Source: an uncultured Clostridia bacterium (GTDB lineage: Bacteria > Bacillota > Clostridia > TANB77 > UBA1234). From it: a stretch of 64,000 nt of DNA. Positions 1-64,000 of the stretch are shown one piece after another (positions within the stretch are counted from its first letter, which is position 1; each line of letters opens with the position of its first letter). The position numbers and the translations under genes are program-made. The notes below the pieces were generated by a model that was not told where the DNA came from, ran no database searches, and saw only the letters and a program-made list of their open reading frames with translations. The stretch is from assembly GCA_934132775.1 (NCBI GenBank), contig CAKPAA010000009.1:7682-71681 (forward strand), read 5' to 3'.

Positions 1-1008
1 CCAGAAATAGAGCCATTTTTAAGAGAGTTCGGAATAAACTATGTTTTACTAGAAACACATGGTATAACTTTTGCAAATCCAAAGCCACTTTATGGAACAT
101 TAGCACCAATAATTTCTCCTAATGGATTAGTTGCCTTCGGTAGAGACTTAGAGAGTTCAAAACAAGTGTGGAGTTCAATTTGCGGTTATCCAGGTGATCC
201 AAATTATAGAGAATTTTATAAAGACATTGGATATGAACTAGATTGGGATTATATAAAACCTTACGTATCAAAGTCTGGTCATAGAGTTGACACAGGAATA
301 AAGTATCACAAAATAACTGGCAAAACGCCGTATAAAGAATACTACAATGACAGCAATGCCAAAGCTGTTGCTGAACTTCAAGCAGATCACTTTATAAAGT
401 CAAGAATTGAACAAATTGAAAAAACCGCACCAAAAATGAAAAATCCGCCAATAATAACTTGTCCATACGATGCTGAACTTTACGGTCACTGGTGGTATGA
501 AGGACCTTACTGGTTATATGTATTATTCAAAAAAATATATTATAATCAAGACGTGTTCAAGCTTATAACACCTAGCGAATATTTAGATAAATACCCTGAC
601 ACTCAACAAGCCGCACCAGCAATATCAACTTGGGGTGCACACGGATATAGTGAAGTTTGGTTGAACCCTGGCAATGACTATATTTATAGGCACTTAGATA
701 ATGCAGCTGGAAGATTACATTATCTAGCGCAAACGTATAAAGAGCCTTATGACTTGCAAAAAAGAGCATTAAATCAGTGTGCAAGAGAATTATTACTTGC
801 CCAAAGCAGTGATTGGCCATTTATAATAACAGCAAACACAATGGTTGACTATGCTCATAAGCGTATAAGAGACCACATCGGCAGATTCAATGCACTAGCT
901 GATATGATAGATAAAAATGAAATTAACGAAGAATATTTAGCAGATATTGAATATAAAGACTTAATCTTTCCAGATATCGATTATCGCATCTGGGGCTGGG
1001 GAGAGTAA
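1..1008 (+). CDS. GH57-family alpha-glucan branching enzyme / DUF1957 protein, C-terminal part; the gene starts upstream of the window
   Basis: Frame 1 is open from base 1 (PEIEPFLREF...) and joins the listed ORF at 166. C-terminal region is typical of GH57/DUF1957 glucan-processing proteins. glgP lies nearby in a glycogen context. Confidence 0.7.
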   Translation, partial: PEIEPFLREFGINYVLLETHGITFANPKPLYGTLAPIISPNGLVAFGRDLESSKQVWSSICGYPGDPNYREFYKDIGYELDWDYIKPYVSKSGHRVDTGIKYHKITGKTPYKEYYNDSNAKAVAELQADHFIKSRIEQIEKTAPKMKNPPIITCPYDAELYGHWWYEGPYWLYVLFKKIYYNQDVFKLITPSEYLDKYPDTQQAAPAISTWGAHGYSEVWLNPGNDYIYRHLDNAAGRLHYLAQTYKEPYDLQKRALNQCARELLLAQSSDWPFIITANTMVDYAHKRIRDHIGRFNALADMIDKNEINEEYLADIEYKDLIFPDIDYRIWGWGE

Positions 1009-1156
1009 GAGAACTAAATGGCACTTTTTCAGCTATTGCCAAGCAAAATTTAATTCTTGCTAAGTTTTAAAATATACGATATAATGTATATTGATAAAGG
1101 AAATATGCAGAGCGGTTGACCTCCTGCTTTCATTTTATAATGTTCGAGAGGAGGTG

Positions 1157-1261
1157 ATGCATTTGGTACAAAATGATTATATATTTGATGTAATCTTAGT
1201 TGTAATACTTAGCATCCTCTTGAAGAGACTAATCGGGTACTTTAAGAGCACAAAAAAATAA
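1157..1261 (+). CDS. candidate 34-aa hydrophobic peptide (MHLVQNDYIFDVILVVILSILLKRLIGYFKSTKK), type I toxin-like small ORF
   Basis: Strong SD AGAGGAGGTG sits immediately 5' of ATG 1157. One predicted TM helix with a basic tail. An upstream anti-SD CCTCCT (1120-1125) can sequester the SD. An 11-nt perfect 5'/3' complement flanks the ORF (1111-1121 with 1304-1314). A hairpin follows the stop (1260-1289). Confidence 0.3.
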   Translation: MHLVQNDYIFDVILVVILSILLKRLIGYFKSTKK

Positions 1262-1395
1262 TCGCCCTGTCTTGACCGAATAGGCGATTAAAAACGATTA
1301 CTTGGTCAACCGCTTAATGCGGAATTCCTTTATCTGTATTTATTTTAATATATTTTATGTAAAAAGTCAATTATTATACAATATTTTTATCAAAA

Positions 1396-1440
1396 GACCT
1401 GCTATCACACTTTAAATAGCAGGTCCTTTTTTATTATTTA
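1396..1440. terminator. bidirectional rho-independent terminator-like hairpin between convergent genes
   Basis: Stem gacctgctat...atagcaggtc with a T-run on the plus strand and an A-run on the other side. It lies just 3' of the minus-strand giant gene stop at 1434. Confidence 0.45.
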
Positions 1441-4400
1441 CTTATCTCTTTAAATAACTTTTGTGCTGTTTTTCTTGTTCTTCCATCTGGTATTTTTGCA
1501 ATAGCATTTTCAACAGTTGTTTGTTGTTGAGGTGTTAATAACCTCATTATTGCATCTAACTCATTTCTTTGTCCTGCTGTCATTGTGTTTATCTTGTTAA
1601 ATAGCTTTATCGCTTGATTTGGCAACATATTTGTAACTAATACAATTACTTCGTTTGAAAGTTTGGCTTTTGCTTCTGGATCTTTAAAGTAATCATCTTT
1701 TACTGTTGTTCTTGCTCTGTAATAGTTGTCTAGCATTGCTTTTTCGTATATTGATATTACTTTTAGTTTCATTAGTTCTGCATCGTATTCTTTTGCATTT
1801 GCTATCTTTTCATTGATACATTCTAATTCTTTTTCTGTCTTTCCTCTTTCAACTATATATGTTGCTTGCTCTAAATTTGATGTCGTTTTTCCAACAAAGA
1901 AATCTGCAAATATTATTGATTTCTTTTGTTGTAAAAAGTCAAAATCTTTATCATGTAGCTCTGATGCTGTAATTGCTTCAAATACTTGCAATATTTTATT
2001 ACCAGTTCTATCTTCGCTAATTATATCTGCAAGTTTATTTTGTGCAAGTTCTTTTTCTTTACGCATTATAGTATTTAGCTTCTCTTCTAACTCATTTACC
2101 GTTGCACCTTGTGTGCTTAACGCCTCTCGTAATAATTTTACTATTTGTGTGTTATAGTCATTTAATGTGTTAATAGCTTCTTTTTGCTCATTTGTTAAAA
2201 TTATGTTTCTCTCTAATTTTTGTAAGTGCTCATCTGTAAACTTGAATTCTTGTGCCTCCTGTTGCTCTCTTATTTCTTCTTGTTGTTTTTCAAGTTCAAT
2301 TTTTGCCTCTTCTTCTTTTTGTGCTTGTTCAACTAATTCTTGATCAACAAACTTAGCAACATCAGGGTTGTAATATGGTTTATCCTTATCTTCTTGCTCA
2401 ACTTTAGTATCGTTTGTGTAATATTGAATTATTACGTTTTCTTCAATATTTTCTGAGACAATTATATCATTTGGTGAATTATACGCATATCTCCACATAT
2501 TATTGTTATCATCGTATATAACTCTGTTTGCAGGTTTTGGATTATATTTGCTTCCAATTTGCATTTTTGCCTTTATATCACTCTTTAAAGGTTCACCATC
2601 CGTCGTTTGTATCTTAACAGTTGTCATTGCCTTCTTTTCCATATAAACTACATTTATTATATTATTTATACTTCCAACTGTTAATTTAACTGGTGTTACA
2701 GAACTATATATCCATTTTCTACCGTCGACTCCAACAAGTTCTGCTTCTGGTTTTGGAATAAATTCCTTACCTATCTCCATATGGAATATATCTGGTTCTT
2801 TAATTGTGTTTCCATCAACATTCTTATATCTAACGGATATTTCTGCTTTCGCCACTTCATAAACCATTGTTATAAAGTTATCTTTTTCATTTTCTTTAAC
2901 CCTTAATGAGTCTACTTTGTCCGTAATTAGTTCCCACTGTATTCCGTCTCTATCCTTAATATATTGAATTGCACTTGGTGCATAAACTGTTCCAACCTGT
3001 AATTGTTCAACTTGATCATCTTTCAATTTATTTCCATCAACGTCTTTAAACATTATTCCCGCATTGCTGTAAACAGCTTCATACGTTAATGTAAATACAT
3101 TTATAGGCTCTGTTGCACCAACTGGTAATTCTTTAATTTTAATACTTTCAGGCTCGCACTTTACAAACTTGAACAACATCGATTCACTATCTGTAATTGT
3201 GTTATCTATATTAAGTTTATATACACTGCCTAACTGTGCCTTCACGGTTTTGTTTGGAATAATTGTCCTACCCTTTAAGTTAACGAATTTTACAAGCACA
3301 TCAACATTCAACGGTGTGTAAATTGTTTCAACTATATTCTTGCTATCGTCATCATCAATTTTGATTTCATCTGCACTCTTTTTCTTAAATTCCCAAACTC
3401 TATCATCTGCACCAGTTACAATATTCTCAGGTTCTGTAATATATATGCTACCTATTTGTTCAAGAAGTTTTCTTGGCTGTTGTAGTTTATTACCATATTC
3501 ATCTTTGTAGACATATGTTACAGTTGCTTTTTGCTCTTCGTAAGCTAGGTTAATAGCATTTTGCTTAGGGTCCTTACTAATCTTTATAGTTGAATTACTA
3601 TTTGGGTTGTATACCCACTTAACATTACCAGAACCAACAATTTTATTTATAATATCAGGTGTATACATACTGCCTATTTGAGCTTCTGTTTCAAGCATAG
3701 GTCTTATTTCAGTTCCAAGCGGATCAATATATCTAATAACAACCTTATTCATTGATTTTTTATATCTAAGTTTAATTACGTTTTTCTCTTCTTTGTCTGA
3801 AACAATAATTGGTTCAACCTTTTTGCCTGTTGTAAAGAATTTATTTTCTACTCTCAATGCATAAATCCATTCTTTACCTTCTTCATCCTCAATATAATCT
3901 TCAATTTTAGGCATAAACGCTGTACCAACTTGTTCTTTTGTTATGCTAGGTTTTATTATTTCTTCACCTTTATCATCAACAAATTGAACTGGAACATTTA
4001 CTAAATACTTGTCATAATTTATATTTACATTATTTTCACTTGGATTTCTATTTACCTTAAATTTAGGTATTAAGCTTTCATTAACAATCCAGCCAAACTT
4101 CTTAGAATCTAGCACTATTTTTTCAGGTGTTGGAATATATATGCTTCCTATTTGTGCCTTAACTATTTCTGCTCCCTTAATCATTTCCATAGCATTACCA
4201 AAGAAAGATAATTTCAAGTCTACTAATTCTTTCTTGTAAGTTATATTTATAACATTATTTTCAGCTATTTCAGTAACTTTAATCTTATTTGTGTCAATAG
4301 CCTTAAATAGCCAAGCTTTACCTTCCTTATCTTCGTAAGCATTTTTTATCTCCGCCTCAAATGTTGTTCCAACCTGAATTTGCGAAATTATTGGCTCTGC

Positions 4401-7400
4401 AATTAAATTTCCATCTTCATCTTTATAATTAACCGTAACATTAGCAAGCAATTTATGATATTCATAAATCACAATATTTCCTTGCTCCTTAACTATTAGT
4501 TCACTCTTAGAAACAACTTCATAATACCACATAAATCCATTTGCATCAGTGATTTTTTCTTCAATTTCAGGCACAAACTTTTTACCAACTTGCATAATAA
4601 CTTTCTTTGCAGGGATTATTTCTTTTTCTTCTTCATTTACGTACTGTTTAACAATCTCAGCATTTAAAGGTTCGTAATAGTTAGTAATTATATTATCATC
4701 TTCAAGCACATATTTATTTTCAATTTTAGAATTTTTGTATTTCCAACCAAGACCTTTGTTATCATTAAATTTTTGAATAGCATTAAGTGTAATCTCTTTT
4801 CCGACTTGAAGTTCAATTGTTGTATCTTCCTTTATTTGCTCATCATTTAGATTTCTATATTTTGAAATCACTTTGCTTTTAACTTCATCATACGTCAAAA
4901 CAATAATGTTTTCTTGCTCATTTTCCTTTGTGACAATAGACATATTTTCATCGCCAATATATTTCCACTTCCACTTATTTTTATCTAATATTGTTTGTCT
5001 AATATTAGGCACGAATATTCCACCAAGTTTAACTGTAGAAACAACATCTTCAACAAACGTTTTTTGAGTGTTTACATCTACGTGTCTAACAAGTACTTTT
5101 GCTTTTATTTCGCCATAAATAAGTTTAAATACATTATCGCCATCACGCACTGTACGGTTCTTTGGCTCACTATCTTCAAGCATCCATCTACCACCAGCTG
5201 TGTCTGTTATTTTATAGAATAAATTATCTTCAAGTTGTGCACCAATTTGAGATTCAATCTCTTGCGGTTCTCTAAGTTTATTTCCATACGCATCAACAAA
5301 AGTCAATTTTACTTTTGCATTTTCTTTATCATAATATATAGAAATAAGATTTTCTTCTTCATATTTTTTAACAACAATACTTGGGATCTTATTTTCATCT
5401 AGAATCCATTTTTTGCCCGTTGAATCAGTTATTTTCCTTATAGGCACATTCTTATATTCAGAACCAACTTGTACCATTTCATACTTAGGTTCAAGAAGTT
5501 CTCCCATTTCTGTGTTATAATACTTTATCGTAACCTTAGACAATAAAGGTTCATATTTTAATGTAACAACATTTTTAGTTTCAGACCTCGAAACAACAAC
5601 GCCTTCGCCTTTTTCTTTACATACCCAAGACTTTCCAAAGTTATCTAAAATTTCATTCTTTTTGTCAGCATTATAAACATCACCAACTTGTGCATCTTCA
5701 AATATCACATCTTTAATAGGTCTATCGTTCATATTTAATAGCTTAATCATAACTTTTGATAACCTTGGTTTATAAACTGCAACAAGTATATTTTTGCTTT
5801 CGTCTTTATCAACTACAATTTCATTCTTTTTAACATTTGATAATATCCACTCTTTAAGACTAAAATCGGTTAATTCTTTATCAAATTCAGTAGAAAATGT
5901 TTTACCAATTTGAACGAAATCAATCTTATCGTCTGCCAATTTTATGTTAGATTCACTAACAATTCTCGTAATAACTTTTTGCTTTGCCTCTTCATACATC
6001 ATCGTTATAACATTAGGTGTATCATTATTAACCATAACGCTTGCAGACGAAGTCTCTATATAATTCCATCCAAGATTATTGCCATCAACAATATATGGTA
6101 CACTCTCCGCAGTATATAATTTTGCAACAGGAGCTTGAACTAATTTATTTGGGGCTAGTTCAATTCCAGTGTTAGTTAGGAACCTAATTGTAACATCAGC
6201 CTTCTCTATATCATACACTAGCAAAACTTTATTCTTATCATCAGAATCTTTTACCACAAGCTTAGCAGGTCTAGAAAAAAGTAACTTCCAGTCATCGCCG
6301 TTTTTGTCTTTATAAATTGCTTTGCTTTCTAAATCATAATTTGAACCAACTTGTACTATCTCTTGTCTATCATCGGCAAGTTTCTTGCCGTCTCTGTTAA
6401 TATAAGAAAATGTTACTCTTGCAAATCTTTCATCATATTTTAACTCTATAACATTTTGTTCAGGGTCCTCATTAAGCAAAAATGGTGTTATATCTTTTGA
6501 AGATATTACCCACTCTTTTCCCTCCTTATCATTTATAACAGGTATCATCTCAGGAAGATATGGTGTTCTTGGGAATACGTTCCCAACCTTATTTTCTTTT
6601 AATATCTCGCCCTTTGAATTTAAGTATTTTACAGTAACATATGTTGAACCTGGTAAAACCTGATTGCTTCCTATAACGTAAGCTGATTCATTAACCTCAT
6701 TAAACAAATTCTTTTTAGAAGAATTTGCTATTGTAGACTCCAAGCTAGTTCCATTAAACATACTAATTGAACCACTTCCACCTTGAATTTTAGGAATATA
6801 AAAATCAACTTCAATATTAGGAACAGGAAGTCCATCCGTGCCATAATATTTCATATCTTCATAAATATATCCTAGCAAGTCTGGAATACCAGTTATATCA
6901 ATAAACGTTTCTCTCCTAATTATAATTGCAGGAGCACTAACATTAAAATCTGCGACTGTTTGCTTTCTGACAAGCATACCATCTTCATCAGTATATTCAA
7001 GCTTGTTTCCTATCGTTGTCAAATCATCTAAAACGTTTTCAACAAGATTATATTTATATCTTTTTGAAACATTATCAGCTATTGTTATATAAAGCATTTC
7101 CTCAAATTCAGTTGGATCTGTTATAACCTTATATTTATATTTTATAGGTTCTATCAAGTCACTCTTATTAGCCAAATTATCTCTAATAATGCTAATAGAC
7201 GGAAACATAAGCTCGAAATTTAATTTTTTCAATGCAGTTTCAAGCTTTTCTTTGCTTATATCAACATTAGAGTCTCTTCTAAATTTTCTACTTAAATCAT
7301 CTGCAAGCTCACTAATTCTAGGATCTTCTCTTCTAAACTCTGAAAACATAGCTTGGCTGTAAACCCTAGGTGCAATAAAAATAGCAATTTCTTCAACGTT

Positions 7401-8213
7401 TCCACTTCTTAAAAACCAATAATAAGAAATAGTATTAAGCGGAAAATCGGCCTCTGGTGGCATTTTATCTAACTTAACATATGGATCGTTAGTTATCATT
7501 CCAGGTTGAACATTTTTAGAAGACCTTCTTATTCTAGCTTTTTTATTCAATACCTCAATTCTATTGCTTCTTAGATTTATAAATCTCAAAGAATATGAAT
7601 ATAAATTCTCTGCATATTTTGTTTCATTATCATACATCTTAATTCTTGGATTAAGCCCATTAACAGCCATATCATCAATAACATAGTCTGAAACTAGCAT
7701 GGTCAAAATTTCTTTAATTTTTCTTTCAGGAACTCTGCCATTATCTAGAAAAGCTTCGTAATAATCATTTACAATTTCGTCTCTTTCTCTTTTGAAAGTC
7801 TGCTCATACTTTATACCATTATACATAGTTTGAATCTTAGGATTTGGCTTATAAATCATAATCTTCATTTTAAAGTCACCTGTCATAGCAATGAGCGCAC
7901 ATCTCTTTGACAAAGTATAGTCGGCCGTTACAAATTTTGTTCCAATAGATGTATCAGCCGTCGAAGTTGTAATATCTCCCTCTAAAACTTCAACTTGCAA
8001 AACATCATATTTAATATTCAAAAATAATTCAATTATCTCAACTGTTGGCTCGTCAAATTCATCAATATCAACAACATTTTCATACTCAGACTCATCTGTT
8101 ATCCTTTTTTCAATAAGTCCTAAATCAAATTTTCTCAAAATAGTGCTAGAAATATTGTCATTATAGCCCAACATGCTAAGCTTGTCTTCAAGTACACTTA
8201 GAACTGTTTTCAT
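1434..8213 (-). CDS. giant (~2259 aa) repeat protein: ~570-aa unique N-terminal domain, >20 MucBP-like ~75-aa beta-sandwich repeats, C-terminal coiled-coil/unknown domain; no signal peptide or LPXTG seen
   Basis: Single uninterrupted ORF. Likely start is MKTVLS at 8213, preceded by RBS AGGGGTGA. The repeat pattern V.V.Y.D..G..L......Q.G..Y......I.D..G..W recurs through the body. Confidence 0.7.
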   Translation of the reverse strand: MKTVLSVLEDKLSMLGYNDNISSTILRKFDLGLIEKRITDESEYENVVDIDEFDEPTVEIIELFLNIKYDVLQVEVLEGDITTSTADTSIGTKFVTADYTLSKRCALIAMTGDFKMKIMIYKPNPKIQTMYNGIKYEQTFKRERDEIVNDYYEAFLDNGRVPERKIKEILTMLVSDYVIDDMAVNGLNPRIKMYDNETKYAENLYSYSLRFINLRSNRIEVLNKKARIRRSSKNVQPGMITNDPYVKLDKMPPEADFPLNTISYYWFLRSGNVEEIAIFIAPRVYSQAMFSEFRREDPRISELADDLSRKFRRDSNVDISKEKLETALKKLNFELMFPSISIIRDNLANKSDLIEPIKYKYKVITDPTEFEEMLYITIADNVSKRYKYNLVENVLDDLTTIGNKLEYTDEDGMLVRKQTVADFNVSAPAIIIRRETFIDITGIPDLLGYIYEDMKYYGTDGLPVPNIEVDFYIPKIQGGSGSISMFNGTSLESTIANSSKKNLFNEVNESAYVIGSNQVLPGSTYVTVKYLNSKGEILKENKVGNVFPRTPYLPEMIPVINDKEGKEWVISSKDITPFLLNEDPEQNVIELKYDERFARVTFSYINRDGKKLADDRQEIVQVGSNYDLESKAIYKDKNGDDWKLLFSRPAKLVVKDSDDKNKVLLVYDIEKADVTIRFLTNTGIELAPNKLVQAPVAKLYTAESVPYIVDGNNLGWNYIETSSASVMVNNDTPNVITMMYEEAKQKVITRIVSESNIKLADDKIDFVQIGKTFSTEFDKELTDFSLKEWILSNVKKNEIVVDKDESKNILVAVYKPRLSKVMIKLLNMNDRPIKDVIFEDAQVGDVYNADKKNEILDNFGKSWVCKEKGEGVVVSRSETKNVVTLKYEPLLSKVTIKYYNTEMGELLEPKYEMVQVGSEYKNVPIRKITDSTGKKWILDENKIPSIVVKKYEEENLISIYYDKENAKVKLTFVDAYGNKLREPQEIESQIGAQLEDNLFYKITDTAGGRWMLEDSEPKNRTVRDGDNVFKLIYGEIKAKVLVRHVDVNTQKTFVEDVVSTVKLGGIFVPNIRQTILDKNKWKWKYIGDENMSIVTKENEQENIIVLTYDEVKSKVISKYRNLNDEQIKEDTTIELQVGKEITLNAIQKFNDNKGLGWKYKNSKIENKYVLEDDNIITNYYEPLNAEIVKQYVNEEEKEIIPAKKVIMQVGKKFVPEIEEKITDANGFMWYYEVVSKSELIVKEQGNIVIYEYHKLLANVTVNYKDEDGNLIAEPIISQIQVGTTFEAEIKNAYEDKEGKAWLFKAIDTNKIKVTEIAENNVINITYKKELVDLKLSFFGNAMEMIKGAEIVKAQIGSIYIPTPEKIVLDSKKFGWIVNESLIPKFKVNRNPSENNVNINYDKYLVNVPVQFVDDKGEEIIKPSITKEQVGTAFMPKIEDYIEDEEGKEWIYALRVENKFFTTGKKVEPIIVSDKEEKNVIKLRYKKSMNKVVIRYIDPLGTEIRPMLETEAQIGSMYTPDIINKIVGSGNVKWVYNPNSNSTIKISKDPKQNAINLAYEEQKATVTYVYKDEYGNKLQQPRKLLEQIGSIYITEPENIVTGADDRVWEFKKKSADEIKIDDDDSKNIVETIYTPLNVDVLVKFVNLKGRTIIPNKTVKAQLGSVYKLNIDNTITDSESMLFKFVKCEPESIKIKELPVGATEPINVFTLTYEAVYSNAGIMFKDVDGNKLKDDQVEQLQVGTVYAPSAIQYIKDRDGIQWELITDKVDSLRVKENEKDNFITMVYEVAKAEISVRYKNVDGNTIKEPDIFHMEIGKEFIPKPEAELVGVDGRKWIYSSVTPVKLTVGSINNIINVVYMEKKAMTTVKIQTTDGEPLKSDIKAKMQIGSKYNPKPANRVIYDDNNNMWRYAYNSPNDIIVSENIEENVIIQYYTNDTKVEQEDKDKPYYNPDVAKFVDQELVEQAQKEEEAKIELEKQQEEIREQQEAQEFKFTDEHLQKLERNIILTNEQKEAINTLNDYNTQIVKLLREALSTQGATVNELEEKLNTIMRKEKELAQNKLADIISEDRTGNKILQVFEAITASELHDKDFDFLQQKKSIIFADFFVGKTTSNLEQATYIVERGKTEKELECINEKIANAKEYDAELMKLKVISIYEKAMLDNYYRARTTVKDDYFKDPEAKAKLSNEVIVLVTNMLPNQAIKLFNKINTMTAGQRNELDAIMRLLTPQQQTTVENAIAKIPDGRTRKTAQKLFKEISK

Positions 8214-8453
8214 TTGTTCACCCCTAATAAGAAAACAGAAAATTTCAATTTCTGATTTCCGATTTTTGTGAGCTAAAAATCTCACCCTAAATTATTTTTT
8301 ACATCTATATCAATTATACATTAACGAATATTTTTTTCAATAGTTTTACATTCAAACTCTACCATTTATTTTCATTTTGAATAATATATAATGTGTATAT
8401 TTTTTCAAATTTATACAAACACTATGTTAAGTCAAAATTAGGAGCGTGCTAGG

Positions 8454-8993
8454 TTGAATCCAAAATTTATAATTATTAAAATACATTCAAAATCTTTTTA
8501 TAAAATGTTAGTTAGGGAACTAATCAATTATAAAAGAATAAATTTTTATCATAAAAAAATCAATGGCGTATACACCATTATAATAAAATGTCAAGCTTAT
8601 TACGAAAACATTGCTGGCAAAAAGTTAGAGCAAAGTATTTATTTAAGCTATATTTATCTATATACCAGCATTTCTCTAATCATTTCAGAACTTATAATTA
8701 GATTTTTTGAAAATAAAATTGCTTATCAGATATTAGCCTCAAAATATAACTTCTTGCCACCATATGACATAGAAAAAATGTCAAACATAATTAGTGTAGT
8801 TTTAGATTCAAATTTTCCGTCTATTGAATCTAAAAAATTATATCTATATCGCAAAGATTTAATTTTAAACAAACTACTTTTAAATTTCAGAAAAAAGAAC
8901 TATATATATGCTGATTATTTCGTGTATTTTAAGCTCGAAGATTATCACGAACATCTTGAAACTATCATTGAAAAAACATATTCTCGTTATTGA
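8454..8993 (+). CDS. hypothetical protein (179 aa), AT-rich, no recognisable domain
   Basis: ORF only; low complexity. Its stop overlaps the -35 box of the glgP promoter. Confidence 0.3.
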   Translation: MNPKFIIIKIHSKSFYKMLVRELINYKRINFYHKKINGVYTIIIKCQAYYENIAGKKLEQSIYLSYIYLYTSISLIISELIIRFFENKIAYQILASKYNFLPPYDIEKMSNIISVVLDSNFPSIESKKLYLYRKDLILNKLLLNFRKKNYIYADYFVYFKLEDYHEHLETIIEKTYSRY

Positions 8994-9018
8994 CATTAAG
9001 TTTCAAGTATTAGATAAT
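8990..9018 (+). promoter_or_regulatory. sigma-A-like promoter for glgP (TTGACA-N17-GATAAT)
   Basis: TTGACA at 8990-8995, a 17-nt spacer, GATAAT at 9013-9018, about 40 nt upstream of the glgP start. Confidence 0.4.
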
Positions 9019-9058
9019 AATGGTATGTATGAACTTATGATAAAAGGAGGAATTTTGA

Positions 9059-11620
9059 GTGTATTTATTCGGAAAAATTACTGTAAAACCACAATTACCT
9101 GAAAGGATTTCGTATTTGTCCAACATAGCAAATAATTTATGGTGGTCTTGGAACACAAACGCGTTACGTTTGTACGATTATATTGATCCAGTTTTGTTTG
9201 CAAAGGTTGGTAAGAATCCAGTAAAATTCCTTTCGAGAATAAATCAAAAAAGATTAGTTGAAGTTTCAAATGATGCAGACTTTTTAAAAGACTACGATTT
9301 AATCGTAGATAATTTTAAATCATACTTAACAACTGAGGATACATATTACAATTCTCATTTTCCAAATAATAAAAATGATGTAATTGCATATTTTTCTGCC
9401 GAGTATGGAATCGATGAAATATTGCCAATTTACGCAGGCGGTCTTGGAATATTATCTGGTGATCATTGCAAATCTGCAAGTGATTTAGGCATACCATTTG
9501 TGCCAATAGGTTTACTATATAAGCAAGGATATTTCCATCAACTTATAAACAAGGACGGCAGTGAAATGTTCGACTACTCCCCTACTTCAATTGAAGATCT
9601 ACCAATAATTCCCGTACTCGATGAAAATGGAAATGATTTAATAATTTCTGTTGAATTTCCAGGAAGAATTGTATATTTAAAAATTTGGAGTATAGACATA
9701 GGAAGAATTAAATTGTACCTTATGGATAGTGATATAAACCTAAATGCACCAACAGATAGAGGGTTAACTCTAAAGCTATATGGTGGTAACCAAGAAATGA
9801 GAATATCTCAGGAAATAATTCTTGGAATCGGTGGAATGACACTTCTTAAAACATTAGGAATATCACCATCATTATATCATATGAATGAAGGACACTCTTC
9901 ATTTGTAACACTAGAAGTAATTAAAAAATTTATGCACGAAAAAAATATATCATTTGATGTTGCAAAAAAGCTTGCTTCAACTTGCACAGTATTTACAACA
10001 CACACTCCAGTTCCTGCTGGAAATGATATATTTCCAATAGATTTAATGGATAGATATTTTTCAAACTACTATAATGAGTTAGGAATAAGCAGAAATGATT
10101 TTCTAAACTTAGGACTAAAAAAAGAAAATGTGCTATCTGACGGTTTCAATATGGCAGTGCTTGCATTAAAAATCGCTGGTGGCAGAAATGGTGTTAGTAA
10201 ACTTCATGGCGAAGTTTCAAGAGGATTATTCTCAGAATTGTGGCCTGAGACAGCTTCTGACGAAGTGCCAATAGATTACGTAACAAACGGAATACACACA
10301 GGCACTTGGCTTGCGCCAACATTAAAAGACTTATACAACGCATATATGCGTCCATTATGGCAAGAAAAACTTTATGATGCAGAAGTTTGGAACGATATAG
10401 ATAATATTCCAGACGACGAACTTTGGAATGCACATATGGTTCAAAAAAATAAGTTAGGTAACCTAATTAGAAAAAATATAAAAGCACAAAAAATGAGACA
10501 CGGAGCATCAATCGAAGAGTTAAATGAAATAGATAAATTGTTTAATCCAGATGTTTTAACAATAGGATTTGCAAGAAGATTTGCAACATATAAACGTGCA
10601 GACTTAATATTTAAAGACCTAGAAAGAATAACAAAGATTATGAACGATCCTAATAGACCTGTGCAAATAGTATTTGCTGGTAAGCCACACCCTGCTGATA
10701 TTCAAGGTCAGGACCTAGTAAAAAGAATTTATGAAATATCTGAAATGCCACAATTTAAAGGAAAAGTTTTCATACTAGAAAACTATAATATGGCAATAGC
10801 TAGATATTTAGTAAGTGGTGTAGATGTTTGGCTTAATAACCCACGTCGTCCACTAGAAGCAAGTGGAACAAGTGGTGAAAAAGCAGGAGTAAACGGAGTT
10901 ATAAACTTCAGCATACTAGATGGTTGGTGGTTCGAAGGATATGATGGAAACAATGGTTGGGCAATTGGAGATGACACTGAGTACACTAACTATGAATTAC
11001 AAGATAATGCAGACTCTCAAAGCATTTACGATATTCTTGAAAACGAAATCATACCGCTATATTACTCAAAAGGCGAAGAAAAATTAAATACAAAATGGAT
11101 TAAAAAGATGAAAGCATCAATAAAAACAGTCGGCGGTGTTTATAATACAGGTAGAATGTTAGTCGACTACCTAAACAAACTATATATGCCACAGGTAAAC
11201 AGATTCGATAATTTAAAAGACAACACAAATAAAATAAAAGATTATTTGGCTTGGGAACAAGATACAAGAACAAAATGGTATCAAATAAAAATAACACCAA
11301 CAACCGAATTAGACGATTTAATAGTTGGTGCAGGAAACAATATAAAAATGAAATGTGATGTATTTTTAAATGGAATTGATCCAAATAGTGTAATGGTAGA
11401 AGTATACTGTGGAAAACTTGACGAACAAGGCAAAATGGTAGATAGTATATGTTCAGAAATGACGCTATCAAACACAATTGGAGAATCAACTTATGAATAT
11501 TCAAGCGATTTAGTGATAGACGACGGTGGAAATTATGGCTACACATTTAGAGTCTTACCAAAACACGAACTAATTATTAACAAACAAGACTTATCATTAT
11601 GCAAATGGCTAACAAACTAA
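9059..11620 (+). CDS. glgP: alpha-glucan phosphorylase (GT35, maltodextrin/glycogen phosphorylase-like with DUF3417 N-terminus)
   Basis: 853-aa ORF. The N-terminus LSNIANNLWWSWN and the body are characteristic of the alpha-glucan phosphorylase family. Confidence 0.85.
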   Translation: MYLFGKITVKPQLPERISYLSNIANNLWWSWNTNALRLYDYIDPVLFAKVGKNPVKFLSRINQKRLVEVSNDADFLKDYDLIVDNFKSYLTTEDTYYNSHFPNNKNDVIAYFSAEYGIDEILPIYAGGLGILSGDHCKSASDLGIPFVPIGLLYKQGYFHQLINKDGSEMFDYSPTSIEDLPIIPVLDENGNDLIISVEFPGRIVYLKIWSIDIGRIKLYLMDSDINLNAPTDRGLTLKLYGGNQEMRISQEIILGIGGMTLLKTLGISPSLYHMNEGHSSFVTLEVIKKFMHEKNISFDVAKKLASTCTVFTTHTPVPAGNDIFPIDLMDRYFSNYYNELGISRNDFLNLGLKKENVLSDGFNMAVLALKIAGGRNGVSKLHGEVSRGLFSELWPETASDEVPIDYVTNGIHTGTWLAPTLKDLYNAYMRPLWQEKLYDAEVWNDIDNIPDDELWNAHMVQKNKLGNLIRKNIKAQKMRHGASIEELNEIDKLFNPDVLTIGFARRFATYKRADLIFKDLERITKIMNDPNRPVQIVFAGKPHPADIQGQDLVKRIYEISEMPQFKGKVFILENYNMAIARYLVSGVDVWLNNPRRPLEASGTSGEKAGVNGVINFSILDGWWFEGYDGNNGWAIGDDTEYTNYELQDNADSQSIYDILENEIIPLYYSKGEEKLNTKWIKKMKASIKTVGGVYNTGRMLVDYLNKLYMPQVNRFDNLKDNTNKIKDYLAWEQDTRTKWYQIKITPTTELDDLIVGAGNNIKMKCDVFLNGIDPNSVMVEVYCGKLDEQGKMVDSICSEMTLSNTIGESTYEYSSDLVIDDGGNYGYTFRVLPKHELIINKQDLSLCKWLTN

Positions 11621-11697
11621 CACATCTTCGTGGATAACTAAATGGTTTATAGGTAAATCCAAGAAAAAACTAATATAAATTTATAAAAAGAAAGGAG

Positions 11698-13182
11698 ATG
11701 TATGCTGTATTTAAAGTGTTAAATATGGTATACAAAGAAAAAATGAAACGCACAAAAATCGTATGTACTTTAGGACCAGCTGTTGATGATGCTGCAACAC
11801 TTGCAAGAGTTTGCACTGCCGGAATGGATGTTGCAAGATTTAATTTTTCACACGGCGACTACTTAGATCAACAAAAAAGAATAGACTTGTTTAAAAGTGT
11901 AAGAGATGAATTAAAATTACCAATAGCAATGATGCTAGACACAAAAGGTCCAGAAATAAGAATAGGCACTTTTAAAAACGGAGAAGCGTATATAAAAGAT
12001 GGGGCACACTTTACTTTAATGCACGATAACTGCGATGGAGACGAAGAAAAAGTATATGTAAATTACGAAACTTTATATGCAGAAGTAATACCAGGTGCAA
12101 CAATACTAATAAATGATGGAATAATAGAACTAAAAGTAGAAGAAATAAAAGATAAAAACATAGTATGCTTAGTTACACACGGTGGAAAATTAACAAATAG
12201 AAAAAGTGTAAATATACCAGGATTATCACTAAATTTTCCTCTAATGACCGAAAAAGATAAAGCGGACATCACATTTGGAGTTGAAAATAACTTCGATATA
12301 ATCGCAGCATCATTCGTTAGAAAAGCGGATGATATACTAGCAATCAAAAACTTACTAAAAGACTTGAACGCACCACAAATAAGCATCATAGCCAAAATAG
12401 AAAACCAAGAAGGCGTAGACAACTTCGATGAGATACTAGATGTAGCAGACGGAATAATGGTAGCACGTGGAGATTTAGGCGTTGAAATACCAATGGAAAA
12501 AGTTCCATCAATACAAAAAATGTTCATTAGAAAATGTAACGAAAAAGGAAAAATAGTAATAGTAGCAACACAAATGTTAGAGTCAATGACAACATCGCCA
12601 AGACCAACAAGAGCCGAAGTAAACGACGTAGCAAATGCAGTATATGACGGAGCAACAGCAGTAATGCTTTCAGGCGAAGTTGCAGCAGGAAACTTCCCAG
12701 TTGAATGTGTAAAAATGATGCACCAAATAACAAAAACAGTCGAGAATGAAATAGACTATTGGGGCAACTTCTGCAAATTCGACGACAAAACATTGATAGG
12801 AAACAAAAACAACTTAATAGTTGGACATTCACTATGCGAACTTGCAATGCAATCAAATGCAAAAGCAATCTTCTCGCTATCATCAGGAGGCCACACACCA
12901 CAAGCAATAGCATCATTTAAGCCAAAATGTCCAATATTTGCAATAACACCAAACATATCAACAGCAAGAAGATTAAATGCAGTTTGGAATGTAACTCCAA
13001 TAGTAGTTGAAGAAAAAGAAACAGAAGTTGAAATGATAAAAGAGGGCTTAGAATACGCAAAAGAAAACAACTACATCTTCGATGACGATATAGTTGTAAT
13101 TGGCGAAAGCGACACATACACAAGATCTAATTTACTAGGTGCAAAGCATACTAAAAAAGTTGGAGGAATATATCAACTATAA
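11698..13182 (+). CDS. pyk: pyruvate kinase (no C-terminal PEP-utilizer domain)
   Basis: MKRTKIVCTLGP...MLDTKGPEIR motifs. The true start may be ATG 11743, because the RBS abuts ATG 11698. Confidence 0.9.
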   Translation: MYAVFKVLNMVYKEKMKRTKIVCTLGPAVDDAATLARVCTAGMDVARFNFSHGDYLDQQKRIDLFKSVRDELKLPIAMMLDTKGPEIRIGTFKNGEAYIKDGAHFTLMHDNCDGDEEKVYVNYETLYAEVIPGATILINDGIIELKVEEIKDKNIVCLVTHGGKLTNRKSVNIPGLSLNFPLMTEKDKADITFGVENNFDIIAASFVRKADDILAIKNLLKDLNAPQISIIAKIENQEGVDNFDEILDVADGIMVARGDLGVEIPMEKVPSIQKMFIRKCNEKGKIVIVATQMLESMTTSPRPTRAEVNDVANAVYDGATAVMLSGEVAAGNFPVECVKMMHQITKTVENEIDYWGNFCKFDDKTLIGNKNNLIVGHSLCELAMQSNAKAIFSLSSGGHTPQAIASFKPKCPIFAITPNISTARRLNAVWNVTPIVVEEKETEVEMIKEGLEYAKENNYIFDDDIVVIGESDTYTRSNLLGAKHTKKVGGIYQL

Positions 13183-13323
13183 AAGAGTTAACGGCACTAT
13201 GAACATCTCTCTCCTAAAATTAAGTTGCTCTCAAAGTTAATAATAATGTATGTAGAAATTTTTTAATAGTTTCAAATGACTGTAAAGAAATAAGCTTTAC
13301 AGTCATTTTTGTTAATTTAAACA

Positions 13324-14553
13324 TTATCTTTCATCTAGTAACCAATCTAATGCATTTATTTTCTTTATGCCATCAAAATCAGCATCTAAATCTTCATCTA
13401 ATGTCAATATATATTTAGGGTAATTATCGTTTATTTTTTTCAAAGGTGCTAATTCTCTCTCTAAAATTTTATTATCGTCTTCACTTCTTGTTGTTAAAGC
13501 CACTTGGTAATATTCAGTATTTTCAGGCTTTTTAGCAACGAAATCAACTTCTAAATCATCGTACTTTCCTATATACACATCATAGCCTCGTCTCAAGAGC
13601 TCCAAATAAATAATATTTTCTAATATGTGTCCCATATCTTTACCAGATTCTTGACCAAGCATATAATATCTAAGTCCAATATCAACAGCATAATACTTCT
13701 CTTGTGTTTTTAAAAATTCCTTTCCTTTTATATCATATCTGCTGGCCCTAAATATTAAATAACTATCGATTAAAGCTTCAACATAATTGGATATCGTATT
13801 ATACGAATAATTTTTGTCTATCCCTTCTAAATTATTACTTATACCTTTCAAACTTGTTCTATTTCCAATATTATCATAAAGATATTTAGCTGTTCTTTCC
13901 AGCATAGTTTTATCAGTTATACCCTTTCTTTGCATTACATCTTTGAATAAGACAGTATTATATATTCCATCCAAAAACATTTTTATATTTTCTGGATTGA
14001 TTCTATACAATTCAACAGCTTGTGGAAACGAGCTATATCTCAAATAATTTCTAAATTTTCTTGAAATGTCCGTTTTATCATTAAAACTTGACATATACTC
14101 TTTAAAAGACAAAGGCAACATCTTTATTTCAATGTATCTTCCTGTTAATAATGTGGCTAATTCTGACGATAACAGATACGCATTCGAGCCTGTTATATAC
14201 AAGTCAACATCTTTATTTATAAATAAGCTATCCACTGTTTTTTCAAATTCTTTTACATTCTGTATCTCATCTAAAAAAACATATGTTTTTTTACCTTTAA
14301 CCAACTTACTTTTTATATACTTATATAATTCTTTTCTATCTTGAAGCTCCTCATAATCAGCATCTTCAAAATTTATAGATATTATCTGTTCACCAGATAT
14401 TCCGTTGTCTTTCAAATAATCTTGAAAAATTTCCAGTAAAGTAGATTTTCCGCACCTTCTTATACCAGTAATAACTTTTATTATTTGTTGGTCTTTAAAG
14501 TTTTTCAGTATGTTCAAATAATTGTCTCTCTGTATTCTCTCCATAAACACCAC
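13324..14553 (-). CDS. AAA+ ATP-binding protein with DUF4143 (COG1373 family)
   Basis: Walker A GIRRCGKST near the N-terminus and a 409-aa length typical of this family. Confidence 0.8.
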   Translation of the reverse strand: MVFMERIQRDNYLNILKNFKDQQIIKVITGIRRCGKSTLLEIFQDYLKDNGISGEQIISINFEDADYEELQDRKELYKYIKSKLVKGKKTYVFLDEIQNVKEFEKTVDSLFINKDVDLYITGSNAYLLSSELATLLTGRYIEIKMLPLSFKEYMSSFNDKTDISRKFRNYLRYSSFPQAVELYRINPENIKMFLDGIYNTVLFKDVMQRKGITDKTMLERTAKYLYDNIGNRTSLKGISNNLEGIDKNYSYNTISNYVEALIDSYLIFRASRYDIKGKEFLKTQEKYYAVDIGLRYYMLGQESGKDMGHILENIIYLELLRRGYDVYIGKYDDLEVDFVAKKPENTEYYQVALTTRSEDDNKILERELAPLKKINDNYPKYILTLDEDLDADFDGIKKINALDWLLDER

Positions 14554-14782
14554 TCCTATCTACATTTATTATAATATATTATAATAATATATTCAAGTTT
14601 TTTCAAAATTTTGAAAAAACTTCTGATTTTCGCATACTTTTTTCATTGCTTTGAAAAAACTTTTAGTTATTACCTACTTTTTATTTTTTAATAAACCTTC
14701 ATTTTCTATACAAATAAGCAAAAAGAAAGAGTATCTTTTAGCAAAATGTTGTTAAAAGTACTCTTTCTTTAATTTCAGTATT

Positions 14783-17700
14783 TTATGGCTTTATTGTTAA
14801 TCTAAACGTGTTGTATTTTTCTGTGCTATTAGTGTCTAAATTATCTGTATCTAACATTCCTGTTGTTTTTGTATAGACACCCGTTACATTGCTATTCATA
14901 TAACTGCCATTTGACGTTGCTACATTTTCAGTTGCAGGAGTTTCATTCAAAATTCCTTTTGTATCTATTGATGATGTCTTTGCTGATGCTCCTAAAACTT
15001 GTGCAACATCAAGATCTTTTCCAGTTGCCACATTTACCTTAGTATTGCTTCTTGTTCCATAATATTGTTCAACTTTATTGCCAACCAAAGCCTTACTATT
15101 CGACATACCTTCTGCCAATGAACAAGCCTCACTTACTGTTACATTTATTGGCGAAGTGCTTTCCTTAGCAGTTCTAATGTAGAAATTCTTCGTATATATT
15201 GGAGCTTGTACTGTTACTGACAACATAACTTGTTTATCACTTTCAAATTCAAAAGTTTTATCCACTAACATATCTTTGCCCTCTGCTATTCTTGTTGTAA
15301 TCTTTGTAGCATAATACTTCGTGTCAAAAGTTATTCCGTCATCTTCATACTGTTCAGGTGATTTAATTCTGACAGGTATGTCAGATTCAAACACAATCTT
15401 TGCTCCCTCAAAATATGTTGCATTGTACTTTTGGTAGCTAATTGCAGGTGCTTTATTTATAATTGTTGAAACATTTATTTTATCTGATACAACATTTCCA
15501 AGTTCGTCCTCAACCTCAAAATTATACACACCATTTACAAGCACTTTATACCTTAATGTTACAGTCATTTCATAGTTTTCCTTAGTCAATGTTCCAGCAT
15601 ATTCTGATCTATCTATCACAACATTATTGACACTAATTCTAGATATAGTATTTACAGATTTAATAATTGCAGTTATTTCAACTTCATCAATAGCCACTTG
15701 CTTTTGTTCAAATCTAATAGTTGGCTTTCTGTTAATGTCTCCGACAACCGTATCATATTTGTTAACCGTTTTATCAGTAACATCTGCAAAAGTTGCTGTT
15801 ATATAATTTTTCTTTGAAGCCGTAACTTCAACATAAATATACTTTCCTATGTCTGCATATTCTGGAACATACTTAGAAGCTGTTGCACCACCTATTGCTG
15901 TTCCACCAGTTGTTATTCCATCGCTATTCGTATACCACTTGTAGCTAAAACTACAACCAGTTGGAATTATTCCAGAAGTATCAACACTTAAAGTTTCTCC
16001 ACATTTATTGATGCCGTTAATTGTAACATATCCTGCCATTGGTGCAGGAGTTATATCAAATAGCACTGACTTGCTGCCTTCATACATTCCTTTACCTGTT
16101 ATTGTTACTGAACCTTTTCCAACATCAAAATTTGGTCCATAGCTAACTTCATAGTCTACACCCTTCGTTAAAACTGTTTCACCATCTTTTACTATCTCTT
16201 TTGGTTTAATCTGCTTATTTTCAAATATATATGTGTACTTTCCTAATTCAACCGTTACTTCGTCTATATCAGCCTTGTCAACATCAACTTCCTTAGCTAA
16301 ACTTACATTACCAACAGCATCCTTAGCCCAAATATAATACTTGCCTAATGCATTAGGAGTGTATTTTACTGTAACTTCTTTTGCAGTTGTAACACTTGTC
16401 CAGCCGGAAGTTGGTTCTGTATTAGTTGTTGTAACCTGCCAAGCTGAAACTCCAGAACCTGCATCTTTTAATGTTATTGAAAACTCTTTGTTTCTCATAA
16501 GCTTACCAGAATATTCAATGCTTGGTGCAGTGTTATCTAGATTGTAGATTCTTAATTGCTCAACTGTTTCATTTCCAGCTGCGTCAATTATATATACATT
16601 TGCTGTTACAAATCCATAAACATCACCTGTAAATATGTATTCCCTTATATTCTTTATTGGATTTGTTGACGTATCTCTATCTGTTACTCCATAAATATCT
16701 TTAAATCCATTAGCATCTTGGAACTTAATTCTAGCAATTTGACTTCCTTCATCTGTCGCAATAATTGTAAAGTCTTTTGTCTTACTCCATCCTGTTGCAG
16801 TTGCCCAAGCACCAGTTGAATCTAATTGATTTGCCTTGCTTACACTTGGTTTCACACTATCTACTTTTGAAACTGTAATTGTTTTTATTGTAGTATTTCT
16901 AAGTGTATCCGCAACAGTTATTTCATACTCTTTTCCAAGTTCATCTGCTCCGATATTTGGTGCAAATTCAAGAGAGTATGCCCTTGTTGTGCTGTCCACA
17001 GAGGCCGTTCCAGTATACACAGTAGATCCAGTAGCTTTATCTTTCATCGTTATATTGACAGATGAACAATAATTTTCTGTGCCTGAGACTGTAAGTGTGT
17101 AGTTAGTGTTCCAATCACTTGAAGATGATTCAATAGATGATATATCACTAATTTCAGGAGCTATACCATCTGGATTTAAATGTACAGCATTCAAAAAAGT
17201 ATAGCCTATTCCATTTGAGTCTTCTCCAGAAATTACATATTGTACAACAACAGTTTCTTGTATTTCTGGTTTCGCCGAACCTTCTAAATGGTAATATATT
17301 GTATTATTATCAACTGTATAATAGCTGTTTGTAATATCGCCATAGTTAGGATTATAAAAACTTACTATTGTATTTGTAATATTTGCTAGTGTTACAGTAT
17401 ATGTTAATTTCATGTCAATATAAAATTTTGTTTCATCGTAAGTAATTGTATATGTTTGATTTTCAACCAATTCTTTTCCACACGCCGTGCACTCTGTTCC
17501 CCAAAAAGTATTATTAGTAAAGTTATACGAATTACTCGTTTGATGCGCATCTCCAGGTATATAAGCTCCACAAACAGAACAAATTCCTGAAACTCCCGTA
17601 GAACATCCCAAAATTCCATTTTCATTATAATGCTTCTCCGGCGTTCCTCCATAATTTAAGCAATCTCTACAATCCTTTACGTGATATGCTAAATTTCCAT

Positions 17701-20700
17701 TCATAAATATATTATGAGTTCTATAATTATCTGTCTTATAACTCCAACCACATTCACAGGTGTGTACCAATTTATTAGAAGGACTACAACTCTCTCCCAT
17801 TGTCCAATACTCTTTTGTATATGTATGCGCAACTTTTTCTCCAATTACTTTCTGGCAAACTTTACATTCTTGCCAATGGTAATTTTCATTATACTTATCT
17901 ATTGCGTAGTCACTACAATTATGGTTTTCACTTGCACCATATGGATTTATTCCTGTAACATCAACCGTTGTCTTTCCGATATATATCAAGAAAGTAACTT
18001 CTTTTGTTCCTGTATATGCACCTTTACAGGTTATAATAACTGTTGCAACACCTGGTTCTACATTATCGATATACGAAATATCATAATCAGTTCCTTCTTT
18101 TAATGTCATTCCGCCATCTTTTACCGTTGGTTTAGGAGTTATTTCAAAACCAGTGTATTCGAACTTGTCATTTGGCAGTGTCACTTCAAGTTCTGAAACA
18201 TCTGTTTTATTGGCATCAAAATATTTAACCTCATTAACATTTCCAACCGCATCTTTTGCCCAAATATAATATCTTCCTAATGTTGTTGGAGTGTATGTAA
18301 TAGTTAATCTATTAACCGCTGTAACATTGTTCCAATTGCTATCATTTTCACTTGGTGCTGTATCACTTCTTGTAATTTGCCATCCAACTATTCCCGAGCC
18401 ACTATCTTTTAAAGTAATAGTTGTTGGCTGGTTTTTAACCACTTCTAATTTGCATTCAATAGTTGGCGCAATATTGTCCAAATTATATATTTTTAACTGC
18501 TCAACTGCTTCATTTCCAGCCTCATCAACTAAATATACATTTGCTGTTACAAAACCTTTTACATTTCCAGTAAAGGTATATTCTCTTTTGTTTAAAGCTG
18601 GTGTTACAGATGTATCTATTTCAGTTATTCCATAATCATCGACAAATCCATTTGCATCCTGAAATTTAATTTTTGCAATATTACTTCCCTCATCCGTCGC
18701 AATAATTGTAAAATCTTTTATCTTACTCCAATTAGTTGCAGTTGTCCAAGCACCAGTTGAATCCAATTGATTTGTCTTATTCACACTTGGTTTCACACTA
18801 TCTACTTTTGAAACAGTAATTGTTTTTGTTGTAGTATTTCCAAGTATATCCGCAACAATTATTTCGTACTCTTTTCCAAGTTCGTCTGCTCCGATATTTG
18901 GCGCAAACTCAAGAGAGTACGCTCTCGTTGTGCTGTCCACGGAAGCACTGCCAGTGTATACAGTAGATCCAGTAGACTTATCTTTCATTGTTATATTAAC
19001 AGATGAGCAATAATTTTCTGTACCTGAAATTATAATCTTTAAGTTCTTTGCCCAACCATTGCTTTCATTTGTTGAATTGATGTCAAGTGAATTTACTGTT
19101 GGTGCAATAACTTCTGGTAACAAACTAGCATATATACCAATATTACTTTGTACATCACTTCCACCATAATTTATATATGCATTAAACAATACAAATTGTT
19201 GTATCGTTTCAATACCATCATTATATTTACAGTCTGTTGATATAGTTATGATGTTATCATTTAATGTATAATCAAAACTCTCACTAGTTCCAACTGTATC
19301 ATTATAAAAGCGTGATGTATTTATAAGAACACAATTGGTTGCATTTTTCATTAGTACAATTTTAGCTTCTAGAGACATCTTTCCGTCTGAACCACGAACT
19401 ATATTTAAAGTTGAATTATCTATATCTATAATTTTTTCTCCACATCCATCGCAAGTTCCTGCATTATATGAACCAGTTAATCCATTATATGTTGTACCAA
19501 CAGAATGTCCACTAGCAACCCAACTTCCACATATAGCACAATTTCCAGCTTTTCCTGTGACGCAACTTAATACATTATTATCTTTATCTACGTGCTGTTC
19601 AGCAGTTCCAATAAAATCTCTACAATCTTTACATTCTTTTATATGAATAAAATTATTAGCTGAGTACCCAATATTTTTATGTTCTCTCGTGTTCTCAGTT
19701 TCATAAGTATAACCACAACTACATATATGTACAAGCTTATTATTTGAACTACAGCTATCTCCCATTGTCCAATATTCTTTTGTATACGTATGTGCAACTT
19801 TTTCTCCAATTACTTTCTGACAAACTTTACATTCTTGCCAATGGTAATTCTCATCATACTTATCTATTGCATAATCACTGCAATTATGATTTTCACCAAC
19901 ACCATATGGATTTATTCCCGTAACATCTATTATTGTTCTATCAACATATATTAAAAATGTAACTTCTTTTGTTCCAACATATGAGCCTTTTCCTGTTATA
20001 ATAACTGTTGCAACTCCAGACTCAGTATTTTCTTTATATGAAACTTCATAATCTGCATCTTTTATTAACTTGCTTGTTCCATCTTTTACTGCTGGCTCTG
20101 GAGTTATTCCTATACCTGTATACTTATATTTCTCGTTTGGTAATGTCACTGTAAGTTCTGAAACATCTGTCTTATCAGCATTGAAATATTTAACTTCATT
20201 AATATTTCCAGCTACATCTTTTGCCCAAACGTAATATCTTCCTGATGTTGTTGGAGTATATGTAATAGTTAGTTCTCTAACTGTTGTAACGTTATTCCAA
20301 TTACTATCATTTTCACTTGGTGCCGTATCACTCCTTGTAACTTGCCATCCAACTATTCCCGCTCCACTATCTTTTAAAGTAATTGTCATCGGTTGGTTTT
20401 TAACCCCTTCTAATTCGCATTCAATAGTTGGTTTGGTATTATCTAAATTATATATTCTTAACTGTTCAACTGTTTCATTTCCAGCTGCATCAACTAAATA
20501 TACATTTGCTGTTACAAAACCTTTTACATTTCCAGTAAAGGTATATTCTCTTTTGTTTAAAGCTGGTGTTACAGATGTATCTATTTCAGTTATTCCATAA
20601 TCATCAACAAATCCATTCGCATCTTGAAATTTAATTTTTGCAATATTGCTTCCCTCATCAGTCGCAATAATTGTAAAATCTTTTATCTTACTCCAATTAG

Positions 20701-23700
20701 TTGCAGTTGCCCAAACTCCAGTTGAATCTAATTGATTTGTTTTGTTCACAGTTGGCTTTGCACTATCTACTTTTGAAACTGTAATTGTTTTTGTTGTAGC
20801 ATTTCTAAGTATATCCGCAACAGTTATTTCATACTCTTTTCCAAGTTCGTCTGCTCCGATATTTGGTGCAAATTCAAGAGAGTATGCTCTTGTTGTACTG
20901 TCCACAGAGGCCGTTCCAGTATACACAGTAGCTTTTGTTGCTTTATCCTTCATTGTTATATTAACTGATGAACAATAATTTTCTGTGCCCGTAATTTTAA
21001 TTAAGCAGTTGGTACTCCAACCGTCTTTTATCAATAATTTTTTAACATCTATATTTTCTATAACTGGTTTTACATTTTCAGGAGCTACATTAAAGTTTTC
21101 TGTTATATGCCAAGCAGCTCCATCGGCAGTTTTTGCTTTAATTCCAACTGACATATGAACAGAATTTTCTACCCCACTATTTGCCTTAAATTCACCTTCA
21201 ACAATTGTTTTACCATCTCGTGTACTAATTTTTTTATTTACAATAGTACCTAAATTAGGGACAATCCAGTATGTATCACTTATATCTACAAATTCACGTG
21301 CAGGCACAAACTCTATTTTAGCCTTCCAATATCCATCTTCAATATACTCAATTGCATAATTGTCTACTGTTCCTATTGCTTGCCCACAATTCTTACATTT
21401 GAACTCTCCATTTTTTGCCCAACCAGAATTTGTGTGATATGCAATAGTTAAATTGCCATTACATATCGCACATTTTCCTAAATTGCTACAAGATAATGTA
21501 TTTCCATTTTCATCAACACACTTTTCACTAAATCCTGTTTCTCCACACTTTTTACAAGATTTGTGATGAAAATATTCATATGTATTTGTAACTAGCCCAT
21601 CACCATATGTGTGTTCTCTTGTATTTTCACTACTATATTGATAACCACAACTACATATATGAACTTGCTTGTTATATCTAGAACAACTTTCACCCATTGT
21701 CCAATACTCTTTTGTATATGTATGTGCAACTTTTTCTCCAATTACTTTCTGACAAACTTTACACTCTTGCCAATGGTAATTTTCATTATACTTATCTATT
21801 GCGTAGTCACTACAATTATGGTTTTCACTTGCACCATATGGATTTATTCCTGTAACATCAACCGTTGTCTTTCCGATATATATCAAGAAAGTAACTTCTT
21901 TTGTTCCTGTATATGCACCTTTACCAGTTATAATAACTGTTGCAACACCAGACTCAGTATTTTCTTTATATGAAACTTCATAATCTGCATCTTTTATTAA
22001 CTTGCTTGTTCCATCTTTTACTGTTGGCTCTGGAGTTATTCCTATACCTGTATACTTATATTTCTCGTTTGGTAATGTCACTGTAAGCTCTGAAACATCA
22101 GTTTTATCCGCATTAAAATATTTAACTTCACTAATATTCCCAGCTCCATCTTTTGCCCAAATATAATATCTTCCCGATGTTGTTGGAGTATATGTAATAG
22201 TTAGTTCTCTAACTGTTGTAACGTTATTCCAATTACTATCATTTTCACTTGGTGCCGTATCACTCCTTGTAACTTGCCATCCAACTATTCCCGCTCCACT
22301 ATCTTTTAAAGTAATTGTCATCGGTTGGTTTTTAACCCCTTCTAATTCGCATTCAATAGTTGGTTTGGTATTATCTAAATTATATATTCTTAACTGTTCA
22401 ACTGTTTCATTTCCAGCTGCATCAACTAAATATACATTTGCTGTTACAAAACCTTTTACATTTCCAGTAAAGGTATATTCTCTTTTGTTTAAAGCTGGTG
22501 TTACAGATGTATCTATTTCAGTTATTCCATAATCATCGACAAATCCATTTGCATCCTGAAATTTAATTTTTGCAATATTACTTCCCTCATCCGTCGCAAT
22601 AATTGTAAAATCTTTTATCTTACTCCAATTAGTTGCAGTTGTCCAAGCACCAGTTGAATCCAATTGATTTGTCTTATTCACACTTGGTTTCACACTATCT
22701 ACTTTTGAAACAGTAATTGTTTTTGTTGTAGTATTTCCAAGTATATCCGCAACAATTATTTCGTACTCTTTTCCAAGTTCGTCTGCTCCGATATTTGGCG
22801 CAAACTCAAGAGAGTACGCTCTCGTTGTGCTGTCCACGGAAGCACTGCCAGTGTATACAGTAGATCCAGTAGACTTATCTTTCATTGTTATATTAACAGA
22901 TGAGCAATAATTTTCTGTGCCTGAAATCGTAATCTTTAAGTTCTTTGCCCAACCATTGCTTTCATTTGTTGCATTTGTGTCAATTGAATTTACTATTGGT
23001 GCAATAACTTCAGGTAACAAACTAGCATATATACCAATATTACTTTGCACATTACTTCCATCATAATTTATATATGCATTAAACAATACAAATTGTTGTA
23101 TCATTTCAATATCATTGTTATATTTACAGTCTGTTGATATAGTTATGATATTATCATTTAATGTATAATCAAAACTCTCACTAGTTCCAACATTATCATT
23201 ATAAAAACGTGGTTTATTTATAATAACACAATTGGTTGCATTTTTCATTAGTACAATTTTAGCTTCTAGAGACATCTTTCCATCTGAGCCACGAACTATA
23301 TTTAAAGTTGATTTATCTATATCTATAATTTTTTCTCTACATCCATCACAAATTCCTGCATTATATGAATGAGTTAATTCATTATACGTTGTACCAACCG
23401 AATGTCCAGCAGAGACCCAACTTCCACATATAGCACAAGTTCCAGATTTTTTAGTAACACAACTTAAGACATTATTGTTTTGATCTACGTGCTCTTCCAT
23501 AGTTCCAACAAAATCTCTGCAATCTCTACATTCCTTTATATGAATAATATTATTAGCTACGTATCCCACATTCTTATGTTCTCTCGTATTCTCCGTTTCA
23601 TAAGTATATCCACAACTACAAATATGTACAAGTTTATTATTTGCACTACAACTATCTCCCATTGTCCAATACTCTTTTGTATATGTATGCGCAACTTTTT

Positions 23701-24379
23701 CTCCAATTACTTTCTGGCAAACTTTACATTCTTGCCAATGATAATTATCATCATGCTTATCTATTGCATAATCACTGCAATTATGATTTTCACTTGCACC
23801 ATATGGATTTATTCCTGTAACATCTATTATGGTACTATTTAATGACATAACTTCAATCAATTTTTCAGCTGTCTCATCAGCATCATTTGCAAGAACCACA
23901 ATGGCTATATCGTTTTGTACATTCATTGAAACAGCATCTGCACTATCTATTTTCCCTTCTGATGTTAAAATTTCACTTCTTGACTTAAATTTTTCAAATA
24001 TGCCTACTTCGTCATCTTTTTTAGACAACTTTACAAGCCAAATTTCTGAATATTCATTTTCATCTTCACTAATAGCTACCCTTTTTTCAAGTCCCTTATA
24101 TGCATCTAAATCAAGTAATTTATTAGCATTTGTATCCGAAATCCCTTTTAAATTTTGAAGTTTATAATCTCTCATATTTTGCATTGTTTTATTCAAATTA
24201 GTATTATTATTAAGTGGTTCCATCCCTGAATTTGCAATATTCCCACCTATTAGAAAAGCCGATTGTAACTTCTCGTTTTTTATTATTTGTTGAGTTGTAA
24301 TAATAGATCCCAGCACCACAATAACAAGCGAAACAGTGATACTAATTAATAAAATTCTTTTTCTTTCGTTTAATTTCAT
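14783..24379 (-). CDS. giant (~3199 aa) signal-anchored modular surface protein: four ~640-aa modules each with a Cys/His-rich domain, Ig-like and MBG-like domains; C-terminal region with a further Ig-like domain
   Basis: N-terminus MKLNERKRILLISITVSLVIVVLGSI (TM/signal) with RBS AGGGAGAG. Repeated blocks VDVTGINPYGASENHNCSDYAIDK...HWQECKVCQKV... and TVTLPNEKYKYTG...VSY..N...G.ATV.ITGKG.YTGTK. No LPXTG motif seen. Confidence 0.8.
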   Translation of the reverse strand: MKLNERKRILLISITVSLVIVVLGSIITTQQIIKNEKLQSAFLIGGNIANSGMEPLNNNTNLNKTMQNMRDYKLQNLKGISDTNANKLLDLDAYKGLEKRVAISEDENEYSEIWLVKLSKKDDEVGIFEKFKSRSEILTSEGKIDSADAVSMNVQNDIAIVVLANDADETAEKLIEVMSLNSTIIDVTGINPYGASENHNCSDYAIDKHDDNYHWQECKVCQKVIGEKVAHTYTKEYWTMGDSCSANNKLVHICSCGYTYETENTREHKNVGYVANNIIHIKECRDCRDFVGTMEEHVDQNNNVLSCVTKKSGTCAICGSWVSAGHSVGTTYNELTHSYNAGICDGCREKIIDIDKSTLNIVRGSDGKMSLEAKIVLMKNATNCVIINKPRFYNDNVGTSESFDYTLNDNIITISTDCKYNNDIEMIQQFVLFNAYINYDGSNVQSNIGIYASLLPEVIAPIVNSIDTNATNESNGWAKNLKITISGTENYCSSVNITMKDKSTGSTVYTGSASVDSTTRAYSLEFAPNIGADELGKEYEIIVADILGNTTTKTITVSKVDSVKPSVNKTNQLDSTGAWTTATNWSKIKDFTIIATDEGSNIAKIKFQDANGFVDDYGITEIDTSVTPALNKREYTFTGNVKGFVTANVYLVDAAGNETVEQLRIYNLDNTKPTIECELEGVKNQPMTITLKDSGAGIVGWQVTRSDTAPSENDSNWNNVTTVRELTITYTPTTSGRYYIWAKDGAGNISEVKYFNADKTDVSELTVTLPNEKYKYTGIGITPEPTVKDGTSKLIKDADYEVSYKENTESGVATVIITGKGAYTGTKEVTFLIYIGKTTVDVTGINPYGASENHNCSDYAIDKYNENYHWQECKVCQKVIGEKVAHTYTKEYWTMGESCSRYNKQVHICSCGYQYSSENTREHTYGDGLVTNTYEYFHHKSCKKCGETGFSEKCVDENGNTLSCSNLGKCAICNGNLTIAYHTNSGWAKNGEFKCKNCGQAIGTVDNYAIEYIEDGYWKAKIEFVPAREFVDISDTYWIVPNLGTIVNKKISTRDGKTIVEGEFKANSGVENSVHMSVGIKAKTADGAAWHITENFNVAPENVKPVIENIDVKKLLIKDGWSTNCLIKITGTENYCSSVNITMKDKATKATVYTGTASVDSTTRAYSLEFAPNIGADELGKEYEITVADILRNATTKTITVSKVDSAKPTVNKTNQLDSTGVWATATNWSKIKDFTIIATDEGSNIAKIKFQDANGFVDDYGITEIDTSVTPALNKREYTFTGNVKGFVTANVYLVDAAGNETVEQLRIYNLDNTKPTIECELEGVKNQPMTITLKDSGAGIVGWQVTRSDTAPSENDSNWNNVTTVRELTITYTPTTSGRYYVWAKDVAGNINEVKYFNADKTDVSELTVTLPNEKYKYTGIGITPEPAVKDGTSKLIKDADYEVSYKENTESGVATVIITGKGSYVGTKEVTFLIYVDRTIIDVTGINPYGVGENHNCSDYAIDKYDENYHWQECKVCQKVIGEKVAHTYTKEYWTMGDSCSSNNKLVHICSCGYTYETENTREHKNIGYSANNFIHIKECKDCRDFIGTAEQHVDKDNNVLSCVTGKAGNCAICGSWVASGHSVGTTYNGLTGSYNAGTCDGCGEKIIDIDNSTLNIVRGSDGKMSLEAKIVLMKNATNCVLINTSRFYNDTVGTSESFDYTLNDNIITISTDCKYNDGIETIQQFVLFNAYINYGGSDVQSNIGIYASLLPEVIAPTVNSLDINSTNESNGWAKNLKIIISGTENYCSSVNITMKDKSTGSTVYTGSASVDSTTRAYSLEFAPNIGADELGKEYEIIVADILGNTTTKTITVSKVDSVKPSVNKTNQLDSTGAWTTATNWSKIKDFTIIATDEGSNIAKIKFQDANGFVDDYGITEIDTSVTPALNKREYTFTGNVKGFVTANVYLVDEAGNEAVEQLKIYNLDNIAPTIECKLEVVKNQPTTITLKDSGSGIVGWQITRSDTAPSENDSNWNNVTAVNRLTITYTPTTLGRYYIWAKDAVGNVNEVKYFDANKTDVSELEVTLPNDKFEYTGFEITPKPTVKDGGMTLKEGTDYDISYIDNVEPGVATVIITCKGAYTGTKEVTFLIYIGKTTVDVTGINPYGASENHNCSDYAIDKYNENYHWQECKVCQKVIGEKVAHTYTKEYWTMGESCSPSNKLVHTCECGWSYKTDNYRTHNIFMNGNLAYHVKDCRDCLNYGGTPEKHYNENGILGCSTGVSGICSVCGAYIPGDAHQTSNSYNFTNNTFWGTECTACGKELVENQTYTITYDETKFYIDMKLTYTVTLANITNTIVSFYNPNYGDITNSYYTVDNNTIYYHLEGSAKPEIQETVVVQYVISGEDSNGIGYTFLNAVHLNPDGIAPEISDISSIESSSSDWNTNYTLTVSGTENYCSSVNITMKDKATGSTVYTGTASVDSTTRAYSLEFAPNIGADELGKEYEITVADTLRNTTIKTITVSKVDSVKPSVSKANQLDSTGAWATATGWSKTKDFTIIATDEGSQIARIKFQDANGFKDIYGVTDRDTSTNPIKNIREYIFTGDVYGFVTANVYIIDAAGNETVEQLRIYNLDNTAPSIEYSGKLMRNKEFSITLKDAGSGVSAWQVTTTNTEPTSGWTSVTTAKEVTVKYTPNALGKYYIWAKDAVGNVSLAKEVDVDKADIDEVTVELGKYTYIFENKQIKPKEIVKDGETVLTKGVDYEVSYGPNFDVGKGSVTITGKGMYEGSKSVLFDITPAPMAGYVTINGINKCGETLSVDTSGIIPTGCSFSYKWYTNSDGITTGGTAIGGATASKYVPEYADIGKYIYVEVTASKKNYITATFADVTDKTVNKYDTVVGDINRKPTIRFEQKQVAIDEVEITAIIKSVNTISRISVNNVVIDRSEYAGTLTKENYEMTVTLRYKVLVNGVYNFEVEDELGNVVSDKINVSTIINKAPAISYQKYNATYFEGAKIVFESDIPVRIKSPEQYEDDGITFDTKYYATKITTRIAEGKDMLVDKTFEFESDKQVMLSVTVQAPIYTKNFYIRTAKESTSPINVTVSEACSLAEGMSNSKALVGNKVEQYYGTRSNTKVNVATGKDLDVAQVLGASAKTSSIDTKGILNETPATENVATSNGSYMNSNVTGVYTKTTGMLDTDNLDTNSTEKYNTFRLTIKP
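16200..23850. repeat. four tandem ~1.9-2.0 kb near-identical intragenic DNA modules inside the giant surface-protein gene
   Basis: Antisense ORF fragments recur almost identically at 16836/20742 (offset 3906), 17714/21611 (offset 3897) and 21611/23480 (offset 1869). Long exact stretches are shared between modules 1/3 and 2/4. Confidence 0.6.
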
Positions 24380-24974
24380 TACAAACTCTCCCTTCAAAGT
24401 TTATTCAATAAAAAATGTGTGCTAATAACAAATTTTAAATCTATCAAATTATTTCTTTAAATATTGCATTTAAAAAATATCAACATTACTTATGAAAATT
24501 ATAGTCTGAAGTTAAGACTTTGTAAACACACGCACGCGTGCATATATAGTAATAAGTAGGGTTTGAAAGATTTGCTAAGACTAAAAGCACTTACGGAAGT
24601 ACTTTTTAACATATTAACACTATAAATAAATTGAATTGAATATTAAATTTGTGTTACTATTTTGTTACAAATTAGTTACAAGATATGTAATGCTTTTGTA
24701 ATATTTAATACAAATTTGTATTTCCGTAGGTTATTCATTTGATCTAAATATTTTTATTTTGAATAAATTGGAATTTTAAATACAGATATAAAAATAAAGT
24801 CTACGTATATTGATTTTTCATATACATAGACTCTAAATTATTTTCATTCAATAATAATTTAAAATAATATTCTATTTTATTCTTAGTTAATCCTTTAATT
24901 CTGTTAATTATTTTTTCATTTTAATTATATTTTTAATACGTACAACTACTGATTTTTGGCATTACCTGCCTATT

Positions 24975-25655
24975 TTATTTTTCTTCAAATTCTTTCTTTA
25001 CGATTTTATAAATCTCTTCGTGTATATCTTCTATTGTTCTAATATTTCCATCTTCATCAACACAGTTAATGATATTCCAATTAAATTTTTCGGCTATCCA
25101 AATAGAATTTTCATAAGCTCTTTTTAAATATTCTTCATCTTCTTCGTGAATATCTCTAGTGCCAGAAGATGTCGTGCCTCTGGCCTTTTTTAGTTCTTTT
25201 ACTTTTTCAAAAGGCATTTTAAGCATTATAACCTTATCCTCTTTGGGAATTTGTAGTGTTCCAACTTCAAAATCGTACAACCAACTTATAAACTTTTCTT
25301 TCTCTTCTTGTGTTTCCAACTTGCAAGCTTGGTGTAAGATATTAGAAGTTATGTATCTTGCAAATAATACGTTTCCCCCATCTCTATATGTTTTGCCCCA
25401 ATCTTTTGTTTTATATGAATGATATCTATCCAAAGCATAAAATGTTGAAGCTGTTTTAGCACTCACGTCACTTGGATGCAATCCATATGTACCTGCCAAA
25501 TATTCCTTCACAAAGAAACAACTTCCAGAATCATAATCAGGGAAACTATCAGTTGAAAATTTAATATTCTCATTTTTTAATCGTTCACACAATTTCTCAT
25601 ATTGTGTTGATTTTCCACTGCAATCTGTTCCTTCAATAACAACTATCTTACCCAT
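24975..25655 (-). CDS. thymidylate kinase-family P-loop nucleotide kinase (Tmk-like)
   Basis: P-loop VIEGTDCSGKST and a DRY motif (ALDRYHSY). Likely start is MGKIVV at 25655. Confidence 0.55.
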   Translation of the reverse strand: MGKIVVIEGTDCSGKSTQYEKLCERLKNENIKFSTDSFPDYDSGSCFFVKEYLAGTYGLHPSDVSAKTASTFYALDRYHSYKTKDWGKTYRDGGNVLFARYITSNILHQACKLETQEEKEKFISWLYDFEVGTLQIPKEDKVIMLKMPFEKVKELKKARGTTSSGTRDIHEEDEEYLKRAYENSIWIAEKFNWNIINCVDEDGNIRTIEDIHEEIYKIVKKEFEEK

Positions 25656-25862
25656 TATAATACCTCCAAATATCTTATATTTTATTAAATAAAAGCACTG
25701 AAACATTGCAAGCTAAAAGAAATTCATCGTACAACTTTTCATATTAACAAACTTAAATTTCTTTTCACTGCCACGTCAATTATATCATAATGAATAATTG
25801 TTTGTGAGTAATTTGTAATTAAAAGCAAAAAAGATTTGCAAAGTAATTGCAAACCCTTTTAG

Positions 25863-25938
25863 TGGTGCCTATTCGCGGAATCGAACCACGGACACAGGGA
25901 TTTTCAGTCCCTTGCTCTACCAACTGAGCTAAATAGGC
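25863..25938 (-). tRNA. tRNA-Phe (GAA)
   Basis: Reverse complement folds as a cloverleaf. Acceptor GCCTATT/AATAGGC, anticodon loop CTGAAAA, TTCGATT T-loop, CCA encoded. Confidence 0.9.
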
Positions 25939-25988
25939 ATATATTAAATTCCTCTATAAAATAAAAATAACCATTTCATAAAATAAAA

Positions 25989-26065
25989 TGGCGACCTGAA
26001 AGGGGCTCGAACCCTCGACCTCTAGCGTGACAGGCTAGCGCTCTAACCAACTGAGCTATCAGGCC
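25989..26065 (-). tRNA. tRNA-Asp (GTC)
   Basis: Reverse complement GGCCTGATAGCTCAGTTGGTTAGAGCG..., anticodon loop CTGTCAC, CCA encoded, 77 nt. Confidence 0.9.
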
Positions 26066-26117
26066 GTATACATTGCATAGCTTAATGTATTAAAGCCTGC
26101 AGTTCTTAAATAAAAAG

Positions 26118-26193
26118 TGGTGGGCACTATAGGGCTCGAACCTATGACCTCCTGCTTGTAAGGCAGATGCTCTCCCAGCTGAGCTAAGCGCCC
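26118..26193 (-). tRNA. tRNA-Val (TAC)
   Basis: Reverse complement GGGCGCTTAGCTCAGCTGGGAGAGCATCTGCCTTACAAGCAGGAGGTC..., anticodon loop CTTACAA, CCA encoded. Confidence 0.9.
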
Positions 26194-26602
26194 ACTTCCT
26201 ATGTCCTTTCGACTCTCTTAGTATACTTTAAGTTTAGATATTTGTCAACAACTTTTTTAATATTTTTTGACGTTTTTTACGAATCTAGTTATATCAAGTA
26301 TTACAAGTCAAAAACATTCTATTTTGCTAATTAAAAAGATTCTTTTTGTACATTATTTTATTAAATAAAATCATTATATAAAAGTTTTCAGATTTAATAA
26401 ATGTTTTTGTCGTTAAAAGAAAATAATTAAACTAAAATGAACCCTTCTTGTTATAACTCTTTATCTAACATTCTGGGTTCAGTTCATAAATTTTATCTTT
26501 TTTTAATTTCTTATAAACTCTAATTTATTCTATAATTACTGACATAAAACTTTTGTAAATAATAATCATCAATTCATTAGTCAGTTTTTTATTTTACAAC
26601 CA

Positions 26603-27658
26603 TTACTCTTCTGATAATTTTGCAGCTCTATCAGCAGCATTTAATGCGTCTATCATCTCATCAATGTCACCATTTAAGAAAGAATCTACTTGATACATAC
26701 TAAGCCCTATTCTGTGGTCTGTTATTCTTCCTTGTGGAAAATTGTATGTTCTTATCTTTTCTGACCTGTCTCCACTTCCAACTTGGCTTCTTCTTGCATC
26801 AGCTTGTTCTTTTGTTTGCTTTTCTAATTCCGCCTCATACAATTTAGCTCTAAGCATTGACATTGCTGTTTCTCTGTTTTGAATTTGTGAACGTTCTGTT
26901 TGACATTCAACAACAACACCCGTTGGAATGTGTGTAATTCTTATTGCAGATTCTGTTTTATTGATATGTTGTCCACCAGCACCACTTGATCTAAATGTAT
27001 CTACCTTCAAATCTGTTGGATTAATTTCAATTTCAACATCACTTACCTCTGGCAAAACTGCAACTGTTGCAGTTGAAGTATGAATCCTTCCGCTAGATTC
27101 AGTATCTGGAACTCTTTGTACTCTATGCACACCACTCTCAAATTTTAATCTGCTGTATGCTCCTTTACCAGTAATCATGAATGTAACTTCCTTAATTCCA
27201 CCAAGCTCTGTTTCGTTTAAATTAACAACTTCAAGTTTCCAATGCTTCTTCTCTGCATACATACTATACATTCTAAATAAATCTGCTGCAAATAGTGAAG
27301 ATTCTTCTCCACCAGCTCCACCTCTAATTTCAACTATAACGTTTTTATCATCATTTGGATCCTTTGGAACCAATAAAAGCTTTAATTCTTCTTCTATTTT
27401 AGGAAGTTTTTCTTTGTTTTCATCTAGTTCAGCTTGTGCTAGATCGTGCATTTCCTTATCGTTTAACATTTCTTTTAAATCTTCTATTGATTGCACAACT
27501 TTTTTATATTCTCTATATTTATCTACTATATCAGCAATATCAGCATGTTCTTTCATCAGCTTTTGCCACTCTGTTTGGTTCGCAATCACCTCAGGATCAC
27601 TAATCTTTTGATTTAATTCTTCATAACGTTTTTCAACATTTTCTAATTTATCAAACAT
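26603..27658 (-). CDS. prfA: peptide chain release factor 1
   Basis: GGQ motif ([11 protein letters not shown]). RF1-type tripeptide region [17 protein letters not shown]. 351 aa and uninterrupted, so there is no RF2-type programmed frameshift. Confidence 0.85.
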
Positions 27659-27785
27659 TTTATTTATCCACCTTTTTATATTTTTTCACTCTATGTATTA
27701 TATTACAGTTTTATGTAATTTGCAATCAAAAAAAAGACAGCAATTGCCGTCTTTTTTGAGGTTCTATGTTCTTGATTTGCTTATT

Positions 27786-27977
27786 TTAAATAAACAAATC
27801 AAGAACGTTAATGAGAAGCCAAACGGCTAAAAGTCGCTTTATCAGCCACCAGACGCCGTACCGACCTCCGCTGAGCACCCGTACTAAGGTACCGATAAGA
27901 ATCAACACCATTACCTTGCCGTCAAGCGACAGGTACATAAACCTGTCTAGCAGTACGGAAAAACCATTTGCCAGCAT
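27786..27977 (-). CDS. small (63 aa) 2-TM membrane protein; may be the 3' half of a single ~150-aa gene split at an A6 tract
   Basis: Start MLANGF with an upstream AAGGGAAG. It overlaps the upstream ORF by 8 nt at an AAAAAAG homopolymer. The -1 frame is open across the junction. Confidence 0.3.
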   Translation of the reverse strand: MLANGFSVLLDRFMYLSLDGKVMVLILIGTLVRVLSGGRYGVWWLIKRLLAVWLLINVLDLFI

Positions 27978-27982
27978 ATACG

Positions 27983-28252
27983 TCACTTCCCTTTCTTTTT
28001 TCGCGGTACTGGTTGTCCCAGCAAAATAAATGCAAGACACAGTATAATAATTACTATGACCTGCGTGGATGTCGGAAATATCATTCCAAACATCTTGAAA
28101 CAACCGGCTGTTACCAGCAAGCTGATATACATACCAACTGCTTTGGCAACCCGTCTCCCAAGCACCAGTCTCGTGAGACAGACAATCAAGAAAATGGCAA
28201 ACACGAATCCGTTTGTTGCCACTTTCAAAATGACATTAGCCATCGCGCTCAT
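27983..28252 (-). CDS. small (89 aa) 3-TM membrane protein with basic C-terminus, in a GC-elevated islet
   Basis: Start MSAMANVILK is preceded by RBS GGGAGG. Local GC is about 45-50% against a ~30% background. Confidence 0.35.
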   Translation of the reverse strand: MSAMANVILKVATNGFVFAIFLIVCLTRLVLGRRVAKAVGMYISLLVTAGCFKMFGMIFPTSTQVIVIIILCLAFILLGQPVPRKKKGK

Positions 28253-28329
28253 ACAAGCGAACCTCCCTAAAATTCTATTTTGCAATTTCATTTTACAACA
28301 TTTTTGGCCTTATGTCAACTTAATATTTC

Positions 28330-28908
28330 TCACGGTCTCACGCATTCTATAATAATATTGATTACGTCTTCAATATTGTCCTTACAGTCATTTATAGTCC
28401 ACTCTCTAATTATTGCCATTATCCCTTGAATATAAAACTGCAACATATACTTTCTCTTATGATTTGGAATATTGTACTTATCAAGAATAGGATTAAATAT
28501 ATACTTTTCCAACCCCAAATAAGCTTCTTTTGCTCTCATAACTGTAGGATTTTTAAAAGCAGCCATAAATAATTTTTTGTTATTTTTGACAAACTCCAAA
28601 TAAATTTTTAAATATTCTTCATTTACTAAAATTAAATCTTCTTTGCTAGATGTATTTATTTTTTCAATGAAGTCTTTCGGACTTATATTAAAGTGTGTCA
28701 CTAATTTGTTTACCGTGTACTCCAAAGTTTCATTAAGCAAATCATCTATTGACTCATAATGAAGATAGAAAGTAGATCTGTTAAAACCTGCTTTTTCGCA
28801 TATTTCCTTAACTGTTATATATTCAATATCTTTCTTCTCTAATAAAATAACTAATGCTTCATCAAATAAAGAAGCAGTATTAAAATATTTACTTTCTTGC
28901 TTATTCAT
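28330..28908 (-). CDS. TetR/AcrR family transcriptional regulator
   Basis: N-terminal HTH (ITVKEICEKAGFNRSTFYLHYESIDDLL). 192 aa. Confidence 0.85.
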   Translation of the reverse strand: MNKQESKYFNTASLFDEALVILLEKKDIEYITVKEICEKAGFNRSTFYLHYESIDDLLNETLEYTVNKLVTHFNISPKDFIEKINTSSKEDLILVNEEYLKIYLEFVKNNKKLFMAAFKNPTVMRAKEAYLGLEKYIFNPILDKYNIPNHKRKYMLQFYIQGIMAIIREWTINDCKDNIEDVINIIIECVRP

Positions 28909-28930
28909 TTAATACCGCTCCTTTCCTTAA

Positions 28931-29287
28931 TTATTGCTCTGAATCTGAAATTTCTTTTGCTAACCTAATTATATCATAAGAATATTTCTCTTTTGAAGAT
29001 TCTAGTATTTTTTTGTATATTGGATAATTGACTGAAATTCCAATTATTCCAACAATTCCAATAACAATGCCTAATACAAAAGCATCACCTATGACTTTCA
29101 TAGATAAACACATACCTACTCCCAACACCAAAGCCATAATAACACCATTAGTGTAAGCAAATATTTCTGCTGGTTTCTTTGCTTTGCTATCTAACTTTTT
29201 CAATGCTATTACCTTAGACTCATTTTTCTTAGAATATTCATTAACAATATGTTCTGCATAAATCTTATCTGTATTCATTTCAAACAC
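28931..29287 (-). CDS. small membrane protein (118 aa, 2 TM), first gene of a TetR-containing operon
   Basis: Hydrophobic core FAYTNGVIMALVLGVGMCLSMKVIGDAFVLGIVIGIVGIIGISV. No domain recognised. Confidence 0.45.
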   Translation of the reverse strand: MFEMNTDKIYAEHIVNEYSKKNESKVIALKKLDSKAKKPAEIFAYTNGVIMALVLGVGMCLSMKVIGDAFVLGIVIGIVGIIGISVNYPIYKKILESSKEKYSYDIIRLAKEISDSEQ

Positions 29288-29712
29288 CTCTTCCTTTCAA
29301 ACTATGATTACATTTTACCAAGTAATACATAAAACTTGAACAACACTTAAAAGGAAAAATGTCTATTTAAAAGTTGAAAACAGTCGAATAATAAAACAAA
29401 CGTAAAATGATGAATAGTATTACTCTATTGTAAATATAATAGAGATACTTACTGAAAGCAAAGTTTCCAACGATTATTGGTCTAAATTAAAGAAAAGGAT
29501 TGATGCAAAAGAATTTACTGAACTACCGATAAATTGTCGACAGATGAAGAATGAATAGACACTAGAAATAATTTAGTCAACGAGTAGAAAATAGAGGCTC
29601 CTCAACTGAAAACTACAGTATCTTAACCGATGGAATAAGTAAAGGAACCTTTGGTAGTTTTTAACTTCAATAATTTTTCTCTGTTCATTAGCGACTCCTT
29701 ATTACCATAAAT

Positions 29713-30180
29713 TTAATTTCTATTTATTAGATGCAAAATATCTTTTTTGTTTACTAAACTATCTTTTAAGAATTTAGGTTTTAAATCCAATTCTTTTATT
29801 TGATCAATTGTTTTCCAAATAAATTCTATTTTTCCATTTTCCTCTAATCCAACAATTTTATCCATATCATATTTGTCAGATTCTTTTTCAAATTCTGCTT
29901 CATATACAATCATCAATTCATGATATTTTTTACCATTATATTCAAAGAAATTTTCTATTGTTCCTAGGTATTTTTTTATAAAAATATCTGCTCCCATTTC
30001 TTCAAGAAACTCTCTTTTTAATGCTGTTTCGGAATCTTCACCTATCATTATTCTACCACCTGATATTGCAAAAAAATCGTCTTTTTTGCTCTTATGTAAT
30101 AATATCTTATCTCCGTTTTTTATTATTGTTGCAACTCTATAATTAAATTTTATATTTTCTATCATCACTGAAACGTCCAT
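29713..30180 (-). CDS. NUDIX hydrolase
   Basis: Nudix box GGRIMIGEDSETALKREFLEEMG. Confidence 0.85.
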   Translation of the reverse strand: MDVSVMIENIKFNYRVATIIKNGDKILLHKSKKDDFFAISGGRIMIGEDSETALKREFLEEMGADIFIKKYLGTIENFFEYNGKKYHELMIVYEAEFEKESDKYDMDKIVGLEENGKIEFIWKTIDQIKELDLKPKFLKDSLVNKKDILHLINRN

Positions 30181-30317
30181 TTTATTCCTCCATACTTTTA
30201 AGTATACCTTTTGTTTAGTAAATACTGTTTTTTGTTCGATTTATCATTATATTTCATAATAATTCCAAACTTTAAATTACTAAGAATGTTTTTAAAGATC
30301 AAATATTAGACAAATAA

Positions 30318-31061
30318 CTAGCTTTTTAAAATATTTACTGCATATTTATAAAATTCTTTCATCAATATTTTTTCTTCATTTTCCAATAAAATATTTGAAT
30401 TTATCATTTGATTAACATACTCTTTTCCTTTGGTTTCACACAAAAATCTTACTAATGCGTATGAAAAATTATAACCATCATATTTATTTGTTTCTGTATC
30501 AACAAATTCTCCGTACTTTCCACCACGTTTATGAAGAAACTCTAATTTAGGAACTTCTTTCTCATAAAGTAATCTTTTTAAAAATTCTTTATATCTTTCT
30601 AAACTTCTTTCTATGAACCCTTTTTGCTCTGATAAATATGTAGCCAAACCTTCTTCAAGCCAAACGCAACTAACCCCACAAATTGTATCATGATAAACCA
30701 TATGAACAAATTCGTGAGCGATACTCGCGATTATATATCCAGTTTTTGCTTCATCTTTCAAAGATTCATCGTCACAGAAATAATTTATCATATCTCCACA
30801 ACAATCTCCGCGGTGATAAGGCGAAATATCAATATACTTTGATGAAAAGGCGTTTAATTTATCTATATCATCAAAAAGATTAATTCTTACTTTAGAATAA
30901 TTTGATAGGCAAAAGAAATTTAGTATTTTTTTACGCTGACTTAAAAATTTATCACAAAGCCTATTTAAAAACTCTTCAGAATATGGCTTATTTGCAAATA
31001 CATCAAAATAATCATTATCTATAACTTTTATATGTGGTAATTCGTTCATATAAATTCTCAC
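30318..31061 (-). CDS. putative HEXXH zinc-metallopeptidase-like protein (cytoplasmic, DUF/SprT-like)
   Basis: HEFVH motif (IAHEFVHMVYHD) with a downstream EEGLATY that could be a third ligand. No signal peptide. The true start may be MNELPH. Confidence 0.45.
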   Translation of the reverse strand: MRIYMNELPHIKVIDNDYFDVFANKPYSEEFLNRLCDKFLSQRKKILNFFCLSNYSKVRINLFDDIDKLNAFSSKYIDISPYHRGDCCGDMINYFCDDESLKDEAKTGYIIASIAHEFVHMVYHDTICGVSCVWLEEGLATYLSEQKGFIERSLERYKEFLKRLLYEKEVPKLEFLHKRGGKYGEFVDTETNKYDGYNFSYALVRFLCETKGKEYVNQMINSNILLENEEKILMKEFYKYAVNILKS

Positions 31062-31249
31062 CTCTCAGATGAATGATACCATTATTTTTTAAGAACATCA
31101 ATAGTAGTTGACAGAATTCAAAACACGTTATGTTGTGTCAATAAATAATTTTTTCAGTGTCGGTGACTGTCAAATTCACTCATCATAGAGCAAAATATTA
31201 AAAAATAAATCCTTAAAGTCTTTGAAACTCTAAGGATTTACTGTTTTTT

Positions 31250-31325
31250 TGGTTGCGAGGGCTGGACTCGAACCAGCGACCTCCGGGTTATGAGCCCGAC
31301 GAGCTGCCAACTGCTCTACCTCGCG
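31250..31325 (-). tRNA. initiator tRNA-fMet (CAT)
   Basis: Reverse complement CGCGAGGTAGAGCAG...TCGTCGGGCTCATAACCCGGAGGTC...CGCAACCA. C1:A72 mismatch. Three G-C pairs in the anticodon stem. Confidence 0.9.
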
Positions 31326-31654
31326 ATGTTTACTTAATATAGTATATGCAGTTTATTGCAATTTGTCAATAGTTTTTGTGACTTTTTTGTGAATTGCGGT
31401 CTTCTAATCAAAACATTTATGTTTCAAATATGCTTAATTGTGTTTAAATCTAAAATCTTTATAAAAATAAGTAGAGGCGTACCGCACTTCGTAAGTAAAA
31501 AATAATATCCAAAATCTAATAATCACGTATGCTGTACTCCTCTATATAAAACTACAAATAAGAACTTAACAAAATTTTAACTTGTACACATTCAATACAC
31601 TGTTCATAAGTTTAAAAGGCCGAGTGGTGCAATGTTTTTCCATATTTCTTCATA

Positions 31655-31696
31655 TCTGCAGAATTCTCTGCAGACCTCTGCAGAATTCTCTGCAGA
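31655..31696. repeat. array of four copies of the 8-bp palindrome TCTGCAGA (spacers ATTC, CC, ATTC)
   Basis: tctgcagaATTCtctgcagaCCtctgcagaATTCtctgcaga, read directly from the sequence. It lies immediately 3' of the minus-strand gene that ends at 31700. Confidence 0.7.
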
Positions 31697-31699
31697 ATT

Positions 31700-33112
31700 T
31701 TATTTTTTTATCCAAATAGGTTTTGCATCCGTTCCAGCATTTTCTATAAGTCCTTTATTTTTCAAATATGTTAATGCTGTTCTAACCCTATTATCCATCT
31801 TATCTACCGTACCATCTAACATCGGATACACAAAATCATTGATTTCTTTCCTGCTTTTTCCTTTTCCTGTTGATATAAGTTCATATAATAATCTTTTTAG
31901 TTCTTTTCCTTCTATGTAACCTTTATCTTCTAAATTTTCTAGTGGAATTTTTACTTTAAAAATTTCATCATCTTTAAATTCAGGAATTCCACCACTATAT
32001 ATTTTAGTATATTTTGCAATCTTTTTGATTCCAGATCCCAACTCATCTGCTAAACCAACTTCCTTAAAAAAATTAGCAATTTTAGGATTCTTTGGATATG
32101 GTGAATAGTTATTTAAATCTATAAAACCTATTATTCTCGGTTTGTTTGCGTTCTCTGTTGTTATAAATTCTTTGCCAATAATTAACTTTGCTGGATACGG
32201 ATTTGAATATTCTCTATGTATTAAAAGATTAGCACATAATTCACGAGCTATAACATCTCTAACGTTTATTCTTTGATCATCTTCAATATAAAATTTATCA
32301 TTTAAATGTTTCTTTATAAAATCTGTTAATCTTTCATAGCTTTCTAACAAATTAGTTTTTATATCATCCCTATCATCATATCTTTCTACATCCTTTACTT
32401 TAAGAATAGCATCAGTTCTATAATATGACAGTGCAGACGCAATAGCCTCATCCTTGCCTAATAATAAGATACATGCTAAATTTATTCCTTCTTCACCAGT
32501 TTGTAAATTTTTCTCATACAAAGCAGCACTTCTTAGCATCTCTATATCAGTCATTTTTGTCCACGGATGATTTGCTGTTCTATTGTTAGCCATTATTCTT
32601 GCTTTCTCTATTAAGTCAGTTCTCAAATCATCTAATTTAGCAAACGGATATATCTTATTTTCAATATATGTGCTACTCTTTCTAATATACAAATTTGAAA
32701 TTAGAGTAGTATTAGTTGTTATGTCAAAATCGCCATCTTCATTTCTATCATATATTTTGTTAGCAGTTTTATGGACATCTGAGCTTTCATAAACATAAAT
32801 ATACAGAATATGTTTTCCATCAATGATATACTCTTTTATATCTAAATGAGCTGTAGGAAATAATTTTTCTGGATTGTTGCATTGAGATACAAAGTCTTTT
32901 TTCATATTTTTTATACAATCCTTGTAAACGCCAACAATATCTCCATTATCATTTATTCCTAAAAAAATATGTCCACCATTTCTATTAAGCATTGCACATA
33001 TACTTTCAAATAAGCTATCTGGCAATTTTTTCTTTGCTTCTTTGAATTCTACTGTTATTCCTTCACCATTTTCTTTAATCCTTAATAAATTATCAGGCAA
33101 TTGTTCTTCCAT
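31700..33112 (-). CDS. AlbA_2 (Schlafen-like divergent AAA) + HATPase_c_4 domain protein (COG2865, RecG-C-terminal-like putative regulator)
   Basis: The N-terminus ITVEFKEAKKKLPDSLFESICAMLNRNGGHIFLGINDNGDIVGV is typical of the AlbA_2 domain. Length 470 aa. Confidence 0.65.
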   Translation of the reverse strand: MEEQLPDNLLRIKENGEGITVEFKEAKKKLPDSLFESICAMLNRNGGHIFLGINDNGDIVGVYKDCIKNMKKDFVSQCNNPEKLFPTAHLDIKEYIIDGKHILYIYVYESSDVHKTANKIYDRNEDGDFDITTNTTLISNLYIRKSSTYIENKIYPFAKLDDLRTDLIEKARIMANNRTANHPWTKMTDIEMLRSAALYEKNLQTGEEGINLACILLLGKDEAIASALSYYRTDAILKVKDVERYDDRDDIKTNLLESYERLTDFIKKHLNDKFYIEDDQRINVRDVIARELCANLLIHREYSNPYPAKLIIGKEFITTENANKPRIIGFIDLNNYSPYPKNPKIANFFKEVGLADELGSGIKKIAKYTKIYSGGIPEFKDDEIFKVKIPLENLEDKGYIEGKELKRLLYELISTGKGKSRKEINDFVYPMLDGTVDKMDNRVRTALTYLKNKGLIENAGTDAKPIWIKK

Positions 33113-33406
33113 TCAGCACCTCCTATATTATATTGTATCATATTCAATAATAATAATTTGTCATAATATGTGTAATCTGTTCAAAAAGCCCTTAAATTCT
33201 AATTTCAAATACACATCATATTTTTTTATTTTACGTAGCTCTTTACTATACATATATTATTGGATAATTATAACATATTTTCTTAGCCCAACATAGTATT
33301 TTTAAAATATCAAAAACCATTTTTATTTGCAAAAAGATTCGCACTTTCGTACGAATCTTTTTGATTGATATTATTCTTGGTTAGCAATTATGCTAACTGC
33401 ATTCTT

Positions 33407-33793
33407 TTATTCAGGGACGTAATCGAAAATTACGGTCATATCCATTTTTTCAATGACGTAAATTTCGATCTCTTTCTTATAATCAGCCTTCTTAGGCTTG
33501 CCGAAATGTTCAAGAGCGTCATGTACTTCACGAAGAGCTTTATATTTCGGCTTATGATTCTTTTTGCCGAGCTTGATATGCAAAACATTAGGATTAATTT
33601 TTTTGATTGCACCGATGTACTTTTCAATATCCGACTCATCAAATTCATCATCAAGGGTCACTACACATTTTAACTTAATAGACTTTTTCTTCCGTTTAAG
33701 ACTATCCAAGCGCTTCATTTCACCGAATGCTCCGAGGTTGGAAAAGTCACACTGAGAAAGTTCACTCGTAGTAACATTAAGCTTGACCTTCAT
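33407..33793 (-). CDS. hypothetical basic protein (128 aa), GC-elevated orphan
   Basis: Clean ORF with elevated GC (about 38-40%) between AT-rich flanks. Lys-rich. No motif recognised. Confidence 0.45.
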   Translation of the reverse strand: MKVKLNVTTSELSQCDFSNLGAFGEMKRLDSLKRKKKSIKLKCVVTLDDEFDESDIEKYIGAIKKINPNVLHIKLGKKNHKPKYKALREVHDALEHFGKPKKADYKKEIEIYVIEKMDMTVIFDYVPE

Positions 33794-33887
33794 AATGTTC
33801 TCCCTTCTTAGCTTTAATTATTAAAGCTAGGTCCACTGTTAACAATTTGTTTAAGATAAAATAACATATTTTGTTTGAAAAATCAAG

Positions 33888-34760
33888 CTATTTTGCTTCA
33901 TTCACCATTTTTTCTATTTCTTCTTTTGAAAAGTGATATTTTGTATTGCAAAAATGGCAAACTGTTTCTACACTTTCGTCTTTTGCTAGTTCTGCTATTT
34001 CTTTTTTACCTAAGCTTAATATTGCTTCTTCCATTCTTTCTTTTGAACAGTCACACTTCCATTGAATTTCCATATCTTCTACCATAAATGTGTTTAAATC
34101 ATCTGATATGTATGTCGCTATCTCTTCTAGTGTCATTCCGCTTTCTAACATTTCTGTTATTGGTTTACTTTCTGATACTCTTTTTTCAATTAGTGCTAAT
34201 ATTTCTTCTGGTGTATCTGGCAAGGTTTGTAAGATGTATCCTCCCGCTTTTTTTACACTTCCGTCTTTATTTACTAAAACACCCAAGGATACAACTGTTG
34301 GTATCTGTTCTGATGTTGCAAAATAATATGCGAAATCCTCTGCTATTTCACCTGTTTGCAAAGGCACCGTACCAACATATGGATTTCCAACTCCTATATC
34401 TCTTATTATTCTTAAATCGCCTTTTCCTACTACTGCACTTACATTCAATTTTCCATTCGGTTTTAAATCAGCTTCTGCTAATGGGTTTGATACGTATCCT
34501 TTAACATCTCCATTCGATTTTGCTGTTACTAATATAGAGCCTATTGGTCCATCACCAAGTATTTGTAGTGTAAGTTTGTCTGTTTCGTTTTTCATCATTG
34601 TGCCCATTAGTGTTCCCATTGTTAGGACTCTTCCTAATGCTGCTGTTGGTGTTGGATTTAATCCATGTATTTTTCTTGCTTCTTCTACTATATCAGTAGT
34701 ATCTGCACACGATATTTTTACCATTTCTACGTGTGACAAAAATTTCTTTAATGTTCCCAT
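33888..34760 (-). CDS. hslO: Hsp33 redox-regulated chaperone
   Basis: C-terminal CDCS...CHFC zinc centre. 290 aa. Confidence 0.9.
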   Translation of the reverse strand: MGTLKKFLSHVEMVKISCADTTDIVEEARKIHGLNPTPTAALGRVLTMGTLMGTMMKNETDKLTLQILGDGPIGSILVTAKSNGDVKGYVSNPLAEADLKPNGKLNVSAVVGKGDLRIIRDIGVGNPYVGTVPLQTGEIAEDFAYYFATSEQIPTVVSLGVLVNKDGSVKKAGGYILQTLPDTPEEILALIEKRVSESKPITEMLESGMTLEEIATYISDDLNTFMVEDMEIQWKCDCSKERMEEAILSLGKKEIAELAKDESVETVCHFCNTKYHFSKEEIEKMVNEAK

Positions 34761-34911
34761 TTCTCTTTCCTCCGTTTTATTTTTATAATAATTTTCTCAA
34801 CTTTCAGTGTCCAATTTTCTGTACTTTTGTTTTTATATATTACATCTATCTATTTAAAATATTAAACCTCGCATATTTTTATGCGAGGTTTTAATCCGGG
34901 TTTATATATAT

Positions 34912-35121
34912 TTACACTGTTGCAATTGTTGTAACGTTAGCAGCTTGAGGACCTGCTTTTCCGTCAACTATATCAAATTGAACTTCTGCACCTTCATCTA
35001 GTGTTTTGTAACCGTCCATTGAAATAGCTGAGTAGTGAACAAATACATCAGTACCACTTTCTCTTTCAATAAATCCAAATCCTTTCTCAGCGTTAAACCA
35101 CTTAACTTTTCCTCTTTCCAT
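34912..35121 (-). CDS. cspA: cold-shock protein (CspA family)
   Basis: [22 protein letters not shown] motifs. 69 aa. Confidence 0.9.
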
Positions 35122-35224
35122 CTTTTATTTCCTCCACTTCTTTAGTACTATAAATTGCCACTGCAATTTAGTTTAGTTTATCATAGTAGAATATCATTGT
35201 CAAACCATATAAAAATATTTTATC

Positions 35225-36484
35225 TTATTTTATTAACGTTTTCATTACTTCTACTGCCTTGTCTAATTGCTCATCTGCTTCTGTTGTTGGATCATTTTCG
35301 ATTTCATAATCTGGTGCAACACCTATTTTATTGATTTTGTTTCCTTTTGGTGAGAAGTATTCGCTTATTGTTACTTTTACATATGTGCCATCTTTTAGGC
35401 TCTTAAATTCTTGTACTAGGCCTTTTCCATATGAAGTTGTTCCTACTACCACACCATTATCTGCATCTTTTATAGCTGCTGCTGTTATTTCTGATGCACT
35501 TGCTGAATTTTCGTTTACTATTACTACTATTGGCATATCCACACATCTTGAATCTGAATATATATATTCTTTGTTTCCTTTTTTGTCTACGGTGTATGTT
35601 ATAACACCTGTTGGAAGCAATTCATCAACAATTTCACTTGCTGCCGTTAATAATCCACCTGGATTATTTCTCAAATCTATTATTAAGCCTTTTATATGTT
35701 TTTGATTTACTAATTCATTTAATGCTGTTTTAAATTGTCCTGCAACTTTTTCATCAAATGATTCAAAAGCGACATATCCAATATTGTTTTCAAGCACTTT
35801 ATATTGGAATGGATATAAGTCTATTTTTCTTCTTGTTAATGTTTTCTCATACTTTTCTGTTGTTCCATCTTCATTTGCTCTTGAAAACTTTATTTTTACA
35901 GATGTTCCATCTTTGCCTTTTACTCTTCCAGCAACTTCTTCTAGCGATGCACCTGTTACGTCTTCTCCGTCTATTTCAATGATATAATCCCCTGTTAATA
36001 CTCCTGCTTCTTCTGCTGGTGAGCCCTTTATTGGCAATATTACCATTGTTAAGTTCTTTGAGGTGTCTATTGTTAAGTACATTCCAACGCCTTCATACTC
36101 TCCTTCTGTTTCTGTCAAAAATTCTTTTGTTTGTTCTTCATTAAAATAACTTGTATATGGCTCATCTAATGCACTTAACATTCCTTTTATTGCACCTTCT
36201 TCAAGTTTTTCAGTATCATAATCAAATAAGTAATCTTGTTGCAATATTTTTAATATGTTATCTAATTTTTTAAAGTTATCGCCAGAAGTTGTGTAATAAT
36301 CTAGCCAATAATTTTCGCTTTGTAATCTTATCTTTGTATAGTGATATGACATCACAATGTATACAACTAATGCTGTTATTATCATCCATAAAATCGTATC
36401 TATCGAAAATCCTCTTTTGTTCTTTTGATTGTTTTCTTCCATATTTACTAACCAATCCTTTCTTTGCTTTGTTAAACAAAGCAT
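35225..36484 (-). CDS. ctpA: S41 carboxyl-terminal processing protease with PDZ domain
   Basis: N-terminal TM, PDZ (GDYIIEIDGEDV), S41 core (NENSASASEI). The start may be MEENNQ at 36442. Confidence 0.85.
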   Translation of the reverse strand: MLCLTKQRKDWLVNMEENNQKNKRGFSIDTILWMIITALVVYIVMSYHYTKIRLQSENYWLDYYTTSGDNFKKLDNILKILQQDYLFDYDTEKLEEGAIKGMLSALDEPYTSYFNEEQTKEFLTETEGEYEGVGMYLTIDTSKNLTMVILPIKGSPAEEAGVLTGDYIIEIDGEDVTGASLEEVAGRVKGKDGTSVKIKFSRANEDGTTEKYEKTLTRRKIDLYPFQYKVLENNIGYVAFESFDEKVAGQFKTALNELVNQKHIKGLIIDLRNNPGGLLTAASEIVDELLPTGVITYTVDKKGNKEYIYSDSRCVDMPIVVIVNENSASASEITAAAIKDADNGVVVGTTSYGKGLVQEFKSLKDGTYVKVTISEYFSPKGNKINKIGVAPDYEIENDPTTEADEQLDKAVEVMKTLIK

Positions 36485-36491
36485 TTAATAT

Positions 36492-37686
36492 TTATTTTTC
36501 AAATCTTTCTTTTTTACCATTGCATAGCAACAAACTTGTAACAACTGTTGTAAATGGGATTGTTGCAACTAATCCAAAGCTTCCAGCTATTGCTCTTAAA
36601 ACTTCTTCTATCATCATTTCTTGATTTATTATTTCATAGAATGCTAAGTCTGCTCCCATAAATATCATTATTGTTATTATTGCTCCACCTGTATATGCCA
36701 ATATTAGTGTGTTTGTCATTGTTCCCATCATATCTCTTCCAATATTCATTCCTGCTTTTATCATTTTTACGAGTGTTATATCTGGTGATTCACGTTTTAG
36801 TTCATATAATGCAGAAGCAATTGACATACTAACATCCATACAAGCACCTAACGCACCTATTATTATTCCTGCAAATAATATTCCTTTAAAGTCTATTATT
36901 GAGGCATCCATAACGCTTACTAATAGTCTTGCATCTTCACATACTCCTGAAAGTTGCATTAGATTTCCAAATATGATTGCGAACAAACCAGCTATTATTA
37001 TTCCACAAGATGTGCCTATCATTGCTGCCAGTGCCTTTTTATTAAATCCTGCAATTATAACCAAACTTATTACAGTTATTATTATTGAAATTATTGTTGA
37101 AATAAACAAAGGATTTGTTCCTTTCATTATTTCTGGTATTACAATACTAAATACTGCAAGTACTGTTATTATTAAACTTATTAACGCTTTGACGCCTTTT
37201 ACTCCGGCCTATTACAACTATTGCACCAGCATATAGTAATACTATTGTTAGCAAATATCCATTATTATTTTTATATGAAATTTCTGTATTTGTTATTTTT
37301 CCATTTTCAAATGTTGTGTATACATACACTTTATCTCCTTTTTTCAATGGTTCGTTTGTTATCATTATGTCACTGTAATATGAAATAGAATATTTCATCA
37401 TCTTTGTTGTTGTATAGCCTTGATCTTTTATATACACTTTTACATCTTGGTACTTAAAAGTATCATATCCAGCTGATTCTTCATACACTTCACCTGCTTC
37501 AATTACAGTTCCTCTCAACGTTTTAAAACTGTAATCTGCTGTTTCTTGTATTTCTCCACTTGCGAAGCAAACACTTGAAATGCACAAAAGTACCATAAAT
37601 AAGCAAAAAATTTTTCTCACATTATCACTCTCCAAAATTTTATCATAATACTTATTTATTGTACTACTAGATATTTTTAAAATCAA
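36492..37686 (-). pseudogene. YibE/F-family membrane protein, split by a +1 frameshift near 37127-37215 (ORFs 37147..37686 and 36492..37127)
   Basis: The N-terminal exported domain plus first TM lie in one frame and the multi-TM C-terminal half in another. Removing one base at GGCCGGA restores a continuous ...IVVIGGVKGVKALISLIITVLAVFSIVIPEIMKGTNPLFI... reading. Confidence 0.55.
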
Positions 37687-37727
37687 TTTAACTCATAAAG
37701 TTTTCACATAAATTTATTTTCATATTA

Positions 37728-38601
37728 TTACTTTCTCACATATACCCCCCCTATACTTTTTTCAACTAAACCTTGCATTTCTAGTAGCGTTAATTTATAT
37801 AAAATCTCATCTATATTTAGTTTTGTTTCAATAGATATTTGATTTATATCTTTTCCTACCGTGTTTAATGAAATATATACATCTAGTAATTCCTCTGGAA
37901 TATCTGTTTTTTCATTTGGAAGTTTAATATTTTTTACTTTTTCTAAATAATTAGATAGTTCTTCGAATGACGTAATACTTTTCTCTCCATTTTTTATCAA
38001 TTCATTACTTCCGTTTATATCTATAATCTTCTGCATTTCCAGGAACAACCAATATCGATTTTCTTAATTTTTGAGCATACTTTACCGTCACTAATGACCC
38101 ACTTTTTTCTTTTGCTTCTATTACAATAACAACATCTGCAAGTGCAGCTATTAACCTATTTCGCAAGCTAAAAAAATATGGCTGTGTTTGTTCCTTTGCT
38201 CCGTGTTCCGATACTATTAAACCATTATTTTCTATTATTTCATCTATTAGATATCTATTTTGCTTTGGATAAATTTTATCAAATCCTGTTCCAAGCACTG
38301 CAACTGTTTGTGCATTATTTTTTACACACTCTGAATGTGCTATTCCATCAATTCCTTTTGCAAAGCCGCTTACAATTATTATCCCCGCTCTTGCAAGTTT
38401 TTCTCCAATTTTTCTTGCTATTTTCATACTTTCAAAGCTACATTCTCTTGCTCCTATAATTGCAACCATAAAACTATTTAATATTTCCACATTTCCCATT
38501 GCATAAATCCTTTGTGGGCAATCTTTTAGCTTTTTAAATTTATTTGGAAATAGTATATCATCTTTTTTTATTATATTTATTTTATGTTCTTTTCTAAGCA
38601 T
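37728..38601 (-). pseudogene. dprA: DNA-processing protein DprA, frameshifted just after the conserved VPGN (ORFs 38005..38601 and 37728..38048)
   Basis: The Rossmann-fold part ends ...VVPGNAEDYRYKRK*. The +1 frame continues IIDINGSNELIKNGEKSITSFEEL and the C-terminal winged helix, matching the DprA consensus. Confidence 0.55.
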
Positions 38602-38622
38602 TTTTACCTCTTTTTATAATGA

Positions 38623-38991
38623 CTATGGTTTATCTTCAATAGCACGTTCTAAATGAATTATTTTTATATCTTTTTCACTATTTGCATATATTTCAACAAC
38701 ATCTAAGGTTATATCTTTTTTTGCTATCTTATTTTTTAATATATAGTATTCAGCAGTTTTATACATATGTTTTCTTTTCATGTAAGTTATAGCATCTGCT
38801 GGAGAACCAAAAGTATTTTTTCTTCTTGTTTTTACTTCAACAAATGTCAATATTCCTTTTCTCTTAACTATTAAATCTATTTCGCCTAATACACATCTAA
38901 AATTTCTATCTATTATATTGTAGCCTTTATTTTCTAAGTATTCAGCAGCTATTTCTTCTCCACTTTTTCCTAACAATTGTTTTAAATTCAT
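38623..38991 (-). CDS. yraN: YraN-family (UPF0102) endonuclease
   Basis: 122 aa with GEIDLI...VEVKTR motifs. Confidence 0.8.
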   Translation of the reverse strand: MNLKQLLGKSGEEIAAEYLENKGYNIIDRNFRCVLGEIDLIVKRKGILTFVEVKTRRKNTFGSPADAITYMKRKHMYKTAEYYILKNKIAKKDITLDVVEIYANSEKDIKIIHLERAIEDKP

Positions 38992-40527
38992 TTAATTATC
39001 CCACCACTTTCTATCTAATGAACGATACTGTATTGCTTCTGCAACATCGCTTACCTTTATATTTTTTCTTTCTGCTAAATCTGCAATTGTCCTCGCAACC
39101 TTTAGTATTCGTGTATATGTTCTTGCCGTAAATCCAAATTTATTAAACGCCATTTCTAACATTCTTTTTGACTGTTCATCTAGCACGCAAAATTCTTCTA
39201 TCATATTGGGTGTTAAATCTGAATTTGAAAATATATTGTAATTCTTGTATCTTTCTGCTTGAATTTTCTTTGCTATATTTACTCTTTTTCTAATTATTTC
39301 TGATGATTCGCTTGCTCTTGTATCTGATAGCTTATCGTAATCAACACTATTTACTTCTATATGTAAATCAATTCTGTCCAAAATTGGTCCACTAATCCTT
39401 TTCATATATTTTGATATTTCCACTGGCGAACATACACATTTTCTTTTTGTATCTGTCGCATATCCACACGGACATGGGTTCATACTTGCAACAAATATAA
39501 AATTACAAGGATATGTTAAAGTGCAGTTCATTCTTGAAATTGTGACTTCTTTGTCTTCTAGCGGTCCACGCATAACTTCTAATGCCTTTCTATCAAACTC
39601 TGGCAATTCATCTAAAAATAATACTCCATAATGAGCAAGACTCATTTCTCCTGGTTTTGGAATCCTACCTCCTCCTGTTAGTGCTATTCCAGAAGTTGTG
39701 TGATGTGGAGACCTAAATGGTCTTGTCGTAATTAAAGATTTGTTGCTTGGTAAAGTTCCTGCAATACTGTGTATTTTGGTTACTTCCAAAGCTTCTTCAA
39801 ATGTTAAATCTGGCAATATTGTTGTTAGTCTTTTAGATAACATTGTTTTACCAGAACCAGGGCTTCCGATAAGTAAACAGTTATGTGCGCCTGCTGCGAC
39901 AATTTCCAAAGCTCTTTTCACATTTTCTTGTCCTTTCACATCAGCAAAATCTATACTATCACAAGGCATATTTGAAAATAAATTTTCAGTATCAACTGTA
40001 AAGTTTTCTATCTTATTTATTCCATTTAGGTGTTCAACAACTTGCATTAAAGTCTCTGCTGGATAAACTTCTAAATCTTTCACTACTCCTGCTTCTAATC
40101 TGTTTTCATAAGGAACAATAATTTTATTTATTCCAAGTTTATATGCTTCGATGCACATTGGTAAAATTCCATTCACTCTGTTTATTTTTCCGTCTAATGA
40201 CAACTCACCAATAATCACGTATTCATTTAATTCTGTCGAATTTATTATTTCCAAATTATTTAATATTCCAACTGCAATTGGCAAATCAAAAGATGAACCT
40301 TCCTTTCTTGTATAAGCAGGTGCAAGATTTACAACTATCTTTTTACTCTTAAAATCAAAACCTGAATTTCTTATGGCCGTCCTAACTCTTTCTTTTGATT
40401 CTTTTACACTAACATCAGGAAGTCCAACAATTTCCCACGATGGTAATCCAACGTTTATATCTACTTCTACATTAACTAAATATCCATTTAATCCTTGCAG
40501 TGATATGCTGTGTATATTTGATAACAT
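38992..40527 (-). CDS. comM: YifB/ComM family Mg-chelatase-like AAA+ ATPase
   Basis: N-terminal Lon-like domain, Walker A GSPGSGKT, C-terminal domain. 511 aa. Confidence 0.9.
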   Translation of the reverse strand: MLSNIHSISLQGLNGYLVNVEVDINVGLPSWEIVGLPDVSVKESKERVRTAIRNSGFDFKSKKIVVNLAPAYTRKEGSSFDLPIAVGILNNLEIINSTELNEYVIIGELSLDGKINRVNGILPMCIEAYKLGINKIIVPYENRLEAGVVKDLEVYPAETLMQVVEHLNGINKIENFTVDTENLFSNMPCDSIDFADVKGQENVKRALEIVAAGAHNCLLIGSPGSGKTMLSKRLTTILPDLTFEEALEVTKIHSIAGTLPSNKSLITTRPFRSPHHTTSGIALTGGGRIPKPGEMSLAHYGVLFLDELPEFDRKALEVMRGPLEDKEVTISRMNCTLTYPCNFIFVASMNPCPCGYATDTKRKCVCSPVEISKYMKRISGPILDRIDLHIEVNSVDYDKLSDTRASESSEIIRKRVNIAKKIQAERYKNYNIFSNSDLTPNMIEEFCVLDEQSKRMLEMAFNKFGFTARTYTRILKVARTIADLAERKNIKVSDVAEAIQYRSLDRKWWDN

Positions 40528-40605
40528 ATTTTATTTTTTCCTTTCTTTTTATTTTCAAATGTATTTACTAATGCTATAATGTTTTTATGTATAAAGGAGG
40601 ATTAT

Positions 40606-41496
40606 ATGAAAAAGAATAATAATGGTGTTTCACTTATGTCGCTGGTTATTACAATTATAATTCTACTGATAATTGCCAGTATGTCTATTTATTATGGAGT
40701 AACAAAAAATATTGATACAACAACTTCGACTGTTTCTTATGGAGAGGTTTTTGAAGTTTGTGAAGCTGTTTCACAACGTGCCTTAATGAACAAATTAAAT
40801 GCATCCTTATACCCTCTAATTGGCACAAAATTATCTGACGCTTCGCCAGTAACTGTTGATAATATTAATTATGGAGACGACTGGTATAGAATCGAAACAA
40901 CAGAAGATTTTTCAAATTTAAGTTTGGAAAATGTTAAAAGAAGTTATTTAGTAAACTATATAACAAGTGAAGTTGTCACTGAATCTCCTGTAACATATGA
41001 AAATAATAAATATTACAATTCAACTGATTTAAAAAATGCAATAAATGGCACTTCATCTTCTGTCTCAAATGATATGTATGATGTTCAAAAAGGTGTAAAT
41101 AAACCTGCACTTGTTAAAGGAATGGTGCCTGTAAAGAATGTAAATGGTACTTGGATTGTTACAGATTCGAGCGATGACGAATGGTATGACTATTCTCAAG
41201 AAAATAAAATTTGGGCTAACGTTATGCTAATGGATGAACTTACTGTATCGGGATATACGAATGCTGAAATTCGTTCAACTTCTCTTTCTGATTTAAAAGG
41301 TAAAGTAGTTACAAATAACGGCAGTATGCTTGTTTGGATTCCCAGATATTCAGTAAATTCAGCAAATGAAATTGTTTATAGCAATTTATTAAATGACTAT
41401 GTTTCAGATGGATATAGTGTTCCGGAGGCTTTTAAAGAAAATAATTCTAACTTAACAGGAATTTGGGTTAGTAAATACGATGTTGAATATAAATAG
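40606..41496 (+). CDS. type IV pilin-like / pseudopilin-like protein (296 aa) with a non-canonical Ser at +5
   Basis: MKKNNNG|VSLMSLVITIIILLIIASMSIYYG matches a class III (prepilin) signal. RBS GGAGG lies 6 nt upstream of ATG 40606. It shares a post-TM motif with the two pilin-like genes at 60.5-61.6 kb. Confidence 0.5.
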   Translation: MKKNNNGVSLMSLVITIIILLIIASMSIYYGVTKNIDTTTSTVSYGEVFEVCEAVSQRALMNKLNASLYPLIGTKLSDASPVTVDNINYGDDWYRIETTEDFSNLSLENVKRSYLVNYITSEVVTESPVTYENNKYYNSTDLKNAINGTSSSVSNDMYDVQKGVNKPALVKGMVPVKNVNGTWIVTDSSDDEWYDYSQENKIWANVMLMDELTVSGYTNAEIRSTSLSDLKGKVVTNNGSMLVWIPRYSVNSANEIVYSNLLNDYVSDGYSVPEAFKENNSNLTGIWVSKYDVEYK

Positions 41497-41513
41497 ATAA
41501 AAATTTATTGATA

Positions 41514-41545
41514 GTGAGCAGATATGTCTGCTCATTTTTTATTTG
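41514..41545 (+). terminator. rho-independent terminator after the pilin-like gene
   Basis: tgagcaga-tatg-tctgctca followed by TTTTTTATTT. Confidence 0.5.
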
Positions 41546-52815: not shown

Positions 52816-52982
52816 TCTTGTTCTGGTGCAGAAACAGGACAAACACCAGCACAGCTTCCACATTCAATGCACTCAGCTGCATTTATTTCGTATTTTGAAT
52901 CTCCCTCACTAATACAAGATACAGGGCAAGAAGCAGCACAAGCACCGCATTTGATGCAAGCATCACTAATTTTATACGCCAT
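52812..52982 (-). CDS. fdx: 2x[4Fe-4S] ferredoxin (56 aa), missed by the >=60-aa ORF track
   Basis: MAYKISDACIKCGACAASCPVSCI...CIECGSCAGVCPV carries two CxxCxxCxxxCP motifs. Perfect RBS AGGAGGTG 8 nt upstream. Confidence 0.75.
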   Translation of the reverse strand: MAYKISDACIKCGACAASCPVSCISEGDSKYEINAAECIECGSCAGVCPVSAPEQE

Positions 52983-53136
52983 TTGAATTCACCTCCTTCG
53001 CATACACCGCTTTATGTCTCGCAATTATATTATTTTCCGTGCAAAAAATCAAATAAAATAATCTTCAACAAATCAAAATTTTATTTAATGAAAACAAATC
53101 TTATTTATTCTCCCACTATTTTTTCAAAACAATATT

Positions 53137-54030
53137 TTATAATTCATCTATTTTAAAGCCTTCTTCTAATGCCTTCAACTCTTTTATATTAACATCTTCA
53201 TATTTATCTTTCTTTTTACTAGATTTTAAAACTTCTATTTCCGAATTCTTAAAATATTTTTTTATAAACGTTCCGTCTTTTTCTAGTTTAACTTTTACTT
53301 CTTCTTTTAAAACTTCAACTTCTTCAACAGTTCCTTTGCCGTCAGGCGTTTTTACCAAAGAGCCAACGTTTGGAAGTCTTGAAATTTTTTCTTCGTAAAC
53401 CTCGTGCTCGTGCTTTAAACAACACATAAGTCTGCCACATACACCAGATATCTTAGTTGGATTTAGTGAAAGGCCTTGTTCCTTTGCCATTTTAATAGAA
53501 ACAGGATTCAAGTCTGTCAAATGATTACAGCAACATAACTCTCTTCCACACATTCCATATCCACCAAGCATTTTAACTTCATCTCTAACGCCTATCTGCC
53601 TTAATTCAATTCTAGTTTTATATATAGCAGCAAGCTCCTTTACAAGCTCTCTAAAATCTATTCTTCCATCTGCAGTAAAATAAAATATTAACTTTGTATT
53701 ATCAAAAGTATATTCCACATCAATAAGCTTCATATTAAGCTTATGTTTCGCAATCTTTTCTTCACAAACTTTATAGGCTTCTTTTGATTTTCTATCGTTC
53801 TCTTCAAAAATTCTTTTATCTTCTTCTGTCGCAATTCTAACAACATTTTTTAAAGGTGCAACAATTCTTTCTTCTTTGACTTTTCCGTTATTTATAGCAA
53901 TTTCTCCAAATTCAAGTCCTCTGGCAGTTTCGACAATAACGCCTTGTCCCTTAGTAAGTTCAAATCCATTTGGATCAAAAAAATAAATCTTCCCTAATTT
54001 TTTAAATTTAACGCCAACAATTTCTCGCAT
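53137..54030 (-). CDS. ricT: PSP1 C-terminal domain protein (RicT/YaaT)
   Basis: Conserved Cys cluster GMCGRELCCCNHL...GVCGRLMCCL. In the holB neighbourhood, as in Bacillus. Confidence 0.85.
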   Translation of the reverse strand: MREIVGVKFKKLGKIYFFDPNGFELTKGQGVIVETARGLEFGEIAINNGKVKEERIVAPLKNVVRIATEEDKRIFEENDRKSKEAYKVCEEKIAKHKLNMKLIDVEYTFDNTKLIFYFTADGRIDFRELVKELAAIYKTRIELRQIGVRDEVKMLGGYGMCGRELCCCNHLTDLNPVSIKMAKEQGLSLNPTKISGVCGRLMCCLKHEHEVYEEKISRLPNVGSLVKTPDGKGTVEEVEVLKEEVKVKLEKDGTFIKKYFKNSEIEVLKSSKKKDKYEDVNIKELKALEEGFKIDEL

Positions 54031-54041
54031 TATTTCACTCC

Positions 54042-54917
54042 TTACAACCTACACACACTAATCGTCAACATATCTAGTGCAAGGTCAACATTTGCATTTT
54101 TCTTTAAATTTTGTAAAGTCTGAGATACATTTTCAATAAAAGATATATCGAACTTTGGATTATTCTTTAACTTGCCGTGGTATATGTATAAAACTTTTTC
54201 TAATATATCCACAATATTAGCTTTCATAGTTTTATCTGCTTTTATTCCCTCAAACTTTTTATTTATCTTTAAAAAATCTCTTTCAAGTAATAACTCTGAA
54301 ATTTCCTTAGCAATACTAAAATTTTCATCATTTGAAAACTCTATAATCTTCTCTATGGAACCATTTGAAAAATTATAAGCGTCTTCACTAACCGTTTCGC
54401 CAATAATTTTCTCAATCTCGTCCTTTGATAAATTTCCAAACTTAAATTCCACAACTCTTGATTTTATAGTACTTAAAAGTTTTTCTTTATTAGAAACAAT
54501 TAAAATAATCGTTGCATATTCAGGTGGTTCTTCTAATATTTTCAAAAGTGCATTCTGTGCTTGTTCATTCATACAGTCTGCGTCATCTATAATAAAAACT
54601 TTTCTTTTCGATATAGTCGGTAGCAAAAAAAGCTCTTTGCTCAAATCTCTAATCATATCAACTTTGATTACATCTTTTTCAGGAGATATAATCTTAAAAT
54701 CAGAATTATTTTCAAAAGTTTTGCATATTGTACATTCTTCACAAGGTTCACCATCAATGTGATTATCACATAAAATTGCTTTTGCAAATTCAGTAGCAAT
54801 AAGCTTCTTACCTATACTTTTTCTGCCAACAAATAAATAAGCATGACCAATAGCATTAGATTTAATTATGTCTTTAAGTTTAAGTTTTTCTTTAATATGT
54901 CCAATACTTTTAATCAT
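54042..54917 (-). CDS. holB: DNA polymerase III subunit delta'
   Basis: AAA+ clamp-loader fold with HAYLFVGRKSIGK...CxxC zinc module. 291 aa. Confidence 0.85.
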   Translation of the reverse strand: MIKSIGHIKEKLKLKDIIKSNAIGHAYLFVGRKSIGKKLIATEFAKAILCDNHIDGEPCEECTICKTFENNSDFKIISPEKDVIKVDMIRDLSKELFLLPTISKRKVFIIDDADCMNEQAQNALLKILEEPPEYATIILIVSNKEKLLSTIKSRVVEFKFGNLSKDEIEKIIGETVSEDAYNFSNGSIEKIIEFSNDENFSIAKEISELLLERDFLKINKKFEGIKADKTMKANIVDILEKVLYIYHGKLKNNPKFDISFIENVSQTLQNLKKNANVDLALDMLTISVCRL

Positions 54918-54937
54918 ACTTACAACACCTCTTCTAG

Positions 54938-55609
54938 TTATTTATCTATTTTGCCAAACTTTGCAACTGGCCAAATTCTGTATTTTACTCTTCCCTCAAC
55001 TTTGCTAATAGGTATACAACCAAATTCTCTACTATCACTTGAGCCAGAACGGTTATCACCCATAACAAAAAGATACCCCTCAGGCACTTCAACATCATAA
55101 TAATCACCAGTTATAGGAGTTTCAATTCCATTCAAATAAACTTCTGATAACTTTTGATCATTAACGTAGACAGCACCATTTTTTATTACAACATGGTCAC
55201 CTGGTAAACCAATTATTCTTTTTATAAAACTAACCTTAGTTACTTCAATAACATCGTGTAAAAAGACATCCCAGACACCGTGTCTTTCATCATACATTCC
55301 AAGACCATCAACACTTCTTACAGGCTTTTCAAATGTTATTATATCACCTCTATATAGCGGTAAATTGAATGTTCTCACCAATCTATTTATAAGCACTCTC
55401 TCGCCGTCTCTAATTGTTGGCGTCATAGAAGTCTGCCTAACAAGCGTTGGTGTAAAAACGAAATACCTAATTAAAATCGCAACCGTAAATGCTACAAGAA
55501 GGCACGCAACCCAATCAAAAATTTCTCTTACAAGTGACTTTTGAACTGGTAAATCTTTTCCTTCTTTTATATCAATTTGCATATCTTTCATTAAATTCAC
55601 CTCTCGCAA
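54938..55609 (-). CDS. lepB: signal peptidase I
   Basis: SMTPTI (Ser box), GDNRSGSSDSREFG (box E). N-terminal TM. Confidence 0.85.
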   Translation of the reverse strand: MREVNLMKDMQIDIKEGKDLPVQKSLVREIFDWVACLLVAFTVAILIRYFVFTPTLVRQTSMTPTIRDGERVLINRLVRTFNLPLYRGDIITFEKPVRSVDGLGMYDERHGVWDVFLHDVIEVTKVSFIKRIIGLPGDHVVIKNGAVYVNDQKLSEVYLNGIETPITGDYYDVEVPEGYLFVMGDNRSGSSDSREFGCIPISKVEGRVKYRIWPVAKFGKIDK

Positions 55610-55726
55610 GTTATTATACTACAAAATAAAATCGTGTACAACACTTTTTATATATTCGAGAAATGATGCCAAGTATTGATAAAAAATTTGTAATTATTTA
55701 ACTAATATCTTGCATCCCACCTAAAA

Positions 55727-55752
55727 CAAAGGATTATAGCCTGAGCCATAAT
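55727..55752 (-). terminator. terminator hairpin downstream of the toxin-antitoxin operon
   Basis: aggattat-agcctgagcc-ataatcct. The minus-strand RNA continues UUGUUUUAGG. Confidence 0.4.
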
Positions 55753-55766
55753 CCTAAAACAACTTT

Positions 55767-56043
55767 TTATTTAAATAAATTTGAATGAGTTTCGATATCA
55801 AATAATAACAAAACTAACCTTTCTTTTTCAATTTTATATATTAAAACTAAATCTGGTAATATGTGACAATCATAATAACCTTTGAAATTGCCTTTCAATG
55901 CGTGATTTTTGTATTTTTCCGGCAATGTTTCGCCTTTTGATAAAATATCAATTACATCAGTTAATAACTTTGTATCAAGGCCGTCTTTTTTTAGCCTTTT
56001 TTACACTTTGTTTAAACCTATTTGTTACCTCAATTTTATACAT
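55767..56043 (-). pseudogene. yafQ: YafQ/RelE-family type II toxin, frameshifted in an A7 tract (T-run 55986-55992 on plus)
   Basis: MYKIEVTNRFKQSVKKAKKRRP* in frame 1. The +1 frame continues KKDGLDTKLLTDVIDILSKGETLPEKYKNHALKGNFKGYYDCHILPDLVLIYKIEKERLVLLLFDIETHSNLFK. With six A's instead of seven this is a continuous 92-aa YafQ-like protein. Confidence 0.6.
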
Positions 56044-56046
56044 ACA

Positions 56047-56352
56047 CTAATCCTCTTCTAATTCTTTCATCAATTCTTCTGCACTGTTATAAGTTTTACC
56101 GTCAACATCTTTTTCTATCTCTTTTATATCCATCTTACTATAATCGTGCAAATGTCCGTATTCACATATATAAGAGCCATAGCCATCGTTCAATTCAACA
56201 GGACCTTTTCTTTTTAAACTAAATGGTATACCGTTATTTATTTTTATTTGATGTAAAAACAAGTTTATTGCTTCACTCAAAGATAAACCTAAATCGTCTA
56301 ATATTGGAGTTACTTCTTTTTTTATATTATCATTTATTCTTACAGTAGACAT
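56047..56352 (-). CDS. dinJ: RelB/DinJ-family type II antitoxin
   Basis: N-terminal NIKKEVTPILDDLGLSLSEAINLFLHQI ribbon-helix-helix. Its stop overlaps the toxin start (TAGTGTATG). Confidence 0.7.
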   Translation of the reverse strand: MSTVRINDNIKKEVTPILDDLGLSLSEAINLFLHQIKINNGIPFSLKRKGPVELNDGYGSYICEYGHLHDYSKMDIKEIEKDVDGKTYNSAEELMKELEED

Positions 56353-56430
56353 ATTTCATCACTCCTTTTCATCATCTTGTATACATTATACATAATATTG
56401 TATACATTTGTCAACATTTTGTATACAATA

Positions 56431-58248
56431 TTATTTTTTCTTCTTTGGTTTGTAAGTTGGAATTGTGATTATAACTTCCGTACCTTTGCCTACTTCACTC
56501 TTGATATCAATGCTTCCGGCATTTGATTCAATAATTTCTTTGGCAATTGACAAACCTAATCCCGTTCCGCCCATTTCTCTTGAACGAGCCTTATCAACCC
56601 TATAAAATCTTTCAAAAACTCTTGGCAAATCTTCCTTCGGTATTCCAATTCCATTATCAATTATTTTTATATATGCATCATCGTGGACTGCACCAATGTA
56701 CACTTTTATATTGCCTTGTTCAGGCGTGTACTTAACACTATTTATAAGTATATTGGTTATTACTTGTTCTATTCCGTCTCTATCTCCATAAACTTCTGGC
56801 ACGTTTGAAGTTACGTAACATTCTAATAGTTGTTCCTTTTTCTCTGCTTGAATCTTATGCTTTTCACAAATTTGCTTTGTAAGTTCTGTTATATCAAAAT
56901 TTACCTTGTTCCAAGCAACTTTTTTATAATCGAATTTTGTAAGTTGCAATAAATCACTAACAAGTCTAGTCATTCTATTTGCTTCTGATAAAATAACATT
57001 CAAAAACTTATTCTTACTTTCGCCATCTAAATCGTCTTCTTCTAACAAGGTTTCAGTGTATGTTTTTATTGAAGTAAGTGGTGTCTTTAATTCGTGAGAA
57101 ACATTTGATACAAATTCTTTTCTCATATCGTCAAGTTTAGCTTGTTTGGTGCTATCGTGAATTACAACAATAATTCCTGTTGGCTTATCTTGTTCATTTC
57201 TGAAAGGAGCAAAAAATACATTCAAATATTTGCCATCATTTAAAATAACTGTATCTGTTGAAGTCCAGTCTTTCAAATAAACTACTTTTTCTATATTAAC
57301 ATCAATATTAAATTTTCCAAAAATTTCTTCAAAACTCTTTACGTTCTCAAATCCCAACATCTTTTTAGCAGCTAAATTTGCATGTGTTAATCTACCTGAA
57401 ATATTAAACGCTAGAACTCCATCTGTAAGGTGCATAAGTATAGTTTCTAGTCTATTTTTTTCGCTCGAAATTTCATTCATATTATTCTGAATCTGTTCCA
57501 TAAGCATATTAAATGTATCTATAAGTTTTGAAATTTCGTAACCTGCTTTTTGTTTGTCTGTAACTGTAACCATTGAAATATTACCACTTGCCATAAGTTC
57601 TGCTTTATTAGTTAAAAGCTCAATAGGTTTTGTTATAGATCGACCAATTATTAAAGTTATAACAAGAGTTACAAATATGATAACTCCAAGAGTTAGTAGG
57701 TATAATCCTCTAATCTGGTTTAGCTGATTATTTATATATGCCTTACTTTGAGATATTAAAATAATAAGCTTTCCGCCTGCCACATCATTTGTTTCAATTA
57801 TATATGCAAATAAATAAGAAAAATCATCTTCAACAGCATATTTTTCGGGAGACTTTTCAGCAGCAGCTATGCATTTTTTTGCAGCATCAGTCAATTCATA
57901 CTTACTATTTGATAGCAAATCTGTATAGTCTGCATCTAAAACAACGCCATATCTGCTAGCATTATTTAAAGCAAAATATATTTTAAAATTTCTATAAAAC
58001 TCGTCTAAATCAACTTTCGTAACCACTGCTGGGCCTTGCTGTTCAGGCAAAAGTTCAATATCATCTTCGTCTTTTAATCTCATATTTAGATTATATCCGG
58101 AAATGTTATTAAGCATTTCATCAACAAAACCTGTATAATACACTTGTTCTATTTTAACCATTGAAAATATTCCAATACCTGAAATTGCAGTAACAATTAA
58201 AATAACGAATATTAAAATAAGTTTAAGCTGCAAACTCTTCCAAAACAT
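56431..58248 (-). CDS. walK: two-component sensor histidine kinase, WalK (YycG)-like: 2 TM, extracellular domain, HAMP/PAS, HisKA, HATPase
   Basis: H-box SHELKTPLTSI, G-boxes GGTGLGLSIAKEII. It pairs with the WalR-like regulator upstream. Confidence 0.75.
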   Translation of the reverse strand: MFWKSLQLKLILIFVILIVTAISGIGIFSMVKIEQVYYTGFVDEMLNNISGYNLNMRLKDEDDIELLPEQQGPAVVTKVDLDEFYRNFKIYFALNNASRYGVVLDADYTDLLSNSKYELTDAAKKCIAAAEKSPEKYAVEDDFSYLFAYIIETNDVAGGKLIILISQSKAYINNQLNQIRGLYLLTLGVIIFVTLVITLIIGRSITKPIELLTNKAELMASGNISMVTVTDKQKAGYEISKLIDTFNMLMEQIQNNMNEISSEKNRLETILMHLTDGVLAFNISGRLTHANLAAKKMLGFENVKSFEEIFGKFNIDVNIEKVVYLKDWTSTDTVILNDGKYLNVFFAPFRNEQDKPTGIIVVIHDSTKQAKLDDMRKEFVSNVSHELKTPLTSIKTYTETLLEEDDLDGESKNKFLNVILSEANRMTRLVSDLLQLTKFDYKKVAWNKVNFDITELTKQICEKHKIQAEKKEQLLECYVTSNVPEVYGDRDGIEQVITNILINSVKYTPEQGNIKVYIGAVHDDAYIKIIDNGIGIPKEDLPRVFERFYRVDKARSREMGGTGLGLSIAKEIIESNAGSIDIKSEVGKGTEVIITIPTYKPKKKK

Positions 58249-58387
58249 AACTACACCTCTTTCAAGAACTCACAAATTTATATAAATCACACATTTATTT
58301 TAAACGACATGACTGTCGTACATCAAAAAAACCAGACAAAATTTTCTTTTGCCTGGGAATTTTCATTAAAATAAATTTAATTTTAAA

Positions 58388-59101
58388 TTAGGCATTGAAA
58401 TAATAGCCTATTCCTCTCTTTGTTGCCAATAATTCAGGAGTACTTGGATTTCTTTCTATTTTTTCTCTAATTCTTCTTACTGTTACATCAACCGTTCTAA
58501 CATCTCCAAAATATTCATAACCCCAGACCTTTTCAAGTAATTCTTCTCTTGAAAAAACTTGTCCTTTTTGAGTTGCTAAAAACTTAAGAAGTTCAAACTC
58601 TCTTAAAGTTAAGTCTACGTTCTTTCCATCAACTTTTGTTTCGTATTTATATGTGTCTAAAACTAATGGTCCAAATTCAAGCATAGAGTTTTTAGTATCA
58701 TCAGTATTTTCAGCATCTTTTTTGTTTGTTTCAATTCCGTCCCATTTTCTAAGATTAGCTTTAATTCTAGCCATTACTTCTCTTACACTAAAAGGCTTTG
58801 TAATGTAGTCATCTGCTCCAAGTTCTAAACCAATTACTTTATCAACAACGTCTTCCTTAGCAGTAACCATTATTATTGGAGTATTGTCTGTTTGTCTTAT
58901 TGTTTTGCAAACTGAAAAGCCATCCATTTTTGGTAACATTACATCTAGTAAAACTAGATCTGGCTTTTCTTTCTTAAAAACGTTTAATGCTTCTTCTCCA
59001 TCATATGCTTGAAGAGTGCTATATCCATCTTTTCTCAAATTATGATTTAATATATCTACAATAGCTTTCTCATCGTCAACAATTAAAATCTTTTTATTCA
59101 C
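58388..59101 (-). CDS. walR: OmpR-family response regulator, WalR (YycF)-like
   Basis: ILIVDDEKAIVDILNHNLRKDGY...LLDVMLPKMDGF...IIMVTAKEDVVDKVIGLELGADDYITKPFS aligns nearly residue-for-residue with WalR. Confidence 0.85.
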   Translation of the reverse strand: MNKKILIVDDEKAIVDILNHNLRKDGYSTLQAYDGEEALNVFKKEKPDLVLLDVMLPKMDGFSVCKTIRQTDNTPIIMVTAKEDVVDKVIGLELGADDYITKPFSVREVMARIKANLRKWDGIETNKKDAENTDDTKNSMLEFGPLVLDTYKYETKVDGKNVDLTLREFELLKFLATQKGQVFSREELLEKVWGYEYFGDVRTVDVTVRRIREKIERNPSTPELLATKRGIGYYFNA

Positions 59102-59245
59102 AATATATCCCTCCTCCTACGGATATAATTATTCAACTATTTTTATTATCTATTATTAACTTACAAAAGTCAATGTTAATTTTAGTTAAATTAAAAAAGA
59201 GCTACCCAACTTATAATTTGAGTAACTCTTTCTCTTTTTATACTA

Positions 59246-60265
59246 CTAATCATATATGAAAACTTCAGGATTTATAGCTGTGCCTTCATATCTTATTTCT
59301 AAGTGTAAGTGTGGTCCTGTTGATCTGCCAGTGCTACCAACGTTTGCTATAATGTCGCCCTGCTGCACCTCATCTCCAACAGAAGCTAATATTTTACTGC
59401 AATGTCCATAATACGTTTCATATCCACCGGTGTGTTGAACTTTAACTAAATAACCATACGCTCCACTCCAACCAGCAAATGTAACAACACCTGATTCAGC
59501 AGCAGCAATTGGTGTTCCAGTTGGGCAAGCCAAATCTATACCTGCATGATTATTTCTTGTTCTTGGACCAAATCTTGATGTAATAACTGGGTTACTTACA
59601 GGAAGTTCAAAATTCAATTCAGATAAATTTTCTTTTAACGCAAGTAAAACAGCATTTGAAACTGTTCTTCCAGCAGTTGGTGCTACCTTAATTTCTTTTA
59701 TAGAATCATTCAATTTCTTAATTGGTTCAAATATGGTATTAACTGCAAGTTCAACGTCACCAGATAATTCATACGCTGTAAGATATTTTTCTTCTATCTC
59801 CAATTCTGATTTTTCTTTGTACTTATCCTGTTTTTCATTTACTTCATCTATTATCTCCTGTGCTGTCTCTAATGAGTCAACAGTCGATTTTTCGTCTCCA
59901 TCAACTAAAACAGAATAAACTCTATAATATACATCGCAATTATCTTTAATCATTGCTAGTATCTTTTCTTCTTCGGTAGGAATATTCTTGTTTACAAGAA
60001 GCATTTCGTAACTAACTTTTGCATTCATAACAACGTATCCAACATTTTCTGCGTCACCGTTGATTATATAATCATCAATCTCTTTTTCAAGAGCCAATTT
60101 ACTTGTTATATATCCTGCATCTTCTTGGTTTATCTTAACTCCATAAACAACTTTATATTTCATAAACATGAATGAAGCTACAATAACAGCGCCAAAAAAT
60201 ACAGACATTATTAACTTGGAAAGTATTTTAGTCACTAAACGTGCTTTAACTGATATTCTCAGCAA
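59246..60265 (-). CDS. M23 family metallopeptidase (LytM-like) with N-terminal TM
   Basis: HAGIDLA...GYLVKVQH...HLHLEI motifs. Upstream of walRK. Confidence 0.85.
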   Translation of the reverse strand: MLRISVKARLVTKILSKLIMSVFFGAVIVASFMFMKYKVVYGVKINQEDAGYITSKLALEKEIDDYIINGDAENVGYVVMNAKVSYEMLLVNKNIPTEEEKILAMIKDNCDVYYRVYSVLVDGDEKSTVDSLETAQEIIDEVNEKQDKYKEKSELEIEEKYLTAYELSGDVELAVNTIFEPIKKLNDSIKEIKVAPTAGRTVSNAVLLALKENLSELNFELPVSNPVITSRFGPRTRNNHAGIDLACPTGTPIAAAESGVVTFAGWSGAYGYLVKVQHTGGYETYYGHCSKILASVGDEVQQGDIIANVGSTGRSTGPHLHLEIRYEGTAINPEVFIYD

Positions 60266-60536
60266 AACGTCATCCCCTTTTTCAAAGTTTTAATTTTCAA
60301 AGCATAATTATTTTACTATAACTTACCAAAAGTAGCAAGTCTTTTTGCAATTTATATAGACTATTTTGGATAATTTTCAAAAATTATCCGCTGTTTGCTC
60401 TTGTTTTCTTACTTTTTTGAAACATATCTCGTATTTTCTGCAAGCATATGTTTTAAAAGCAAGAAAATAAAAGAAATAATAAATAATAGTTGTATATTTT
60501 GTAAAAATTTAAAAATGTGGCATATTTTAGATAAAT

Positions 60537-61046
60537 TTAGCCATTTTTGCTTTTTAAATATTGATTCAAAATATCTTCATATGTGTAAAAATAGTATCCA
60601 TCAACTTCAACACCGTCAACCAAATACACTTCAATATCCTCAATATCATCCGCACCAACAATATAACTAAACTCGATATCTCTCACGCCCAACTGCTCTT
60701 CCATACGCCTTTTTAATGAATCTGAAACAGTGCTATCTCCAAAGCCCAAGTAATAATATTCATTTCCGTCTTTCAAATTCCAGCCTACTTTGGGGTTATA
60801 TTGACTAATATCTTCTATTTTTTCGCCCATTAACATTTTATTCATATCATACTTATCTGGATCTGTTTCATTTAAAGTTTTTAACTCTTGCATAGCATTT
60901 CTAACAGTATATATTTCGTTATACACCTTTGAAAATTTAGTTTCTTTTAGCAAATCCTTCGATGAAAAAACAGAAGCTGCTGCTAAAATTATAATAATTA
61001 TTATAACAACCATTACACTAATTACCGTTACACCTCTTTGGCTCTT
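60537..61046 (-). CDS. type IV pilin-like protein (about 169 aa) with Ser at +5
   Basis: MKSQRG|VTVISVMVVIIIIIILAAASVF matches a prepilin-type signal. Paralogous to the adjacent gene (shared K[ED]xLxETxxxKxYxE motif). The listed ORF start at 61133 overlaps the upstream gene, so MKSQRG at 61046 is more likely. Confidence 0.5.
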   Translation of the reverse strand, partial: KSQRGVTVISVMVVIIIIIILAAASVFSSKDLLKETKFSKVYNEIYTVRNAMQELKTLNETDPDKYDMNKMLMGEKIEDISQYNPKVGWNLKDGNEYYYLGFGDSTVSDSLKRRMEEQLGVRDIEFSYIVGADDIEDIEVYLVDGVEVDGYYFYTYEDILNQYLKSKNG

Positions 61047-61092
61047 CATAAAACGCCTCATTCCTTTCTTATTGTTAAAAACCACATATAAA

Positions 61093-61587
61093 TTAGACAT
61101 TTCCAGTCTCAGCAGCATTTCTAACATCTTCAAACGTTCTTAAATCCTTGCTACCTATTCTTTGAGGCTTGTATAATTCAACATCAGAAGTCTTAAAATC
61201 TACTATATATGTGTTTTCTATTGCATCTAATCCTAATGTATCTTTTACTACACTTGCATCATATAGTTCTTTTTGGTCTGCTCCTAAAATTATGTACCAG
61301 TCTTCTTGATTGTCTAAAACGTTTTCGCCGTATTCCACGTCAACAGCAGCCACAAAAGGCGAATCGTAATGTACACCTTGTTTTATTTCAAAACCGGGTT
61401 CCATATCATATTTCAAAGCAACTGCATTAACAGCAGATTTAATAGACAACATTTCAGAATACAACTTTGTAATTTGAGTTTCTGTAAGTGTTTCTCTACT
61501 AGGAAAAACTGAAAAGCTTATTATTAGTAATATTATTACCACAACAACAACAAGTTCAATCATTGTGACACCACTTTTTAATCTCAC
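61093..61587 (-). CDS. type IV pilin / pseudopilin-like protein (164 aa), canonical G|VTMIEL with Glu+5
   Basis: MRLKSG|VTMIELVVVVVIILLIISF. Lies immediately downstream of pcrA. Confidence 0.6.
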   Translation of the reverse strand: MRLKSGVTMIELVVVVVIILLIISFSVFPSRETLTETQITKLYSEMLSIKSAVNAVALKYDMEPGFEIKQGVHYDSPFVAAVDVEYGENVLDNQEDWYIILGADQKELYDASVVKDTLGLDAIENTYIVDFKTSDVELYKPQRIGSKDLRTFEDVRNAAETGNV

Positions 61588-61600
61588 CTTAATTCCTCCT

Positions 61601-64000: not shown

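What the first reader, a model, noticed from the sequence alone, without database searches (positions are those of the whole stretch)
1434..8213. 2259-aa MucBP-like repeat protein with no signal peptide, no TM and no cell-wall anchor
More than 20 tandem ~75-aa beta-sandwich repeats typical of surface adhesins. The protein begins MKTVLSVLEDKLSMLGY... with no hydrophobic leader. It has a ~570-aa unique N-terminal domain and a C-terminal coiled-coil plus unknown domain. This implies either a non-classical export route or an intracellular giant repeat protein. Both are unusual.
Basis: partly seen in the sequence, partly recalled or inferred. Interest (0 to 1): 0.55.

Follow-up and report, generated by a model that had tools for sequence, protein, structure and literature searches.

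The report
Leaderless giant MucBP-repeat rod protein
A real, conserved 260-kDa protein of uncultured gut Clostridia carries 19 adhesin-type repeats but no export signal; its gene always lies inside the glycogen gene cluster, while shorter relatives lie inside type VII secretion loci, so it is either a new kind of type VII cargo or a giant intracellular scaffold.

Summary
The ORF is real: window 1434-8213, minus strand, 2259 aa, with a conserved ATG and RBS. The details need correcting. There are exactly 19 MucBP-type repeats (aa 526-1933), a 525-aa N-terminal domain (NTD) and a 326-aa all-helical C-terminal domain (CTD). No signal peptide, TM segment or LPXTG was found in this protein or in about 25 homologs.

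NTD and CTD match no Pfam or NCBIfam family and no PDB fold. An exhaustive profile search of 1.84 billion proteins found only 36 NTD relatives, all from this family, which is confined to ~30% GC uncultured gut Clostridia.

- All 21 full-length long forms (35-77% identity) have exactly 19 repeats, mostly with 5-residue linkers. The repeats are ancient (27% identical to each other).
- The gene always sits between ytxC-glgP-pyk and GH57 branching enzyme-DUF4912-glgA, behind a conserved sigma-A-type promoter.
- Short paralogs (3-7 repeats, no CTD) sit in T7SSb loci, directly after essC and an EsaB-like gene or next to a WXG100 gene.

Best reading: a T7SS-exported, fixed-length surface fibre (0.4). 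Main rival: a cytoplasmic glycogen-associated scaffold (0.3). I could not test whether the window genome has a T7SS.

The parts
8313..8340 (-). Sigma-A-type promoter: TTGAAA, 16-nt spacer, TATAAT (11 of 12 matches)
   Evidence: Top hit of the promoter scan. The same TTGAAA-N16/17-TATAAT element lies 51-127 nt upstream of the start codon in 14 of 15 orthologous loci, so it is conserved rather than an AT-rich chance match.
8219..8225 (-). Ribosome-binding site AGGGGTG, upstream of the ATG
   Evidence: A GAGGTG/GGGGTG-type site is conserved in nearly all orthologs (weaker in L010).
1434..8213 (-). Coding sequence of the 2259-aa protein (260 kDa, pI 5.1, 4 Cys); stop codon at 1434-1436
   Evidence: The exact protein recurs on 7 metagenomic contigs.
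6639..8213 (-). N-terminal domain (NTD), aa 1-525; mixed alpha/beta; family-specific
   Evidence: No Pfam hit even at E<=10. An exhaustive profile search found only 36 relatives in 1.84e9 proteins, all from the same family. In the AF2 model, aa 1-210 have pLDDT 80-92, 250-350 are moderate and 357-525 are poor. No PDB or BFVD fold match.
2415..6638 (-). 19 tandem MucBP-type repeats (aa 526-1933), ~69 aa each, mostly with 5-aa linkers
   Evidence: The number is invariant in 21 full-length long-form homologs. Repeat i pairs best with repeat i of orthologs.
2253..2342 (-).
   Evidence: AF2 helix at residues 25-54 of the CTD model, pLDDT 57-75.
1437..2414 (-). C-terminal region (CTD), aa 1934-2259; the globular all-alpha domain starts at about aa 1995
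   Evidence: AF2 pLDDT 85.7, pTM 0.77. No Pfam family reaches its threshold (three sub-threshold matches, best E=0.0058). No PDB fold match: best E=0.3, TM<=0.25. The word-indexed search found only 2 homologous fragments. The CTD is absent from the short paralogs.
8454..8993 (+). Divergently transcribed YtxC-like gene, first gene of the ytxC-glgP-pyk unit
   Evidence: Pfam YtxC E=8.8e-12. Found in this position in most long-form loci.
9059..11620 (+). Alpha-glucan phosphorylase (DUF3417 + Phosphorylase domains)
   Evidence: Syntenic in every long-form locus with upstream flank.
11698..13182 (+). Pyruvate kinase
   Evidence: Recognised from the translation and by the precomputed Pfam PK and PK_C hits on the identical gene in L035. 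Syntenic in the long-form loci.
166..1008 (+). 3' part of the GH57 1,4-alpha-glucan branching enzyme gene, convergent with the giant gene; cut by the window start
   Evidence: Pfam BE_C E=2.9e-38. The full 530-aa gene, followed by DUF4912 and glycogen synthase, is seen on contigs that carry the identical giant protein.

Best explanation
The gene encodes a genuine, vertically inherited, strongly expressed 260-kDa rod-shaped protein. It has a family-specific 525-aa N-terminal domain, a fixed array of 19 ancient MucBP-type modules, one long charged helix and a novel ~270-aa all-helical C-terminal domain. It has no Sec, Tat, lipoprotein, TM or sortase signal.

The most likely mechanism is as follows. 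The protein is made and folded in the cytoplasm. It leaves the cell through a T7SSb-type machine (EssC ATPase, WXG100 protein, EsaB/YukD-like protein), which does not use N-terminal leader peptides. Outside the cell it acts as a fixed-length surface fibre or adhesin. At an assumed ~4 nm per module, 19 modules would give roughly 70-90 nm. One terminal domain would hold it on the cell and the other would be displayed.

Shown: the anatomy, the absence of classical signals, conservation of the start codon and promoter, the invariant repeat number, the synteny, and the T7SS embedding of the short paralogs.

Inferred: that the long form itself is a T7SS substrate, that the shared NTD is the element recognised, the rod geometry, and the adhesin role.
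For: 1. No classical export or anchor signal in the window protein or in about 25 homologs, with start codon and RBS conserved.
2. Short-form paralogs share the NTD (30-33% identity, tblastn E about 1e-65 to 1e-69) and have 3-7 of the same repeats. They lie inside T7SSb loci in two different arrangements.
   - L016-L018: 1341-aa protein, 204-aa WXG100 protein, EssC, 85-aa EsaB-like protein, short form.
   - L020: EsaB-like, short form, WXG100 protein, homolog of the 1341-aa protein.
   - L019: short form, WXG100 protein (53% identical to L016's), weak YwqH-like protein, further unknown genes.
3. The EssC call is secure: TIGR03928 at 961 bits against a cutoff of 778. The WXG100 call passes TIGR03930 at 48.8 against 44.85.
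4. In related T7SS loci, the slot after the essC and EsaB-like genes holds other, variable genes: YkuD-domain proteins, a 302-aa protein, or an integrase. A TNT-domain toxin gene lies upstream of essC in L038. This is the position and behaviour of cargo, not of core components.
5. Published surveys state that T7SS substrates are often encoded next to the locus and that T7SS can recognise C-terminal as well as N-terminal targeting domains (PMC11217815, PMC10730906).
6. MucBP modules are otherwise typical of extracellular Gram-positive proteins (Pfam PF06458; my own knowledge).
7. A near-consensus sigma-A promoter conserved in 14 of 15 loci points to vegetative expression.
Against: - No EssC, WXG100 or EsaB homolog occurs in the 64-kb window or within 10 kb of any long-form ortholog (tblastn at 1e-3).
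- Six EssC look-ups found no assembly that holds both EssC and a long form.
- The NTD is mixed alpha/beta, not the helical LXG/WXG100-type targeting domain of all characterised T7SS substrates.
- The CTD is a compact helical domain with no similarity to the WXG100 partner (hhalign probability 0.1%).
- T7SS cargo genes are usually variable and mobile. This gene has kept one chromosomal position, inside the glycogen cluster, across homologs down to ~35% identity.
- Its amino-acid composition resembles the cytoplasmic proteins of the window (30% charged, 27% T+S+N+G+A). The Sec-anchored surface giant next door has 22% and 40%.
Confidence: 0.4

Rival explanations
1. An intracellular giant scaffold or ruler tied to glycogen (granulose) metabolism. 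The protein stays in the cytoplasm. Its 19 beta-grasp modules bind alpha-glucan multivalently, or space the enzymes, and the terminal domains dock glycogen enzymes or the membrane. In this way it would organise or size polyglucan granules.
For: - The gene lies between ytxC-glgP-pyk and GH57 branching enzyme-DUF4912-glgA in every long-form locus with enough flank: the window plus 15 other distinct loci, with NTD identity down to ~35%.
- This placement persists where DUF4912 and GH57 are inverted (L008, L009, L011) and while the outer flanks differ between loci.
- It shares a divergent intergenic region with the glgP operon.
- It has no export signal.
- Its composition is cytoplasm-like.
- The repeat number is invariant and the repeats are positionally orthologous. 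That fits a structural ruler better than a typical adhesin.
- MucBP modules occur in Ruminococcus bromii pullulanases, including Amy11 (CBM48-GH13-MucBP x3), which is listed without a signal peptide (PMC5814915).
Against: - No CBM or starch-binding family is detected.
- No alpha-glucan binding has been shown for any MucBP module. The profile hit to R. bromii Amy10 is only E=0.95.
- The synteny could be inherited inertia: the gene is its own transcription unit, convergent with glgB and divergent from glgP.
- No cre or Spo0A box is conserved upstream.
- The paralogs are in T7SS loci, not glycogen loci.
- The protein diverges faster (41-77% identity) than the adjacent enzymes (67-90%).
Confidence: 0.3
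2. A spore-surface or sporulation-associated fibre. It would be synthesised in the mother cell, where no signal peptide is needed, and assembled on the forespore as an appendage or adhesin.
For: - The hosts encode sporulation genes: SpoIIE and SpoIVA near orthologs, a YtxC-like neighbour, and SpoIIR near related T7SS loci.
- Leaderless repeat proteins are normal on spore surfaces (my own knowledge).
- Granulose metabolism is linked to clostridial sporulation (my own knowledge).
Against: - The conserved promoter is a near-consensus sigma-A type (TTGAAA-N16-TATAAT) in 14 of 15 loci. No sigma-E or sigma-K -10 motif is conserved.
- There is no similarity to known coat or exosporium families.
Confidence: 0.08
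3. The protein is released by some other non-classical route, such as holin- or lysis-dependent release as in large clostridial toxins, or an unknown dedicated exporter. It would then act extracellularly.
For: The protein is leaderless, with a large unique N-terminal domain followed by a repeat array. This superficially recalls TcdA and TcdB (my own knowledge).
Against: - No glucosyltransferase, protease or CROP families are detected.
- No holin or endolysin genes are adjacent.
- There is no phage or plasmid context.
Confidence: 0.1
4. An annotation artefact: a wrong start that hides a signal peptide, or a decaying pseudogene.
For: One ortholog (L001-L004) is split by a frameshift into 333 + 1949 aa.
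Against: - An in-frame stop lies 26 codons upstream, and start and RBS are conserved across the orthologs examined.
- The reading frame is intact at 2227-2326 aa in 22 homologs, the 21 whose repeats were counted plus L023.
- The promoter is conserved.
Confidence: 0.02

Closest known systems
Sec/sortase-dependent MucBP adhesins of Lactobacillales and Listeria (Mub-type proteins, MucBP-containing internalins)
   Same: Tandem ~70-aa MucBP (PF06458) modules form a long repeat array. The Pfam match is above threshold.
   Different: There is no signal peptide, YSIRK motif or LPXTG anchor. The repeat count is fixed at 19 across species and the repeats are only 27% identical to each other. The terminal domains are unrelated to any known family. 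The host is an uncultured gut Clostridia lineage.
[quoted passage not shown]
   Same: The protein is leaderless. Paralogs are encoded directly after the essC and EsaB-like genes and next to WXG100-family genes. Large modular leaderless proteins sit in the same loci.
   Different: No LXG, WXG100 or other helical targeting domain is detectable. The body is beta-rich rather than a toxin domain. There is no immunity-gene cassette. The long form is encoded far from any T7SS gene seen.
MucBP modules of Ruminococcus bromii pullulanases (Amy10, Amy11, Amy12)
   Same: MucBP modules in proteins of alpha-glucan metabolism in gut Clostridia. Amy11 is listed without a signal peptide (PMC5814915, PMC9112005).
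   Different: Those are GH13 enzymes with 1-3 MucBP modules plus CBM26 or CBM48. Here there is no catalytic or CBM domain and there are 19 modules. The sequence link is marginal (E=0.95 to PDB 9qf8).
Fixed-length rod or ruler proteins (for example EsaA/YueB stalks of T7SSb, tape-measure-like rulers); a comparison of function only
   Same: Invariant module number and near-constant linker length across deep divergence suggest selection on physical length.
   Different: There is no TM segment, unlike EsaA/YueB, and no sequence or fold similarity.

Membership tests
MucBP domain family (Pfam PF06458) | Sequence match to the MucBP profile above the gathering threshold | tested here: met
   98.7 bits against a cutoff of 23, E=3.3e-28. 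Only 2 of the 19 repeats pass individually, so the repeats are divergent members.
Sec/sortase-anchored Gram-positive surface adhesins | N-terminal Sec signal peptide | tested here: not met
   The N-terminus MKTVLSVLEDKLSMLGY has acidic residues at positions 9-10. The whole-protein maximum KD19 is 1.13. The start is conserved across the orthologs examined and there is an upstream in-frame stop. This is heuristic; SignalP was not available.
Sec/sortase-anchored Gram-positive surface adhesins | C-terminal LPXTG sortase motif plus a hydrophobic, charged tail | tested here: not met
   No LP.T[GAN] motif in the window protein or in 10 homologs. The C-terminus is a soluble helical domain.
T7SSb substrates (LXG/WXG100-type) | Helical LXG/WXG100-like targeting domain at the N- or C-terminus | tested here: not met
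   No Pfam or NCBIfam LXG or WXG100 hit on NTD or CTD even at E<=10. The NTD model is mixed alpha/beta. CTD against the locus WXG100 protein gives hhalign probability 0.1%.
T7SSb substrates (LXG/WXG100-type) | Gene encoded at or next to a T7SS locus or small WXG100/Lap genes | tested here: inconclusive
   Not met for the window gene or any long form within 10 kb. Met for the short paralogs in L016-L018, L019 and L020.
T7SSb substrates (LXG/WXG100-type) | A T7SS (EssC) present in the same genome, and secretion dependent on it | not testable with these tools
   Only 64 kb of the genome is available. EssC homologs at 53-60% identity are abundant in ~28-30% GC metagenomic contigs. None could be assigned to a long-form assembly.
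Carbohydrate-binding modules for alpha-glucans (CBM20/26/48 and similar) | Profile match to a starch- or glycogen-binding module | tested here: not met
   Pfam reports only MucBP for the full protein. Nothing relevant matches NTD or CTD.
Large clostridial toxins (leaderless; N-terminal enzyme plus repeats) | GT44 glucosyltransferase, cysteine protease domain, CROP repeats | tested here: not met
   No such Pfam hits. No PDB fold match for the NTD.
Spore coat or exosporium proteins | Mother-cell (sigma-E or sigma-K) promoter | tested here: not met
   The conserved upstream element is sigma-A type. Sigma-E or sigma-K -10 motifs occur only sporadically. This is a motif scan only.

The most novel reading that the evidence does not exclude
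The protein never leaves the cytoplasm. It would be a fixed-length multivalent scaffold of roughly 70-90 nm that organises or sizes glycogen/granulose granules. That would explain why it is locked inside the glycogen synthesis and degradation gene cluster across a whole lineage of gut Clostridia, and it would be the first dedicated structural protein of bacterial polyglucan granules. Its short paralogs would then be a secondary recruitment of the same module set as T7SS cargo.
Probability: 0.25. Interest if true: 0.85.

Novelty: new variant of a known kind. Interest (0 to 1): 0.62.

Why it matters
Either outcome would be new.

If the protein is T7SS cargo, it would be a beta-rich, 260-kDa, adhesin-like substrate with no helical LXG/WXG100 targeting domain. 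That would widen what T7SSb machines are thought to export, from small helical proteins and toxins to surface fibres. It would also define a new targeting element.

If the protein is cytoplasmic, it would be a giant ruler-like protein of glycogen granules, and adhesin-type MucBP modules would have an intracellular role.

In both cases the invariant 19-module array stands out. Adhesin repeat arrays normally expand, contract and homogenise; this one is ancient, non-homogenised and fixed, which argues for selection on physical length.

The family also shows that two confidently foldable domains (NTD aa 1-210 and the CTD) can be confined to one uncultured gut lineage and be invisible to all current family libraries.

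Tried and rejected
- **Mobile-element origin.** Megablast of window 1-20000 against plasmids and phages found no match. PHROGs gave no hit. The neighbours are housekeeping genes. Rejected.
- **Hidden signal peptide by start correction.** Rejected.
- **Sequence searches against PDB.** The repeat region gave nothing. The repeat profile gave only E=0.95 to R. bromii Amy10.
- **CTD as a fused equivalent of the 204-aa WXG100 partner of the short forms.** hhalign probability 0.1%. Rejected.
- **T7SS genes in the window or in long-form loci.** None by tblastn.
- **Finding EssC and a long form in one assembly.** Six EssC look-ups gave EssC in CALXQV01, CANRBL01 and CANRCM01 and in ENA samples. None is among the 12 long-form MAG assemblies found in NCBI, so co-occurrence is unresolved.
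- **Regulatory motifs.** No conserved cre or Spo0A box upstream. No Rfam element in the leader.
- **Literature.** No paper links T7SS with MucBP-repeat proteins, or DUF4912 with glycogen.
- **Evolutionary rate as a localisation clue.** Uninformative: the adjacent DUF4912 (42-57% identity to the reference copy) and YtxC-like proteins also diverge quickly.

Full report

The ORF lies on the minus strand, 1434..8213, and encodes 2259 aa. Its ATG is preceded by AGGGGTG. An in-frame stop lies 26 codons upstream. The only longer reading, from GTG 8285, adds 24 non-hydrophobic residues.

Across the orthologous loci examined, the same MK[TI]/MNT start is conserved, and nearly all have a GAGGTG-type RBS. 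The leaderless N-terminus is therefore not a start-codon error.

Pfam assigns MucBP to the whole protein (E=3.3e-28, 98.7 bits against a cutoff of 23). An iterated self-HMM resolves exactly 19 repeats at aa 526-1933, each about 69 aa, mostly joined by 5-residue linkers. That leaves a 525-aa N-terminal domain (NTD) and a 326-aa C-terminal region (CTD).

The highest 19-residue Kyte-Doolittle mean anywhere in the protein is 1.13. There is no LPXTG, no lipobox (first Cys at residue 105) and no twin-arginine motif. The protein is acidic (pI 5.1) and weighs 260 kDa.

It is off in three numbers: 19 repeats rather than more than 20, 525 aa rather than ~570, and 326 aa rather than ~400.

**2. What is it made of?**

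NTD and CTD have no Pfam family at threshold. The full protein has no NCBIfam or PHROGs hit.

The word-indexed search of 5.8 billion clusters found 8 relatives of the NTD and 2 of the CTD. The exhaustive HMMER profile search of 1.84 billion representatives found 36 NTD matches. All are full-length family members or fragments of them. The domains are therefore confined to this family.

AlphaFold2 gives a confident mixed alpha/beta structure for NTD residues 1-210 (pLDDT 80-92). Residues 250-350 are moderate and 357-525 are poor. The CTD model is confident (pLDDT 85.7, pTM 0.77). It shows a disordered linker, one ~30-residue charged helix and a compact bundle of about 14 helices.

**3. Who has it, and what is conserved?**

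A scan of GTDB species representatives returned 11 loci. All are MAGs of uncultured Clostridia or Eubacteriales from human, Hadza, rabbit and roe-deer gut. Contig look-ups and a metagenome scan added more. GC content is 26-33% throughout.

Three properties are strikingly constant.

- **(a) Length and repeat number.** Full-length long forms are 2227-2326 aa. All 21 in which repeats were counted have exactly 19, mostly with 5-residue linkers, at whole-protein identities of 35-77%.
- **(b) Repeat history.** The repeats are ancient and not homogenised. Mean identity within the protein is 27%. Repeat i of the window protein matches repeat i of an ortholog best in 19 of 19 cases for the closest ortholog, falling to 11 of 19 for the most distant one tested. 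There is no DNA-level repeat. The Sec-anchored 3204-aa surface protein 6.5 kb away behaves differently: it has four ~1.95-kb DNA repeats at 76-92% identity.
- **(c) Position.** In the window and in all 15 other distinct long-form loci with usable flanks, the gene lies between pyk-glgP-(ytxC), transcribed divergently, and GH57 branching enzyme-DUF4912-glgA. This holds where DUF4912-GH57 is inverted and while the outer flanks differ between loci.

A TTGAAA-N16/17-TATAAT promoter is conserved 51-127 nt upstream of the start in 14 of 15 loci. No cre box, Spo0A box, or sigma-E/K motif is conserved. No Rfam element lies in the leader.

**4. The unexpected lead: short paralogs in T7SS loci.**

The exhaustive search also recovered a monophyletic clade of short forms. 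They have an NTD 30-33% identical to the window's, only 3-7 repeats, and end 3-12 residues after the last repeat. They have no CTD.

Their gene neighbourhoods are as follows.

| Locus | Gene order |
|---|---|
| L016-L018 | 1341-aa leaderless protein, 204-aa WXG100 protein, EssC, 85-aa EsaB-like protein, short form, then rimP-nusA-infB |
| L020 | EsaB-like, short form, WXG100 protein, homolog of the 1341-aa protein |
| L019 | short form, WXG100 protein (53% identical to L016's), weak YwqH-like, unknown proteins |

The 1341-aa protein has PT repeats and a C-terminal WXG100-like domain.

EssC passes the equivalog model TIGR03928 (961 bits against a cutoff of 778). The 204-aa protein passes TIGR03930. 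The EsaB/YukD assignment of the 85-aa protein rests only on its size, its position and my reading of its sequence; it has no Pfam hit.

EssC homologs at 53-60% identity are numerous in contigs of the same GC content. In those loci the slot after the essC and EsaB-like genes holds different genes: YkuD-domain proteins, a 302-aa protein, an integrase or a WXG100 gene. A TNT-domain toxin gene lies upstream of essC in L038. That is how cargo regions behave.

The published survey of T7SS variants makes three relevant points. Substrates are commonly encoded beside the locus. Small WXG100-like partners accompany them. Both N- and C-terminal targeting domains occur (PMC11217815, PMC10730906). No paper in the library links T7SS with MucBP-repeat proteins.

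**5. Weighing the mechanisms.**

T7SS export explains the central puzzle, which is adhesin-type modules without any leader. It is backed by a non-random genomic association of the paralogs. I therefore rank it first.

It is not established for the long form, for these reasons.

- No T7SS gene lies in the window or within 10 kb of any long form.
- I could not show that any long-form genome has essC.
- The NTD is not a helical LXG/WXG100-type domain.
- The CTD is unrelated to the WXG100 partner.

The main rival is a cytoplasmic glycogen- or granulose-associated scaffold. In its favour are the invariant location in the glycogen cluster, the ruler-like invariance of the array and a cytoplasm-like composition: 30% charged and 27% T+S+N+G+A, against 22% and 40% for the neighbouring Sec-anchored giant. 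There is also the precedent of MucBP modules in R. bromii pullulanases, one of which is listed without a signal peptide (PMC5814915). Against it, no glucan-binding module is detected, no MucBP module is known to bind alpha-glucan, and the synteny may be inherited inertia.

A spore-surface role is disfavoured by the conserved sigma-A-type promoter. A toxin-like or lysis-release route has no supporting feature. Artefact is excluded by the comparative data.

**6. Comparison with known families.**

The repeat modules are members of Pfam MucBP. The protein as a whole is not a Sec/sortase adhesin, because both defining signals were tested and are absent.

It cannot be filed as an LXG/WXG100-type T7SS substrate. 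The targeting domain was tested and is absent, the locus criterion is met only by the paralogs, and dependence on a T7SS is untestable here.

It is best described as a new, lineage-restricted variant of MucBP-repeat fibrillar proteins. It has two novel terminal domains and a non-classical, unresolved localisation.

**7. Verdict.**

The finding is real and more interesting than first described. The repeat array is fixed and ancient. The terminal domains are orphans. The family has two sharply different and individually conserved genomic contexts: the glycogen cluster for long forms and T7SS loci for short forms.

- Interest: 0.62.
- Novelty: new variant of a known kind.
- Confidence in T7SS-dependent export of a fixed-length surface fibre: 0.4.
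- Confidence in an intracellular glycogen-associated scaffold: 0.3.

Noticed in passing
window 14783-24397 (minus strand): A second giant ORF of 3204 aa. It has an N-terminal TM anchor (MKLNERKRILLISITVSLVIVVLGSII). It contains four ~1.95-kb DNA-level repeats (76-92% identity), each encoding Cys-rich CxxC modules. No Pfam family reaches threshold; only a sub-threshold SCAB-Ig hit appears. It looks like a conventional, recently homogenised surface protein of unknown family.
   Followed up: partly
L001-L004, about 10001-16838 (for example L001 10960-11002): The ortholog in MAG GCA_964572605.1 is split by a 1-nt frameshift inside the NTD into 333-aa and 1949-aa ORFs that overlap by 14 nt. The identical split occurs on 9 contigs from several samples. 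It is therefore a real mutation, not an assembly error. The gene may be a pseudogene or a two-chain version.
   Followed up: partly
window 8226-8312 (minus strand): The window gene has a ~100-nt leader, with the promoter element starting 127 nt upstream of the ATG. Most orthologs have it at 51-80 nt. The extra stretch contains a small hairpin (GTGAG-N9-CTCAC). No Rfam family matches.
   Followed up: partly
L016 20-4045; also L020 3560-4675: A 1341-aa leaderless protein sits in the T7SS locus. It has about 400 aa of Pro-Thr dipeptide repeats. Its C-terminal ~170 aa are 26% identical to the 204-aa WXG100 protein. It is a candidate 'reverse-orientation' T7SS substrate with a huge PT linker.
   Followed up: no
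L016 4136-4750, L019 4884-5498, L020 2783-3397, L025 7135-7749, L031 2389-3003, L037 and L038: The T7SS loci of this uncultured lineage share a conserved 204-aa protein. Its first ~90 residues match the WXG100 profile, and the rest appears helical. One locus carries up to three copies (L037). An 83-88-aa protein overlaps or directly follows the end of essC, and I take it to be EsaB/YukD-like.
   Followed up: partly
window 44976-50840 (minus strand): A cluster encoding a T2SSE-family ATPase, a TadZ/ParA-like AAA_31 protein and a TraG-P-loop/DUF87 ATPase. A distant homolog of the last one (25% identity) lies a few kb downstream of a T7SS locus in L028, beside TrbC-like pilins.
   Followed up: no
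window 8454-8993 (plus strand): The YtxC-like protein is only 179 aa and matches only the first half of the Pfam YtxC model (positions 3-110 of 218). It heads the glgP-pyk unit in most long-form loci.
   Followed up: no
window 25866-26193 and 31253-31325 (minus strand): Four tRNA genes: three clustered and one separate.
   Followed up: no
window 166-1008 and L035 17206-21012: DUF4912 is always paired with the GH57 branching enzyme next to glgA in these genomes. It diverges fast (42-57% identity to the reference copy in L001). The searched paper library holds no paper that mentions DUF4912 together with glycogen.
   Followed up: no
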